NCBI GenBank assembly: GCA_019828565.1 | Contig: JAHDYR010000025.1 | Span: 682,001-746,000 of the forward strand | DNA length: 64,000 bases | From: Carpediemonas membranifera BICM | Taxonomy: Eukaryota > Protista > Fornicata | Direction of reading: 5' to 3' | Shown here: piece after piece, positions 1-64,000 of the stretch | Numbering within the stretch: position 1 is the stretch's first letter | Layout: every line of letters starts with the position of its first letter | Translations under genes and position numbers: made by a program | Notes under the pieces: model-generated | What the model was told of the DNA's origin: nothing | Seen by the model: the letters and a program-made list of their open reading frames with translations, nothing else | Database searches by the model: none

Positions 1-358
1 ACGGGACCTCGCCAGCATTGTGCGATAACTCGGCGGTGAAGATGGTCTCGTAGCTGAACGAGCGTGTGGGAACAGTTTCGTAGGTTGTTGAGAGAACGAC
101 GACGTTACCAGCCTCGGTGGCGAATGCCAGCGTTGCACGGGACATTGTGATCACAGTAACGGGCGACGAGACATTCTTTGTCGAAATAATGGCAAGACGT
201 TCGCCATCAAGAGTAAAAACGTAAAGGGAGCCGCTAGAGGCGCCGAGGAAGACAAGATCTCCCTTCGAAGCGCCAGAGACGAATCTAACTCGTCTCGTCT
301 GGCTTTCTATTATGCTATCTGGTAGCCTTAAGCTCCAGATGTCCAGATCTCGGTCCAT
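1..358 (-). CDS. 5' part of a WD40/beta-propeller protein, HPS5/TECPR2-like N-terminus (runs off the window)
   Basis: Own translation from ATG 358: MDRDLDIWSLRLPDSIIESQTRRVRFVSGASKGDLVFLGASSGSLYVFTLDGERLAIISTKNVSSPVTVITMSRATLAFATEAGNVVVL..., open to the window edge; resembles the first blades of HPS5/TECPR2. Confidence 0.6.
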   Translation of the reverse strand, partial: MDRDLDIWSLRLPDSIIESQTRRVRFVSGASKGDLVFLGASSGSLYVFTLDGERLAIISTKNVSSPVTVITMSRATLAFATEAGNVVVLSTTYETVPTRSFSYETIFTAELSHNAGEVP

Positions 359-560
359 AGAGCTCAGGACTGCGGTTGTTTTGTCGACGTGAGGTGCAGT
401 TTAAGGTAAGGCCTGGGCTCTGGCCTAAACCAGCAGCTAACCCTTCCGACAGAGAGACAACGAAACCACAGCCCGGTAGGACGTATTCCGCGGTCTCCAC
501 AGCTTCGCCCGACTCGATTCGAGTCACATCTAAGTAATAACACAATCGTACACTACAGCT

Positions 561-2108
561 TTACTCGTGGTCGACGGTGTACAGGGTGGCGACCATGTGG
601 AAGATCAGCTTCTGCTTGACCTCGAGGATGTCCTCGGGGAGGGCGTACACGGTGCACAGCTTCCGGGCGGCCGTGATGACGTACTTGGCGTTCGCCATGC
701 GCTCCTCGTCGTCAGAGCCCTCGTTGATCTCGGCGTGGTCGATGACGCGGTTGTCGATAGCGAAGAGGAGGTCAGCAAGCCACTTCGACGTCTTGAGCTC
801 CTTGGCTCTGAAGGACCCGATAGTGCTCCCGGCGCGGCCGTTGGCCCAGGACAAGATGCCCTTCTCGTCGAGCCCAGAGACGGAGCCGACGATGTGGTAC
901 TCCATGAGGCGCCACATGACGGCGAGCGTGTACATCTTGTGGCCCTCGACGAGGTTGTTGCCGTCGATGCCGACGAGCTTCATGCCGAGAGAGTTCTGGA
1001 TGATGTCGATGACCTTGTTGCAGTTTTCGCTCTTCTTCCAAGTGTTGTTGGGAGTCTTGTTCACCTTCTTCCACTCAACGCAGCCGGGCTTGAGGTGGTC
1101 GAGGACCTGGAGGAGGATCACACCGTCGCGGAGGTCGTCGAAGAGGCGATCCACAGTCCCCTCGATGCCGAGGTTGTTGATCCAGTTACGGAAGGCGCGC
1201 TCCTCGCGGCCCATGGACTCGTCATCCTCGTCGAGGACGTCGCGGAGCTCACGAAGCTGCTCCTCGGACTCGATGACCTCGAGGGCGGGCCAGTTGTTGA
1301 ACAGAGCGGCGACGAAGGCGAGGTTGAGCTTGGAGATGCCGTTGGTGATGTCGGAGGGCTGGATGAAGCGCTCAACGCCGAGCTTAGCAGCGCCGGCGAT
1401 GACAGCCTCAGCGCGGTCCTCGGGGGACATGCTGAGGGGGCCGCGGTTGCACTGCTCGGGGGCGATCTGGGCAAGAAGGACGGTGTAGTTCTCGCCGTCC
1501 TTGATGGAGCCGGAGAAGTCCTTAACGCGGCGTTCCCAGCCAGCAGCGGCGAGGTGGAAGTTGAACCAGCGGATGAGGATGTGCTCAGCGGGAAGCTTCA
1601 TGAAGTCGGAGAGCTCCTCGCCGTCCTCGAGCAGGCGGTAGAGCTCGGGGTGATGGGTCAGGTTGATCTCGGAGAAGAGGGCGAGCTTCATCACCTGCCA
1701 GACGAGGCCGAGCACGAGGTGGGGGGTGCCGGCGGTCATGTCCTCGGCGCCGATGTTGACAGTGGAGCAGCCGACGGCCTTGGCAGAGTTGACGGCGACG
1801 TTCTGGTTCTCACCGATTTCGAAGTTGTTGAGGGCGCGGTTCTTCTTGTGGGGCCAGTTGACGGCACGCTCATCGATCGTGTTGGGGACGGCGAAGTTGA
1901 GGAGCTTGCAAAGAAGAGTACCGTCGTGGACAGAGCTGAAAAGGGACTCATCCATGGGATTCAGGGGAAGGAGGTCCTTCAGAGCCTCGTCGGAGCCCAG
2001 GTTGTTGTTGATGAAGTTGGCGAAGGCCTTGGTCTCCTCGAGGGAGTAAGAGTGGGTGCCGGCGGCACCTTCGACGCGCTGGACATCAGCAGTTACAAGA
2101 TCAGCCAT
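561..2108 (-). CDS. Fimbrin/plastin (four CH domains, no N-terminal EF-hands)
   Basis: DGTLLCKLLN..PNTIDERAVN, GCSTVNIGAEDM..GTPHLVLGLVWQ, REERAFRNWIN, NAKYVITAARKL; strong GC3 codon bias. Confidence 0.95.
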   Translation of the reverse strand: MADLVTADVQRVEGAAGTHSYSLEETKAFANFINNNLGSDEALKDLLPLNPMDESLFSSVHDGTLLCKLLNFAVPNTIDERAVNWPHKKNRALNNFEIGENQNVAVNSAKAVGCSTVNIGAEDMTAGTPHLVLGLVWQVMKLALFSEINLTHHPELYRLLEDGEELSDFMKLPAEHILIRWFNFHLAAAGWERRVKDFSGSIKDGENYTVLLAQIAPEQCNRGPLSMSPEDRAEAVIAGAAKLGVERFIQPSDITNGISKLNLAFVAALFNNWPALEVIESEEQLRELRDVLDEDDESMGREERAFRNWINNLGIEGTVDRLFDDLRDGVILLQVLDHLKPGCVEWKKVNKTPNNTWKKSENCNKVIDIIQNSLGMKLVGIDGNNLVEGHKMYTLAVMWRLMEYHIVGSVSGLDEKGILSWANGRAGSTIGSFRAKELKTSKWLADLLFAIDNRVIDHAEINEGSDDEERMANAKYVITAARKLCTVYALPEDILEVKQKLIFHMVATLYTVDHE

Positions 2109-2501
2109 TTTAGCTATATAAGAGGGGCTAAGATCGGCTCAACGTACGAGTATGGTATGACAAGTGTTGTGGTGGAAAAAAAATTTGACAACATTTTTCT
2201 CATCCAGCAGTCTTGACACGACGCGTGTCACGCGTCTGCCAGTGCCATATCTAGTCTCATTGGCGTTCATCAAGTCGACGCGGCCACGAGTCTGACAATG
2301 ATCTTGACTCCGCGAGAGCCTGGATACTACCATCGTTTTAAACAGGAACTGTCATAGCAAGCCAGTATTTGTCGCCTAACTATGAGCTTTTGCTAGCCGA
2401 CCCACTGCCGCCCTGATTGAGAGTCGACCCGAGTCGAACGCAGTTTTGGAGTCTTCACCGAGCGCGGAAAGAATTGCCGAAGACAAGGCGAAGAACGAGC
2501 C

Positions 2502-3962
2502 ATGTTCAAAGGCTTTGGAAGCGATCTAGGCTTAAATGTATTCAAGCCACACGCAAACCCGTCGGATAACCCAACGAAGGACGCGCAAGACATGCCATTC
2601 TCTGCAGAAGACGCGGGATTCGATCCCCGTCTACAACTATTCAATACATTAGGGCAACCAAAGGCCTCTTTCGAGGATCTATTCGGAGATGTGGCGCCTG
2701 TGAAACCACGCGTCCTGACTAAACCCGTCATTGAGGTCACAGAGCCCGAACCCGCGCCGCCATTGGGTGAGAAGGAGCAAGATGTGCCAACCCATGGTTT
2801 CGAGATGTTCCGCAGCAAGCAAGACGCCACCAAGATTTCATTCGCCCAACAAAAGCTGAAAGCGGAGAAGCTTGAGCGCGAGAAGAGGGAGGCTGAGAAG
2901 AAAGCACGTGCCAAGGAGCCATCTAGGGCCAAGCCGGCCATTGTAACCCCGCCATCGTCGCCTTCCCAATCAGAGTCGTCGCCCGAGCTGGAGAGCATGA
3001 TGTCACCGGCACCAGAGCACTCAATAGAACCCGAACCAGAGCAGGAATCAGAACCAGAGCCGGAGACTGAACCCGAGGCTAAGCCCGCCCCGGAGGTGGA
3101 GAAGAAGGTTAAAGCACACGTGGAGAAGGCCCAGAAGAAGCCCAAGGCCACCCCTGCCAAGCGCAAGCAGGTCGGCCCAGCCAAGCGGACGCCCGTGCCC
3201 AGAGACTTCGCCAAGGCCGTTGAGCGGCTCCAGACGATGTCCGGGGTCAAGCCCGCAGACGTCATCGCCAAGGGGCTCAAGAAGGTTGAGGAGGCGGTGG
3301 GCGACCGTAAGGTCGAGACCACCGTTGACTGCAAGGCCAAATCTGTCAAAACAAAGACCAGCACGAGCTCGGGCGAGTCAGTCGATGAATGGAAACTGGG
3401 CGATCAGCAGGAGGCGGAGGTGCTCTTCTTCAACCACTACGGCTCCCACAGCAGCGCCGTGCTCGACCGGTACCTGCAGCTGACCCACCGCGAGTTCCAA
3501 TGTGGCGTGGACTACCGCACTCCATTCGTCCCGCCGCAGGACGATGCCTCAGCCTTTCCATTCTACGACCCGCCGTCGGTGCGGTGCATATGCTCGTGGG
3601 GGTTTCATTTCATGGCCGGGCAGATGGTGTATTGCTCATTATGCGGCCGGGCGAGTCACAAGGAGTGCTACGAGCTTGAGTCGAGCTTTGAGTCAGCCAA
3701 CTTCCGGTGCATTTACTGTGACCGGAGTCTCTTGAAGTCCGGCATCTACTCCCTGGGGTTCAAGAAGTACGTCGAGTGCAAGCTGCGCAAGACCCGGGAC
3801 GGGGAGGAGATGTCTGACGGCGTGTTCGACCTGATCCCGCTGAGCCTGAGCAAGGAGCCTGAGGGCGAGTGGGAGACCATCATCAAGATCTGCCAGAAGC
3901 GGTGCGCCGACGAGGAGATGGTTTACGAGATCGAGGCGAACGACGACGACATGGAAGGGTAG
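2502..3962 (+). CDS. PHD-finger chromatin protein (SET3/MLL5-type PHD) with a long K/E/P-rich N-terminus
   Basis: VRCIC..MVYCSLCGRASHKECY..FRCIYC (C4HC3). Confidence 0.75.
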   Translation: MFKGFGSDLGLNVFKPHANPSDNPTKDAQDMPFSAEDAGFDPRLQLFNTLGQPKASFEDLFGDVAPVKPRVLTKPVIEVTEPEPAPPLGEKEQDVPTHGFEMFRSKQDATKISFAQQKLKAEKLEREKREAEKKARAKEPSRAKPAIVTPPSSPSQSESSPELESMMSPAPEHSIEPEPEQESEPEPETEPEAKPAPEVEKKVKAHVEKAQKKPKATPAKRKQVGPAKRTPVPRDFAKAVERLQTMSGVKPADVIAKGLKKVEEAVGDRKVETTVDCKAKSVKTKTSTSSGESVDEWKLGDQQEAEVLFFNHYGSHSSAVLDRYLQLTHREFQCGVDYRTPFVPPQDDASAFPFYDPPSVRCICSWGFHFMAGQMVYCSLCGRASHKECYELESSFESANFRCIYCDRSLLKSGIYSLGFKKYVECKLRKTRDGEEMSDGVFDLIPLSLSKEPEGEWETIIKICQKRCADEEMVYEIEANDDDMEG

Positions 3963-4857
3963 GGGCGACCCGCTGATCACGGTAAAGGCTCAGTGTCATT
4001 ATTTATACCCCTTAGAGGAGGAGGAAGACCGAGAGCAGGACGGCGAGGGCACCGACGAAGATGCTCTTAGCGGAGTCGATGACGACCCAGGAGACGTAGT
4101 CGGGCTCCTCGGCGTTGCACTTGTAGAGGGCGATGGTGACGTTGCGGTCAGACTCGGAGAGCTGGTCGACGTTGGCGAGGACGTTGTTGACGATGGACTC
4201 GACGTCGATCTCAATGGGGAGGTTGAGGGAGTCGATGAAGTCCTGGATCTTGCCGACGGGGATGCGGAGGTCGATGGGGATGTTCGAGTCGGCGCCGATG
4301 GGGATGGGGCAAACGTCGGTCTGGCGGTCGGTGGTGGTCATGTTGGTCTCCTTGAGGATGTCCTGGAGGGTCTCAGAGTTGAACTCAAAGGTGAGCTGGC
4401 CGGTAGCGAGGGGGTTGGTGTAGACATCGGGCCAGGTAACGTTGTTGAGCTCGCCAATGATCATCTTGGAGCCATTCTTGGGGAAGACGAACTCAGATGC
4501 GGCAAAAGCAACCGCGAAGCATGCAAAGAAGACGAAAAGCTTGTTCATTTCGAAGTAACCGTGTATCAGGTATTCTGTTGCTAAAAATGGTTGGGGATTC
4601 GTGGAAAAATGTATCTGCTAAAAATAGACGCGACCAGGGCTTGCCATCTGGCCCTTCCCGGGGCGCACCTCGCGAAGAGTCGCTCGGCCAACCCGTTCGG
4701 CGATCCGGCAAGTTTGAGACGCAAAGAGAAGGGGTTGTCTTGCAGAGAAAAGGGAGAAATGAGAAGTAACTGTACAGAGACACCGCCGCTCACACCAGAA
4801 GCGGCGTGAACTCGGTCGGGTTGACCGTGATCTCGTCCGTAGATGTGCTCGGCGGGG
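3819..4857. repeat. Left arm of a ~1.04-kb inverted duplication
   Basis: Reverse complement of 5806-6862; differences seen are one homopolymer base and a 17-nt indel (5820-5836 absent here). Confidence 0.95.
4012..4548 (-). CDS. Secreted/GPI- or tail-anchored surface protein, 178 aa (copy 1)
   Basis: Signal peptide MNKLFVFFACFAVAFA, NxT/S sites, hydrophobic C-terminus, high codon bias. Confidence 0.8.
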   Translation of the reverse strand: MNKLFVFFACFAVAFAASEFVFPKNGSKMIIGELNNVTWPDVYTNPLATGQLTFEFNSETLQDILKETNMTTTDRQTDVCPIPIGADSNIPIDLRIPVGKIQDFIDSLNLPIEIDVESIVNNVLANVDQLSESDRNVTIALYKCNAEEPDYVSWVVIDSAKSIFVGALAVLLSVFLLL

Positions 4858-4885
4858 ACCATTGCGTCATAAACTGCACTTCACG

Positions 4886-5890
4886 ATGGCGGCACCAGAG
4901 CCCTCTCCAGGCCTCTTCGACAGCCGCGAGGTGCGAAATACAGGTGCACCGCCGATAGTTTATATTGGAGAACGAGAAAGTGACCGCCCGATTTTCCAAG
5001 CCTTCAGACTGAATCCAAAGTGCCCGATTGCACCCCAGAAGGTGCCATTTACCCTATTTCGCGACATATGCATTGCTTGGCATTCACTTGTTCATACTAT
5101 TCCAGGTCCAGTGACGTATCTCTGTCTTAACAGTGTGATCCACGCCACGCTCTTTGCGGTCGGCACCGTTGTCGCTGTGTTAGGCACTGCCCTCTGGTTG
5201 TCTGTCAAGACCGTTGTATCCCTCAGCAAGACCGAATCCATCATTTCTGCCGCCATTCTATGCTCTTTCGTCCCATTTTGTGTCATCCTAATCCACATCG
5301 CAAGTCGGTATTTGTGGGCCCGCGGCTTTGAGCACATGGTACGATCTCTGACTCAGGGCCCGACCACGTTCGACGACTGGGTGCTTCTTATGCCGCCGCC
5401 CGACATCCACGTCACCGTCCTCAGCCATGCCGCTGGCATTGTGGTGCTACTGTGTGTCGCCCAGCTGATCCCCATCGCAGGATCCATCGTGGTGTTCATC
5501 ATCAGCTCTATCAGCCTGTCAGTTATTTGGGTGGCGATGGTATTCTCGCCGCAGCTCTCGATTTCGGCAACTGTAGAAGCAGCATGCTCTGCCCTCCTCT
5601 ATAACCCGCTGTACGCCGTCGTAATCTGCCTTGTGAATATAGTCGAGCCTCTTATCATCCTGGTCCCGTTCGCCGGGCTCATGTTCAGTCCATTCGCTCA
5701 CTCCCTCACCATCGTCATCTCATGCCGCATACTTGGTATGACAATCGTAGACGTTCGCGGCACTGGTGAAGACACCATGGCTGACGGTGATAACTCCGCG
5801 CAGCCCCCCGCCGAGCACAGCGACGCGCCATGGGCGTCTACGGACGAGATCACGGTCAACCCGACCGAGTTCACGCCGCTTCTGGTGTGA
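4886..5890 (+). CDS. Multi-pass membrane protein, unknown function
   Basis: First ATG at 4886 (MAAPEPS); several hydrophobic segments. Confidence 0.7.
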   Translation: MAAPEPSPGLFDSREVRNTGAPPIVYIGERESDRPIFQAFRLNPKCPIAPQKVPFTLFRDICIAWHSLVHTIPGPVTYLCLNSVIHATLFAVGTVVAVLGTALWLSVKTVVSLSKTESIISAAILCSFVPFCVILIHIASRYLWARGFEHMVRSLTQGPTTFDDWVLLMPPPDIHVTVLSHAAGIVVLLCVAQLIPIAGSIVVFIISSISLSVIWVAMVFSPQLSISATVEAACSALLYNPLYAVVICLVNIVEPLIILVPFAGLMFSPFAHSLTIVISCRILGMTIVDVRGTGEDTMADGDNSAQPPAEHSDAPWASTDEITVNPTEFTPLLV

Positions 5891-6862
5891 GCGGCGGTGT
5901 CTCTGTACAGTTACTTCTCATTTCTCCCTTTTCTCTGCAAGACAACCCCTTCTCTTTGCGTCTCAAACTTGCCGGATCGCCGAACGGGTTGGCCGAGCGA
6001 CTCTTCGCGAGGTGCGCCCCGGGAAGGGCCAGATGGCAAGCCCTGGTCGCGTCTATTTTTAGCAGATACATTTTTTCCACGAATCCCCAACCATTTTTAG
6101 CAACAGAATACCTGATACACGGTTACTTCGAAATGAACAAGCTTTTCGTCTTCTTTGCATGCTTCGCGGTTGCTTTTGCCGCATCTGAGTTCGTCTTCCC
6201 CAAGAATGGCTCCAAGATGATCATTGGCGAGCTCAACAACGTTACCTGGCCCGATGTCTACACCAACCCCCTCGCTACCGGCCAGCTCACCTTTGAGTTC
6301 AACTCTGAGACCCTCCAGGACATCCTCAAGGAGACCAACATGACCACCACCGACCGCCAGACCGACGTTTGCCCCATCCCCATCGGCGCCGACTCGAACA
6401 TCCCCATCGACCTCCGCATCCCCGTCGGCAAGATCCAGGACTTCATCGACTCCCTCAACCTCCCCATTGAGATCGACGTCGAGTCCATCGTCAACAACGT
6501 CCTCGCCAACGTCGACCAGCTCTCCGAGTCTGACCGCAACGTCACCATCGCCCTCTACAAGTGCAACGCCGAGGAGCCCGACTACGTCTCCTGGGTCGTC
6601 ATCGACTCCGCTAAGAGCATCTTCGTCGGTGCCCTCGCCGTCCTGCTCTCGGTCTTCCTCCTCCTCTAAGGGGTATAAATAATGACACTGAGCCTTTACC
6701 GTGATCAGCGGGTCGCCCCTACCCTTCCATGTCGTCGTCGTTCGCCTCGATCTCGTAAACCATCTCCTCGTCGGCGCACCGCTTCTGGCAGATCTTGATG
6801 ATGGTCTCCCACTCGCCCTCAGGCTCCTTGCTCAGGCTCAGCGGGATCAGGTCGAACACGCC
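5806..6862. repeat. Right arm of the inverted duplication; includes an orphan copy of the PHD gene 3' end (6719-6862)
   Basis: Reverse complement of 3819-4857. Confidence 0.95.
6133..6669 (+). CDS. Surface protein, 178 aa (copy 2, identical protein)
   Basis: Same translation as 4012-4548. Confidence 0.8.
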   Translation: MNKLFVFFACFAVAFAASEFVFPKNGSKMIIGELNNVTWPDVYTNPLATGQLTFEFNSETLQDILKETNMTTTDRQTDVCPIPIGADSNIPIDLRIPVGKIQDFIDSLNLPIEIDVESIVNNVLANVDQLSESDRNVTIALYKCNAEEPDYVSWVVIDSAKSIFVGALAVLLSVFLLL

Positions 6863-6906
6863 TGGCCCTAAGCACAAGATCATCAGCCCCATCCCCGGCA
6901 GACCCC

Positions 6907-8022
6907 TCACAGCACCACGGGCAGCTCGCTGTCCGAGTCCTCGGGCAAATCCTGTGTCTCCACAACCACTCCCGCAAACATGCTGGCATGGCCCCGGCCC
7001 CGCCCGCCATGGTCTGACGCGGGGAGAGGGAGTGAGGCAGTGGACCTGGTCGGGGTGGGGCCCGGGATCGACTCGGACAGCGGGGCGGGCGTGGGGGCGA
7101 CGGGGGTCGGCTTGATCGCCGGCTCGGGCTCTGGGGCTGTACTGCCCGTTGTTGGGTCAACAGCAGGGTCGGCCTCGGAGTCAGGGGCCTCCTCAGCAAG
7201 CCTCGTCTGGCCCCTGACAGGCCCGGGGAGGGACGTGTCGTTCACCTCGGCCTTCATATCAGCATCATCGTCATCGATCTCAGTGTCTGATGCTGACTCC
7301 TCGACCCCGACTCCGGCCTGAGTCTCGAACTCGGCCTCGGCCGGTGTGGGCTGGGTGACTGAGGCCTTGCCGGAAATCATTGCTGCAATAGCGTCTGCCA
7401 CAGCCTTGGGCCGACCCCTGTTCGCCCACTCCGCCTGCAGCTGGAGCATCATATCTGCCAGCGTCGTCTCGTGCCAGTCGACGGACTCGGGGTTCGTGTG
7501 AGTCATCGTAGCGTCCTGGGACAGCGCCACACGTACTCGCTGGCTAGTCTGCACCTTGGCGTCATGCACGACGGGCGACATGGCGAACGCCTGCTGGTTG
7601 AAGATGTTGGTGGCAACGAATGATGTTTGCTCTCTGAACGCCTCGACAGAGGGGCGAGCGGATGGTTCGCTCTGTGACTCCTCAGTGCCGTCTATGTGCA
7701 CCCTCTCGATATCGCCCACGTCGTATACGACGAACAAAGGAGTAGGGCGAGTGAGGTCAGAATCAGGGGCTGTTTCTTCCGTCCAGTAGACGAAGTACCA
7801 GAGAATAGAAAATGAGCACCTTTCTATACCAGTGGGAAACATACTCCTCAATTTTGACATGGAATCGTCCATTAGTAAAGCTTTGAAGCGGGAATTGGTC
7901 CGATCTGTGATGTAGAAAGCATTGCTACGCTGGTCATCTGGAACTCGGCCAGCTAGCGTAATTCTACCAAGGCTTTCGCCCGACAAGCGTGCATTGGAAG
8001 CTGATTGAGCGAGACTGGCCAT
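6907..8022 (-). CDS. Hypothetical protein; possible N-terminal OB-fold, acidic/Pro-rich disordered tail
   Basis: Long ORF from ATG 8022; FYITDRTNSRFKALL pattern weakly resembles the TPP1/Est3 OB fold. Confidence 0.6.
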   Translation of the reverse strand: MASLAQSASNARLSGESLGRITLAGRVPDDQRSNAFYITDRTNSRFKALLMDDSMSKLRSMFPTGIERCSFSILWYFVYWTEETAPDSDLTRPTPLFVVYDVGDIERVHIDGTEESQSEPSARPSVEAFREQTSFVATNIFNQQAFAMSPVVHDAKVQTSQRVRVALSQDATMTHTNPESVDWHETTLADMMLQLQAEWANRGRPKAVADAIAAMISGKASVTQPTPAEAEFETQAGVGVEESASDTEIDDDDADMKAEVNDTSLPGPVRGQTRLAEEAPDSEADPAVDPTTGSTAPEPEPAIKPTPVAPTPAPLSESIPGPTPTRSTASLPLPASDHGGRGRGHASMFAGVVVETQDLPEDSDSELPVVL

Positions 8023-8220
8023 TGTGTCCGGATTGTGCAGCTTATGCGCGGGTCGGCTGGGGCGCCACACATGGAATAGCGTAGTAGTAGCGTTAATAAT
8101 TGACTACGCTTTGGGCAAACCCGCGTTGCTGTGAGGCAAGAGTATTAAAAACCTTGAGGGAGCACTGAGCGCTTTAATCCAGGGGATTGTTCGAGGAATT
8201 GAGGTTGCCATGGCAGTCAT

Positions 8221-8559
8221 CTATTGATTAAGAGCACCCAGGCGCTTGTTGACTTGCGCGAAGAAGGACTGGCTGTAGCCCGGCCCGACCTCAGGCATGT
8301 TGAGCATGAGTACATGGAACGTGGCATACCACTTGTTAGGGTTCATCGCAATCGGCCCATCCACAACTCTATATCCACTCTCAGTAACCTCGGCAATAAA
8401 CTCCTCGTCGTCCTGGTCGTCTTGCGGCTTCACATTGGGGATGGTGAACGAGAACGAGCCGTAGTCCAATGCACAGTTGATTTCCTTGTAGTTAGCGATG
8501 GAATTACCATTGAATTCACGCTCGATGTTGTCTAATTCCATGCGAACCCAGTCACCCAT
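8221..8559 (-). CDS. GSKIP (DUF727) domain protein
   Basis: EVTESGYRVV...YATFHVLML...PGYSQSFFAQVNKRLGAL matches the GSKIP C-terminal pattern. Confidence 0.75.
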   Translation of the reverse strand: MGDWVRMELDNIEREFNGNSIANYKEINCALDYGSFSFTIPNVKPQDDQDDEEFIAEVTESGYRVVDGPIAMNPNKWYATFHVLMLNMPEVGPGYSQSFFAQVNKRLGALNQ

Positions 8560-8605
8560 TTGCTTGCTCGTCGTTCCCAATTGTGAGCAAATCTGGCAAA
8601 TCAGT

Positions 8606-10267
8606 TTACCCGCTACCGAGCGGCTGAGTGGCCAGTAGCCGCTCAAACTCCCCTAATGCCGACTTGTACTTCTCATCACCCCTCGCTTTTGTCCTCACCC
8701 GTCTCAGCCCGTCCTTGAAGCATTCAATCGCCACATCCTTATTCGCGGGGCTGATGCTCTGGATGGTCTGGTACGACAAGAACGGCCTGGACGCCATTGG
8801 GATGACCTGGGTCATGATATTCACTCTGTTCTCTTCGCTCAGCATGTCGAGGAAGACTCGCACCGTCGCGTCGGGCGCCCCCACCTTGATCAGGTAATTC
8901 ACCGCATGTGCCCTGTCAATCGAGCTCTTCAGCGCATCCTTAGCCCGTCCCCCGCGCCCCTTCTTGAAACACGAGAATATCTGACTCCACTGGCCAACTC
9001 TCGCACATGATCTGATCCAGAGCCAGATCCACGCCTCTTCTGACAGATCAAGCCGAGTACGTAGCGTGTTAGCACTCAGTTGGCCCGGCCACTTCGGGTC
9101 TGGGACGATTGTATGCCTGAGGGCAACGTGTTCAACAAGTCTGACGGCAGTAATGTGATCTGAGACTATGCTGGCCCCCTCGTGCTTGAATATATCTCGG
9201 CTGAGCGCAAGGGCCGTCTTCCACTGGTCGAATGACTTGACACTGCCTTTGAGCATATCACACTGCCCGGCGATTGACCCACACTGAGCCAGACGGGACC
9301 CTAGGTCGCCCCTGTCGAAGCCTAGGCGGACCTGCCTTTCTATTAGTGCTATACAGTCAAGATCCGGGTCGCCTGTGGGTATGGGCGGCTCGTTTGATGC
9401 GGATAGCACCAGATTCGCGACCCGGACCCACTCTACATCCTCCCGCATCAGCTTCTCAAACAGCGGTCTGTCTAGTGTCCGCCTGACGTGCATTATAACG
9501 TAGGGAAGACCTGGCCCCGCACCCAGCCTCGAGACGGTGATGAGTAAGTCTCTGGCTGCGGTGAGCCCGCGGATATGGCACAGGCAGACCCGCTCACCTC
9601 TGTGGAGCCGGGCTGCAAGGTCGTCCTCCTTTGACCCGGCCTGTGGGAGAAGGTTACCGTAAACTTCCCTGTATCCCTCGATCCTAATTGTGAGGGCCTC
9701 GTTCTCGGCCTTGAGCTTCAACAGCTCCTCGACGAGAACATTGTAGTCGGCGTGGCATTCGTCCATCAGGGCTTGCTTGATGGCGTTCTTGACGCGGCCA
9801 ACAGGCTCTGGCTCGGTCTCGGGGGCTCGGTCGAACTCCTCCGCCGCTTCACTGGAGCTGTCCGCAGCAATCTCATCTTTGGGGAGGCTGAAACGCCGCG
9901 GCCATTCTTTTTGCTGACTTACTAGCCCTGTAGGTTGTTTTGGTGTGTGCTGGGACGGCGGCTGTTCCTGTGGACTGAGCGCTGGGCTGGGGGAGGCGGA
10001 ATCCTCGATGCTGAGCGCGGATTCGCGGAATGCAGGCATGGATAGCGATATGTCCTTCAGTATCTCCATTCCTTCCGACCATGCTGCGTTCATCTGCTCG
10101 TATCTGTTGTTTCTTTCCAACCGTCAGCCGCTGGGAATGGAGTCGACCTCGAGTTGAGATCCGTCCCCTTGCAGAGCTGACCGCCCTTACCGGCGTGCAT
10201 CAAGCTGAGGTGACCAAAGCTGCTGTTCGACATTGCCTGTGAAAAGATCTAAATGGCCACGGAGCAT
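8606..10267 (-). CDS. VIPAS39: VIPAS39/SPE-39 (Vps16B) homologue; predicted intron 10104-10190
   Basis: RLHRGERVCL..IRGL..ARDLL...VIMHVRRTL and W..IF..K....KSSIDRAHAVNYL.KVGAP...VFLDML resemble SPE-39; removing GTAAG...GCTGAC...ACAG joins ATG 10267 in frame. Confidence 0.7.
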
Positions 10268-10348
10268 TGGGGTTGGGGATGAAACGAACTAAACAGACGC
10301 AGGCGCCACTGTTTACCTCTAATGCAGTAACAAGCATAACACCTTCAT

Positions 10349-11079
10349 TCAGCGCCGAGCACGGCCGTCCCTCACGCCGCCGCCCAACCTCTTGGGCACG
10401 AACCCATTAGCCCCTTGCCGGACCCGGTCGACCACCACTGGCCGGCGGAACGTCCTATCGTGCACCATCCCGTAACCACGAGAGAGCCTTACCCACTCGT
10501 CCCGCAGCTTCTGGTCGGGGAACTCGACAAAGGCGTACTTGGAGACCTCCTGGCGCTTATCCGACACTAGGGCGACCCGTATGTCTACAAACTGCGCCCT
10601 GTGTTCGTCTGAGATGCTCCAGAGCATGAAAAACTCGACGTCCAGGGCCACAGTCTCGGGTGGGATCTTGGCAATGATGACCGAGCGAGCAGGGTCTACG
10701 GCTGCGTCGTGCGTCGGTGGTGCGTCTGTGTGAGTGCATGGGGGGCGTGCATACATGTCTCGGGAACGCTCTCCTTCTCGGCTTCCATCTTCTGGTCGGT
10801 GCTCTCCTCGTCGGCAGCGGAGGCGTTGTTCAGTGCTTGAAGAATCTTCGCAACGCCTGAATAGCGCACCCTTGGGCGTTTCTTCATAGCGGAAGTGCTC
10901 TGGGCATGTTGGACAGGCACAGCGATCTCAAACGCCGCCATCATCGGCAAGGGGAAGTATTCCGCGTGCCCTGTAACCTCTACGCGGGAACCACTAGGTA
11001 GCTCCCGAAATACAGCTCCAATATACTCTGCGGGCGCGCCTTGGCCTGGCGGGGGCTTGGGAAACACTGGTTTCTCCAT
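10349..11079 (-). CDS. SNRNP70: U1 snRNP 70K protein; 29-nt intron 10726-10754
   Basis: N-terminal YFPLPMMAAF..RYSGVAKIL, RRM with KYAFVEF, signature VVVDRVRQ...FVPKRLGGG; intron GTATG...CTCACACAG joins the two ORFs (ETYAPPTHDAAVDP). Confidence 0.88.
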
Positions 11080-11241
11080 CTCATAATCAAATGATGTGCA
11101 GCCTCAGTTTTGACCCTCTCCCCACCAACTATGGCTAGACACCCTCCCATCTCACTCTCCCGCAGCGAGGCGGCTCTCGTGCCTATCGGGTGAACACCAG
11201 TGGCCCATCCCATGAGTTAAAAGACAACGATTTACCTCTCG

Positions 11242-12558
11242 CTACGCAGACTGGTCACCCGAGTCGGACCCGTCCAGTATTGCAGTGTAATCCCCCCTCG
11301 TCCGCTCCGCTCCGTCGCCCAGGATGGTCCCAGTCACTGCAAGAACGGCCCACAGCACGGCCAGGACGCCGACCATCGCCTTCATGCTCTCCTCGTCGAC
11401 GACAACCTGCACCACGGTCTGTATGAACGCGGATGCGGCTGTGTAGGTGACCACAGCGGCTGCATGTCGCGTGCCCGCTGCTTTGGCGAGATGGGCGGTC
11501 GTGAGTGCAATCACGCATTCAGCAAAGAAGTTGTAAGATGCGAAAGAAGCTATGTCAATCACTAAAGCCACTGTCCGCGGCAGGATTCCGTCAATCGGCC
11601 ATGCAGCGACCCACAGCATCACTGAACCGAGCCCACTCGTGATAAAGAGAGCCGACCCAAGATGAGTCGAGGCAACAGGCAGAGATGATGCCCATGCACC
11701 AGCAACCCCAGCCACCTTGATCACTGCGATGGCGAGGCCGTTCAGCGACAGAGCGGGGTCAACATAGTCGAGGATGATCGAGAAGTAGGCGACAGCAAGA
11801 GAGTGGACGGCAAGGCCGACTGCGTAGACTAGGACAAGCGCTCTGGTCGGTCGGGCGGCAGGTCTGATGATTGCAAGGGCAGACTTTTTGATTGATGATT
11901 TGATTGATTCGACATTGGTGTGAGAGAACGGGATGCGGGTCGGCACGAGGCCTGGGAAAGTCAAGAAGCTTGTGGCAGACAGCACTATGGCCAAAAGACT
12001 GATGTAGAACAGGATATGGTAGGGTACGCCGCAGCTGACCAAAAGCTGGCCCAGGAGGGCAGATGCCAGATGAGCAGCAAGCACGGAGGCGCGTGTGAGG
12101 GACGACACGGTCGGGTAGAAGCCGGTGTCGACGTGACTGAAGACCGCGCCGTAGAAAACGTACTCGCTCGCCGTGGCACAGCCGAAAAAGAACTCTGCTA
12201 GCTGGAACGCATGCTTGGAGTCGCCCCAGATGAGTGAGACACGTGTCAGCAAGCGGCCGACGATACCAACGGCTATCGAAATGTAGGAGCCGAGAAACAT
12301 CGTCATGGGAATGAATAAGACGAGCCAAAATGTGTTGGCATACGTCCAAACAGGCCATACTTGTGAATGAAGCACTGCGTGGCTCATGCGCTTCTCCGTA
12401 CGGAGGTAGGGGGAAATGAAGGCCTCTGAGGGCTTGAACGCTGAGAGAAAGCCGAATAAGATAAACGGTACAAGCGCCCGAGCTAGTCGAAAGGCTTTCC
12501 CCGACTTGGTATGTTCAACGGGGATTGAAGCGGCGTGGATTGGCGAGGTTCGCCGCAT
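11242..12558 (-). CDS. SLC19 reduced folate/thiamine carrier
   Basis: FKPSEAFISPYL, QVWPVWTY, EFFFGCATASEY; many TM segments; start taken at MRRTSP. Confidence 0.88.
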   Translation of the reverse strand: MRRTSPIHAASIPVEHTKSGKAFRLARALVPFILFGFLSAFKPSEAFISPYLRTEKRMSHAVLHSQVWPVWTYANTFWLVLFIPMTMFLGSYISIAVGIVGRLLTRVSLIWGDSKHAFQLAEFFFGCATASEYVFYGAVFSHVDTGFYPTVSSLTRASVLAAHLASALLGQLLVSCGVPYHILFYISLLAIVLSATSFLTFPGLVPTRIPFSHTNVESIKSSIKKSALAIIRPAARPTRALVLVYAVGLAVHSLAVAYFSIILDYVDPALSLNGLAIAVIKVAGVAGAWASSLPVASTHLGSALFITSGLGSVMLWVAAWPIDGILPRTVALVIDIASFASYNFFAECVIALTTAHLAKAAGTRHAAAVVTYTAASAFIQTVVQVVVDEESMKAMVGVLAVLWAVLAVTGTILGDGAERTRGDYTAILDGSDSGDQSA

Positions 12559-12747
12559 TGTCCCGGCACTCGATCTTTGAGGGATCCAAGTGAGATTGAG
12601 TCGATCTTTCCACATTGCCACCATGTGACGCCCACCTGCCACTATTCCCGCGCCGGCGCCCAACAGCAACCCTCTCCAGCGCCATCCCTCAACGCCAAGC
12701 CACAGCAGCATCACACTCTTTATACAACACAGCCACCCCCTCAACGC

Positions 12748-15700
12748 TCAATCCGTCTCCTCGACCACTGCCGGCCTGTCCATCCGTGCCAGGGCCTCCT
12801 GTGACTTCCTCACGTCCTTCCTGGCCTTCATCCGGGCGTAATAAATGAGGCAATCAGTCGTGCTGCAGTGGGTCGCCTGGAACCGGTGCTCTGAACACAC
12901 CTGGCACTCCGTGTTCAGCCTGATCTCCCGGTGCTGCGCCTCGTTAAACGCGTTCAAGTAACGCTGGTAAATCTCGCTCGTGCGGGGGCGACAGTTGGCG
13001 CACAGAGGAGGGTTGGTTCCCTCGGCGATGTCCGCCCGGCACCCGAGACACTGCGGTCTGCGGACTACGAAGCCGGCCAGCCCGCCCTTCTTGCCCCCGC
13101 CGCTGATCGAGGCGACCTTGACGCTTGACGTGTGAGCACCTTCAAACAAGGAACTCACGTGCCCCTTGAGGATGGGCTCAAAGATCCTCTCTAGCGGCTT
13201 CTTGAGCTGGTGCTCGAGATAGTACGTTGTGTCAATGGGAATGTCGTTCTCGAGGACAAACAGCGGGTCCTCGGCCTTCTCGTACCCCTTGGCGTTCGAC
13301 CCGGCGATTGTCATGACATAGGGGATCCGATCGCCCACGTGCGGAGCGTTGTTGGGGTCCCGCTTGGCAAGCTTCAGGGCAAGCTCGGTGTGGGCCTGCT
13401 TCGAGTCGTACTTCTCAGGAGGTCTAGTCAGCTGCTTGCTGATGACCAACTGTGCCATATCAAGCTCCCCGAGCATCAATGACCTGATAGTCGCCTTGAC
13501 GTACTCCACTGCCTCGCTGACGTTGTCCTCCATGATGAGCTGCAGCGAACGGTTGACAACGCCGGCGACGAGGTTAGAGTTGTCTCGACGGACGGACTCG
13601 ATTCCCTTCATGTCCAGCTTGTCGGGCTTGCTGTTATTGGTCCAGAAGTAGCCGGCGTAGCGCTTTCTGCTGATGAGGAGGTAGGGCGCATAGACCTTCT
13701 CGAACTCAAGCTTGATCGGGTTGATGAACACGTTCGACACGGCCACAGCTGCCTCCTTGCCGAGCTGGATGCTCGCCCATATCAGTGGGTTCTCGTGCTC
13801 CTCATCAGCGTGCATGGCGAGCCGTTCCTTGAGCAGTTTCTGGCTGAACATGATCATGACCGAATCAGTGTCGCCGTATACGACCTGTGAGCCGGGGTAC
13901 TGCGCCTCGACGACGCTCTTCGTCTTCTCGATCATCTGCCGGCCGTACGAGGTGACGGACGACGATATCTGGAGACATGGGAGCTTCCCAACCTGGGCGC
14001 CGGTGAAGCCGTACACGGAGTTCGCCGAGACCTTGAGGGCGAGCTGACGGCCGTCGAGCACGGCGCGACGCACGGGGTCAGTTTCGACCTTGAGGTCAGC
14101 TTTGGCCTTCTTCCTCGCCTCGAGCACCTCCTGCAGCACCACTGGGAGCACGCCTGGCTTCCTGGTTGCCTTGACGAACATGTCGCGATTCGGGGTGATG
14201 GTGATGTCGTCTCTCGTCAACCCGTGCGCCGCGCAGACCCTGTTGATGCTTTCGTCACTCACCGCCTTCTGGGGCAGCAGCGTGCTGTAGCAGAGGTTGT
14301 GTGCAATCATGATGGACGGGTAGAGCGACGAGAAGTCGAGCGTTGTCACGGGCTGGTTGTGGTTGTAGAAGCCCGTCATCGGCTCGAGCACCGTGGCGCC
14401 CTCGTACTTGTTGCCATCGTCTCTGCTCCTGAGGTGTGGGATGACGAGATCAAGGCTCTTGGCCTTCCTGTAGAGCTGCGAGAGGACCTTAATTTGCTGG
14501 CCGCGGAGGAAGAGGTAAATCATGGGCACACCCATAACACGGGCCATCTCCACCGAGTTCACCAGCGCCATGAGCTTGTCCATGACACGCATGGGCAGCA
14601 GGGCGTCCTTCAGGCAGTAGATAGCGAGCCTCCGCCGCCCATCCTCGCCCAGCTCCTGGAGCTTGGCGATCTGGGAGTGGTGGACGTCTTCTTTCTGCTC
14701 CTTGAGGAAGTGAAGCGACACCGCGTTGAGGGAATACGACCTGAGCTTGAAGTTGAGCTGGACGTACTGCATCATGTCGAACTGCACCCTGCCCGGCATC
14801 TCAGTCCAGTGAGAGTCACGTTGACCAGTCTGTTTCGAGGTAAACGTCTGGTCCTTGGAGACGCACTCGAAGTTCTGGAGCCGGGAGAGATACTTGAATT
14901 TTGTCAGGTCAAATCGGTCCTGCTTGGTGTCCATAGACTTGGAGAGGTACTGGGCGCGGGTCAGGAGGTAAAACATGTCGAAGTTATTAATGTTCCACCC
15001 GGTAATCACGTCGGGGTCGACTGCCAGGATGAATTTGTACCAACGATAGAGCAGCTCGACCTCTGTTTCGCAGGATATGACTTCCGCACCGGTTACTGAG
15101 TTGCAACGACCGAGGACAAAGATGGTCTTGATGAAGGGGAACTCATCGCCCTGGAGCTTGACCATGTTCGCGATCTGAATGACCTTGTCGCCGGCCACAT
15201 TGGCGTCGGGGAAGTGCCCTGGCTGGGCAGTGCACTCTATGTCGTAGCTGAGCGTCCGAACGGGGGCTAGGGCGAGGCCGTCAAACTCGGGGGTGAGTTC
15301 GGGTGCGTGGGAGATCAGGTCGCCGCAGTATATGTCTGCCTCGATCTGCACGCAGCTGATCATCTGCTTCTCTGTACGACGGACGTACTTTCCTGCGGGA
15401 GCTTGAAGCCAGTTGCAGCCAAAGATGCCGAGATCGACGCAGATGCGGACCTTAGGGTCGAGGTCGGAGTTGAACGTCGTCCTTCCGTTCACCTCGGGCT
15501 GCATGTCGTAGAGAGAGCACCCGTCCTCGAGCAGGCCGCGGAGACGGGCCATAGCCCGCTGGTTCGCGACAGTGATGGCCAGGAAAGGCCGCTTCGAGTC
15601 ACCCTGGTAGGTGTAGATGCTCTGACGCTGGGCCTCGCAGACGTTGATGACCGGGTGTGGCATATCACTGAATCCTGTGCCCTGTCGGACGAGGTTGTTG

Positions 15701-16077
15701 AGGTGCTCGGCTACCGCGGGGAGCTGGATGGGGGCGCCGATAAGCTCCTCGGCTGAGATGAAGAGCGTGGGGTAGTAGCCGTGGACGTGAAGGCAGACGG
15801 AGTGGCCCTCGGCGGTGACGCCAAAGAACGTGAAGATATCGCCGATCTGATCCTTGAATCCGCCAATAGGATTGGGGGTGTAACCAGAAGACATGTCGAT
15901 GTCCAGCTGCTGGAAGATAAGGTCGTCCTTCTTCGAATCCCAGTCAAATCGGACGGCGGGGCGATTCCAACCGCTGCTGGAGCCCACACCGCCGGGAGAA
16001 GACGGGGATAGCCATTCGGGATCTACTTCACGCTTGGGAGCGATCGTGCTGACCGGTGCCTTCCTCTTCGTCGACAT
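12748..16077 (-). CDS. POLD1: DNA polymerase delta catalytic subunit
   Basis: SYDIEC, DFSSLYPSIMIAHNLCYST, KVSANSVYGFTG, YGDTDS, C-terminal CysA/CysB. Confidence 0.97.
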   Translation of the reverse strand: MSTKRKAPVSTIAPKREVDPEWLSPSSPGGVGSSSGWNRPAVRFDWDSKKDDLIFQQLDIDMSSGYTPNPIGGFKDQIGDIFTFFGVTAEGHSVCLHVHGYYPTLFISAEELIGAPIQLPAVAEHLNNLVRQGTGFSDMPHPVINVCEAQRQSIYTYQGDSKRPFLAITVANQRAMARLRGLLEDGCSLYDMQPEVNGRTTFNSDLDPKVRICVDLGIFGCNWLQAPAGKYVRRTEKQMISCVQIEADIYCGDLISHAPELTPEFDGLALAPVRTLSYDIECTAQPGHFPDANVAGDKVIQIANMVKLQGDEFPFIKTIFVLGRCNSVTGAEVISCETEVELLYRWYKFILAVDPDVITGWNINNFDMFYLLTRAQYLSKSMDTKQDRFDLTKFKYLSRLQNFECVSKDQTFTSKQTGQRDSHWTEMPGRVQFDMMQYVQLNFKLRSYSLNAVSLHFLKEQKEDVHHSQIAKLQELGEDGRRRLAIYCLKDALLPMRVMDKLMALVNSVEMARVMGVPMIYLFLRGQQIKVLSQLYRKAKSLDLVIPHLRSRDDGNKYEGATVLEPMTGFYNHNQPVTTLDFSSLYPSIMIAHNLCYSTLLPQKAVSDESINRVCAAHGLTRDDITITPNRDMFVKATRKPGVLPVVLQEVLEARKKAKADLKVETDPVRRAVLDGRQLALKVSANSVYGFTGAQVGKLPCLQISSSVTSYGRQMIEKTKSVVEAQYPGSQVVYGDTDSVMIMFSQKLLKERLAMHADEEHENPLIWASIQLGKEAAVAVSNVFINPIKLEFEKVYAPYLLISRKRYAGYFWTNNSKPDKLDMKGIESVRRDNSNLVAGVVNRSLQLIMEDNVSEAVEYVKATIRSLMLGELDMAQLVISKQLTRPPEKYDSKQAHTELALKLAKRDPNNAPHVGDRIPYVMTIAGSNAKGYEKAEDPLFVLENDIPIDTTYYLEHQLKKPLERIFEPILKGHVSSLFEGAHTSSVKVASISGGGKKGGLAGFVVRRPQCLGCRADIAEGTNPPLCANCRPRTSEIYQRYLNAFNEAQHREIRLNTECQVCSEHRFQATHCSTTDCLIYYARMKARKDVRKSQEALARMDRPAVVEETD

Positions 16078-16250
16078 GGTCCTCGGTCCGCGCGCAATGA
16101 CCGTAAGCTGCACCTGCCTGGAACATCAGAAATCAGCACGGTGGTGTGTGCAGCAGTCGTGCAACGTGTGGTGGAGTGACGGGGTGCGTGCCTTGGCCTT
16201 CTCCGCAGTTTAGCCATGCTTATCACTGCCGACAAGGCTCAGACATCAGA

Positions 16251-18737
16251 ATGGATGACGTTGTTGTTCCGAAAGGATACGAGCTTGTATTGAACGGTTT
16301 GCAGCAAAGCAAGAGCCGGGTGTCCAAGAAGGACGACGAGGCGCCCGAACTCGAATCGAAGACCGAGAAACAGCGCATCTCTTTCCAAGCCAAGCAATTC
16401 ACCAACCTTTTGGACCAGCAAGAGAAAAAGAAGAACAAGCGCGCCGAGAAACGAAAGGCAGCGCCCACAGACGCCCCCAAGCGGGCCCCCTCGATCCTCC
16501 CCTCCTCGCTCAGCTCCATGGACTGGGCGGCCTGGGGATCCATCCCAGACCCCGGCATGGATCTATCAGGCCGCAACAAGGTCATCAAGCAGCGCAGGGA
16601 GGAGCAACACCAGGAGCTGTCTGCCGTGCCCGACTCGGTGATCGAATGGGCCGCCGCCAGTGCGGTCGCCGAGGACGTGCGGGTTGAGGAGAGGCCCACG
16701 GACAAGGTGGAGGAGGCAGACCTGCTGAAGTTGGGGAGGGACGACCCGACGAGGTGGAATGGGCTCGCCCGGCTGTATAACCGGCAAGGGAAGAAGAAGA
16801 AGGCCCAGGAGATAGTGAGAGAAGGCTTGCAGCCTTCTTCCATAAGTCCCGGCTTGCTCTCTCTTGCGGCCGAGATTCTCCCCCCGGCAGAGGCGACTAA
16901 GGCCCTCGCCCGAGTCTGCACGCCCGACGGCGATTGCTACAACCGCCCTGACCTCAAGTTAGACGCCCTTGTATGGTCCTCGTGGATCAGCATCCAGCCC
17001 ACCGACGAGGACAAGCTCAGCTGGTGCCGCAGTCTGCTGGACGGTGGCAACGACGTGCAGACCCCCGAACTGTGGACGACGGCCGTCGAGGTGACAGCGC
17101 GCTGTGGGAAGCCGCTCGACTGGGTTCAGAAGGGACTCCAGGCCTACGGGTCCGACTCAGGCCTGTGGAAGGCATACACGGCCGCACAGGCAGTGCTCGG
17201 GCAGGTGGGGGTCGACGAGGCGGCCACGGCTGTGATGGAACGGTGCAGGCTGCGGGGGAGGGCCCTGGTCGAGTCGACGAAGGCTGTTGTCGGTGGCCTG
17301 GGCGATGCTGCGGTGTCCCAGTACACAGAGATGATCGGGGATTGGAAACCCATGGAGATTGACGAGATCGTGGAGATAATCAAATCCCTTACCCCGCCTG
17401 TCATCAGGGCGTGGCTCGCTGCCTGCCCGTTGACCTCCATTGACCGTAAGAAGGCGAACAAGCTCGCGGAGACGCTTGCGTCAGTTGAGCCGAATGGTCG
17501 TGTCACAGCCTTCGCCGTCAGGGTCTTGCTCTTGTCCGATACAGCTGGACTGGAGAGGCTTGTCGAGGAGGCTCAGTTCGATGAAGCAAACATGGCTCTG
17601 CTGCTCTCACAGCCCATCGCCCAGGACAGTGTCCAGTTTATGTTTAGATGCACTTCTGATCCAGAAAAAAGATCGAATATCATGGATTCGATCGGGGGGT
17701 ACGGTCCAAAGGACCAGGTTGCCCTCCGTCTGCTGGACGCGGTGTGGGGCGACCGTCAAGGCCGCATTCCAGTTTCATCCAACAGCCCCGAGTCATTCGC
17801 AGGGATCGAACTCACGCCAGGGCAGGTCGACCGGCTGATCGGCCTCATTCCGGCGGCCATGGAGTACCCTGCTGTCCTCGCCGACCTTATGATGGCCGCG
17901 CTCGCCTGTGCGCCAGTTCCTGGACTGACGAGGTTCGAGGAGAGGCTCATCGAGCAGGCCAAGCATGCCTCGCTCAAGAAATCTCGGCCTGCCGTCCTCG
18001 CGGCACTCATCGCCGAGCGGTGCCACGGTTATGAGCAGATGGTCGTTGACCGGTGGACCGCAATTGTCAAGTCAAATATGGACACGATCAGCGGTCTTGC
18101 AGTCGCGCAGTTTATAGCCAGAGCACCCGACGGGCCAGCCCTGGCGGTTCTCAAAGAGATACTGACCGTCACCGCAAAGTTTGACAACGTGACAAGTGCA
18201 CTCCTCGTGGACGCTATTCTGCGGCTCAACTTGGGCTCCAACAGCGCCCGCAAGCTGGCCGAGTCCATGGAGGACTCCGCGCTTGCTGCGGTTGTCCGGG
18301 AAAGGCTTAGCATGTCTTGTAAGTTGTCGCCATTCGACAAGCGTCTGTCGATAGAAGAGGTATTTAAGGATTATTTGAAGGAGTTTAAGAAGAAGCCGGG
18401 TGAGCAGCCTGCATGGATTGATGCTGATTTCGTTGTCACCCTGATTTACCATATTTCGCGTTCGCGCAACCACAAAAGAGCAAAGGGATTTGCTGCTCTC
18501 GGCCTTCAGCTTCTCCGCGCCCTTCAGGACACAGACCCCTCCCGCCTCCTCGACTGTGCCGACCTCGTGTCCCTAGACGAGAAGAACCCCGAGTCACCCT
18601 CGGTCATCACCAAGTATCATTGCACCGGCCAGTACTTCGGCGTCGAGCTTGCCCGCCATCTGGTGAGCAGGGACCGGCGAGCGGTGGACGTGGCCGCGGT
18701 TGTAGCGGCGACGAGGGTGGCAATCATGGGTCAGTGA
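16251..18737 (+). CDS. PRPF6: Divergent Prp6 pre-mRNA splicing factor (HAT repeats)
   Basis: DWAAWGSIPDPG.D resembles Prp6 EW.SIPE.GD; PTRWNGLARL...GKKKKAQEIVREG resembles WIA.ARLE...GK...AR.LI.KG. Confidence 0.65.
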   Translation: MDDVVVPKGYELVLNGLQQSKSRVSKKDDEAPELESKTEKQRISFQAKQFTNLLDQQEKKKNKRAEKRKAAPTDAPKRAPSILPSSLSSMDWAAWGSIPDPGMDLSGRNKVIKQRREEQHQELSAVPDSVIEWAAASAVAEDVRVEERPTDKVEEADLLKLGRDDPTRWNGLARLYNRQGKKKKAQEIVREGLQPSSISPGLLSLAAEILPPAEATKALARVCTPDGDCYNRPDLKLDALVWSSWISIQPTDEDKLSWCRSLLDGGNDVQTPELWTTAVEVTARCGKPLDWVQKGLQAYGSDSGLWKAYTAAQAVLGQVGVDEAATAVMERCRLRGRALVESTKAVVGGLGDAAVSQYTEMIGDWKPMEIDEIVEIIKSLTPPVIRAWLAACPLTSIDRKKANKLAETLASVEPNGRVTAFAVRVLLLSDTAGLERLVEEAQFDEANMALLLSQPIAQDSVQFMFRCTSDPEKRSNIMDSIGGYGPKDQVALRLLDAVWGDRQGRIPVSSNSPESFAGIELTPGQVDRLIGLIPAAMEYPAVLADLMMAALACAPVPGLTRFEERLIEQAKHASLKKSRPAVLAALIAERCHGYEQMVVDRWTAIVKSNMDTISGLAVAQFIARAPDGPALAVLKEILTVTAKFDNVTSALLVDAILRLNLGSNSARKLAESMEDSALAAVVRERLSMSCKLSPFDKRLSIEEVFKDYLKEFKKKPGEQPAWIDADFVVTLIYHISRSRNHKRAKGFAALGLQLLRALQDTDPSRLLDCADLVSLDEKNPESPSVITKYHCTGQYFGVELARHLVSRDRRAVDVAAVVAATRVAIMGQ

Positions 18738-18982
18738 CGCGATGCGTACGGGCTTGGCGGCCTGGACCGGCAGTAATCTGGATAAATACGTAAATTTGCA
18801 ATGTCTGGAAAGATGGTTTGGACTTGGTGTGCGTTGCGTCATGACTGATGCACCAGGAGCCCCGCTCCGGTCTCCCGGTACTACAACGGCCGGTTCATAC
18901 GGGGATAGGTCGCACTGTCTCTGGCCGGGGCACAGTTTCCCTGCCAGCCATGAGGCCTGGTGCATGGGGTACGGCGGGGTGC

Positions 18983-21900
18983 TGTCATGACGACCTCATT
19001 TAATGATCAGTCTTATTTGGTCAATGATCTCAAACCTGCTTCTAAATTTCACTCTCTCAATTGTTTGGGTACCACAGTAATTACTGCATGCATTTACCTG
19101 AAACAAAACTCAACAACGCCCCGTTCCTGCGAAAGGCCACCACCAAGTCGTGGTATACTTTCCGTCAAGACTACGAGCAGTATGCTGCCCGTGAAGCCGA
19201 TCCGATCGTTGCCTTTGACCTAATCGAAACGCAGGTCCTAGAGGTTCTTAAGATCCGAATCCCTGAACTTGAGGGGTTCCTTGAGTACGCTAATGAAACG
19301 CCGGATGAAGAGCCGGCCGATACCTCTGAACTCAACGAGGCCTTTATCACCATGGTAGACGAGCTGATGCAGCCTCTGGATGAGGTGGACGCTTTAGATC
19401 GCTTTAAGGACTTGTCGTGCGGCTCTGAGGGTAACCTCATTGACAACATGGCCGCGTATGCCCTGGCGTATAAGCGTCAAGTTCGTAACTGTTGTAAGGT
19501 TCGGCCCACGGAGAAGCTCATCGTCGATGCCTTTGTTGCTGGCATCAGGTACGGTCGCTTGAAGGAGCGAGTGAATGCTAAGAAGGCGAAGACGCTTGAC
19601 GAGACGATCGCCGAGGCATTCATCCAGGCCACGGAAGCAGAGAAGGCTCGCAGAGAGCACCAGCGTGTGGAGCGAGAGAGTGCGACCTCCGCAACGATGA
19701 CTAAGGCTAAGGAGAAGTCGGAAACTGCTTGTGAGTACTGCCAGCGCAAGGGTCACACTGCTGATACGTGTTGGAAGCGTAAGCGTGACGAGCGTGAGGG
19801 AGTAAAGGGGCAGAAGTACGTTCATCTTAATGCTTTGGTCGCGGAGGACCGCGACAACAGACCCATTGGCGAGGTGGGCATCCTGGGGAGAGTGTTGGCG
19901 TTCCTTTATGACACAGGGGCCTCTGCCGACTTTATATCCCAATCCCTCGTCAAAGAGCTCGGCCTAGTCGTCGAGCCCGACCATGCTAAGGTTAAGCTGG
20001 CCACTGGTACGATTTACAACTCACCCGGCATTGTTAAGTTGAGTGCAGATTTTGGAGTGTTGCCATCTACTGGGCGGAGAACTCAAGCTGCTCTCAATTT
20101 GCGGGTGCTACCCGGGCTGAAGCCGACATTAGTTATGGGAATATCGACATTAAGTGCGTTGGGGCTAATCACGATCGTCAAGCCGACGATGGAGAATTCT
20201 GGAGAGCCACACTTCGCGGAGCTTGATGAAGATGAAGTAGACGAGACGTTATTTACCCTTGCTGAAGCGGAGCACGAACTACAGATACGTAGCTTCCCTG
20301 AAGAGACTAATACCATCCTAAGCAAGTACAAAGACGTTCTCGGCGACATTTCGCAGCCAGCAGACGTTCCACCCTTCGAACTGGTTCTTACAAACCAGAA
20401 GGTTATCAACATCCCTCCATACCACGTCTCGGCTGAAGAAAGAGAGGATATGCAGCGCCAGACGGCGCAGCTGGAGGATCTGAATGTGATTGAGGAGTCT
20501 ACGAGCAACTATAACAATCCTACGGTGCTTGTATGGAAGCGCGATCGCACCCGCAGGCTCTGCTTGGACTTTCGGCGCCTTAACGACGCGACGGAGGACT
20601 TCGATCACGACCTCCCTATCATTGACGATCTGGTAGCAAGACTAGAGGGTAAGACCCTCTTCGCTAAGCTGGACCTAAGCAAGGCCTTTCACCAGATTCC
20701 TATGACCAAGAGCTCACGCAGACTAACGGCGTTTACAGTTGGGAAGCGTAAGTACCAGTACAAGCGTTTAGCTTTCGGACTCAAAGGGGCCGCAGCCTTC
20801 TGTCAGAAGACCCTCGAATCCGTACTAGGCGATGCACTGTGGACACGGTGTCTCGCATATGTAGACGACATAGTAATATTCGGAGAGAACCAGAGAGAGT
20901 ACCTCGACAATCTGGACTATGTCTTGAGAAAGCTCAACTCGGCCAAGTTGAAGCTGAATCTGTCCAAGTCTGAGTTCGGACTGACAGAAATAGAATACTT
21001 GGGCTGGCTTGTGAATGGCGACGGCAAGCGAATCGCGCCTGACCGCCTAGAAGGCATCGACCGCCTAACCAGCCCGAGAGATGTTGCCGGAGTCAGAACC
21101 TTACTCGGGTTCACGAACTATTTTAGCCATATGATTCCGAACTACGGCAATATGATGGAGCCAGTCCTGGCTCTGACGAGAGCCAAGGAAGAGTTCCGTT
21201 GGGAGAAGGCCCAACAAGATGCCCTAGTCGACATCAAAGCGACCCTATCTCAGAACAACATGTTAAGTCACCCCAAGCGTGGCTGCCAATTAATCCTACA
21301 AACCGACGCGAGTGACTACGCTGTCGGGGCAGTTTTGTTACAGATCGAAGACGGGGAGGAGCGTCCGATTGCTTTCTATTCCAAGACACTATCGGATGTT
21401 CAAAGAAGGTGGAGCACCTATGAAAAGGAAGGCTTCGGCATTTATTACGCTATGATCAAGGCCGAGCGGTTCCTAGTAGGCAGGCCGTTTACTGTGAGAA
21501 CGGACCACCGGAATTTGCTGTATATCGCGACAAGCACGAACGCTAAGGTAACTAGATGGCGCATGGCACTGGAAAGGTTCGACTATTCCGTCGTACACGT
21601 GCCTGGTCAAGCGAACGGTGCTGCCGACGCGCTATCTCGCCTATGCGGTGCAACAGTCGAGGCAGATGATCACGCCACGTGGATCTCCGAGGTTCACGGA
21701 GGCATACACGGCCATCTCGGAGCGAGAGCGACGGTGAACAAGCTTATATCGCTCGGTAGGAGGTGGAGGGGCATGTATAAGGACGCAGAGGAGTTTGTCC
21801 AGTCGTGTCCTGTGTGCCAGGTCACGCGCAAGACGGCCAAGCCCGTCCAACACTTGTGCCACCGTACGGCAGGTCGCCTGCCGTTTGATGTCGTGCAGGT

Positions 21901-23327
21901 AGACACGATCGGACCCATCGCGGAGAGCGAGGGTCTGCGGTACGTGTGCGTGTTAATTGACACGTACTCGAAGCTAACTATGCTGGTCCCCACGCGTTCG
22001 ACGGACGCAGATGCCGCGGCAGGGGCAATTTTGGCCTGGGTGGGTCACTACGGAATTCCCCGGGTGATTCACAGCGACGGGGGCAGCCAGTATAGAAATA
22101 AGCTGATTGACGCTCTAATGGAAAGGCTCGGGTCGCAACATCACGTCGGCACGCCTTACCGCCCGGGTTCTCAAGGAATAGTTGAGAGGGTCAACGCCGA
22201 GGTTAAGAGGCATCTAGAGACGCTAATGCTCGATCTGCAGGAGTTTAGATGGACGCGGCTACTACCTTTGGCTCAGTACATCATTAATTCAACATCTGTG
22301 GCCAGGACAGGCCTATCGCCACTGAATTTGCTTTATAACCAAGACGTGGTCGTAAGACCAGAAGAGATCATGAGCAATGAGAGCAAGATGCCATTTGAGG
22401 CCTTCAAGCGCAGCCTAGAACTACAGAGAGTCATCCAAGACCAGGCGCTGCAACAACAAACACCATCAGAAGCATCACACGTGGCCCTATCGAACAAGCC
22501 AGTGCTGGTAACGACCACTGTCGGCCGCCGCACGAAGCTGGCTGGGCCAATGTGGTGCCAGGGACCCGCAGAGTCGCCGAACGTTTACTACGTGGAGAAC
22601 CTGACGACAGGCGTAGTGGCTAAGGTCCATGCCGAGCGTCTAAGACATTTTGAGTCTGACGCGACAAGGGCTGAGTTGACACGGCTCGCGGCCCAGAGAG
22701 TTGACGAATATGTCGTAGAAGCGATCGACTCTCACAAATTTGAGGACGGCGTCCTTCACCTACATGTGCTGTGGGAGGGGTACCTCGAGGAAGAGGCGAC
22801 ATGGGAACGCTTCAACGCCGACCTTGATGAACTTAGGGCGTTTGAGGAGTACCTCGCAGACAAACCGAGTTTGCGCAGAAAACTCCGAGGTCAAAGGAAA
22901 TTAGCTTCCTATAGGCAGCGCTAATAACCAACGGCTCATCAAAAAGCCATTTTGGGGTTTTGCCCAGTTGGTGACCGCAGCCTAGGGGGGGAAGAGCAGA
23001 ACGTTGGAATCTAGTTACTGATATTGGTTATTTCTTATGTTCTACACCATTCTGTCCGCTATTTGTTCGTTTAGAACAGCGTTCTTCAGACTATTGTGCT
23101 CAATTGCGTTTTTGACTTCACTGGAGTCGGTCTGGCGGGTTTTGCATTTCGCCGGACTTGAACCGTTAGAATTTTTGCTGACGGTTGGGAGGCACGTTTG
23201 AGCTTGTGGACGGTTTGGGATCATGGGGGGAAGTGTCATGACGACCTCATTTAATGATCAGTCTTATTTGGTCAATGATCTCAAACCTGCTTCTAAATTT
23301 CACTCTCTCAATTGTTTGGGTACCACA
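18983..23327 (+). mobile_element. Chromovirus (Ty3/Gypsy) LTR retrotransposon 1, full length
   Basis: Identical 94-bp LTRs TGTCATG...ACCACA at 18983-19076 and 23234-23327; TSD GGTGC at 18978-18982 and 23328-23332; PPT GGGGGGAAG 23225-23233. Confidence 0.97.
19088..22924 (+). CDS. Single Gag-Pol polyprotein: CCHC knuckle, protease (DTGA), RT (YVDD), RNase H, integrase, chromodomain
   Basis: Motifs in Gypsy order; EYVVEAIDSH...VLWEGY..EEATWE chromodomain. Confidence 0.95.
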   Translation: MHLPETKLNNAPFLRKATTKSWYTFRQDYEQYAAREADPIVAFDLIETQVLEVLKIRIPELEGFLEYANETPDEEPADTSELNEAFITMVDELMQPLDEVDALDRFKDLSCGSEGNLIDNMAAYALAYKRQVRNCCKVRPTEKLIVDAFVAGIRYGRLKERVNAKKAKTLDETIAEAFIQATEAEKARREHQRVERESATSATMTKAKEKSETACEYCQRKGHTADTCWKRKRDEREGVKGQKYVHLNALVAEDRDNRPIGEVGILGRVLAFLYDTGASADFISQSLVKELGLVVEPDHAKVKLATGTIYNSPGIVKLSADFGVLPSTGRRTQAALNLRVLPGLKPTLVMGISTLSALGLITIVKPTMENSGEPHFAELDEDEVDETLFTLAEAEHELQIRSFPEETNTILSKYKDVLGDISQPADVPPFELVLTNQKVINIPPYHVSAEEREDMQRQTAQLEDLNVIEESTSNYNNPTVLVWKRDRTRRLCLDFRRLNDATEDFDHDLPIIDDLVARLEGKTLFAKLDLSKAFHQIPMTKSSRRLTAFTVGKRKYQYKRLAFGLKGAAAFCQKTLESVLGDALWTRCLAYVDDIVIFGENQREYLDNLDYVLRKLNSAKLKLNLSKSEFGLTEIEYLGWLVNGDGKRIAPDRLEGIDRLTSPRDVAGVRTLLGFTNYFSHMIPNYGNMMEPVLALTRAKEEFRWEKAQQDALVDIKATLSQNNMLSHPKRGCQLILQTDASDYAVGAVLLQIEDGEERPIAFYSKTLSDVQRRWSTYEKEGFGIYYAMIKAERFLVGRPFTVRTDHRNLLYIATSTNAKVTRWRMALERFDYSVVHVPGQANGAADALSRLCGATVEADDHATWISEVHGGIHGHLGARATVNKLISLGRRWRGMYKDAEEFVQSCPVCQVTRKTAKPVQHLCHRTAGRLPFDVVQVDTIGPIAESEGLRYVCVLIDTYSKLTMLVPTRSTDADAAAGAILAWVGHYGIPRVIHSDGGSQYRNKLIDALMERLGSQHHVGTPYRPGSQGIVERVNAEVKRHLETLMLDLQEFRWTRLLPLAQYIINSTSVARTGLSPLNLLYNQDVVVRPEEIMSNESKMPFEAFKRSLELQRVIQDQALQQQTPSEASHVALSNKPVLVTTTVGRRTKLAGPMWCQGPAESPNVYYVENLTTGVVAKVHAERLRHFESDATRAELTRLAAQRVDEYVVEAIDSHKFEDGVLHLHVLWEGYLEEEATWERFNADLDELRAFEEYLADKPSLRRKLRGQRKLASYRQR

Positions 23328-23342
23328 GGTGCGTGTCCGACT

Positions 23343-26300
23343 TGTGCTATTGAAGGGTCAAACAATGTGTTTACTGAGGAGGTTTAGACCCGTGGTGGTG
23401 TAAATGGTCCAAACTAGGGGATTTGAATGCATCACTACCCCCCCTCCTTCAATGCGATGTCTAATCCTGCCGAGTGCCATTTGATTGGCGGGCCGACATT
23501 CTGAGCTTCAAATCATCAAACCGCTTCATGGCTTCCTCTAGGGGTGTATTCACCTGCAGGTACTGCTGAAGTATCGCATTGCCTCTCATATCCTCGTCTG
23601 TTGGGTTTCTCCACGTGTCGTCTGCTGGTTCGTATCCTAACCAGCGCACCTTCACCTCTGGCGTCTTCATCACGTCCTTCTTGATCCTGTGCGTGACGAT
23701 CTCTTTGATATACGTGTGCATACGGTCCTTGGCGCATTCTGCCTTCGCCTTCTCCTCATCCCAGTCGCCTTCTGCGAGCTTCAGATGCTTCACGTGCTTC
23801 TTATACGTCTTGTTCGTCTCGGGGTCCCTTATCACGAACGAGCTGGCGTTTCCAGGTGCCTTCTTGACCACCTGAAGTGGGCCTCTCCATCGTAGCTGGT
23901 ACTTCCCTCTCTGTTCTGCATCCCTGTCGACCATGACCCACGCCTTGGCTGTGATACGGGTCGGTGTCCTCTTGTTGTGCTTGTCCTGTCTGGCCTTGGC
24001 CGCGTCGTACGTCTTCTTCGCCGCGTCCCTGCGCTGTTGAGCTCTCATCTTCTCGTTCCGGACCATCTTGTCAATGACGTCCGTAACGTCGGCTCTCTCC
24101 TGGTTCGACAGTGTCATCTTCCCTTCCCGCTCTGTGGACACCACTAGCTTCCAGGGTGACGTGCCTGTCGTGGCAGATCTAGCCTGGTTGATGATGTTCT
24201 GAACCGCTGGCAGTAGGCCCATCCATTGCTTCGTGCCGCGCTGATGCATCTCGTCCCTGAGGTGGCGGTTCACTTCGCGATTCCTGCGCTCAACGATCCC
24301 ATTCTCCTCGTGATGGTATGGGGTGGTCGTCTTCGCGCCCCCGCCTAGCTCTGCCGCGAACGACTTGAACTCCTTCGAGTCGAACTGCCGTCCGCTATCG
24401 GTCACCCACTCGACCGGGGGCGGGAAGTGTGTGAGGTATCTTTCCCTGATTGCTCTGATGGTGGCGGCGGAGGTCACCGTCTTCAGTGGGCACAGGGTGA
24501 CCCACCTCGTCGACTCCTCCACCAGCACCAGGATGTACCGGTAACCCTGGTCTGCCTCTGCCATGTTGATGGTGTCGGCGAACACGCGACTGAACGGCGA
24601 CGCTGGCATGCGCAGCTGCTCCTGATATTGCTCGCGTGACCGGTGTTCGGCGTTCTTCTGGCACACGGGGCACTCCTTAACCATCCTCTGGACGTCCGTG
24701 TCCGCAGTGTCCCAGCGCAATCCCTTATCCTCGAGCTTCCACAGCGTCTGGTCAACCCCGTGGTGACCGGTGCCAGGTCCGTGAACGGACTTGAAGCGTG
24801 GCAGCTTCTGGGACTCGGGTATGGCCGGGAACGTGCCCTCCTCTTCGGGCTCGGCGTCAAGGGTGTCGCCCTCGTCTGTCCCGGCTGCTTCCTCGGTGTC
24901 GCTTTCGTCTGCCTCGTCGCGCTCGCGGTCAGGCTGTCCTGCCGCCTCTTCGCGGAACCGAACTCTCGGCTCGTCGGCGGCGACTTCTTCCGACTCTTCC
25001 TCCGCTGCGTCGACTGCACACATCACGGACACGATCGCACCCTGCTGCTCTGGTGTCAGGCTCTCGGCTTCTGCGCGGGGCATTCTGGACAGGCCGTCCG
25101 CGACCGTATTAGACTTACCAGGCACGTGGGTGATGCTGAACTTGAGGTTGCCCAGCTCAAGTGCCCAGCGCTGCACCATGGGGTCGACGTTGCCCCACGT
25201 GTACACGAGGTTACGGTGGTCCGTGAACATCTCAAACTCCCCTTGTGGCTAGGAACCGTCTCATCTTCCTCGTGGCCGCTATGATGGCGAATGCCTCCTT
25301 GCGGTAGGTGCTCCACTTGCGCTGGCTTGCTGTCAGGGCCTTGGAGAAGAACATCACAGGTCGCTTCGACCCGTCGTCCTCGACTCTGACCAGCACTGCG
25401 CCGACACCGGTGTCGGACGCGTCGGTGAACAGCTGTAGGCGGTCGTCAGGGCCCGGTGTGACCAACAGTGTGGGGGAGGTGACGATCTTCTTCAGTCTCT
25501 TGAACGCCTCTCTCTGGGGGTCGCCCCACACGAACGTCTGGCCCTTGATCTCCAGCTTGCGGATCGGCTCGGTGATGTCCGCGTAGCCGGGGATGAACTG
25601 GGAGAAGAAGTTGAAGATGCCCAATGTGGACCTGACGTCACTCACGTTTGTCGGGTCGGGCAGCTCCTGGACACCCTGGACGCGCCATGGGGGGATGCGC
25701 TTTCCCTCCGCCGACACTATCCATCCGAGGTACTCCACCTCCGTCAACCCGAAAAAGCACTTGTTCTTGTTGAGCTTCAGCTTCTTCTCTCGCACCCGGT
25801 CCATCACCCGCATCAGGTTCGCCTGGTACTCTTCCCAGGTCGACCCATAGACGATGATGTCGTCCACGTACACAAGACACGCCGTGCCCAGCATGTCCGC
25901 GAAAGCCTCCTCTAAGGCCTCTTGCATATGGCCAGCCGCGGTGGCAAGGCCGAACGGCATCGTAGTGTAGGTATAGTGCCCCTTGGAGTACGTGAACGCC
26001 AGGTACTCCTGTGTGTCGGGGTGCACCGGGACCTGATGGAAGGCCTTGCTGAGGTCAAGTGCTGCGAAGTACTTGTTGCCCCTCAGCCTCTCGATCAGCT
26101 CTTCCGTCGACGGCAAGTCGTGCTGAGTCATGGACGCCAGGAGCTCGTTCAGTGGCGAGTAGTCCATGCACGGCCGCCACGTCCCGGCCTTCTTCCGCAC
26201 CATGACCACTGAGCTGCTCCAGGGAGACTTGGTTGGGATGATGATCCCGCTTTCCTCCAGCTTCTGCATCTCTGACCGGAGTTCATCCTCCACCTGTCTT

Positions 26301-27989
26301 GGGAACCTTCGGGGCAGACGGAAGTAGGGTCGGGCGTCCTTCTTCAGCGTGACCTTGAACGGCTTAAGGTCTGCTGGTTCGCCTGCATCGCCGAAGCAGT
26401 CGCTGTATCTCTCGGCCCAGTCCTCTGTGAGCTTGGAGATGACCTGGATGGGGGTCTGCTTCGGTGTCAAGGTTGCGGTTGATTAGGCCGAGGGAGTCAA
26501 TCACCTCCATGTTGATGAGGAACGACTCGGCCTTGTCCATCGCATACCAGGTCGGCGTCGCGGTGACCTCTCTGTCGAGGTGGAGGGTGATCGGCACATC
26601 TGACAACACTCGGTAGACCCTCCTCATCGACTCGTCAGCCAAGCGGACTGTCTCGCCCCGCGTGGCGATCTTCAGTCCCTTCTCGACGGCCCAGTCCCTC
26701 GGCACGACGCTGAACGAGGAGCAGGTGTCCATGCGGACGATCAACTCTTCGCCCAGCAGACTGGCCTTCTCCTGCCAGATAGTCTTGGACGCTAACATAA
26801 AACAGAAAGGATACTCAGATGGCTTTACAACTGTGCACTGGTGCGACTTGTGGCCGAACTCGCCGCACCTGAAGCACTTCGGCTCCTCGTGTGGGCAGTC
26901 GGCCGAGTCGTGACCCTTTTCGCCGCAGTTGAAGCAGCCGCGGCCCCCTTGCCGCCGCTCAGGCTTGGCCCCCTCGGCCGCGCCGTCATTGCGTCTGCGC
27001 TCTCCCGTCCTCGCTGGCATCTTCCGCTCCTCTCTCGGCTTGCTCTGCAGTGACTCGAGCTGCTTCTGTAGGGCCGCGAGCCGGCTGCTCGGCACCAGGT
27101 CAAACTCTCGCATGGCATCTGTTCGGGCCCGTAGGTACTTTGCTATGACCTTCAACGACTTCGCGACTGTTGACTTGGAAAGAACAACAGAGCGAAGAGA
27201 CGATGCGATCGTCTCGTCATCGAGGCTCGCCAGAACGATCTCCTGGAGCTCTCTAGCATCCAGGGATCCGACCTTCTCGAACAGATCTACCATATCCGTG
27301 AACACATGGCGGTAACGGGTGAAAGAGGTCTCACGGAGCTTGCGAAGCTCGCGGTACGCGCGCTGAAGACTGATATTGGTTAGTGTGGCCTCAGCCATCA
27401 CCACCCAGCGCTCATCGCGCTTCCTCCTCGTTGTCTTCGCCTCCTTCTTCTCTTGGTCTTGAGCCATGATGTACCGGAGCAAAGCGTCGTCCCGGGCGGT
27501 CGTCTTGCCGCTTGTCTTCTTCTTCCGGGCCGGGTTAGCGATGAGTGTGCTCCGGGCGTCATCCTCGGAGTCGCTCTGGGCGTGCGCGTCTTCGCCGCCC
27601 CTGCTGCTGTCGCTACCCTCGTTGGCGCTGAACATCTCCTCGTCGTCTTCACTCGAGCTGTCAGAGCTGTCATCGGAGCTTTCGTCGTCCTCCAGAGCTT
27701 GGTATGCGTCCTTGATACTTGTTCTCACTTTCGCGTCGATGCACTCGAAGAGGGTCTTCGGCTTGACCTCATCTTCAGCATAGAGTGCGTAGCTCATGCG
27801 GAACCTCACCCAGTCGGCTGCAGTGTGCCGGAGATACTTCGGGTAAGTCCCTTTTGGGTCGTCGTCATCGTCATCCTTCTTCATGCGTAGTAATTACTGT
27901 GCTATTGAAGGGTCAAACAATGTGTTTACTGAGGAGGTTTAGACCCGTGGTGGTGTAAATGGTCCAAACTAGGGGATTTGAATGCATCA
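23343..27989 (-). mobile_element. Chromovirus LTR retrotransposon 2, full length, different family
   Basis: Identical 92-bp LTRs at 23343-23434 and 27898-27989 (sense TGATGC...AGCACA); TSD CGACT at 23338-23342 and 27990-27994; G-rich PPT on the minus strand next to 23435. Confidence 0.97.
23461..27884 (-). CDS. Gag-Pol of element 2, split by two apparent 1-nt homopolymer frameshifts (~26452 and ~25240)
   Basis: Two CCHC knuckles, DTCS protease, YVDD, FTDASD, DDE integrase, chromodomain VRWLGYEPADDTW; removing one base from each homopolymer restores a single ORF. Confidence 0.9.
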
Positions 27990-28026
27990 CGACTGCAGCC
28001 GAGTTGCTTGGCAACGAACGAACGAC

Positions 28027-29562
28027 ATGAGCAATGAAGGCAAGAAGACGCGAGAGGCGCTGATCACTGCCCATCGGCTCTCAATCACGGCTACGAGCAG
28101 CATCGCAGGCGACATCCCCTCGCTCATGGCCTGCGCGTACCAGCGCCACTTCAACGAGGAGATTCCGCTCAGATCTGGCGTGCTGTCCGCATTAAGGACG
28201 TTTATCCACAATCATACAACCACAGACGCGCCGCAAGATGGCCACGATCTCGAATCACTCCTCGCCACGCTCTCAGAGATCCCCCCTCTCGAGCCATCCG
28301 CGCAAGCCCTCCTCGACCACGCCCGCTCGATCCTCACCAGCGGCCCCCTGCTGTCCATGAACGTCGAGCTCGCGGATGGCGAGGAGCTCCCGGTCGCGCT
28401 GCACACGCTGAACCAGGGCGCGGTGTGGGCGTGTCTGGTGGGTGGCGGGGCCAACCCCGACCTCGAGGGCAGGGTGCTGAAGAAGGCTCGAGAGGAGCAG
28501 CCAGGTAAGACTAATATGCATGACAAGATCCGCAAGGCTCTCACCCCCGAGGCCAAGTGCCTCTGGTTCCTCTGCCGCAAGTTCTTCTTCTCGCTGAACG
28601 TCGCCGAGAAGGACGGCGAGAGCTATCAGTGGAATTGGCACGACATATGCCACCACCACCGCATGTACATGGGCCGACTCTTCATGCTCAGTACTGCCAA
28701 CCACACCGCCCTCACCAGGGCCAGGATGCCCAGGGCCCTCGAGGTCTACAGCGACAGGTACACCCACATCGCCAGGACGCCCAAGGGTCTGTGGGGCTGG
28801 GGGGAGAACTATTATGGTCAGCTGGGGTTCAAGTCATCTGAGTTCGTCGACCCGACCCGCCTCACCTTCCCCGCCTGTACCAAGGTCGCCGAGCTCGAGG
28901 CCAGCCTGCCCCCTTGGGAGAAGCATACGATGGTGACTGATGTGTCGATGAAGGGATGGCAGACGTTCATAGTCACCCCGGTCGGCACTGTCATGGCGGG
29001 CGACGAGACACGATGGTATACAGACCTTGTTCAAGAATACGATAACCGCTTCCACCCAGTCGCTGTGCCCGCTGGATTTATCCCAGATCACATCGTGCAT
29101 GAATATGATATTGTCATACTCTCCATGTGCAATCGGTATGTGATCAGTGGCAATAACTGTCATGGCCAGCTGGGACTCGGGCACGAGAATGATATGGCTG
29201 GCTTCGAGGAGCTTCCTTTCAGAGTCGACCGGATCATGCCATCTCATTCCTTCCATGTCTTCCTCAGCAGCCGTCAGCTGCTGTTCGCCGGGCAAGTCCT
29301 CTCTCATATCGTCCAGTCTGGCCTGTTGCCAGGATACAGAGAGGGCGACAGGTGCCTCACAGCCACCCCGCTCCGCTTCCTTGCGAGGGTCAAGGGGTTC
29401 TTTTGTGACCAGTTGACTCTCGTCTGGGTCAATGAGGGCAGCACTCATCTGTGTGATTACGACAAGCAGTGCTCTGTGCCCTTTGAGGCGACAGCACTTG
29501 GCAGTAAAGTAGGACTCTCAATCGTCTATAGCAGACTTCATTTGGAGCGGGTGCAGTTTTAG
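28027..29562 (+). CDS. RCC1/BLIP-II-like propeller family protein, copy A (C-terminus replaced after 29504)
   Basis: WGWGENYYGQLG, SGNNCHGQLGLG repeats. Confidence 0.85.
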   Translation: MSNEGKKTREALITAHRLSITATSSIAGDIPSLMACAYQRHFNEEIPLRSGVLSALRTFIHNHTTTDAPQDGHDLESLLATLSEIPPLEPSAQALLDHARSILTSGPLLSMNVELADGEELPVALHTLNQGAVWACLVGGGANPDLEGRVLKKAREEQPGKTNMHDKIRKALTPEAKCLWFLCRKFFFSLNVAEKDGESYQWNWHDICHHHRMYMGRLFMLSTANHTALTRARMPRALEVYSDRYTHIARTPKGLWGWGENYYGQLGFKSSEFVDPTRLTFPACTKVAELEASLPPWEKHTMVTDVSMKGWQTFIVTPVGTVMAGDETRWYTDLVQEYDNRFHPVAVPAGFIPDHIVHEYDIVILSMCNRYVISGNNCHGQLGLGHENDMAGFEELPFRVDRIMPSHSFHVFLSSRQLLFAGQVLSHIVQSGLLPGYREGDRCLTATPLRFLARVKGFFCDQLTLVWVNEGSTHLCDYDKQCSVPFEATALGSKVGLSIVYSRLHLERVQF

Positions 29563-29590
29563 CCTCGCAGCAGTCGCTTGTGCGAGGAGA

Positions 29591-30361
29591 ATGAACGAGT
29601 TTGAGCGCTATGAGCGTCAGGTTCTCGTTCCCCAGATAGGAAAGGATGGCCAGAAGCTCCTTTCCGAGGCTAAGGTCTTGATCATCGGCGCTGGTGGCCT
29701 CGGCACCCCCGTGATTCAGTACCTCGCTGGCATGGGCGTTGGAGCCATTACAATCGTCGATCACGATACAGTAAGTATCACAAACCTCCACCGCCAAGTG
29801 ATCCACGGCGAGTCCTCCGTCGGCGTGAACAAGGCTGAGAACGCCGCTGCTGTCGTCCGAAACATCAACAGCGACATCACCGTTGCCGTACACACTGGCC
29901 CAGTCACACCAGACACAATGGGCTCCCTTGCAGCGGGCCACACGGTCATCGTCGACTGCTCCGACAACCTCCCCACCCGCTACCTCGTTGACCGGACCGC
30001 CTCGGCCCTTGGCCTGCCCCTCGTGCAGGGGACATGCCTCAGGACCGCGGGCCAGGTGTCGGTGTTCAACTACCCGCCCGGTGTGGGCCCACGGTACGCA
30101 GACGTCTTCCCTCGGCCGCCCCAGCCCGATAAGGTCACCACTGCCTCAGTCTCGGGCGTGTTCCCCCCTGCTTGCGGCGTTGTGGGCAGCTACATGGCCA
30201 GTGAAGTGGTCAAGGTTGTTCTCAAGAGCGAGGGCGTGCTTGCTGGCAGGATGCTGTCCGTCGACCTGTGGTGGGGCGAGTGCCGGGTCGTGCAGCTCAA
30301 GGCACGCGGTCAGGGCGAGGTGGAGGTGGCAGGTGGGTATCCCAACACGCCATGGGAGTAG
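29591..30361 (+). CDS. ThiF/MoeB/Uba4-type E1-like adenylyltransferase without rhodanese domain (copy 1)
   Basis: RYERQ..VPQIG..GQ.LL, IIGAGGLG, VDHDTVSITNLHRQ, DCSDN. Confidence 0.9.
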   Translation: MNEFERYERQVLVPQIGKDGQKLLSEAKVLIIGAGGLGTPVIQYLAGMGVGAITIVDHDTVSITNLHRQVIHGESSVGVNKAENAAAVVRNINSDITVAVHTGPVTPDTMGSLAAGHTVIVDCSDNLPTRYLVDRTASALGLPLVQGTCLRTAGQVSVFNYPPGVGPRYADVFPRPPQPDKVTTASVSGVFPPACGVVGSYMASEVVKVVLKSEGVLAGRMLSVDLWWGECRVVQLKARGQGEVEVAGGYPNTPWE

Positions 30362-30507
30362 GCCTTGGCCTTGTTGATTTTATGACGTGTGGGGCCGAGG
30401 CTCCGCGGGTAATGGTAAATTTAGTCATTAATACTTGAACACTAGCCTAGCACACCCTGGGGCAAGGGTGGCGGCCATCAGCAAGGGTTGGCCTTATCGC
30501 GCGCACG

Positions 30508-31615
30508 ATGAACACCTCGGCGCGGAAGAACTTCTTTCACATCGCAGCGGGGTATACAGATGATGCAGGCGGTTGCTATCCCACAGTATCATCCATGCGA
30601 TCCGCATATTGCCATCTCTTCCGTGCTAACCGCAATTACCTCAAACACTACAAAATGCGTACTCTCAAAGGCGTGAAGACCATCAACGCCTTCGATACGA
30701 TCCCAACAGGTACCGGTGCGATCATATCCGACAACACGGGCATCTACTACCACCCCATCGGTGCCCCCCGACGAGCTCCACCGCTCAACCCTCGTCTCCA
30801 TCCCCGCCGCAGAGCTCTACGCGGACTGGCCCAACAGGAAGGTGGTCTCCCTACGCAGTGACCGGCGCGGCCTCCTCTTGGTGGACATGGAGACCGGCGC
30901 GGTCACTCAGCACCGCGAGGACACGTCGATACGGTCTCTCCTGTCGTCAGCGGACGGCCACGGGTACTTCATTGCCAATGGCAAGCTATGCAGACTCGAC
31001 CCACGAAAGGCGGAGGTCTGCGCGACGTTCACTGTGGAGCAGCGTGCGAAGGGCACTTTCGGGGCGGCTTCGAGTCGGTCTGCCTTGTCGGCTGCCGTGA
31101 CGGACAACATCGCGGCTGTTTCGATGAGTGATGACTCGCTATGTCTCTTCGACCTCCGGAAGTCCGGAGTCCTGACCAGCCTGCCCATGCCGGAACCTTT
31201 TTCGCGCACCGCTTTTTCTGGCAACACACTTTTATGCGTCGGCAAGCGATCTGGCACAATCGACTTAGCCCAACCCCGGCCCACGTTCGAGGCCGTCGCA
31301 GAGACCCCCGTCATCACCATGGGCGACAACGGCGTCGTCCTCGCCGACCCATCCCGACCCTGGCGGCCTCCAGTGACTCTATCCCACGGCCCGCAGCCCC
31401 TAGCATTGCCCGCCGTTCCCCAGGTCCGGGGTGACCTGGCGCTGCTGCCCGTGGGCAAGAGTACCGAGGTGTTCACCACTGCGGCCGGGCTAAGGCGGGT
31501 TGGGTGTGTCGCTGGCGTTGCTGCGATTGCCGAGGCTGAGAATGGAGTGCTTACATGCGACCCCCTGGGGCAACTCGGCTTCGGGCGAGTGACTCGTCGC
31601 TTTGTCATGCGGTGA
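30508..31615 (+). CDS. WD40-like protein with a DxR motif, possibly DCAF-like (copy 1; frameshift in C run ~30765)
   Basis: SDDSLCLFDLRK; the two copies' frameshifts are complementary and give one ~370-aa ORF. Confidence 0.6.
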
Positions 31616-31759
31616 GCAGGTCGGGCCAGTCAGAGTTCACGACGGCCTGTCTGACAGCTCTCCAGGGCCGGGTCGAGTCAGTGGTTTTGGTGGCACGCTT
31701 TGGGTGGAGATCAACGTGCTGGGTACATCTACACAGTTGCCCAGTTGTGTATAAAGGAC

Positions 31760-31885
31760 TCACACCACGTGGTTGACATAGACAATCTCGTCGGCCCGAA
31801 GCACGAAGAGGAGCTCGTCCATGCTGCTGACATCCATCGCCATGGGCTCTCCGAACGTCGGCATGTCGACGTTCCTTGCCTCCTC
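31760..31885 (-). pseudogene. 3' remnant of the RCC1-like gene type found at 40692-42372 (repeated at ~37211-37336)
   Basis: NVDMPTFGEPMAMD.SSMDELLFVLRADEIV.VNHVV nearly identical to the 3' end of the gene ending at 40692. Confidence 0.75.
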
Positions 31886-31989
31886 GGTGCAGCACTCCTC
31901 TTTTGGAATGTGCAGAATAAGGAATAGCCAAACGACATTTTGTCGTTCGAAATGATGAAAGATCAAATCGGGAGCTGAATCAAACAGAA

Positions 31990-32978
31990 ATGAAGCACTT
32001 ATTTATTGCTTTAGCAGTATTCGCGACGTTTACGTCCTCAGCTTGTCTTGATCTCCCAAATTCATTCGATGCCCGCAAGAAATGGGGCTCCTCCTGTCCT
32101 GTGTTGCATGACATCAAAACTCAGGAACACTGCGGATCTTGTGCCTTTCTTAGCATTGCACAAGTTGTATCCGATCGCCACTGCATCGCCACCGGCAGCT
32201 CCATTCCCTTTTCCGCCCAGTGGCTGATGTCCTGCGTGGACTATGAAAAGAGCCTGACTGGGTACCTTGCAATGGAATTCCGGGAAACATGGTGTTTGAC
32301 GCCGTGGTTGAGCACGGGATGGTCCCAGAGACCTGCCTTCCATACAGCTCGAACGACTGGGTGACTCCCGCCTGCCCCGCGACTTGCAACGACGGTACCG
32401 CATTCAACAAGCGCACATACACGATCAAAGAGTACGGCATTATTGACAGTGCCTCTGATGACATTGTGACTGCCATCCAGGAGGAGATCTTCCTCCGCGG
32501 GCCGCTGTTCGTGGCCATAGATGTGTACTCCGACTTCAATGACTATGAGACTGGCGTATACACCTGCAACCAGCATTCAGACGAGGAACCGGGCGCACAC
32601 GCCGTTCGAATCGTCGGCTGGGGCGTCGAGGACGGCATCCCATACTGGCTCTGCACCAACACCTGGGGCCGGGAGTGGGGCAGCGATGGCGCGTTCAAGA
32701 TCCGCCGTGGCGTGAATGAGTGTGGGATCGAGGGAGGTTTCAGCGCCTTCCCGATCTTCGACCGCAGTGGCTGGGCTCTGGCGAGGATGTGGGCAGGCAA
32801 GCTGGTGTCAGGCGTTTCATTCCTAATCGCTGGCCTTCAGTTCTGCAGCGATGTTCTCTCGGTGAAGCCGTTGGCTGCGGTGTCCCTCCGTTCCCGTCGC
32901 AAGGATTTGTGTGAGAGCAAGGAGAAATCCGAGTACGCTGGTCGCGGGCATCGAGCTATCGACTTAAAGATGGATTGA
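31990..32978 (+). CDS. Cathepsin B-like C1A protease (copy 1; frameshift in A run ~32247)
   Basis: LPNSFDARKKW, QEHCGSC, HAVRIVGWG, WLCTNTWG, FKIRRGVNECGIE. Confidence 0.88.
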
Positions 32979-33476
32979 TTGGCCGACTGCATTTACTGAG
33001 TTCAACCGACAACTGCATCATGCCGGGCAGCGAGTGTCAGATCACGATCAAAGTGAAGCCCGAGTGGCCGAGACGTTGGCCGCATGCTGGCATGAGTTGT
33101 ACCGGGAGACCCGGATTGAGATGGGACGCGGAAACAACGATGCGCATGCACCAGGCCAGGGGAAGACCCACGGGATCCTTTAGGACAGCTGACTCACCGC
33201 TTCAATGCTCTCATTGGCACCCCTTTCCCACTCGGTCGACTGCATCTGAGATTGATCTATTGAAAGTGCCGTCTTCTTCTCCTGGCACCAGCGCAGCCGG
33301 GCAGGGTCACTCGCCCTCAGCACCACTGTTCACCCAAGACTCTCTTTCACACTCATGCCGAGGCGCCTGTCTCTGGCCGGGGCACAGTTTCCCTGCCAGA
33401 CATGAGGCCTGGTGCATGGGGTACGGCGGGGTGCGTGTCCGACTGCAGCCGAGTTGCTTGGCAACGAACGAACGAC

Positions 33477-35013
33477 ATGAGCAATGAAGGCAAGAAGACG
33501 CGAGAGGCGCTGATCACTGCCCATCGGCTCTCAATCACGGCTACGAGCAGCATCGCAGGCGACATCCCCTCGCTCATGGCCTGCGCGTACCAGCGCCACT
33601 TCAACGAGGAGATTCCGCTCAGATCTGGCGTGCTGTCCGCATTAAGGACGTTTATCCACAATCATACAACCACAGACGCGCCGCAAGATGGCCACGATCT
33701 CGAATCACTCCTCGCCACGCTCTCAGAGATCCCCCCTCTCGAGCCATCCGCGCAAGCCCTCCTCGACCACGCCCGCTCGATCCTCACCAGCGGCCCCCTG
33801 CTGTCCATGAACGTCGAGCTCGCGGATGGCGAGGAGCTCCCCGGTCGCGCTGCACACGCTGAACCAGGGCGCGGTGTGGGCGTGTCTGGTGGGTGGCGGG
33901 GCCAACCCCGACCTCGAGGGCAGGGTGCTGAAGAAGGCTCGAGAGGAGCAGCCAGGTAAGACTAATATGCATGACAAGATCCGCAAGGCTCTCACCCCCG
34001 AGGCCAAGTGCCTCTGGTTCCTCTGCCGCAAGTTCTTCTTCTCGCTGAACGTCGCCGAGAAGGACGGCGAGAGCTATCAGTGGAATTGGCACGACATATG
34101 CCACCACCACCGCATGTACATGGGCCGACTCTTCATGCTCAGTACTGCCAACCACACCGCCCTCACCAGGGCCAGGATGCCCAGGGCCCTCGAGGTCTAC
34201 AGCGACAGGTACACCCACATCGCCAGGACGCCCAAGGGTCTGTGGGGCTGGGGGGAGAACTATTATGGTCAGCTGGGGTTCAAGTCATCTGAGTTCGTCG
34301 ACCCGACCCGCCTCACCTTCCCCGCCTGTACCAAGGTCGCCGAGCTCGAGGCCAGCCTGCCCCCTTGGGAGAAGCATACGATGGTGACTGATGTGTCGAT
34401 GAAGGGATGGCAGACGTTCATAGTCACCCCGGTCGGCACTGTCATGGCGGGCGACGAGACACGATGGTATACAGACCTTGTTCAAGAATACGATAACCGC
34501 TTCCACCCAGTCGCTGTGCCCGCTGGATTTATCCCAGATCACATCGTGCATGAATATGATATTGTCATACTCTCCATGTGCAATCGGTATGTGATCAGTG
34601 GCAATAACTGTCATGGCCAGCTGGGACTCGGGCACGAGAATGATATGGCTGGCTTCGAGGAGCTTCCTTTCAGAGTCGACCGGATCATGCCATCTCATTC
34701 CTTCCATGTCTTCCTCAGCAGCCGTCAGCTGCTGTTCGCCGGGCAAGTCCTCTCTCATATCGTCCAGTCTGGCCTGTTGCCAGGATACAGAGAGGGCGAC
34801 AGGTGCCTCACAGCCACCCCGCTCCGCTTCCTTGCGAGGGTCAAGGGGTTCTTTTGTGACCAGTTGACTCTCGTCTGGGTCAATGAGGGCAGCACTCATC
34901 TGTGTGATTACGACAAGCAGTGCTCTGTGCCCTTTGAGGCGACAGCACTTGGCAGTAAAGTAGGACTCTCAATCGTCTATAGCAGACTTCATTTGGAGCG
35001 GGTGCAGTTTTAG
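33477..35013 (+). CDS. RCC1-like family copy B (extra C at ~33840)
   Basis: Otherwise the same translation as copy A. Confidence 0.8.
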
Positions 35014-35041
35014 CCTCGCAGCAGTCGCTTGTGCGAGGAGA

Positions 35042-35812
35042 ATGAACGAGTTTGAGCGCTATGAGCGTCAGGTTCTCGTTCCCCAGATAGGAAAGGATGG
35101 CCAGAAGCTCCTTTCCGAGGCTAAGGTCTTGATCATCGGCGCTGGTGGCCTCGGCACCCCCGTGATTCAGTACCTCGCTGGCATGGGCGTTGGAGCCATT
35201 ACAATCGTCGATCACGATACAGTAAGTATCACAAACCTCCACCGCCAAGTGATCCACGGCGAGTCCTCCGTCGGCGTGAACAAGGCTGAGAACGCCGCTG
35301 CTGTCGTCCGAAACATCAACAGCGACATCACCGTTGCCGTACACACTGGCCCAGTCACACCAGACACAATGGGCTCCCTTGCAGCGGGCCACACGGTCAT
35401 CGTCGACTGCTCCGACAACCTCCCCACCCGCTACCTCGTTGACCGGACCGCCTCGGCCCTTGGCCTGCCCCTCGTGCAGGGGACATGCCTCAGGACCGCG
35501 GGCCAGGTGTCGGTGTTCAACTACCCGCCCGGTGTGGGCCCACGGTACGCAGACGTCTTCCCTCGGCCGCCCCAGCCCGATAAGGTCACCACTGCCTCAG
35601 TCTCGGGCGTGTTCCCCCCTGCTTGCGGCGTTGTGGGCAGCTACATGGCCAGTGAAGTGGTCAAGGTTGTTCTCAAGAGCGAGGGCGTGCTTGCTGGCAG
35701 GATGCTGTCCGTCGACCTGTGGTGGGGCGAGTGCCGGGTCGTGCAGCTCAAGGCACGCGGTCAGGGCGAGGTGGAGGTGGCAGGTGGGTATCCCAACACG
35801 CCATGGGAGTAG
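35042..35812 (+). CDS. MoeB/Uba4-like adenylyltransferase (copy 2)
   Basis: Same translation as 29591-30361. Confidence 0.9.
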   Translation: MNEFERYERQVLVPQIGKDGQKLLSEAKVLIIGAGGLGTPVIQYLAGMGVGAITIVDHDTVSITNLHRQVIHGESSVGVNKAENAAAVVRNINSDITVAVHTGPVTPDTMGSLAAGHTVIVDCSDNLPTRYLVDRTASALGLPLVQGTCLRTAGQVSVFNYPPGVGPRYADVFPRPPQPDKVTTASVSGVFPPACGVVGSYMASEVVKVVLKSEGVLAGRMLSVDLWWGECRVVQLKARGQGEVEVAGGYPNTPWE

Positions 35813-35958
35813 GCCTTGGCCTTGTTGATTTTATGACGTGTGGGGCCGAGGCTCCGCGGGTAATGGTAAATTTAGTCATTAATACTTGAACACTAGCCTA
35901 GCACACCCTGGGGCAAGGGTGGCGGCCATCAGCAAGGGTTGGCCTTATCGCGCGCACG

Positions 35959-37066
35959 ATGAACACCTCGGCGCGGAAGAACTTCTTTCACATCGCAGCG
36001 GGGTATACAGATGATGCAGGCGGTTGCTATCCCACAGTATCATCCATGCGATCCGCATATTGCCATCTCTTCCGTGCTAACCGCAATTACCTCAAACACT
36101 ACAAAATGCGTACTCTCAAAGGCGTGAAGACCATCAACGCCTTCGATACGATCCCAACAGGTACCGGTGCGATCATATCCGACAACACGGGCATCTACTA
36201 CCACCCCATCGGTGCCCCCGACGAGCTCCACCGCTCAACCCTCGTCTCCATCCCCGCCGCAGAGCTCTACGCGGACTGGCCCAACAGGAAGGTGGTCTCC
36301 CTACGCAGTGACCGGCGCGGCCTCCTCTTGGTGGACATGGAGACCGGCGCGGTCACTCAGCACCGCGAGGACACGTCGATACGGTCTCTCCTGTCGTCAG
36401 CGGACGGCCACGGGTACTTCATTGCCAATGGCAAGCTATGCAGACTCGACCCACGAAAGGCGGAGGTCTGCGCGACGTTCACTGTGGAGCAGCGTGCGAA
36501 GGGCACTTTCGGGGCGGCTTCGAGTCGGTCTGCCTTGTCGGCTGCCGTGACGGACAACATCGCGGCTGTTTCGATGAGTGATGACTCGCTATGTCTCTTC
36601 GACCTCCGGAAGTCCGGAGTCCTGACCAGCCTGCCCATGCCGGAACCTTTTTCGCGCACCGCTTTTTCTGGCAACACACTTTTTATGCGTCGGCAAGCGA
36701 TCTGGCACAATCGACTTAGCCCAACCCCGGCCCACGTTCGAGGCCGTCGCAGAGACCCCCGTCATCACCATGGGCGACAACGGCGTCGTCCTCGCCGACC
36801 CATCCCGACCCTGGCGGCCTCCAGTGACTCTATCCCACGGCCCGCAGCCCCTAGCATTGCCCGCCGTTCCCCAGGTCCGGGGTGACCTGGCGCTGCTGCC
36901 CGTGGGCAAGAGTACCGAGGTGTTCACCACTGCGGCCGGGCTAAGGCGGGTTGGGTGTGTCGCTGGCGTTGCTGCGATTGCCGAGGCTGAGAATGGAGTG
37001 CTTACATGCGACCCCCTGGGGCAACTCGGCTTCGGGCGAGTGACTCGTCGCTTTGTCATGCGGTGA
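35959..37066 (+). CDS. WD40-like protein (copy 2; frameshift in T run ~36682)
   Basis: Duplicate of 30508-31615. Confidence 0.6.
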
Positions 37067-37440
37067 GCAGGTCGGGCCAGTCAGAGTTCACGACGGCCTG
37101 TCTGACAGCTCTCCAGGGCCGGGTCGAGTCAGTGGTTTTGGTGGCACGCTTTGGGTGGAGATCAACGTGCTGGGTACATCTACACAGTTGCCCAGTTGTG
37201 TATAAAGGACTCACACCACGTGGTTGACATAGACAATCTCGTCGGCCCGAAGCACGAAGAGGAGCTCGTCCATGCTGCTGACATCCATCGCCATGGGCTC
37301 TCCGAACGTCGGCATGTCGACGTTCCTTGCCTCCTCGGTGCAGCACTCCTCTTTTGGAATGTGCAGAATAAGGAATAGCCAAACGACATTTTGTCGTTCG
37401 AAATGATGAAAGATCAAATCGGGAGCTGAATCAAACAGAA

Positions 37441-38430
37441 ATGAAGCACTTATTTATTGCTTTAGCAGTATTCGCGACGTTTACGTCCTCAGCTTGTCTT
37501 GATCTCCCAAATTCATTCGATGCCCGCAAGAAATGGGGCTCCTCCTGTCCTGTGTTGCATGACATCAAAACTCAGGAACACTGCGGATCTTGTGCCTTTC
37601 TTAGCATTGCACAAGTTGTATCCGATCGCCACTGCATCGCCACCGGCAGCTCCATTCCCTTTTCCGCCCAGTGGCTGATGTCCTGCGTGGACTATGAAAA
37701 AGAGCCTGACTGGGTACCTTGCAATGGAATTCCGGGAAACATGGTGTTTGACGCCGTGGTTGAGCACGGGATGGTCCCAGAGACCTGCCTTCCATACAGC
37801 TCGAACGACTGGGTGACTCCCGCCTGCCCCGCGACTTGCAACGACGGTACCGCATTCAACAAGCGCACATACACGATCAAAGAGTACGGCATTATTGACA
37901 GTGCCTCTGATGACATTGTGACTGCCATCCAGGAGGAGATCTTCCTCCGCGGGCCGCTGTTCGTGGCCATAGATGTGTACTCCGACTTCAATGACTATGA
38001 GACTGGCGTATACACCTGCAACCAGCATTCAGACGAGGAACCGGGCGCACACGCCGTTCGAATCGTCGGCTGGGGCGTCGAGGACGGCATCCCATACTGG
38101 CTCTGCACCAACACCTGGGGCCGGGAGTGGGGCAGCGATGGCGCGTTCAAGATCCGCCGTGGCGTGAATGAGTGTGGGATCGAGGGAGGTTTCAGCGCCT
38201 TCCCGATCTTCGACCGCAGTGGCTGGGCTCTGGCGAGGATGTGGGCAGGCAAGCTGGTGTCAGGCGTTTCATTCCTAATCGCTGGCCTTCAGTTCTGCAG
38301 CGATGTTCTCTCGGTGAAGCCGTTGGCTGCGGTGTCCCTCCGTTCCCGTCGCAAGGATTTGTGTGAGAGCAAGGAGAAATCCGAGTACGCTGGTCGCGGG
38401 CATCGAGCTATCGACTTAAAGATGGATTGA
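37441..38430 (+). CDS. Cathepsin B-like protease (copy 2, intact, 329 aa)
   Basis: Signal peptide, oxyanion Gln and catalytic Cys/His/Asn present. Confidence 0.92.
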   Translation: MKHLFIALAVFATFTSSACLDLPNSFDARKKWGSSCPVLHDIKTQEHCGSCAFLSIAQVVSDRHCIATGSSIPFSAQWLMSCVDYEKEPDWVPCNGIPGNMVFDAVVEHGMVPETCLPYSSNDWVTPACPATCNDGTAFNKRTYTIKEYGIIDSASDDIVTAIQEEIFLRGPLFVAIDVYSDFNDYETGVYTCNQHSDEEPGAHAVRIVGWGVEDGIPYWLCTNTWGREWGSDGAFKIRRGVNECGIEGGFSAFPIFDRSGWALARMWAGKLVSGVSFLIAGLQFCSDVLSVKPLAAVSLRSRRKDLCESKEKSEYAGRGHRAIDLKMD

Positions 38431-38928
38431 TTGGCCGACTGCATTTACTGAGTTCAACCGACAACTGCATCATGCCGGGCAGCGAGTGTCAGATCACGAT
38501 CAAAGTGAAGCCCGAGTGGCCGAGACGTTGGCCGCATGCTGGCATGAGTTGTACCGGGAGACCCGGATTGAGATGGGACGCGGAAACAACGATGCGCATG
38601 CACCAGGCCAGGGGAAGACCCACGGGATCCTTTAGGACAGCTGACTCACCGCTTCAATGCTCTCATTGGCACCCCTTTCCCACTCGGTCGACTGCATCTG
38701 AGATTGATCTATTGAAAGTGCCGTCTTCTTCTCCTGGCACCAGCGCAGCCGGGCAGGGTCACTCGCCCTCAGCACCACTGTTCACCCAAGACTCTCTTTC
38801 ACACTCATGCCGAGGCGCCTGTCTCTGGCCGGGGCACAGTTTCCCTGCCAGACATGAGGCCTGGTGCATGGGGTACGGCGGGGTGCGTGTCCGACTGCAG
38901 CCGAGTTGCTTGGCAACGAACGAACGAC

Positions 38929-40589
38929 ATGAGCAATGAAGGCAAGAAGACGCGAGAGGCGCTGATCACTGCCCATCGGCTCTCAATCACGGCTACGAGC
39001 AGCATCGCAGGCGACATCCCCTCGCTCATGGCCTGCGCGTACCAGCGCCACTTCAACGAGGAGATTCCGCTCAGATCTGGCGTGCTGTCCGCATTAAGGA
39101 CGTTTATCCACAATCATACAACCACAGACGCGCCGCAAGATGGCCACGATCTCGAATCACTCCTCGCCACGCTCTCAGAGATCCCCCCTCTCGAGCCATC
39201 CGCTCAAGCCCTCCTCGACCGCGCCCGCTCGATCCTCACCAGCGGCCCCCTGCTGTCCATGAACGTCGAGCTCGCGGATGGCGAGAGCTCCCGGTCGCGC
39301 TGCACACGCTGAACCAGGGCGCGGTGTGGGCGTGTCTGGTGGGTGGCGGGGCCAACCCCGACCTCGAGGGCAGGGTGCTGAAGAAGGCTCGAGAGGAGCA
39401 GCCAGGTAAGACTAATATGCATGACAAGATCCGCAAGGCTCTCACCCCCGAGGCCAAGTGCCTCTGGTTCCTCTGCCGCAAGTTCTTCTTCTCGCTGAAC
39501 GTCGCCGAGAAGGACGGCGAGAGCTATCAGTGGAATTGGCACGACATATGCCACCACCACCGCATGTACATGGGCCGACTCTTCATGCTCAGTACTGCCA
39601 ACCACACCGCCCTCACCAGGGCCAGGATGCCCAGGGCCCTCGAGGTCGAGAGCAACGTGATCACCCACATCGCCAGGACGCCCAAGGGCATGTGGAGATG
39701 GGGGTATAGCGGAAATGGCCAGCTGGGGTTCAAGTCATCTGAGTTCGTCGACCCGACCCGCCTCACCTTCCCCGCCTGTACCAAGGTCGCCGAGCTCGAG
39801 GCCAGCCTGCCCCCTTGGGAGAAGCATACGATGGTGACTGATGTGTCGATGAAGGGATGGCAGACGTTCATAGTCACCCCGGTCGGCACTGTCATGGCGG
39901 GCGACGAGACACGATGGTATACAGACCTTGTTCAAGAATACGATAACCGCTTCCACCCAGTCGCTGTGCCCGCTGGATTTATCCCAGATCACATCGTGCA
40001 TGAATATGATATTGTCATACTCTCCATGTGCAATCGGTATGTGATCAGTGGCAATAACTGTCATGGCCAGCTGGGACTCGGGCACGAGAATGATATGGCT
40101 GGCTTCGAGGAGCTTCCTTTCAGAGTCGACCGGATCATGCCATCTCATTCCTTCCATGTCTTCCTCAGCAGCCGTCAGCTGCTGTTCGCCGGGCAAGTCC
40201 TCTCTCATATCGTCCAGTCTGGCCTGCTGCCAGGATACAGAGAGGGCGACAGGTGCCTCACAGCCACCCCGCTCCGCTTCCTTGCGAGGGTCAAGGGGTT
40301 CTTTTGTGACCAGTTGACTCTCGTCTGGGTCAATGAGGGCAGCACTCATCTGTGTGATTACGACAAGCAGTGCTCTGTGCCCTTTGAGGCGACAGCACTT
40401 GGCAGAAGAATGTCAGGTGGCCAGTGTGTCCATTCGTTCCGCGACCCCACCGACCAGTGGCTCAAAGTGGGCAGAGTGTCAGATGGGGTGGCTGAGCTGG
40501 TCGCGTGTGTGCCGCCATCTTCTCGAGAAGAGCGTGAGATTACCCCAGTCGACGTCGACCCGTGGACCCCGGCCGAGACGGGCATCTGA
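38929..40589 (+). CDS. RCC1-like family copy C (1-nt deletion ~39284; retains the family C-terminus)
   Basis: Near-identical to A/B except patch 39648-39719 and the C-terminus, which resembles copy D. Confidence 0.8.
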
Positions 40590-40691
40590 ATGAGCCTTCA
40601 GACGCTGGAGCGCCTGAAGCGTGGTTGGCATAAAAGAACTCATCAAACCCAGTTTGCTTTATAGCTGACGCGTGCATGCAGGAAGAGTCAC

Positions 40692-42372
40692 TCACACCAC
40701 GTGGTTGACAGGCACAATCTCGTCGGCCCGAAGCACGAAGAGGAGCTCGTCCATGCTGCTGTCATCCATCGCCATGGGCTCTCCGAACGTCGGCATGTCG
40801 ACGTTCCATTCCTCCTTAACGCACCACCAAACTGCTTCGCTGTCTCTGAAGAACCGGTCGCCGTCTTCCTCGCCACGTGCCGCTGCAGTCACCCCCGTGG
40901 CCTCGAAGGGGAGGCTGTATGTGACCGTATCGGGTGCAGGGGGGACGCTGCAGTTGTTGTCGAGGGTCACCTCGGTGCGGCCCTCGTAAACACAGTAGAC
41001 TGCGATGCTCGTGCACCAGAAGCGCTTCACGGTCTCCGGGAACGTCAGCTCGGTCAGCGGCATCACTATCTCCCCGTCTTCCATCCGGTGAAGCCCGTCG
41101 TTGCACTCAAGGTGGAGGAAGTGGCGGAACACGGTGTGTAGCTCCCCGAGCTCGCGGTACTGGGGCACGACCCCCGCGTAACACACCCGGCCGCCGAGCA
41201 CAAAGACGTTGAAGCCCTGCCCCTGGCTGTCTCCGGCAAATCCCTCGAACGGCAGGGGGGAACTTCTTGTAATGCCGGACGGGATCCTGCCGATACCCCA
41301 GCTGCTGGCCAAAGCCGAGCTCCCCGCGCTCGTTGTATCCAGTGATCATATGGGTCGTTTCTGAGGAGAACACATCGACGTAGCGCGTCATGCGGGCTTT
41401 CGTGGGTATGAAGGAGGGTGGCATGTCGTGAGCGGTCAAGAAGAAGGGTTCTCCGGGTAATGTGAAGCACGCGCCAACTGGTGTGCACAAGAGAGCGTGC
41501 TTCCTCACCTGCAGGTCGACCACGATTCGATTCTTGTGCCAGACGGGCAGACTGTCGTAAAAGGACGCGACAGCGCTGTTGCAGTGGCGGAACTCCATCA
41601 GTCTTGGGGCAAGATCCTCATTGCGACCCTCGTCTTCGTTATGGGCGATACTCCAGAGGTAAAGTCCCTTTGATGTGACCAAAACGGGCCAGTCCATCGG
41701 CTTGGCGGACATCTCGACTGCCAAGACGGCCGGGACGCGGACACGGGTGTACTTGAAGTAGCTGTGGGCATACTCGGGCAACTGTACGTGACCTTCTTTG
41801 ACGAAGAGGCGGCCGGAGTACAAGCGCGAGCAGGGCCATTTGGCTGACTGCCAGCCGTCCTTCTCCGACATCTGATGGGCGAAGTAGAACTTCTTGCACA
41901 TGAACCAGAGGTGTCTAGCCTTAGCAGTGTACTGATCTCTCTTTCTGGCGGGGGCCCGATGACGGAGCTTGCTGGGGGTGAAGTCCGGGTCGGCGATGCC
42001 GCACATGAGGATCGCCCACACAGTGCCCTGGAGCAGCGTGTGCAGTGCTACGGGGAGGCCTTGGCCCTCCTTCAGCTCGATATTCATGGAGAGCGCTGCG
42101 CCGTCGGTCAATACTGTGCAAGCTCGGTCAATAGATGCTTGGGCCTCTGGGTTAAAGCCTTTGAGCGCCTCAAGCGTGGCTACAAGATCGCTCTTTGACA
42201 TATCTGTCTCGACTGCCGCAATTTTCTTCGGGAAACGGGCTTTGAACTGTGCTTCATAGGCTGCCGTGAGGAAGCCGGGAATGTTGCCGGGAAGGTCCCG
42301 TGTGACGGTACTAGCAATACTATACAACTCAACAAGTTCATCTTTGCTTATCTCTGGCGCTTTAGCTGTCAT
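40692..42372 (-). CDS. Divergent member of the same RCC1-like superfamily (frameshift at G run ~41257)
   Basis: Shares LPVALHTL.QG.VWA.L..G.A.PD and LWF.C.KF.F...EKDG; TGYNERGELGFG; LPFEAT. Confidence 0.75.
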
Positions 42373-43328
42373 TTCCGCGTGGTTTGTGCAAATCTGTGTA
42401 GTCTTCTCACAGGGACGTCAAGTCCCAAAGTCGTCAAAAGTCGACAGGTCAACTCTGGTCAGAGTCGCGGTTGGGGCATTCCAGCTTCATTTAGGCCGTT
42501 TCTCTTTTTCTCAACCCATTTTGTTCAAGCAATGCGCCCGTCAACGCAACGGCATCCGGGGGCGGGTGTGTGTGCTTAGAAGAACGGGCTTTTTGGGCAG
42601 TCGAGTTTGCCCCAGTCGAGACGGATCATGTCTCCTCTCTTGCAGACTCGACCCAGCCCGGAGCTTCCTGACACCACTAAATGGCTTGTGTGACTCGGCT
42701 GCTTCTGTCCGGGAGTCGATGCCCAGCAGTCATATCTTGCTCAAGATATCATGGCATGCCGCGTTGGGAAGACCACTGGCCGCCCTGCTATCGTTGAGTT
42801 GGTTGTTGATACTGTTGGCAGGAGAAGGTGCAACTCCCATCATATGGCTATCACTCTGGCCAAGTGCTCGCAGAAGTACGGTTGCGGGCACTAGCGCAGC
42901 CGGGCAGGGTCACGGAGGAATGGCTGGTTTCAGCCGGCCGCTTGTGATACGACGTAAGTTCTGGTTTTCGTGTACAAGCGTGCCCAATAAATAGAACCCT
43001 GCCTCGCTTAGCCATGCAGTGAATCCAAACGTACAAGGAGTGTCATGCCCGTCTGTCGAGGCTTGAGAGATCAATGCTGACCCGCTTCATCTGGCTGGGT
43101 CGGGACCCCCTCGCCATGCCCGAGGTGACCAGCACGGCCGTCCCAGACGACACCTGCTGGATGGCAGTGCCGGAAATAGAGGTAGACGAGGCGCGCTAGA
43201 GGCATACCGGTGCTGCCTCTTCACTGAAACCACAGCTGTAACAAGCGTCTGCGATCACTCCCAAAAGGGAATTACATAATTACATAAAGGACCTGACACG
43301 GTTTAAAAAACATCTATATACACACCGC

Positions 43329-43574
43329 TCACGTGCTCCAGATCTTGACGCTGCCGTCGCTGCTCGCGGTGTACAGAAGTGTCCGCATCGCGTCGCTGTG
43401 GATCCGAACAGCGTTCACCGCGTCCACGTGCGGCGACGAGTCGAGCGTGCTGATCGAGTTCTGCTCGCCCTCGAGGTTGAGCACGCGGATCTCGTTGGCG
43501 TTAGTGCCGACGACGACAGTCCGCTCAGAGAAGTCGGAGACGCCTCGGACCCAACCCACAGCATCGGAGGACAT
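43329..43574 (-). other. WD40 repeat segment in frame behind the ASCC3 stop codon
   Basis: HVDAVNAVRI...LLYTASSDGSVKIW; 14 open codons separate it from the TGA at 43617-43619. Confidence 0.6.
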
Positions 43575-43616
43575 CCTCGATCCCCGCGAGACTGAGCCAA
43601 CACCCCAATCCTTTAC

Positions 43617-46600
43617 TCACCTGGCCATACTCACCGCCCCCTCGACATCCATGCCCAGTGCGGGCGGCCTCAGCTCCCAACGGAGGGTCGTATCGTACTC
43701 AAACTCCCCTGCCATCTCGCAGCAGACGGTTACCCTCTTGCCGACTGGAACGGCAGTCACGCCGACGGGCTCGGCCCCGTCAAACAGTACCAGATGCCAT
43801 GGTCCATCGCCCCCGCGGGCCTTGATGTGGATAGGAATGGCGATCTCCCGCGGCCTGTCATGAGCAAACGACTCGACTTCGACTGTGAATTCCGGCATCT
43901 GCCGGAGTTTCCGGAAGTCGTCGTCGTCGAATCTCTTGAGCCTTCCCCTGCTCTCGTGCTTTGCCTGGTGTATCAGCTTGGGCCAGGCCGGGAGTCTGCC
44001 CGGTGTGAGCGGCCGCAGACAGTCCCTGGGGTCCGAGTCCCACCACACTTCGTTGTAAATGGCCTGTGTCAGCATCACGACGCTGAGTGCAGCCTTTGAA
44101 GAGACGAGCGCCGAGAGATACGTGAACAAGGCCGCCAACACTCGGCCGAGCTGGTCTTGAATGGAGTGGAGGTCCAGGAAGAAGTCCTCGACAGGCAGCG
44201 TTGGGCGTCGTGAGCGGGGAGTGAGCACGTATTGGAGGAGGAGGAAGGTCTTGGTGAAGGGCGACTCCCACTCCTGGCCGGGGAACGGGAACCGGAAGGA
44301 CGGGGCGATGCGGGCCATCTGTTCGTCCTCCTCGTGTCGGACGGGCAGCTCGGAAAACTCGTGGGAACAGGAGACAAGCCACAACAGGTCCTCCATCGTC
44401 ATGGTGTCGAAGGAACCGGAGGTGCGCGCCTTTTCCCACAGTCTGATGGTGCGATGGGACAGGTAGTAATGCGAGGCAATGGCGCTGGCGTCGGTCGGTG
44501 TCAGGCGCGCGTCGTCTCGGACGAGGCAGCCCGAGGCAACGAGGTCGTCTATATTAGTTTCAATCAATTGATTAATGCTCGACTCGACCCCAGTCTGGCC
44601 CTCGAGGTAGTATGCGGGGTTCTGTCGCATTCTACGCGCCAAGAACGTCATGTCGAGCCACGCCAGACACCCCTGCACTGTGGGCTTGATAGCCCCAGTC
44701 ACGAGCTCGGCGTTGAGGGTGTCAGCGAGGTGGTCGTGCTGACGAACGAGCTCAGACTCGAGCGGGAAGGTCTCAGAGAGGAAGCGCGTGTAGAACTCCT
44801 TCATCGGCGAGTGGCACAGCACCACAGCGACACATGAGTTCGAGAAGTACTGCTGGCGGCCGGCACGACCGACCATCTGCATCACTTCCGTGATTGTGAA
44901 ATCTTCCCAGCCCCCGTTGTGGGCGTCGAAGTACTTGCAGCCCTTCACTACGACCATGTACGCGGGCAGGTTCACCCCCCACGCCAGGGTCGACGTCGTC
45001 ACGAGGACCCTAATCTTTTGATCACGGAAGAGACGCTCGACCACTGCGCGGTCGGAGGCGGGCAGGCCGGCGTGGTGGATTCCGACGCCGTAGGGGAGGC
45101 AGGCCATAAGATCTGGATCTGTGATGATCTCAAGATCTGGCGACATATCGTATCCAGGATCTGTCCAGGTCGACGAGAAGTCCGATGCCTTGAAAGAGAT
45201 GAGATCGTACGCTGTGAGCCGAGTCTGACGCCTGGACGACACGAAGACGATGACAGGCTTGTCGGGGGAGTGGATTTGGATGGCCGCGAAGGTCGGTCTA
45301 TTCATGCTCTTCATTCTGGGGCAGTAGTGGCGGTCAGGGAAGCCGTGGACGTGTAGCTGGCATGGTACGGGCCGCATGGCCGGCGGGAAGTTGAAGATGG
45401 TACGCTCAGGCACTCCTAGCCATGCACCGACGTCGTAAGCGTTCGAGATGGGCGTTGTTAGGCCGACCACCCTGATCTTCTCGCCAGTCGACCGCGCCAT
45501 CATCTGTGTCCTGACTAGGATTGACTCGAGCACTGGCCCGCGGTTTGAAGCAAGGAGGTGGAGCTCGTCGATGATGATCAGCGCCACAGACCGCACGAAG
45601 GAGCCTGTGGTCCAGCGGCGGGTGAGGCCGTCGTACTTCTCGGGCGTCGTGACAATGATACGGGCGTCCTGCACGGCGCGCTGGGAGGCCTTCGCCTCGC
45701 CCGTGAGCTCGACGATTTTCACGCCAGGCAGCGCCTTTCCAAAGCGGGTCTTCCAGTCGGACAGCCGCTCTCTCGTGAGCGACCGCATGGGCGCTATGTA
45801 GATCGCCTTGGCATCAGAGGACTGCCTTAACATGCGGAGTATTGCGAGCTCGGCCATGACCGTCTTACCACTTCCTGTGCCGACCCCTACGAGGACACTG
45901 TCGTCGGTGTGGTAGAGGGAATGGAAGGTCTGTGTCTGCGCCGGGTTGAAGAAGTCGAAGGAGTACAGCTTACGGAACGCGTCGTTGTGCAGGGCCATTG
46001 TGCTCAGCGGGGCGAGTCTCAGCAGCGGGGTCTGAACAGAGACCGTCGTGGGCATGCGGATGGGCGTGAGGTCGATCGACTGCCTACTGTTGACGCCGGG
46101 CATCGAGTCCGAGGACCAGTAGAGCTCGTACTCGGGGGGGAGGGTCCCAGCGGCGAGGAGCAGCGTCTCCACCTTCACGGGCTTGCCCGCAGCCACATCC
46201 CGCTCTGAGACGCTGACCCGCTCACTGAACACGATCTCGTAGGCGGTGGGGTGCGACACCCACACCCACCAGGCCTGGCCATGGCCGAGGGCGCGGTGCC
46301 AGGTGAAGTCGGGGACAATTGTCAACGTCAGTCGGATGATCGAGGACGTGACAGGGACGATACGGGCGGTCACGTCGATCCATGGTATCGCGTGTGCCAT
46401 CCGCACGACCGCTTGGGCAGGCTTGACACCGATGTCGAGGAGTTTCTCCACCGATGAGGCGGAGAGTGTCCTCAGCTGATCGAGCGGCATCTTCTTCTTC
46501 TCCAGCCCCATCACCGCGCCCCGTGTGACCCCGTGAGTGCCGACCCAGGGCCTCAGGGGGGAGTTGAAGAACCAGGACAGCCTATCCGTGGAGAGGCAGA

Positions 46601-49193
46601 GTTCGAGTGTGCGCTCTGCGACAATAGGGTTGCGGCGGGTGATGGCAATCTCGAATATCGCCCTGAATATCCTTGATGCCGAAAGCATGATGAGGTTCTG
46701 GTCGCACATGAGCGAATGCGCAGAGTGGGTCAGTTGCTTGCCACTCACCGCGGCCTGGAGCAGCGCGCTGACCTTGGCCCTGCTCTCGGGGTCCTGCACG
46801 TCCCCCACGGGGAACGGGCACTCCTTGGCGAGCTTAGTCAGGTCCTTGACCTCATCCTGTCGCACTCGGAGCGACTCAAACTCGCGACTACGGCTGAACT
46901 CGTGGATCATCCTCTCGTGCGTGAGGGCGAGCTGGGAATGGAGGCGGGACTCCTCAGCGGTGAGCTCCGTGAACGACACACTCGTCACCTTCTCGTGCTG
47001 GGAGGCGAGGAGGCCGTTGTTGATAGCAGCATAGTGCGTGGCAATCTCCTCGGGCTCGTTTGTCAGCTGGAACATCTCCGCAAACTCAAAGACAGTGTCG
47101 CAGTTGACGTAGTAGTGCGAGGCAATGCGACCAAGGCTAGTAATGCCCAGACTACCGGTCCGACGGTTGTACCGGACCACCCTCCATTGATTCAGATTCT
47201 CCACAACACGCGACATGCAGGCGTGTAGTTCCATCTGGTACTTACCTTGATCTAGTCGACCGTTCGAGTCAGTGACAGATTCAATGCCATAGTGCTGCGG
47301 GTTTGACCGCATTCTGACCGCCATAAAGGAGTCGCCGACCCATGCTGTGGCCTCGTTGAGGCTCGAGACAGTGCCCAGGACGATGGCCGCGTTGAGGTGG
47401 TTATGGAGCGTGGCCATCATGCTTGATTCGATCGGCACCTTATGCAGCAGACGCTGAAGGTAAGGTTCCAGCTGGTCTCGCTTAGTGATGAGCACGCCGC
47501 GGCCTGAAGCGTCGAACTGCGGCCTGCCTGCCCTGCCAAAGATCTGCTCAACGTCGAGCACGCCGATATTCCTCCAGCCGCCGTCCGTGTAGAGCTCCGT
47601 GCCCTTGATGATAACCGTATGGGCGGGCAGGTTAACACCCCAGGCCAGTGTGGCGGTGGAGACGAGCACACGCATGCCGCCCCGAGTGAAAACCTCCTCG
47701 ACGAGGTTACGGTCGCGTCTCAGCAGGCCTGCGTGGTGGAAGCCAACGCCTGAGGCAGCCAGGGTGCGGAGCTGGTTGTGGTTCATCTTCTGAGTGAGAG
47801 AGGCGCTCTTCGCGTCTGCCCTGAGGTGGTTGGTGAGTTCATTGGCCATGTGCGCCTTAGCAGCGAGACGGTACATCGTCTGGGCGGTCTGGATCGTGCC
47901 GTTCCTGGAATGGACGAATACGATCACCTGCTTGCCGTCCTTGAGCGCCTGCTTGACGAAATCGAAACACACGTCGTCGATGTAGTTCTCCCCGGACTTA
48001 CTCGAAGCCAGAGGCCTATCACCCGCCGCCTTGAGCCCCACAAACGTCCGTGCGAGCGGCACTGGCCTGTACGTCATGTCGAAGTGCAGACAGTGCGATG
48101 CGGGCACCCTAAGGAACTCGGCGACGTCTCTATAGTTGGGCAGCGTCGCACTGAGGCCGACGAACCGCACGCGGTGCTGTCTGATGTCCAGATAACGCTG
48201 GGTGCGCATGACCACGCTCTCGACGACGGGGCCGCGGTCCTCGCCGAGTAGGTGGACCTCATCTAGGATCATGAGGGCAAGCTCATCCACGGGGTCATCC
48301 AAGCTCGACTTACGCGTCTGCACGTCCCACTTCTCGGGGGTAGAGACGATGACAGTCGTCTCCGCTAGCTCGGCGGCCGTCAAACTCATGTCACCCGTGT
48401 ATTCCCGCACTTTAAGGCCGAGTGGAGAGAGCTGGGCGGAGAACTTGGCGACAATCTCTGCAGCGAGGGCCTTCATGGGGGCAATGTACACCACCTTGAA
48501 GGGCTCGCCAGCGTGGCGCTTGTAGGTCTCCAAAATGGCCATGAGTGCTACAAACGTCTTGCCCGTGGACGTGGGCGCAGAGAGCAGCACATTCTCGCTG
48601 CTGAGGAAGACTTTGTCGTAAACTGCACTTTGAACTCTGTTGAGAGTTGTGACGTTTTGAAAGCATGCAACCATTTCAGGGGGGAAGACCTCGTCAACGG
48701 GGAGGAGGCGGTCCGAGTTGGACGCGGGAACGGAGGCTGGAATGGTGAAGATCGTCTTCTCAGGTGTATCATCGGTCGCGCTTCCCGCGGGGAGCATGAT
48801 CTTGTTGACACCTCCGGCCAGACCTCCAAGGCGCTTGGGGGGCTCCTCATCGGCGTTAATCCTGTCCTCCAGCTCACGCTCAGCGTCGTTCTTGCGCCTG
48901 AGCTCCGTTTGTGTGAGCTTTTTGTCCTTTTTGGAGACTACTTTGCAGTGTGTAGCAATCGTGCCGACAGTCTCCGAGATCTCGATCCTGGACGCCCGGA
49001 TGAACTGCACACGTTTGGAAACGATCTGAGGAATGAGTTCTATGGCCTCAAAGCCGAGTAGATCCAGCAACTGGCCTCCAATGGCATCATCCGTCGCCGG
49101 GCTTTGAAGAATAGACATAACCGCTTCATAGAGCGTCTGATCATCGAAAGCTGTGGTGCCAAACAGTGGAGACAGCAGCTTGTACAGCTCCAT
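43617..49193 (-). CDS. ASCC3: ASCC3/Slh1 Ski2-like tandem-cassette helicase
   Basis: Two helicase/Sec63 cassettes; HYCPRMKSMNRPTF..I..HSPDKPVIVFVSSRRQTRLTA is ASCC3-type rather than Brr2-type; start taken at MELYKLL. Confidence 0.9.
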   Translation of the reverse strand: MELYKLLSPLFGTTAFDDQTLYEAVMSILQSPATDDAIGGQLLDLLGFEAIELIPQIVSKRVQFIRASRIEISETVGTIATHCKVVSKKDKKLTQTELRRKNDAERELEDRINADEEPPKRLGGLAGGVNKIMLPAGSATDDTPEKTIFTIPASVPASNSDRLLPVDEVFPPEMVACFQNVTTLNRVQSAVYDKVFLSSENVLLSAPTSTGKTFVALMAILETYKRHAGEPFKVVYIAPMKALAAEIVAKFSAQLSPLGLKVREYTGDMSLTAAELAETTVIVSTPEKWDVQTRKSSLDDPVDELALMILDEVHLLGEDRGPVVESVVMRTQRYLDIRQHRVRFVGLSATLPNYRDVAEFLRVPASHCLHFDMTYRPVPLARTFVGLKAAGDRPLASSKSGENYIDDVCFDFVKQALKDGKQVIVFVHSRNGTIQTAQTMYRLAAKAHMANELTNHLRADAKSASLTQKMNHNQLRTLAASGVGFHHAGLLRRDRNLVEEVFTRGGMRVLVSTATLAWGVNLPAHTVIIKGTELYTDGGWRNIGVLDVEQIFGRAGRPQFDASGRGVLITKRDQLEPYLQRLLHKVPIESSMMATLHNHLNAAIVLGTVSSLNEATAWVGDSFMAVRMRSNPQHYGIESVTDSNGRLDQGKYQMELHACMSRVVENLNQWRVVRYNRRTGSLGITSLGRIASHYYVNCDTVFEFAEMFQLTNEPEEIATHYAAINNGLLASQHEKVTSVSFTELTAEESRLHSQLALTHERMIHEFSRSREFESLRVRQDEVKDLTKLAKECPFPVGDVQDPESRAKVSALLQAAVSGKQLTHSAHSLMCDQNLIMLSASRIFRAIFEIAITRRNPIVAERTLELCLSTDRLSWFFNSPLRPWVGTHGVTRGAVMGLEKKKMPLDQLRTLSASSVEKLLDIGVKPAQAVVRMAHAIPWIDVTARIVPVTSSIIRLTLTIVPDFTWHRALGHGQAWWVWVSHPTAYEIVFSERVSVSERDVAAGKPVKVETLLLAAGTLPPEYELYWSSDSMPGVNSRQSIDLTPIRMPTTVSVQTPLLRLAPLSTMALHNDAFRKLYSFDFFNPAQTQTFHSLYHTDDSVLVGVGTGSGKTVMAELAILRMLRQSSDAKAIYIAPMRSLTRERLSDWKTRFGKALPGVKIVELTGEAKASQRAVQDARIIVTTPEKYDGLTRRWTTGSFVRSVALIIIDELHLLASNRGPVLESILVRTQMMARSTGEKIRVVGLTTPISNAYDVGAWLGVPERTIFNFPPAMRPVPCQLHVHGFPDRHYCPRMKSMNRPTFAAIQIHSPDKPVIVFVSSRRQTRLTAYDLISFKASDFSSTWTDPGYDMSPDLEIITDPDLMACLPYGVGIHHAGLPASDRAVVERLFRDQKIRVLVTTSTLAWGVNLPAYMVVVKGCKYFDAHNGGWEDFTITEVMQMVGRAGRQQYFSNSCVAVVLCHSPMKEFYTRFLSETFPLESELVRQHDHLADTLNAELVTGAIKPTVQGCLAWLDMTFLARRMRQNPAYYLEGQTGVESSINQLIETNIDDLVASGCLVRDDARLTPTDASAIASHYYLSHRTIRLWEKARTSGSFDTMTMEDLLWLVSCSHEFSELPVRHEEDEQMARIAPSFRFPFPGQEWESPFTKTFLLLQYVLTPRSRRPTLPVEDFFLDLHSIQDQLGRVLAALFTYLSALVSSKAALSVVMLTQAIYNEVWWDSDPRDCLRPLTPGRLPAWPKLIHQAKHESRGRLKRFDDDDFRKLRQMPEFTVEVESFAHDRPREIAIPIHIKARGGDGPWHLVLFDGAEPVGVTAVPVGKRVTVCCEMAGEFEYDTTLRWELRPPALGMDVEGAVSMAR

Positions 49194-49404
49194 CGCTCCT
49201 AACTCGTGTTGCTTGGCGTAATGACTTTGGCGACTGCCCGAGATGCAACTTCGCGGGAGACTGCCAGAGAGCCGCATACCTTTAGAGGCTTCACGCAGCG
49301 AGGACAAACCCATAGCTGACTGATCCACACACTTAGGGGGCATTCTTCCATCGATTGCCCCACTCATGAAACAGGGCCCCCAATTTAACACGTACAGATC
49401 CTGA

Positions 49405-50665
49405 TTAGAACTTATCGTTCCTGATACGGGGAATATCCCACTCAATCTCCAGATTCCAGTCGACCACCTGATTGCATATAATCTCCCCCGTCTTCAAATC
49501 AATCCGAGTGGGAACATTACGAGGGAACTCCCACATCAATGGCCTGAACCCTCTCTCCAGCAGCACGTCGATGATGAGCCCGGCGACCTCAGGTGCGGGC
49601 GGCTGGGACAGGACCATGCGGAGCTTCCCACTGGCCGCGTGACGCCGGATCATAGGAGACACCTCCGCGTCGATGATGTCCACCGCCTCCTTGAGCTTCT
49701 CGGGGGCTGTGGCCATAGCCTCGTCGAGTCTCCGTGTGAGATGCTGTCTGATATGGTTTGTGAGACTGCTCGCCTTGGGAATGTGCCTGATGGCGCTGTG
49801 GGTCTCGGGCTCGAGCTCCAGACTCGACTGGTACTTCATCTCCTCCTCAATGCGGGCCTGGACAGTTTCCACGGCCCCACCGGCATCGATGAAGTGGTAG
49901 TGGAAGGCGGACTTGAGGCTGTTGAGCGCTGCGAGTGTTTCTTGTTCGTAAACACGGTATCTCTTACGGCATGACTCGACGTCGAGATCAGTGGGGCGGA
50001 CCTCGCGCAGCATGCCGCTCATCTGGCCCTTCTTGATCTTTGCGTTCTCCTCGATTGCCTTCTCCCCACGGGAAACCTGACGGAAGACGGACACGTGCTC
50101 GTTGACGGCAAGGCAGACAATGCGGAACACAGGCTTGCGAGCAAGAGAGCAGGCGTCGGGCGTGCTCCGTCTGTAGTGGTGGTCGATCATGAAGTCGTTG
50201 AGAAGGCGGACAATCTCGGCCTGACCAGTTGTTCTGGGGAAACCGTCGACCACACAACCTTCCTGGTACTCGGCCTTGAGCAGCTCTTCGAAGAGTAGTT
50301 TGACTGCTGCCCTGTCATCGATCAAATAGCCCTTGTTGATGAGGGCACGCATCTCGGGCGTCTTGAACAAGTCAGACATGACGATAGGAGTGGCCGTGAT
50401 GCCGCGGAGCTTGCAGATGAAGGGCGTGTTGGTCCCCTTACCGGCACCGGGGGCGCCGCCGAGCCACATGATCTCCCGCGGGAAGGTAAGCTCCGAGTTT
50501 TCGTGCTCGGCACGAAGTTCATCGAGAATTTCCTGGATAAGTGGTTTAAGGGCGCGTCTTGCATACCTGGAACATGATGATTGTTGTATCCTTGCAGTGT
50601 TGGCTGAGATTAGTGCTCGTGTGTGCGTGCAATGCGACAGAAGGCCTATAATCCTTCAGAGACAT
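49405..50665 (-). CDS. Adenylate kinase (long WLGGAPGAGKG type); 34-nt intron 50533-50566
   Basis: P-loop GAPGAGKGT, VDGFPRT; intron GTATG...CCAG joins MSLKDY...MFQ to EILDEL..FPREIMW in frame. Confidence 0.88.
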
Positions 50666-50962
50666 GGCAGCGTTCGTTAGCGTTGGTGATTGATCACCTG
50701 TGAATGAGCGTGTGAAAGAACCAATGTCCATCTTTCAAAGAGAGCGGGGAACGAAGGCAGGTTCGATCGCGACAAGATCGAAATCCGAGTTGGTCGACTC
50801 AACTTAATGGCAGTCAACCGGGCAGCCCTGTGCGAATGCAGCACCCTCCACTCACGCTGGGGTGACCAGACCCGGGCTGGGGTCGTCATATCAAATGGAA
50901 GAGCGGCATTTATTGCTCGTCGCAGTTCTCTGTCTTTCGTGAGCTGACCCGCGAACTGGCAA

Positions 50963-51301
50963 CTAGCTAGGTGGTGTCTCAGGAGCAGCGCTGCCCTCTG
51001 TGAGCTCAACGAGGAGCTGCCAGTCTGCAGGAGAGTTCAGCTTCACTGCCTCCTTTAGCGCAGAAATTGCTTCGTCGCGTCGGTTGGTAGCGATGCAGGC
51101 ACGAGCCAGGATCTGGTATGCATTAAAGTTGTTCTTGTCAAGAGAGATCGCCTTTCTAAAACACGCAATGGCGTCAGTGAAACGCTTCTTGTTATAGAAG
51201 CCGACACCGGCCCTGAACCACCCAAGAGAGGTATTCGGAACCATACCAAACTTCAATACAAGCCATTCCTCAACATTAGCAAGCTCAATTTCGTGATCCA
51301 T
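50963..51301 (-). CDS. Small TPR protein
   Basis: WFRAGVGFY...FTDAIACFRKAISLDKNNFNAYQILA. Confidence 0.8.
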   Translation of the reverse strand: MDHEIELANVEEWLVLKFGMVPNTSLGWFRAGVGFYNKKRFTDAIACFRKAISLDKNNFNAYQILARACIATNRRDEAISALKEAVKLNSPADWQLLVELTEGSAAPETPPS

Positions 51302-51360
51302 GGTTCGTTTCGTGTTTGCAGTATGAAGTGTGATAATCTGCACATCCACTACTAGCCGCT

Positions 51361-52092
51361 CTAGCCAACCATCAGAGCCTGTACAGGGTTAGTAGCAGGC
51401 CACTTGTTCGCTGCAAACACCAGCAGTCGACGAACAGCCTGCATCGCCCGACGGGTTGGGGCGTGCTTCATGATATGCGCGATTCTCTCATTCTGAAGCC
51501 GGTCAAACGCCTTTGACGCATTATAAATAGCGTCGTCCAACCCAACCGTCCAGTTAGTTTGCCCAATAGTGACTCGGTTGGACAGCTCCTGCTCGGCGTC
51601 ACTGTAGCACCGGGACAGGACCCGAAGACAGACGTCCTTAAGGCCAGCCACGATCTCCTCGTCCGCCTTGTGCTGGTAGAGGGCCTTGAGAAGGGGGCGG
51701 AGGGCGACACGCATGGAGACGAAGGAGGCGCGGCCCGGATCGTCTCGGGGGAGTTTGCGGACGTCGTAGCGCCACTCGACCAAGAGTCTGTAGAGGGTGA
51801 TGAGGACGGTGGTGCTGTTGGTGGCGACAGGCGAGGCCTCGGGCAGCTCGCTGATGAGAGTTGCGATGTGAATGAGGCCGTTGGAAGTCCCAAGGGGATA
51901 TTTGGAAGGATTATTGGTGAATTTGGCGAGGAATGGGGACGAATAGGTGTCAATGGCATCTCCCTGGACCTGGTCACCGGTTTCTGCCAAAAGAGCAACT
52001 GTGCCCTTCTTAGCTGGTTGCACAGCGACCAGTACAGCTGTTTTAGACTGCTTTGTGTGACCACTCCCCTTCAAACGCTTCAACCTGTCCAT
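51361..52092 (-). CDS. PRPF18: Prp18 splicing factor
   Basis: LRPLLKAL, TIGQTNWTVGL, AHIMKHAPTRRAMQAVRRLL.FA..KWP. Confidence 0.8.
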   Translation of the reverse strand: MDRLKRLKGSGHTKQSKTAVLVAVQPAKKGTVALLAETGDQVQGDAIDTYSSPFLAKFTNNPSKYPLGTSNGLIHIATLISELPEASPVATNSTTVLITLYRLLVEWRYDVRKLPRDDPGRASFVSMRVALRPLLKALYQHKADEEIVAGLKDVCLRVLSRCYSDAEQELSNRVTIGQTNWTVGLDDAIYNASKAFDRLQNERIAHIMKHAPTRRAMQAVRRLLVFAANKWPATNPVQALMVG

Positions 52093-52109
52093 TTAAGAGC
52101 TGCAAACGC

Positions 52110-52190
52110 TGTTGCGCAGTATAAACACATTCGTTCGAACCTCCCAGACAGGGCCTGAAAGGAACGATCAAAGTGCCAAACTGTACAACA
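52110..52190 (-). ncRNA. Candidate omegaRNA 3' scaffold hairpin
   Basis: Minus strand: UGUUGUACAGU pairs with ACUGCGCAACA, UCGUUC with GAACGA, CCUUUCAGGC with GUCUGGGAGG; several G-U pairs work only on this strand; starts right after the stop and ends at the element end. Confidence 0.6.
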
Positions 52191-53340
52191 TCATCCGTCC
52201 GTAGACGAATGTTGGCGGTTAGCCAATTGATGATACTGGAATGATGTTTGAAGACGTGGGATCAATGTGCGACTGAACGGAGAGCCACTGAGCTCATCTT
52301 CCGTGGCAAGAGAACGCCACAGGATGTTCTCTGCAGCACTCTTGTCCCGATGATCAACATTCAGAGCATCAGGAACTGTTGCGCGCCACTGAGCACCACG
52401 GCACTGTCGATTTTCGCAGAGCATCACACGATGTGGGTGAACGTGCTGGTCATCACGCGCTCCCGTAGAAGACTTTCAGGCGAATGGGGGTGGCGATGGG
52501 ATGGTGGCGACCGAACTCCCGAGCCAACTGTTGGCCGCAGCGGGCGAAGTGCTTCTGGCGAAGGATGTGGTTCGCAAAGCGCACTCGGCGGAAAGACTTA
52601 CGCATTCCAGCCTCGAAAATGTCGTTCGCGTTGTCCAGCACAAACCTAATAGAGTTGTTGATACTCACTAGTCTTGTGCTCTTGAACGACGCGGCCGTCA
52701 TATCAAAGCCGAAACTTGGCGTCTTAGTGTATCCGCACTTTGGAAGGACGCCGGAGCTGGCGGTGCCATCGGGGTGCCTGATGTAATACCCTCCGATGGA
52801 CCTCGCGCCCGGGTCGAACCCCATGAGGTGGGCATCAGGATCCGGCGCGGGCGGAGCCTCGGCATTATTGGTCCCGAGTCGGGGGCGCTCTTTCTCCCGC
52901 CCTCTCGCTCGCTTTCGAACAGGCATGCTCGCATCATGTTGTGGCCGATAGCGGCCGAAGCCTCTCTTAATAGTCACCGCCACACAGACCCCATCGGTGC
53001 TCAGGCTGAGCAGACGGCCCATTGACCTGGGGTTGTCCCGGTAGCATCTTTTCTGCTCTTCTGTCAACGGTTTGGTGGCGTGTGGGAGTGTGGGATTAAT
53101 TCCCACACGATGACAGAAATTATCATTCAGTAGGCCCATCGTTTCACTGTAGGCCATGAAGCCCGGTCGGACGGGGGCCATGGGCACGATCGGCACGAGG
53201 CGAGGCTGGCGGAGCGACATCGAGTACTCCCCGTTGAAGTGGCTGATGAGGCCACTCAACGTCTCCACTCCGTCAGCAATTGCCCAGACGCAAGAGAGAA
53301 TGCGTGGGGCAGTCTCGGAGACTGGGAGACGATGAACACC
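52191..53340 (-). pseudogene. Fanzor1/TnpB-like RuvC nuclease, internally deleted (RuvC-II Glu and first CxxC missing) and probably N-terminally truncated
   Basis: STDGVCVAV, GFDPG (RuvC-I), RRVRFANHILRQK (bridge helix), VFYGSA then a frame break; HRVMLCENRQC...HRDKSAAENIL (Zn finger half, RuvC-III); 5' limit approximate. Confidence 0.8.
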
Positions 53341-53752
53341 ATTACCAGCATATACAAGTGTAGAAGTGAATTTAATGTGGAATAGAAAACAATGAGACGA
53401 CGTGTGAGCGATTGTGATGTTTGCTGTGCTGACGTCCACGAAGAAGACGCTTTGTGGAAGCCCTGGAGAAGACGATCTCCCTACCGACTTAAGACGTGAG
53501 TAGGAGGGAGACAAGGCAGTGTTGCGCAGTATAAACACATTGTTCGACCTTCAATAGCACAAACGCCAATACCTTAAACTGCGGCATATTAGAGTGCCTG
53601 GGGTGCGGCCGGGGGGCTTGTGGCACTGTGTATCGGCAAGCCAGCATCCATTGGCCCTAGATTTGCTCCCTGCCTTACGAATGGCTCCCCTCGCTCCGGC
53701 ATAGTCGGGTCAACAGTTAAGATAAGCAGTAGCAGTTTAGGGTATCCGGAAC

Positions 53753-53781
53753 AGCAGCAACAGCAGCAGCAACAGCAACAG
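53753..53781. repeat. CAG/CAA microsatellite
   Basis: cagcagcaacagcagcagcaacagcaacag, just downstream of the GT8 stop. Confidence 0.8.
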
Positions 53782-53795
53782 AAACAACACAAGTG

Positions 53796-55676
53796 TCACA
53801 CGAACAGTGCGAGCGTGTCTCTCCGCCACCACCAGGCCCCCGCGTGCCGCCGCACGAACGACTCGAAGGCCACGTCCTTGGCCCCAGGGCGGGGGTCATG
53901 GACACAGAGACACCGGTCACACACCCCGCCCTCCAGCCCCTTGACATCGTTAGTGACCAGTCCAGGACCGTGGCCGGCGATGCACTTGCCCAGGTCGACC
54001 ATCCATCGCTTGTGGGGGAGCTGGAGGAAGCGGCGGAACCAGTAGAGCTCGACCGCTTTCATGTGGATGAAAGAGGTGTCGCGGTACTTGGGGAAATACT
54101 CAGAGTAGATCTGGAACAACGTGCCGTCTTGCATGGAGAGATAGTTGCCGATCAGCGGCAGATTCGCACGTTCGTTGGCGAGGTAGCAGGCCAGGATCTC
54201 CTGGTCCGAGAAGGCCCACATGCGGTCGAACAGGCACGGGGAAGAGGGTTGTTTCGCCCAGCCCACCATCGCGTCCAGCATTGCGTGGCCGTCCAGTCGG
54301 TTCAGATCATACACTACAAGACCGCCGTTCAGGAACCAGTCCTGCATCCGTTCAGCTATCGCTACCACGGCGCTGGGGTGGCAGAAGACCTTGTCTGGGT
54401 TTGACAGGGCGAGCATGTCGGCGTCCACGGTGGCGATCTTGGAGAGACGACGGCCGGTTGGGAGGAAGTCGTTGATGCGGAGGATGTTGAGGCGCTCGAG
54501 AACAAGCGTGTACGATGGCTTGATCGGGTCGAGAAGTTTGATGAGCTCCGAATCAATACTAAGATCGATTCGTATCCATTCGATCCCCATTTCATCGCAA
54601 AGATCCTCTGCGTCGGGATATACAAAGTCGGGATCCTGTACTACGATGAGAATACGCGTGTCGGTCGTTGTCCTCAAAGCCATCGCCGACCAGAGCGTCA
54701 TCCTGGCGTAATACTGCATCGTTTCATGTGCTGCTGCCGGAATAAAGTAAGAAAAGGCAATCTCGGTCTTGTTGATTGGCGCTGTGTCGCAGAGTGGGGC
54801 ATCAACCCAGTCCCGCGATGACAAGCGGGCATCCAGTCTGGTCGCGTGGAAGCTGAACGCTCTCTGGTGGGCGGACCCTTCCCACTCGAACACCTTCATG
54901 GGCTTGGCCGCGGGCTTCCAGGAGAGGCCGTGCCCCGGGAATACGAACGCCGTCCTTGGTGCGAAGCGGGGGGGCGGGGGGTCGGTCCGTGTGGGGTCGA
55001 CCACGTCTACGTCGGACGCCGTGAGAGGATGGATCGGCACGGTGCCGTTGGCGGTGGGCATGGTCTTGCCTGACAACTCGGTGTTGAACCCTACGCCTGC
55101 AGACGCGAGGGCGAGGATGGCGTTGCGACCCTTGGCAATGCGGAGGCCAGTATGGTCGGGGCGGGTGTACACGCCGGGTTTGCGGTACGCGGAGGGAGAG
55201 ATAGGGCCCATCGCGATGTGCCTGGGGTCGACAAGCACGACGAGGGCGTCTGGGTCTCTCGCATGGGCAAGGTGTGTCCGTAGGGCAGAGTTGGCGTCGG
55301 AACTGGTCTCGTGAACGGTGACGTTAGGGAACGTCTTCCAGAGCTCACCATCGGCCCGAAATGCGGCGGTGGTGAACACAGATGTGTGGGGAATGTTCGA
55401 GAAAAGAAGAGCGTCGCACATCGACATAAGGAGACGGCTCACAGACTTTGATTCCTCTATAGTGGTCGCATAGGTAAATATGTACACGGGACTGGTGTCG
55501 GTAGCAGGATAGCATTCGCCGTCGAGGCAGGAAGGAGTCAAGAACCCGTACACGAAGATGAAGAGCGCTATGACGATTAATAGAATGCCAACGTACAGAA
55601 ATCTGTTCTTTTGAAACATATCAAGCAAATGTTGCATTGTCAAGACGGCATTAAGCCGGTTTCGCCCTCCCGCCAT
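53796..55676 (-). CDS. Type II membrane glycosyltransferase, GT8-like C-terminal domain
   Basis: N-terminal TM; VDADMLALSNPDKVF (DxD), FLNGGLVVYDL, SDQEIL. Confidence 0.75.
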   Translation of the reverse strand: MAGGRNRLNAVLTMQHLLDMFQKNRFLYVGILLIVIALFIFVYGFLTPSCLDGECYPATDTSPVYIFTYATTIEESKSVSRLLMSMCDALLFSNIPHTSVFTTAAFRADGELWKTFPNVTVHETSSDANSALRTHLAHARDPDALVVLVDPRHIAMGPISPSAYRKPGVYTRPDHTGLRIAKGRNAILALASAGVGFNTELSGKTMPTANGTVPIHPLTASDVDVVDPTRTDPPPPRFAPRTAFVFPGHGLSWKPAAKPMKVFEWEGSAHQRAFSFHATRLDARLSSRDWVDAPLCDTAPINKTEIAFSYFIPAAAHETMQYYARMTLWSAMALRTTTDTRILIVVQDPDFVYPDAEDLCDEMGIEWIRIDLSIDSELIKLLDPIKPSYTLVLERLNILRINDFLPTGRRLSKIATVDADMLALSNPDKVFCHPSAVVAIAERMQDWFLNGGLVVYDLNRLDGHAMLDAMVGWAKQPSSPCLFDRMWAFSDQEILACYLANERANLPLIGNYLSMQDGTLFQIYSEYFPKYRDTSFIHMKAVELYWFRRFLQLPHKRWMVDLGKCIAGHGPGLVTNDVKGLEGGVCDRCLCVHDPRPGAKDVAFESFVRRHAGAWWWRRDTLALFV

Positions 55677-56387
55677 TGTTTTGCCAGCTTTGACCACAAA
55701 ATTGAGTCCATCAGTAAGAGAACAGCATCGGACGGCCGCACGTGCACGGCTGTACTCTAGGTTTGTCTAGCTGGGTGTATATACAACCTATGCATTCCTT
55801 GGCTCCCCAGCGACACGCCAAGGCTCGTTTCCAAAAATGACGTCAACGCAGGTCTGCTGCGGCACGTAGCCTCATACTGTACCTAGTACTAGACGCGCCA
55901 CACCCTTGTAAGAACAATGTCGCCACTGTCGCAATACAGTGCTCAGCTTCGCACTCTCGCATCACACACCGCCCCTCCCACGCGAACCAGTGGCTGAAAC
56001 CGGTCAGTTTACTAGCAAAACAGACCCACTCCCCAGGCTGGCTGCCACCGGTTATGGGTGAGGCCGTCGCCGCTGACCGACGCGATAACGTGATCCGAAA
56101 AGAACAACATAGCTACTCCTCGATGATATCGCTCATTTCCTCGAGCGAATGGCAGCGGTTGTACAGTTTGAATGCGATGAGATCTCCATGGTCTCCGTGA
56201 ACCTCTTGGACGGGCGATCGCTGTTCAATCTCCCTGAAGGCTTTCTGATCCGGCGATGAGAGGTAGTATACAAGCATTATACAACCTGAATCCGAAGAAG
56301 GAGATTCTGCGCTTGATGCGCTTCTTCTGCTGTCAATGTTGACATGTTGATGGTTCCTGTCAGTCAACGCTGGTCAAACGATAAAAT

Positions 56388-57604
56388 TTATTCCTCCCAG
56401 GGGAACACGTAATCGTCCATGCCAAGATCCTTCTTGACCTCGCTGAGCTGCTGCTGCAGGACGCGGCCGATGGGGGCACCCTTGCCTTCACGCTCGTGGG
56501 TGGCGTCAATCTCCTTCTCGCCGCAAGTGTAGATGCGGTCGGCACCAGGAGCCTTCTTGCTATTCCTCAACTCGCGCATGATATCCCCGGTGGTCTTCTT
56601 GAACAGCTCCACGTCGCAGAACTTTGAGATGTCAATAGCCATGAAGAAGTGGCCGAGGGCGTAGGGCTTGAGGTTGCCCTCAGTGTCGAGGTTCGTCAGA
56701 GCCTTGAGGAACGCGCCCTGCTGGAGGGAGGCGGAGAGCACCTCGACGACGGTAGCGAACCCGTAGCCCTTGTACCCGCCAGTTTCCTCGCCGGACCCGC
56801 CGATGGGGCAGCAGGCGGCCTCGCCAGAGACGAGCTTCTTGAGGATGTCGGCGGGGTCGGTGAGGTAGGACCCGTCCGGCCCGATGACGAGGCCGGGCGG
56901 CACGGCGACGCCGTCGCGGGCATACTTCTCGATGCGGCCGCGCTGGATGATGGACGTGGCGTAGTCGTTGGTGAATGGGATACCGTCGTCGGTGGGGAAG
57001 CCGAAGCACATGGGGTTGGTGCCAAGCATGTTCTCCACGCCGTGGGTCGGGGGGATCGAGGGGCGCGCGTTGGTGGCAGTGAGGCCGATCATGCCCTGCT
57101 CGACGGCCATGAGGGGGTAGGCGGCAGCGTAGCCGTAGTGCGTGCTGTTGCGGGTGACGACAACGCCGACGCCGTACTGGCGGGCCTTGTCGATGGCCAT
57201 CTGCATGCAGCGCTTAGAGATGGGCATACCCATACCGTGGTGCCCGTCGACGACGGCGGTGGCAGCGAAGTCCTTAACGATCTCGAACTCGGTGACGGCC
57301 TGCTGGATCTTCTGGTGGACGATGCGGTCTGTGTGAGGCGGATGGAGCCGGATCAAGTTCAATGAATGAATGCATGAAACGGACAAAGGGACGTACCGTA
57401 GTAGATGGTCTTGAAACGGCCAACACCGTGGCTGTCAACACCGCGCTTGTCCGCCTGGATGAGGATGTCGGCACAAGTCTTGGCATCCTCCTCGGGGACA
57501 CCGATACGCTGGAAAGCGTCCTGCATGAAGGACTCCAGGAAATCAAACTCGGTCCAATAGACCTCTCCTTCCTTGATACTCTTTGCTACGTGCTGAGCAG
57601 GCAT
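56388..57604 (-). CDS. Ldh_2 family (malate/L-lactate/L-sulfolactate) dehydrogenase; 68-nt intron 57329-57396
   Basis: ADKRGVDSHG, RNSTHYG, LGTNP, GGYKGYG; intron GTACG...CTCACACAG gives IYYDRI. Confidence 0.92.
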
Positions 57605-57776
57605 TACTTCGTTCGTCTTGAAATTCAACAATGGTCAAAACAAGATCGCTTGACAACTCGAGGAAAATCAGCAACAACCGTATATTCAATCAAATATGAC
57701 GCACTCAGCTCCCTAAGCCCAGGGCATACCGGTGGGGCGGTCTCGTCTTTTCTTCGCGAGTCGTGAGTGTCAGCGG

Positions 57777-59138
57777 TTACACCAGGGCCTTCTTAATCGC
57801 CTCCAACACGGCGCCATAGCCCTGCTTAGCTCCGTCCACCGCCCCAAAGAGCGCGCTAACCCCGCACTCGGTGTGAATATGCGACCCGACGGCAGAGACG
57901 ACGGAGACCACCTCCCCCGCGGCTCTGGGCAGCGGGGGGAGCATGGCCGCCAGCTCGAGAGAGACGGGGTCGAAGCCGAGCATGCCCATGCCGGATAACG
58001 GAAGGACCAGCGTTGACCCACGGATTGACCGAATCGGACCTGGTTGGAAGGAAACACCGTCGACTTCGGGGGGAGTCGATTTGGTCACTACGACGGGCTT
58101 CAGACCAATCGCCGCAAGCTCAGTGGAGAATGAGACAGTCTCGTCCAAGCGCGGGCCCGCGGGCACGACGATCACGGTGGCCCCGGCCTCCACGGCGACG
58201 GTGCCCCTGGTCTCCCTGGGTCCCGTGCTGGTCCGGACCTCCACAGGCTTCTTAGCGTTCTCCTTGAGTGCTAATACGGTGTGTTTTGTCCTCTGGGGGA
58301 CTGGCTGGGCCTGCTGGGGCGGGGGTGCCTTGGGCCTCGGCTGCGACCGGGGCTTGAGCGACAGCTTGGGCCCGGCGGCCGGCTTGATCGTGGGTGAGGC
58401 TGGGGATGTAAACCCGTCTGTCTGCGACTCTGAGGGAGGCACGCGCTGGCTCTGGCTCTTGGCCTGTCCCCTGGCCCCCTTGAGATCATTGTGGGAGAGC
58501 ACCGTCATCTTATCCTGCTCGTCGTCCAGCCAGGGGTGGGCGAACTCCTGGAAGTGCACGGGGTTCTTTCTGTAGCAGCCCTTGCCGTACTTGCACACGG
58601 GCTTGCCGTCAACCGTCTGTGTCCGCGGCGACCGGGGCGAGTAGTCCGAAACCCCCTCGATCTCGTCGTCGCTCACTACAAAGTCGGACAGGTCCGCGTC
58701 CCGCCCATGCTGACCGGGCTTCCAGTCGTCGTCGTTCACCTTGGCTCGTTTGCTGGTCTGCTTGGCCTTCTTGGAGACGGCGGCGACGCTGACAGCGGCG
58801 GCATCCTCCTCGACCTCCGTATCCTCGTCTTCCTCTGGCGGAGGGTCTACGGTGAGCTTGAACTGCATCTCCCCGCGTAGGATGGCGAGAGTCTGGCCAA
58901 AGCCGGCTTCAGTCTCCTCGTTACGGGGAAGAATCTCGCCATCAAGCTCGGATGGATTGGCGCCAAGCCGGTTGATAAAAATCTGCCCCTCTGAAGTGAA
59001 CTGAATCTCCATGTGGTTACGGGAGACACGCTTTGAAGCGATACCAGCCTTCTGGCGGCCGATGGTCTCTGTATTTCCCTGCTCGATGATAAATTCCTCA
59101 CAATCATCGCTCAAAGGTTTCAAAATCAGGCGTACCAT
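57777..59138 (-). CDS. FHA + PBZ zinc-finger protein (APLF-like architecture)
   Basis: IGRQ..GIASKRVSRNH...LGANPS (FHA); CKYGKGCYRKNPVHFQEFAH (PBZ). Confidence 0.8.
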   Translation of the reverse strand: MVRLILKPLSDDCEEFIIEQGNTETIGRQKAGIASKRVSRNHMEIQFTSEGQIFINRLGANPSELDGEILPRNEETEAGFGQTLAILRGEMQFKLTVDPPPEEDEDTEVEEDAAAVSVAAVSKKAKQTSKRAKVNDDDWKPGQHGRDADLSDFVVSDDEIEGVSDYSPRSPRTQTVDGKPVCKYGKGCYRKNPVHFQEFAHPWLDDEQDKMTVLSHNDLKGARGQAKSQSQRVPPSESQTDGFTSPASPTIKPAAGPKLSLKPRSQPRPKAPPPQQAQPVPQRTKHTVLALKENAKKPVEVRTSTGPRETRGTVAVEAGATVIVVPAGPRLDETVSFSTELAAIGLKPVVVTKSTPPEVDGVSFQPGPIRSIRGSTLVLPLSGMGMLGFDPVSLELAAMLPPLPRAAGEVVSVVSAVGSHIHTECGVSALFGAVDGAKQGYGAVLEAIKKALV

Positions 59139-59725
59139 CGTGACGATGCTGTTGGAAACTGACAGCGCTTTGTGCAGTTTATGGCGAATCAATTTATCTC
59201 ATGTAAACAGCTGGCTCAGGCCGACAGCACGACTGGGAGGAGCTCCAGTGGGCTGAACAGTCCCAGCTTGACACTCCACTTGTCGTACACCAAAAGGGTA
59301 GCGGAAATGAGGGCATCAGCCATGGCGAGGGCGATCTTACGGGTAATGATATGGAATTTATGTCATATTAGATGATAAATCAACGTAAATACATCCTGGT
59401 GACACTGGATTCGAGGCTTTAGTTTGAGTTGGGTCGACAGTTGCCAACGTCGTACGGCAGCAGTCGACTATTTGTTACCCACACAATGCTTGATTCGACA
59501 GTTCTTTGCACACGATGCTGGACACTATGTCCGTTATGGACACCGTGAGGGCTACTATGCTGGTTCCTGTGTCGAATGGTGTTGTCTGGTATGGTGGACA
59601 GGCGGGGTGAGTGTTGGGGTTGTGTCCATTTTGATGGTAAGATCGGATGCACTGCATGGCTAAGCGAGACATGGTTCTATTTATTGGGCCCTGGACGGGT
59701 GTCGGGGACTGGGGTTTTGATGAGT

Positions 59726-61384
59726 TCATTTATGCCAACCACCGACGTCGACTGGGGTAATCTCACGCTCTTCTCGAGAAGATGGCGGCACACACGCGAC
59801 CAGCTCAGCCACCCCACCTGACACTTTCTCCGCGTAAAACCACTGGCCGGTGGAGTCACGGAACGAATGGACATACCGGTCACCTGACATTCTTCTGCCA
59901 AGTGCTGTCGCCTCAAACGGCACACAGCACTGAATGTCGTAATCGTTCAGGTGAGTGCTGCCCTCAGTGACACAGGCGAGAGTCAACCCGTGGCAATAGA
60001 ACCCCTTGACCCTCGCTAGGAAGCGGAGCGGGGTGGCTGTGAGGCACTTGTCGCTGACACCGAATCCAGGCAGCAGGCGCGACCGGGCGATATGGCGTGG
60101 GACTTCGCCGGCGAACAGCAGCTGGTGGCCACTGAGGAAGAAGTTGAAGAAATCATCTGACATGATCCGGTCGACCCTGAAGGGCAGCGACTCAAAGCCA
60201 GTCATCTTGTTCTCGTGCCCGAGCCCCAGCCGGCCATTCCTGTTGTACCCGCTGATCACCTGCCGATCGCCCATGGTGAGGATGACAGTGCTATCCCGTT
60301 CATGTAGGATGTGATCTGGGACAAAGCCAGCGGGCACAGCTACTGGGTTGAAGAGGCGAATGTTCTGCAGCTTGACGGGCCCTGTAAACAAACTTACCCT
60401 GTCGCCCGCCACGACGGTGCCGACCGGGGTGAGTATGAACGTCTCCAATCCCTTCATCGACACATCAGTCACCATCGTATGCTTCTCCCAAGGGGGCAGG
60501 CTGGCCTCGAGCTCGGCGACCTTGGGGCAGGCGGGGAAGGTGAGGCGGGTCGGGTCGACGAAGTCATTACGTGCTGACTTGAGCCCCAGCTGGCCAAAGT
60601 AGCTATTCCCCCAACCCCACAGGCCCTTGGGCGTACTGGCGATTTGGGTGGACCAGTAGCCGTAGACCTCGAGGGCCCTGGGCATCCTGGCCCTGGTGAG
60701 GGTGGTGTGGTGGTTTGTGTAGAGCACGAAGAGTCGGCCCATGTACATGCGGTGGTGGTAGCATATGCCTAGTCCCGTGTACTGACAGCTCTCGCCGTCC
60801 TTCTCGGCGACGTTCAGCGAGAAGAAGAACTTGCGGCAGAGGAACCAGAGGCATTTGGCCTCGGGCGGGAGGGTCTTGCGGATCTTGTCATGCATATTAG
60901 TCTTACCTGGCTGCTCCTCTCGAGCCTTCTTCAGCACCCTGCCCTCGAGGTCGGGGTTGGCCCCGCCACCCAGCAGACACGCCCACACCGCGCCCTGGTT
61001 CAGCGTGTGCAGGGCGACCGGGAGCTCCTCGCCATCCGCGAGCTCGACGTTCATGGACAGCAGGGGGCCGCTGGTGAGGATCGAGCGGGCGCGGTCGAGG
61101 AGGGCTTGAGCGGATGGCTCGAGAGGGGGGATCTCTGAGAGCGTGGCGAGGAGTGATTCGAGATCGTGGCCATCTTGCGGCGCGTCTGTGGTTGTATGAC
61201 TGCGGAAAACCGTCTTGAATGCGGACAGCACGCCAGATCTGAGCGGAATCTCCTCGTCGAAGTGGTGCTGGTACGCGCAGGCGATGAGCGAGGGGATGTC
61301 GCCTGCGATGCTGCTCGTAGCCGTGATTGAGAGCCGATGGGCAGTGATTAGCGCCTCTCGCGTCTTCTTGCCTTCATTGCTCAT
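59726..61384 (-). CDS. RCC1-like family copy D (intact, diverged in propeller loops)
   Basis: N-terminus nearly identical to A-C; WGWGNSYFGQLG, SGYNRNGRLGLG. Confidence 0.85.
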   Translation of the reverse strand: MSNEGKKTREALITAHRLSITATSSIAGDIPSLIACAYQHHFDEEIPLRSGVLSAFKTVFRSHTTTDAPQDGHDLESLLATLSEIPPLEPSAQALLDRARSILTSGPLLSMNVELADGEELPVALHTLNQGAVWACLLGGGANPDLEGRVLKKAREEQPGKTNMHDKIRKTLPPEAKCLWFLCRKFFFSLNVAEKDGESCQYTGLGICYHHRMYMGRLFVLYTNHHTTLTRARMPRALEVYGYWSTQIASTPKGLWGWGNSYFGQLGLKSARNDFVDPTRLTFPACPKVAELEASLPPWEKHTMVTDVSMKGLETFILTPVGTVVAGDRVSLFTGPVKLQNIRLFNPVAVPAGFVPDHILHERDSTVILTMGDRQVISGYNRNGRLGLGHENKMTGFESLPFRVDRIMSDDFFNFFLSGHQLLFAGEVPRHIARSRLLPGFGVSDKCLTATPLRFLARVKGFYCHGLTLACVTEGSTHLNDYDIQCCVPFEATALGRRMSGDRYVHSFRDSTGQWFYAEKVSGGVAELVACVPPSSREEREITPVDVGGWHK

Positions 61385-61425
61385 GTCGTTCGTTCGTTGC
61401 CAAGCAACTCGGCTGCAGTCGGACA

Positions 61426-61664
61426 CCCCGCCGTACCCCATGCACCAGGCCTCATGGCTGGCAGGGAAACTGTGCCCCGGCCAGAGACAGTGCGACCTAT
61501 CCCCGTATGAACCGGCCGTTGTAGTACCGGGAGACCGGAGCGGGGCTCCTGGTGCATCAGTCATGACGCAACGCACACCAAGTCCAAACCATCTTTCCAG
61601 ACATTGCAAATTTACGTATTTATCCAGATTACTGCCGGTCCAGGCCGCCAAGCCCGCACGCATC
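61426..61664 (-). repeat. ~240-bp upstream region of the RCC1-like family, near-identical to 18741-18980
   Basis: Direct sequence match from GATGCGT to GGCGGGGTG. Confidence 0.9.
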
Positions 61665-61682
61665 TTATCATATCAACAACAC

Positions 61683-64000
61683 TCACCGCCCCATCTTCGC
61701 GGCAATCTCGCTCCGCACACCCTGGACCTGCTTGACGAGCTCACTAATGGCACTTGTCCTCTCAGCCTTCGCGCCCCTCGCGTCCGAGGACATCAGCTCC
61801 GCCATGCTCCGCTGGACCTCCGTCAGCTTGTCCATGAGTAGTGCCCTATCCGGGTCGGGTGCCCCTGCCTGCACAGTCGGTCGGGCCTCGAGCTCGGCGA
61901 CCTTCCGCTGGGCAGACTCGAGCTCTGTCTGGACAGAGGCGAGCTCGACGCTCTGATCGTGCCTGTTGGCCAGAAGCTCCTCACTCTGCTCGACTGCGGC
62001 CCGTAGCTTGGCGAGCATCGACTCGAGCTGAGTCTGCCGGGATGAGGTCTCCTCTAGTTCCTGAGTAAGACCGTCAATCGTCTTCTGCCGATCACCCACA
62101 GCCTTCTTGGCCGCCTCCAGCTCGGCCTTGCTCTTGTCCAGGTCGACCTTGAATGTCTCAGCCTCCTCAATGGCGGTGATGGTCGCGTCACTCACCGCTA
62201 GTCGAGTTGGCGGGGGGAGGGCCATAACAGCGATCTTGCTGAGTTCATCAACTGTTACTGGCACCGTTTCGATGAGCTTTCCGCTATATGACTCCATAAG
62301 GGAGTCGACATCGCATGGCTCGACCATCGTCACGCGAAGGGGCTTGCGGACAAGTTCGAGCACCTCACTGATCAGACCCTCGTCTATTGCCCCAGCCCGG
62401 GGCGTGACTGTGCCGACTCGCAGACCACGCAACTCCCGGACATACTCGGCGGCCTTTGTCTGCTGGAGCTCGCGGATGATCTGACTCCTGCCGGCTATGG
62501 CTGTGATGAGGAGGGAGATGGCTGATGTGAGTACGCCGGCCTGGACCTCGAGGCGGTGGGCCTTTTTGGGCCCCGTCTTAGGCTCGATCAGGGCCCGGAG
62601 CTTGGCCGCGGCGGCAATGGCGTCCTCGTCATCGGCTACTGATTGAAGGAGCCGCCCGATGAGTCCGCGGCCGATTGAAGTCGTCAGGGCAGCCCAGAAG
62701 CTGCGGTAGACTGCGAACAGGGCGCCTACTCTCTCGAGGGAGCCGATGCGTCCGTTCTTGCGAACCACCTCGTCCTCAAGCTCGGTGACAGTCTTATTGA
62801 GTAATTCAACGGTCTCTGTGAGCTGTGTGGCCTGCTCCTCCACCCTGGCGACGTGGTCGACGTGCGCCTCTGCCTCCCGACGCAGCCGCTCCGTCTCCTC
62901 CGTGTGCTCACTCAGGCGCCGCTCGAGAGTCTTCACGTGCTCCTGAGAAGCTGCAAGGTCGCCCGTGAGCTCCGCGATCTCATCCGCCGCCTCTTCTTGT
63001 GCGGCCAGCTGTCTCAACGAGGCAGCGCTGTCAGCCCTGCTTGCCCCGCGGGGTGACACCACAATGCTGTTCCTCCTGCTGTTCGAGTGGTATTTGAGGG
63101 GCGACGACTTGGCCGACTTGGACGGGCTCGACTGCAGCTCCAGCGTGGGGGTTGGGGGTCTCGGCTCGGGCTCGTCCTCGTCGTCCGAGACCCTGAGCAG
63201 GGTCGGGTCAACCCCGTTCTGGTGGGCTGCGTGCAGGGCATGGTCGAGGGCCAGTTTGCTCTTCGTTGCGGTAGTCTGGAGGTGTTCGGACATCTTCTCA
63301 GCATCGGCTGCCCGCCGTTTCGCCTTCACGAGCTGCTCTTTCAGGGCGGAGTTCTCCTTCCTGAGCGCTTCTACCAAGGACCGCAGCCCGTCGCTGCTCC
63401 TGTTGGCCTCCGACAGCATCTCCCGGCCGTATTGGACCTCACTCTCGAGCTGCTGACACCGCCGCTTCAAGGCGGCCTCCCTGTCTCTCAGTGAGCCCAC
63501 CTCCGTCCTGTGCTTCTCACTGAGCGCCTGGAGGGTCCGTTCCAGCTCCTCAACTCGGGCCTTGTAGTCGTCAGCGGTGACGAGCACCTCGTTGACAACG
63601 GGGGCAACACGGACCTCCTTGGTCTTCATGCCAAACTTCAAGGAGTTCTGGGTCTCGGAGAGAAATCCCGAGGTGGCGTGGACGTTCACTATGAGCGAGT
63701 TTCGTCCGTTGCTCCCGAGGACGCTCTCGAGATGGGTAGTCAGGCGGTGGTTGCGCCAGACCACCTTTTCACCGTTACCGAGAGCTCTGATGGCCTGTCC
63801 AAGGTACAACAGGCTCTCATTGATGCTCCGTGCCTCAGCTTTCCTGATATTCGAGGCGGCAGTCTGGGCGGCAAGGGACTCGGACCCCGCAAGGTCGACG
63901 AACTTCAGCTCCGACTGTGTGGTGCGACCGTCGACCTTCACCGTGAGAAAGATGGTGAGAATCACATGAGATCTGGACGATCGGGCGTTTTTCTCTGTCT
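61683..64000 (-). CDS. Kinesin, end of motor domain plus coiled-coil tail (5' part outside window)
   Basis: SSRSH at the edge, FVDLAGSE, EARSINESL..LG, RLT..L. Confidence 0.92.
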   Translation of the reverse strand, partial: TEKNARSSRSHVILTIFLTVKVDGRTTQSELKFVDLAGSESLAAQTAASNIRKAEARSINESLLYLGQAIRALGNGEKVVWRNHRLTTHLESVLGSNGRNSLIVNVHATSGFLSETQNSLKFGMKTKEVRVAPVVNEVLVTADDYKARVEELERTLQALSEKHRTEVGSLRDREAALKRRCQQLESEVQYGREMLSEANRSSDGLRSLVEALRKENSALKEQLVKAKRRAADAEKMSEHLQTTATKSKLALDHALHAAHQNGVDPTLLRVSDDEDEPEPRPPTPTLELQSSPSKSAKSSPLKYHSNSRRNSIVVSPRGASRADSAASLRQLAAQEEAADEIAELTGDLAASQEHVKTLERRLSEHTEETERLRREAEAHVDHVARVEEQATQLTETVELLNKTVTELEDEVVRKNGRIGSLERVGALFAVYRSFWAALTTSIGRGLIGRLLQSVADDEDAIAAAAKLRALIEPKTGPKKAHRLEVQAGVLTSAISLLITAIAGRSQIIRELQQTKAAEYVRELRGLRVGTVTPRAGAIDEGLISEVLELVRKPLRVTMVEPCDVDSLMESYSGKLIETVPVTVDELSKIAVMALPPPTRLAVSDATITAIEEAETFKVDLDKSKAELEAAKKAVGDRQKTIDGLTQELEETSSRQTQLESMLAKLRAAVEQSEELLANRHDQSVELASVQTELESAQRKVAELEARPTVQAGAPDPDRALLMDKLTEVQRSMAELMSSDARGAKAERTSAISELVKQVQGVRSEIAAKMGR

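Follow-up and report, generated by a model that had tools for sequence, protein, structure and literature searches.

How does an LTR retrotransposon begin minus-strand synthesis when no tRNA-type primer-binding site (PBS) follows its 5' LTR? The question is raised by two elements, here called A and B, that lie in the window (the whole stretch of 64,000 nucleotides that was analyzed). The gene content of the window indicates a compact, intron-poor, eukaryotic region with 58% GC, and includes genes for DNA polymerase delta, a Brr2-type helicase, Prp18 and RCC1-like proteins. A sequence-only reading of this DNA had claimed that the two elements share a palindromic site that is not complementary to a tRNA end, and had proposed an unusual mode of priming. 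We analyzed this site in both elements and in their relatives from other sequence collections.

Two LTR elements in one RCC1-like gene copy

The two young elements are inserted tail to tail within one copy of the RCC1-like gene family. Copies of this family without the A/B insertion are found at 33367, 38819 and 61490, and at the empty paralogous site in a 5.45-kb repeat the target sequence of A is present once. The run contigs also include an empty-site contig of a paralog of the insertion locus. The features of the two elements are the following.

18978..18982, plus strand: left target-site duplication (TSD) of A, GGTGC, with its right copy at 23328-23332
18983-23327, plus strand: element A as a whole, only 4.3 kb, with identical LTRs and an intact ORF
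18983..19076, plus strand: 5' LTR of A, 94 nt, TG...CA, identical to 23234-23327
19051, plus strand: candidate transcription start of A, where contigs of runs X1 and X4 begin behind a library adapter
19075..19086, plus strand: palindromic primer site of A, CAGTAATTACTG, a perfect 12-nt palindrome (from the sequence)
19076-19085, plus strand: core of the palindrome of A, AGTAATTACT, beginning at the last A of the LTR
19088..22924, plus strand: single, intact Gag-Pol ORF of A, 1278 aa, with protease, RT, RNase H, integrase and chromodomain (domain search)
23225..23233, plus strand: polypurine tract of A (from the sequence)
23234..23327, plus strand: 3' LTR of A, followed by the TSD and by no palindrome
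23328..23342, no strand: spacer between A and B, 15 nt, made up of the TSD of A, 5 nt of host DNA and the TSD of B
Within 23328-23342, with the other copy at 27990-27994, minus strand: TSD of B, CGACT (from the sequence)
27989-23343, minus strand: element B as a whole, with identical LTRs
23343..23434, minus strand: 3' LTR of B, 92 nt, identical to the 5' LTR
23435..23450, minus strand: polypurine tract of B (from the sequence)
23461..27884, minus strand: Gag-Pol of B, with zinc knuckle, RT, RNase H, integrase and chromodomain, in three frames in the assembly
27889..27898, minus strand: palindromic primer site of B, AGTAATTACT, a perfect 10-nt palindrome whose first base is the last A of the LTR
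27898..27989, minus strand: 5' LTR of B, 92 nt, identical to 23343-23434

The frame breaks of B may be assembly errors, because the run contigs differ by single bases near them. Both elements have the hallmarks of Ty3/gypsy (Metaviridae), namely LTRs of the form TG...CA, a TSD of 4-6 bp and a polypurine tract before the 3' LTR. Pfam domains follow the order protease, RT, RNase H, integrase and not the Ty1/copia order, in which the integrase precedes the RT. The best matches in a PDB sequence search include the Ty3-G polyprotein (E 7e-48), and a chromodomain (PF00385, Chromo) at the C-terminus of the integrase scores above the cut-off in both elements (E 5e-6 and 9e-6).

Positions 27990-40405 hold about 2.3 tandem copies of the 5.45-kb unit (RCC1-like, ThiF and a papain-family protease), which are 98-99.6% identical, and an inverted RCC1-like paralog lies at 59726-61672. 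A 1-kb inverted repeat (3819-4843 / 5837-6862, 99.9% identical, with about 1 kb between the arms) is possibly a DNA transposon or an assembly feature. No Rfam or tRNA matches were found in the 64-kb window.

Contigs assembled from runs X1 and X4, which come from one sample whose RNA status is a guess, begin at 19051. The string that precedes this position was taken as library adapter because the same string caps contigs at unrelated places. Transcription of A probably starts at 19051, although contigs by themselves are no proof of a start; if this is right, the R and U5 regions of A together measure only 26 nt. The contigs of the 5' part of A (19051-19812) end in an A-run at 19812, and contig depth over 19262-19720 is far higher in two runs, which possibly reflects a short transcript of gag only or a multi-copy derivative with a deletion.

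For B, a contig of run X4 from the same sample has the adapter at 27179 and an A-run after 27963, and would be a polyadenylated antisense RNA over the gag start, primer site and U5. A high-depth family in the run contigs shares the last 31-34 nt of the LTR of B (27898-27931, 23343-23376) and its LTR is only about 41 bp long; one of its copies has the TSD TGAGT and another has a purine tract before it. We had considered this a sister family that combines the U5 end of B with a TGG site, and withdrew the suggestion because the purine tract in front of that LTR makes it most likely a 3' LTR plus flank.

The site shared by A and B

Directly after both 5' LTRs stands GTAATTACT, and in both elements the palindrome begins with the last A of the LTR. 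The LTR of A is followed by GTAATTACTGC (11 nt) and an ATG at 19088, that of B by GTAATTACTACGC (13 nt) and an ATG at 27884; the short distances to the Gag start reported earlier, 11 and 13 nt, agree with these coordinates. Neither LTR is followed by TGG, the triplet expected for a tRNA primer. The further claim that the LTRs hold no complementary stretch was borne out over both whole elements with G.U pairs allowed, in that the 9 nt that follow the LTR find a 9/9 partner only in the site itself. Within the 64 kb, GTAATTAC, or the shared 8-mer, occurs only at the A and B sites. Palindromes of at least 10 nt are centred at 69 of the 64,000 window positions, that is 0.001 per base.

The elements had been described as dissimilar. 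Their RT-RNase H identity is indeed only 41-42%, but both fall in one small supported group of the tree described below, with L005 and P0005 (support 96), so the common 9-mer may be inherited. The next differences between A and B beyond this 9-mer are transitions.

Folding of the 5' regions of A and B gave z-scores of +0.4 to -1.2, no better than shuffled sequences, and cofolding gave a stable dimer for both. For the bare core AGTAATTACT of A, the computed energy is -9.0 kcal/mol as a duplex versus +1.5 kcal/mol as a hairpin.

Palindromes across a gypsy clade

A protein search with the RT-IN region returned 280 matches, mostly unnamed and with a best identity of 43%, and an alignment of A with 15 of them was used to fetch relatives. 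A scan of viral contigs with a single protein yielded no relative. Retained were 4 loci from a viral collection and, out of 562 confirmed metagenome matches, the best 80; these 84 loci together with A and B gave 86 sequences. No tRNA genes were found in 53 of 84 loci scanned. Three of the loci (L001, L002 and L003, from IMG/VR) are filed as uncultivated viruses, one of them within a giant-virus bin, yet are members of this retrotransposon clade.

Palindromes of at least 12 nt that are anchored to a CA and lie outside pol were found in 55 of the 86 sequences, versus 6.4 expected from dinucleotide shuffles. For a length of at least 10 nt, the corresponding figures are 71 of 86 and 20.4. Sites of at least 12 nt number 61 outside pol (250 kb) versus 2 inside pol (235 kb). 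In the relatives, a perfect palindrome follows the LTR from its terminal A, with other letters than in A and B, as in these examples.

L006: AGTGTTAACACT
L011: AGTTAGCTAACT
L013 (two elements): AATAAGCTTATT and AAATTGATCAATTT
L046: ATTGATCAAT
L066: AGTGATCACT
L070: AAATATATATTT

We picked 61 sites and removed L051, whose RT falls outside the clade, and six near-duplicates (L036, L059, L071, L075, L080 and L084), which left 54 curated families. Because the two LTRs are collapsed in most contigs, most of the 54 sites were chosen by the palindrome, and because of kinship among the families the counts are not independent. In L069, the site at position 54 proved to be in a rearranged piece of integrase coding sequence and was replaced by the site at 1643; the tallies of CHSeq2-like copies and Tf1-type partners, the median identity and the tree labels given below are based on the pick at position 54.

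The 54 families contain 36 distinct palindromes of 10-16 nt (10 nt in 14 families, 12 nt in 31, 14 nt in 4 and 16 nt in 5), with 15% GC versus 47% for the loci. TGG was found at none of the 54 curated sites, and an ATG-led ORF lies downstream of the palindrome in 51 of them, at a median distance of 46 nt. AGTAATTACT recurs in 5 of the 54 families. Five different palindromes are present in L005, L011, L013 (twice) and L041, contigs of one record series that need not represent a single host. Absence of the motif from other families had been named beforehand as evidence against an unusual site. The letters do differ across families, but self-complementarity and the register to the LTR end are conserved; since the letters vary while symmetry and register stay, the failed conservation of letters strengthens the case.

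An unrooted tree of RT-RNase H was built from 81 of 103 rows, near-duplicates and uninformative rows having been dropped. One branch splits 53 palindrome-bearing rows, labelled with the position-54 pick of L069, from 17 outside rows, with an SH-aLRT of 93 (the tool's mark is 95), and the same split received 0.88 in FastTree with all 103 rows. The outside rows include animal gypsy proteins and one protein named Tf2-like, which was the only such reference in a tree with no Tf1, Skipper, Chlamyvir or plant rows. Among the 59 palindrome-labelled rows, the median pairwise RT-RNase H identity is 35%. The palindromic site is a real, clade-wide feature of these gypsy elements.

Like the window, two of the loci hold paired elements: L013 carries two about 60 nt apart, and L041 likewise carries two. 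Together with the 5 nt that separate A from B, these pairs hint at an insertion hotspot or at chromodomain targeting.

Register, symmetry and exceptions

An LTR end was regarded as independently fixed where a second LTR copy has a different flank. In all 10 families with such an end (A, B, L006, L011, L013 twice, L018, L032, L059 via L060, and L070 via L076) the palindrome covers the terminal A of the LTR, and these 10 families hold 8 different palindrome sequences. The other 9 diverging repeat pairs were set aside by position as coding or permuted-overlap repeats, one of them in the outgroup locus L051. Extension of the palindrome over the C of the LTR occurs in 17 of 54 families, which is about chance, and the idea that such an extension is a trace of plus-strand read-through was dropped for lack of an excess.

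Close relatives show how the letters change. L055 and L059 share 98% of their RT-RNase H and 85% of their DNA sequence, yet at the very centre of the palindrome one has AT and the other TA, a matched change of both bases. The palindromes of L047 and L053 (78%) differ at several paired positions.

We then counted stems anchored to a CA in 80 sequences, with the centre unselected. Where the 4-nt centre is self-complementary, there are 56 stems outside pol versus 2 inside; where it is free, there are 118 outside and 118 inside, so the entire excess consists of fully symmetric sites. Over the 54 families, the bare homoduplex has a median energy of -10.4 kcal/mol (range -19.3 to -6.2), and some of these duplexes are weak. 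The corresponding hairpin has a median of +1.5 kcal/mol and lies below zero in only 6 of 54 families.

No site was picked in 26 loci. Five of these have outgroup RTs (L058, L062, L063, L078 and L079), L004 has no long RT, 15 lack the LTR-gag junction (12 were inspected and 3 judged from the length of the sequence), and 5 are imperfect. The outgroup locus L079 has a TGG-type site and no palindrome. In L012 (3268) and L073 (194) a palindrome follows TA instead of CA, and in L029 (4091) a palindrome is present without CA, which suggests LTRs with a non-canonical end. The junction of L082 is ambiguous, and the apparent LTR end of L037 lacks a perfect palindrome. The outgroup RT of L051 (6045) is accompanied by a CA-anchored 12-nt palindrome about 1.6 kb after the pol match, which may be due to chance, a chimera or a second origin.

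A model for priming and its alternatives

The palindrome sits where minus-strand synthesis must begin, and no alternative primer site is present. Because its symmetry is kept and its letters are not, a fixed host primer is unlikely, and the combination of self-complementary centres with unstable hairpins favours an intermolecular duplex. A host primer would fix the sequence and a hairpin would free the loop; as neither is seen, pairing between packaged RNAs is the simplest reading. From these sequence features we put slightly better than even chances on the palindrome replacing the tRNA PBS and on the elements priming their minus strand in trans with their own RNA.

In such a mechanism, the two RNAs of one particle would pair through the palindrome as an antiparallel duplex. 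One strand would be cut at the end of the duplex or a few bases inside it, likely by the RNase H of the element as in Tf1. The freed, capped 5' fragment, which in A would start at 19051, reach into the palindrome and measure about 32-35 nt, would then prime synthesis over the U5-R of its partner. Plus-strand DNA would later copy the primer and restore an identical palindrome for use in the second strand transfer, and through the heteroduplex formed there a change in one arm could pass to the other.

The earlier proposal of a tRNA-independent priming site is thus supported, and priming at the site is predicted from features of the sequence. It had left three routes side by side, namely pairing between the packaged RNAs, fold-back priming and an internal tRNA fragment. 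We favour the first, disfavour the second and consider the third unlikely because the letters of the site differ freely between families.

In fold-back priming, a cut directly behind the palindrome would leave the RNA with a 3' end that snaps back in cis as a small hairpin and copies U5. A single RNA would be enough for the first step, the register to the terminal A would be explained, and the 6 hairpins with negative energy fit this route. Its version for symmetric sites holds that the centre is symmetric only because the primer copy has to match the genome copy at the second strand transfer, so full symmetry could arise if that transfer requires it. However, 10-mers yield stems of only 3 bp, the median hairpin is unstable, free-loop stems are not in excess, and there is no stable structure that could define the cut, in line with the folds of A and B. 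We regard fold-back priming as unlikely.

The palindrome could also be a signal for dimerization or packaging, like the retroviral dimer initiation site (DIS), with priming by another route not yet seen. A DIS likewise needs an intermolecular duplex and tolerates sequence change, the cofolded dimers of A and B are stable, and Donnart et al. raise the DIS comparison for the fungal GalEa elements (PMC5445492). A DIS need not begin exactly at the last base of the LTR, however, as the palindrome does in 10 of 10 families, and it exists in retroviruses beside a PBS (PMC5445492), while here neither TGG nor a Tf1-type partner is left as another primer site. We consider this explanation quite unlikely.

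Only a slim chance is given to symmetry that acts on DNA, either in the second strand transfer or when a cDNA end that is extended or forms a hairpin is processed, or that is a by-product of such a step. About half of Tf1 cDNA keeps a single-stranded copy of the PBS at its 3' end (PMC11042837), so the PBS region matters at the DNA stage. This explanation leaves the primer itself unexplained, and 3' LTRs with real flanks have no remnant of the palindrome at the ends checked (0-2 shared bases).

Priming by a host RNA, whether a tRNA half, an internal piece of a tRNA or some other small RNA, is very improbable. Half-tRNA primers are known in Ty1/copia lineages (PMC6317226). In elements of the Osser, Bianca and Ty5 type, the PBS matches the anticodon arm of a host tRNA. 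The 9-mer common to A and B, the transitions next to it and the recurrence of AGTAATTACT would also fit a host primer. Against this, 36 different sites would need 36 primers, each of them self-complementary, and the one record series alone holds five different palindromes. A putative tRNA D-arm or U2-like host primer pairing with G.U wobbles had been considered from the differences between A and B, and was dropped because the relatives show many different palindromes.

Classical Tf1-type self-priming, in which the start of the transcript acts as primer, is scarcely credible and largely refuted for A and B: a chromodomain is present and TGG absent as in the Tf1/sushi group, but the 15 nt after the probable start of A (placed from contigs) pair with the site at only -0.8 kcal/mol, neither element has a 9/9 partner elsewhere, and within up to 127 nt upstream, which covers longer LTRs in part, a 9/9 partner occurs in 0 of 54 families and an 8/9 partner in 2.

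If priming between packaged RNAs is true, these elements would form a deep, widespread and apparently undescribed Ty3/gypsy clade, and the mode would have arisen separately in Copia, in fungal GalEa. The dimeric genome would gain a direct catalytic role, and the element would be freed from host tRNAs. Conserved symmetry and register with drifting letters predict that priming requires a pair of RNAs and that complementation in trans is possible. A CA followed by a palindrome would also serve as an annotation signature for elements that LTR finders based on a tRNA PBS score as lacking one. Being intact, with identical LTRs and only 4.3 kb long, A is a practical test element.

Comparison with known systems

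A 2019 survey of plant elements distinguishes three types of primer, namely whole tRNAs, half tRNAs and self-priming in cis (PMC6317226). GalEa and Skipper are among several groups that are left with 'no primer identified'. We see an even chance that the clade described here uses a fourth start mode, in which one packaged genome is cut to prime the other. Neither a palindromic PBS in gypsy elements nor priming between packaged RNAs was found in the full-text literature searched, a body that subscription journals and Repbase lie outside.

Tf1, Tf2 and Tj1, and the Tf1/sushi/Tcn1 group, resemble A and B in being Ty3/gypsy elements with a chromodomain and without a tRNA primer (PMC7175516, PMC4600332, PMC6317226). 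Tf1 particles contain an RNA dimer, and the Tf1 primer is produced by RNase H, which cleaves an RNA duplex of 11 bp between bases 11 and 12 (PMC7175516). Likewise, the primer proposed here would come from the 5' end of the RNA of the element itself and be released by cleavage of a duplex of about 11 bp. [quoted passage not shown] In the dictyostelid Skipper, the LTR is followed by a polypyrimidine stretch and not by a palindrome, and no primer is known (PMC5006619). Retroviral DIS and Ty1 palindromes share with our sites a short palindrome that pairs two packaged RNAs, but they are present beside a tRNA PBS and are not fixed to the last base of the LTR (PMC5445492).

The closest parallel is GalEa, a group of fungal Ty1/copia elements with a Conserved Hairpin Site and without a tRNA PBS (Donnart et al. 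2017, PMC5445492). The 9-bp sequence after its LTR becomes palindromic once the final A of the LTR is counted, giving CTGATCAGT or CTAATTAGT, and most of its variants affect positions 3 and 6, which pair with each other in the palindrome (PMC5445492). The site was proposed as a replacement of the PBS, and the authors state that no model fits (PMC5445492). In GalEa as in the gypsy clade, the palindrome includes the final A of the 5' LTR. The two differ in that GalEa belongs to Copia and the clade of A and B to gypsy, and in that GalEa has a nearly complementary sequence, CHSeq2, 12-41 bp downstream (PMC5445492); a CHSeq2-like copy at that distance with at most 1 mismatch occurs in 1 of 53 families (with the position-54 pick of L069), and the best copies in A and B have 5 and 3 mismatches. 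They differ further in that two sequences cover 85% of GalEa families, versus 36 palindromes of 10-16 nt in 54 families of the gypsy clade. Pairing between packaged RNAs would offer a mechanism for the unexplained GalEa palindrome. In the literature searched, the palindromic site is new for gypsy elements, and the same geometry has already been published for GalEa Copia (PMC5445492). Our analysis extends the GalEa observation to a clade of gypsy elements and suggests a mode of priming that can be tested.

Follow-up and report, generated by a model that had tools for sequence, protein, structure and literature searches.

A degenerate copy of a multi-copy Fanzor-like element with short LTR-like ends in Carpediemonas membranifera, probably inserted by a chromovirus integrase

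Introduction

TnpB and Fanzor nucleases are currently tied to excising transposons, in which the nuclease cuts the emptied site and the element is restored from the sister copy. TRIM and LARD elements have terminal direct repeats, TG...CA ends, a 5-bp target duplication, a purine tract and dependence on a helper, and TRIMs by definition carry no gene. Ginger DNA transposons encode a gypsy-like integrase of their own and have long inverted repeats, TGT...ACA tips and a short duplication.

The gene family reported here resembles Fanzor nucleases, the eukaryotic homologues of TnpB (Bao & Jurka 2013, PMC3627910; Jiang et al. 2023, PMC10530073), in its length (about 600-640 residues), the RuvC-I Asp, a Gly in place of the RuvC-II Glu with a Glu about 42 residues further on, the CxxC...CxxC ribbon and the RuvC-III Asp. 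Both are multi-copy and borne by mobile elements, and the nearest predicted folds of the family are giant-virus TNB-domain proteins. The family differs from the described Fanzors in that it gave no significant profile match to any described member and was confined to one species in our searches, and its carrier has direct LTR-like repeats and a 5-bp duplication, not DNA-transposon ends. The non-autonomous CMe-1A, which carries Fanzor1 only according to PMC3627910, is similar in having a Fanzor gene without a transposase in many copies, some of them intact; CMe-1A belongs to a DNA-transposon family there, whereas the ends found here are of the retroviral-integrase type.

The insert shares all the TRIM and LARD features named above, helper dependence being presumed for it, but its repeats are 41-42 nt long, non-identical and without a primer-binding site, the difference between left and right appears to be inherited, and it carries a protein gene antisense to the LTR polarity. 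The TGT...ACA tips, the short duplication and the probable movement by a gypsy-related integrase are shared with Ginger elements, but the insert has direct repeats and a purine tract, no integrase and no long inverted repeats. Gypsy, Copia and LINE elements have been noted near Fanzor genes in a review; here, in contrast, the Fanzor-like gene lies inside a unit with LTR-like ends and a target duplication, and the unit is repeated with different flanks. According to a 2026 review (PMC13565253), Fanzors encoded by retrotransposons are not known, and a retrotransposon would have nothing to gain from one. The pairing of a Fanzor gene with a retrotransposon integrase is unreported in the literature that we searched.

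Results

Boundaries and end repeats of the insert

The window (the whole stretch of 64,000 nucleotides of C. membranifera BICM DNA that was analysed) contains an insert of 1452 bp at 52110-53561, with TG...CA ends (first TGTTGC, last GCACA) and a 5-bp duplication, AACGC. Direct reading and recomputation from the window agreed with the original prediction in the length, the ends and the duplication.

52105..52109, no strand: left target-site duplication AACGC, a perfect 5-bp match to 53562-53566
52110..52150, plus strand: left terminal repeat, 41 nt, starting with TGTTGC; the first 33 nt align with the right repeat and the tail is specific to the left end
53498..53519, plus strand: purine tract resembling a polypurine tract, 19 of 22 nt purines, with its AG end abutting the right repeat
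53520..53561, plus strand: right terminal repeat, 42 nt, consisting of TGTTGC, a 12-nt specific part and about 30 nt homologous to the element-2 LTR end, ending in GCACA
53562..53566, no strand: right target-site duplication AACGC, read from the window sequence

The left and right repeats are identical in their first 22 nt and agree at 31 of 33 aligned positions with two 1-nt gaps (alignment score 52 versus a shuffle mean of 10.8 and maximum of 18), and they diverge after nt 28-33 in the window copy. The original prediction of terminal direct repeats of about 42 bp was thus right as to the direct repeats and overstated their length, about 33 nt being actually repeated and the last 8-11 nt being unlike. 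In the inverted sense only about 5-6 nt are shared between the tips (TGT.GC). The purine tract was predicted to end in AG directly before the right repeat, as it does in both resident chromoviruses, and this was found; the tract also forms one arm of a predicted stem-loop. The target duplication and a complete right end with its flank were seen in the window copy only, and no second copy showed both ends.

The search for a primer-binding site was negative: no sequence starting with TGG follows 52150, and the CAGTAATTACT motif, which stands after the 5' LTRs of both chromoviruses, had no match with up to 2 mismatches in 52110-53561. The window contains no tRNA gene for primer comparison. No integrase gene was found inside the insert.

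Resident chromoviruses and their relationship to the insert

Two LTR elements of the window are chromoviruses (Ty3/gypsy with a chromodomain), with Pfam matches above cut-off for RVT_1, RT_RNaseH, rve, Integrase_H2C2 and Chromo.

18983..23327, plus strand: chromovirus 1, with 94-bp LTRs, duplication GGTGC and a single gag-pol frame of 1292 residues including the chromodomain
23343..27989, minus strand: chromovirus 2 (element 2), a candidate for the helper type, with 92-bp LTRs (23343-23434 and 27898-27989) and duplication AGTCG

The gag zinc knuckle, RT, RNase H, integrase and chromodomain of chromovirus 2 are divided among three frames. Both elements have TG...CA ends, 5-bp duplications and a purine tract ending in AG, and the claim that the insert has the end chemistry and duplication length of these two Gypsy elements was upheld. 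The right repeat and the element-2 LTR had been predicted to end alike, apart from 1 substitution and 1 indel, and this was reproduced far above shuffles: 29 of 31 nt are identical (score 50 versus a shuffle mean of 12.8 and maximum of 23), and the 18-nt core of this stretch occurs three times in the window, in the two element-2 LTRs and in the insert, versus 0.03 expected. The sharing is limited to these approximately 31 nt, and the inner ends of the insert have no similarity to the chromovirus. Alignment of the chromovirus 1 LTR with the insert repeats also detected no similarity.

The Fanzor-like gene of the window copy

The gene lies antisense to the LTR-like ends and was delimited by comparison with other gene models of the family (tblastn).

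52194..52457, minus strand: C-terminal Fanzor-like fragment, with the stop codon at 52191-52193; matches P0002 residues 451-538 at 94% identity
52456..53328, minus strand: middle Fanzor-like fragment; matches P0001 residues 25-317 at 95% and P0002 residues 104-392 at 87% identity
53329..53497, minus strand: 5' leader of the gene, fused to about codon 230 of the full-length gene, which is an internal deletion

The middle fragment contains WED-like strands, the RuvC-I motif GFDPGAR (52801-52821) and, at 52456-52473, the VFYGSA strand, which is the position of the RuvC-II Glu in canonical TnpB. At about 52456/52457 a segment of 58 residues is absent (P0002 392 to 451, with the alternative Glu and the first CxxC); the intact 171-nt piece missing here is present in one contig of sequencing run X5. 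Of the zinc finger, the C-terminal fragment retains the second pair, CENRQC (52401-52418), and it also has the RuvC-III motif HRDKSAAENI (52323-52352). The window copy had been described as lacking the RuvC-II Glu and half of the zinc finger, which is correct, and we detected a further loss of about 230 N-terminal residues. In full-length copies the sequence departs from that of the window copy on both sides of 53328, as seen from the listed loose ends of contigs, and the leader is translated in the gene models P0009, P0011, P0037 and P0048, upstream of the true N-terminus MEIYTIKAS.... The window copy is degenerate, disabled by the two deletions. We rejected the idea that the window copy, P0002 and P0009 share one fixed deletion breakpoint at 53328/9; a TCGTC microhomology or a predicted intron may account for the junction in the two gene models, and other joints lie elsewhere.

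Relationship of the gene family to Fanzor and TnpB

The motifs of the family follow in the order GFDPGAR, which is conserved in the family alignment; (V/A)(F/A)YG(S/A), with Gly at the place of the canonical RuvC-II Glu; NE[FD]RT, with its Glu about 42 residues later; VCPxC; CxNPxC; and HRDKSA. In the rearranged RuvC-II of Fanzors, the canonical Glu is replaced by Gly or Pro, and a different conserved Glu lies about 45 residues further (PMC10530073); the motif order of our family, as judged from the alignment, fits that catalytic site.

Atlas language-model features placed the family at 0.98 (210 and 214 of 256 shared) to giant-virus clusters with PF07282/PF26935, and with either of two subfamilies, which share about 40% identity, the feature and structure searches gave TNB/TnpB-type clusters only. 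For the Atlas model of P0210 (pTM 0.52, medium confidence), all 8 structural matches listed were of TNB/TnpB type; the best three were giant-virus TNB-domain proteins (TM 0.59-0.64 over 473-511 residues, predicted models on both sides). The fold evidence comes from the Atlas model, since two AlphaFold models were poor (pLDDT 41.6 and 42.7).

A significant TnpB/Fanzor profile match, which the original prediction had looked to, was not obtained. The window frames had no match in Pfam or NCBIfam, and their phmmer search against the PDB gave DARPin repeat matches only, which we rejected as spurious. For the family, the curated profiles PF07282 and PF01385 gave nothing above threshold, with PF07282 as the commonest sub-threshold Pfam match (13 of 35 members; best 15 bits versus a cut-off of 26.3). 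With alignment A1 the PDB profile search gave Cas12f at E 0.67; with alignment A3 it gave no match. In hhalign against 9 bacterial TnpBs the match was not significant (P 0.15; E 0.016 at probability 2.8%), and the zinc ribbon and RuvC-III were placed as expected in this non-significant alignment. The reference set comprised the E. coli K-12 TnpB and 9 non-redundant TnpBs from 43 candidates in 124 loci. Every weak profile match aligns over the TNB zinc ribbon.

This shortage of significant matches in Pfam, NCBIfam, the PDB and hhalign, together with the finding of no homologue outside C. membranifera in three large searches (the first protein search, exhaustive phmmer and the profile search), is what would be expected if the family were an unrelated zinc-finger protein of a lineage-specific repeat. 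The order and spacing of motifs that match the rearranged RuvC site, the exclusively TNB/TnpB-type clusters in the Atlas feature and structure searches with two subfamilies, and the constant alignment of the weak matches to the TNB zinc ribbon speak against it, and we consider such an origin very improbable. Exhaustive phmmer returned 21 matches from a library without names, 15 of them the same proteins as in the first search, and no outside relatives were found in metagenome contigs (searched by protein and by the 22-nt end pattern) or in viral contigs. The assignment of the coding content to a Fanzor/TnpB-like family is supported at the level of prediction, by motifs, language-model features of 0.98 and predicted-fold matches. 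On these same grounds the original prediction of a Fanzor1-type gene is supported as far as Fanzor/TnpB-like, and not for the Fanzor1 clade as opposed to Fanzor2.

A multi-copy family with common ends and different flanks

All 40 listed matches of the first protein search and all 28 matches of the profile search are from C. membranifera. After adding cluster members, the family comprises at least 117 distinct gene models in three subfamilies of 45 (that of the window), 21 and 51, the latter two about 40-44% identical to the window's own, and 29 of the 117 keep all four catalytic motifs.

The left repeat is read through in four gene models (P0008, P0170, P0169 and P0189), in which similarity to the window is lost no more than 2 nt beyond the outer end. 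P0008 and P0170 read ...PFRPCLEVRTMCLYCAT, after which P0008 continues with QKFARR... and P0170 stops; P0169 reads ...PFRPCLGGSNNVFILRN and then RSGTVGW..., and in P0189 HD and a stop follow ...YTAQ. The window reads AFAAL, SVCSS and QRLQ in the corresponding frames, and the flank tails of the other copies had no match to the window flank (best E 0.19-0.54, located elsewhere). The left end is thus seen with five different flanks, counting the window. The left-type tail recurs in the window, P0008, P0170 and P0169, with P0189 showing the outer part only, and it differs from the right tail in 5 of the 5 left ends seen.

At the right end, P0009 and P0180 start at an ATG within the right repeat (nt 21), and the purine tract is kept beside the repeat. 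P0009 residues 1-73 match 53540-53325 with 92% identity (E 1e-41), and P0180 begins MCLYCATLPCLPPTHVLSR. Such protein tails reflect the DNA indirectly, because gene models may contain predicted introns. An apparent tblastn extension of P0016 and P0032 past 53561 was discarded as over-extension with no real identity.

Since four copies diverge from the window at the outer left end and two start in the right repeat, the terminal repeats are, on these sequence comparisons, the true ends of a multi-copy mobile family. Other copies with these ends and different flanks were therefore found as predicted, the left end in four other gene models and the junction of right repeat and purine tract in two, the target duplication being seen for the window copy only. 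In addition, an LTR-like motif occurs in the N-terminal extension of P0029, P0232 and P0238, a suggestive observation at the peptide level only.

Contigs from sequencing runs

In run X2, 305 contigs lie on the insert stretch. Three of them cover the left repeat, with the C at 52132 absent, and one joins 53466-53549 with 4 differences; a 99-nt contig connects the inner region to the right repeat in another copy. The contig joints 52495>53392, 52869>53439 and 52365>52847 are deletion derivatives. Runs X5, X7 and X8 gave inner pieces only, and no contig spanning the empty site was seen in the sequencing runs. Coverage of the flanks in runs X1 and X2 was restricted to two neighbouring reading frames (51500-52103 and 53794-54200), without 53593-53774. 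An RNA origin of X1 and X2 was suspected from this coverage and not adopted; the uncovered part proves nothing, and depth was not used for expression or copy number.

Discussion

We consider it on balance probable that the insert represents, in degenerate form, a multi-copy Fanzor-like element with a single gene and short LTR-like direct-repeat ends, and that it was inserted by the integrase of a chromovirus resembling the resident ones. The full element would be about 2.3 kb in length (leader, gene of about 640 codons and a short 3' region) and, having no transposase of its own, would have to be moved in trans. Mobilisation by the chromovirus integrase itself and homing of an intact version into empty alleles, both put forward in the original prediction, are kept here as hypotheses. 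The substrate would be a linear DNA copy: a retroviral-type integrase would recognise its left tip by TGTTGC and its right tip by the U5-like ...GCACA, and the joining would have a 5-bp stagger. The DNA copy may be made by the reverse transcriptase of the helper in a non-canonical way: the first strong-stop DNA would be made on co-packaged helper RNA and would jump to the shared stretch in the right repeat, with the right tail re-copied from the helper in each round and the left tail inherited. We propose this helper-templated strong-stop because the left tail is constant in every copy seen and the right tail resembles the helper R-U5. The candidate helper would be a chromovirus with an LTR starting TGTTGCGCAG or ending like the right repeat. 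That a retrotransposon-type vehicle captured an RNA-guided nuclease, and that the whole Fanzor family of this free-living metamonad (more than 100 copies in three old subfamilies) travels between LTR-like ends, is inserted by a chromovirus integrase and has its right end re-copied from helper RNA in every round is suggested tentatively, with somewhat less than an even chance of being correct.

A canonical TRIM or LARD, transcribed from LTR to LTR, primed at a primer-binding site and regenerating both LTRs in each cycle, would likewise be multi-copy and have a purine tract, a 5-bp duplication, TG...CA ends and terminal direct repeats. Canonical reverse transcription makes both LTRs alike and would not preserve the difference between the left and right tails; it is disfavoured here because the left tail is unlike the right one and is the same in 5 of 5 copies. 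The missing primer-binding site, repeats of only 41-42 nt (an LTR of 42 nt can hardly hold a promoter plus R) and the presence of a gene also count against a canonical TRIM or LARD, which we regard as improbable. The original prediction of a TRIM-like element was not sustained in the canonical sense, because the repeats consistently differ after nt 28 and a primer-binding site is missing. The distinct left and right tails in all copies seen would be expected if the DNA itself were copied, that is, if a DNA-only transposon were cut or copied and pasted without reverse transcription, its DDE transposase or integrase being supplied from another locus and either Ginger-like or domesticated from a chromovirus. 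Such a transposon would also agree with the missing primer-binding site, with repeats too short for LTR functions and with Fanzors being known as DNA-transposon cargo (PMC3627910). It is at variance with ends that are direct and not inverted repeats (only TGT.GC is shared in the inverted sense), with a purine tract whose terminal AG directly abuts the repeat and with the identity of 29 of 31 nt to the resident chromovirus LTR end. To our knowledge, retroviral-type integrases do not excise DNA, which likewise counts against a DNA-only transposon, and we find this explanation unlikely.

The arrangement could also have arisen by chance or nesting, with a Fanzor element that has other ends lying inside or beside LTR debris and the repeats being target sequence. 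The repeats are covered by far fewer contigs than the inner parts, and one contig has another LTR-like end ahead of the repeat start (loose end at 53519), as nesting would predict. Against this, similarity in the four other copies stops no more than 2 nt outside TGTTGC instead of at the inner edge of the repeat, the repeats are flanked by a perfect 5-bp duplication, and a split target would yield complementary halves, not two overlapping copies. Nesting or chance arrangement is largely refuted by now and appears extremely improbable. Insertion of a Fanzor into an LTR target was rejected, the two repeats overlapping instead of complementing each other, and a Crypton-like site-specific core was rejected on the different flanks of the five copies.

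If the proposal of a chromovirus-integrase-inserted Fanzor-like element is true, it would be the first Fanzor on a copy-and-paste, integrase-inserted element, and an OMEGA-type nuclease could pay its way without an excising transposon. The integrase-type ends, the more than 100 gene models, the three subfamilies about 40% identical and the 29 intact models argue for some other benefit that maintains the nuclease. The known range of compact nucleases would also be widened, because the family is very distant in sequence from the described Fanzors.

The guide RNA of an intact copy would come from the 3' end of the nuclease gene. This region had no match in Rfam, and the 3' 255 nt of the gene fold better than shuffles (z -2.3), with 5 of 200 shuffles equally good.

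Structure of the insert

Judged by its sequence, the LTR-ended insert is a defunct member of a genuine, abundant Fanzor-like family with ends apparently of the retroviral-integrase type. In earlier work DNA transposons carry Fanzors as cargo (PMC3627910), and a 2026 review (PMC13565253) places retrotransposons near some Fanzors, with none known to encode one; a Fanzor-like family with such ends is what would be new here. The original prediction had described a Fanzor1 cassette in a TRIM-like mini-LTR element mobilised by chromovirus integrase in trans, and had suggested that an intact version might spread by homing into empty alleles; the observation was confirmed and the interpretation is supported in part.

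Features of the window (coordinates, strand, description)
18983-23327, plus: element 1, chromovirus, 94-bp LTRs, TSD GGTGC, single 1292-residue frame
23343-27989, minus: element 2, chromovirus, 92-bp LTRs, TSD AGTCG, same domains as element 1 over three frames
52105-52109 and 53562-53566: TSD AACGC, flanking the insert on both sides
52110-53561: insert, 1452 bp, first bases TGTTGC, last bases GCACA
53328-52456 and 52457-52194, minus: Fanzor-like frames, matching proteins of one species only

The predicted insert length, TG...CA ends and 5-bp duplication were all read directly in the sequence. Direct repeats make up both ends of the insert (41 nt on the left, 42 nt on the right), identical over the first 22 nt and aligned at 31/33 positions with two single-base gaps (score 52; shuffles, mean 10.8, maximum 18); the claimed repeats are real, but beyond that the sequences are unlike and the tails differ. 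The purine tract (19 of 22 purines, ending in AG) directly abuts the right repeat as claimed, and a purine run with an AG end precedes the 3' LTR in elements 1 and 2 alike. Over its final 31 nt the right repeat resembles the element 2 LTR end with the reported 1 substitution and 1 indel (score 50; shuffle 12.8, maximum 23), and an 18-nt core of this stretch occurs in the window at both element 2 LTRs and the insert only (expected 0.03). Similarity between the inner ends of the insert and those of elements 1 and 2 was absent. Close to the right end (53468-53519) a stem-loop is predicted, in which the purine tract base-pairs with a run of pyrimidines ~20 nt upstream (ATCTCCCTAC ... GTAGGAGGGAGA).

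The element 1 frame encodes protease, RT, RNase H, integrase and chromodomain. A gap of 15 bp separates the two chromoviruses, which are oppositely oriented and have very short LTRs. In both, the palindromic CAGTAATTACT(G) straddles the 5' LTR end at the expected tRNA primer site (TGG...), suggesting an unusual priming mode; a motif resembling it was searched for within the insert and was absent.

The gene family and its identity

The first protein search returned 40 matches, all named Carpediemonas membranifera (best 95% identical), and neither exhaustive nor profile search added relatives beyond this species. Cluster look-ups extended the set to at least 117 gene models, all distinct and each under its own locus tag, leaving out one unrelated 56-residue archaeal entry found in a cluster. 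They form three subfamilies of 45 (the window's, with a median identity of 94% to P0171), 21 and 51 models, and identity between subfamilies is 40-44%. Full-length members have ~600-640 residues (P0210, P0238, P0197). Several members are publicly named 'Transposase', and the names of P0016 ('cytosine deaminase'), P0025 ('Chromosome partition protein Smc') and P0003 ('RRXRR domain-containing protein') look wrong or incidental.

The family motifs run GFDPGAR, a strand ending YG(S/A), NE(F/D)RT ~42 residues on, VCPxC, CxNPxC and HRDKSA, and the YG(S/A) strand sits where canonical TnpB carries the RuvC-II Glu. The same arrangement is described in PMC10530073 for Fanzors, in which Gly or Pro takes the canonical position and a further Glu follows ~45 residues on. 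Language-model search placed P0012 and P0210, from two subfamilies, next to giant-virus clusters with PF07282 (Cas12f1-like TNB) and PF26935 (scores 0.98; 210 and 214 of 256 features in common). For the model of P0210 (pTM 0.52) in Atlas, a resource of predicted structures, all 8 structural matches listed were TnpB/TNB-type clusters, the best at TM 0.59-0.64 over 473-511 residues; two AlphaFold models made here were both poor. The sequence-profile tests were all non-significant: PF07282, the commonest weak match (13/35 members), never scored above 15 bits (cut-off 26.3), a profile search against PDB found Cas12f at E 0.67 from one alignment and no match from another, and hhalign with 9 bacterial TnpBs paired the expected motifs at P 0.15. 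On the motifs, the language-model matches and the predicted-fold matches, we file the family as Fanzor/TnpB-like, very probably correctly, a label that covers Fanzor1 and Fanzor2 alike. The 3' 255 nt fold rather more stably than shuffled sequences (z -2.3), weakly suggesting a structured guide RNA.

Compared with full-length members, the window copy has two deletions. One begins a little before the start codon and reaches ~residue 230 (junction 53328/53329), where contigs of other copies run into coding sequence on one side and into the leader and start region on the other. The second took out the 58 residues that separate the VFYGSA strand from RDDQHV, and the intact 171-nt piece is present in a contig of sequencing run X5. 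The predicted loss of the RuvC-II Glu and half of the zinc finger is borne out, with the N-terminal loss besides.

Full-text literature search for Carpediemonas and Fanzor together gave no match. LTR, Gypsy, retrotransposon and any metamonad go unmentioned in the main text of PMC10530073 and PMC10711439, whose supplementary tables may hold the family, as may the Nature 2023 Fanzor paper.

The same ends in other copies

Four gene models (P0008, P0170, P0169, P0189) are frameshifted near the 3' end, so that translation carries on across the short 3' region and then the left repeat. There P0008 and P0170 read ...PFRPCLEVRTMCLYCAT, P0169 ...PFRPCLGGSNNVFILRN and P0189 ...YTAQ, the three frames of the repeat's reverse complement. 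Beyond its last base they continue as QKFARRHG... (P0008), a stop codon (P0170), RSGTVGW... (P0169) and HD-stop (P0189), and the window in the same three frames as AFAAL, SVCSS and QRLQ. Since the readings diverge right after the repeat, there appear to be five insertions with one left tip (within two bases) and five different flanks, indirect evidence that the repeats are the ends of the mobile unit, a point that the original prediction had asked to be checked. The five flanks have no target motif in common, and the flank tails of the other copies did not match the window's flank.

On the right side, P0009 and P0180 begin at an ATG inside the right repeat and cross the purine tract into the leader (P0009 residues 1-73 against 53540-53325, 92% identical, E 1e-41). 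The contigs agree: in run X2 the left repeat is covered by three of them, all missing the C at 52132 just like the gene models; another, of 99 nt, spans 53466-53549 with four differences, and three contig joints are internal-deletion derivatives. The complete right repeat with outer flank, and the TSD, are from the window copy alone.

At 59241-59333 (plus strand), 31 encoded residues show 71-74% identity to the N-terminal extension MNSRGLNRFSLTAHLSY... common to P0029, P0232 and P0238, three gene models of another subfamily; the stretch may be left over from the upstream module of that subfamily. P0232 also has the 9-residue peptide encoded at the left inner junction (52139-52165).

Mode of movement

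A complete element would be ~2.3 kb long, with repeat, purine tract, 190-nt leader, gene, ~40 nt and second repeat, and would depend on a helper for movement because a transposase would not fit into this length. Four features, namely TG...CA tips, a 5-bp duplication, a purine tract and a right tip near-identical to a chromovirus U5 end, suggest that a chromovirus integrase probably inserted it. Canonical reverse transcription makes both LTRs alike, whereas the left tail is unlike the right one, and the left-type tail was found in every copy where readable; this mode therefore does not fit, and with the primer-binding site also absent from the insert the predicted TRIM-like reading was not upheld in its canonical form.

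The tail difference and the lack of a primer-binding site leave two ways out. DNA-only movement by a transposase encoded elsewhere is one of them, and it is not the reading we prefer. We favour helper-templated reverse transcription, in which first strong-stop DNA would be made on helper RNA and would then jump to the 28 nt that the repeats share; each round would renew the right tail from the helper, and the left tail would be inherited. GACC/GACCC variation at 53547 among contigs mirrors the element 2 LTR, which is compatible with helper-templated reverse transcription without being proof of it.

Insertion site and neighbourhood

A Prp18-domain gene on the minus strand has its ATG (52090-52092) 12 nt downstream of the insert, and the upstream region of this gene is therefore now inside the element; a contig of the gene ends at 52103. 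Tf1-type chromoviruses have a habit of promoter-proximal insertion. The spacer adjoining the insert holds a CAG/CAA triplet repeat (53744-53793), which was skipped as a repeat in contig mapping.

A 5.45-kb unit with RCC1-like, ThiF-family and papain-type protease frames forms nearly three tandem copies (27990-40405, 98.5-99.6% identity), beginning exactly at the element 2 edge, and an inverted partial copy (88% identical) lies at 59743-61498. An inverted duplication of 1026 bp is present at 3819-4843 and 5837-6862 (99.9% identity).
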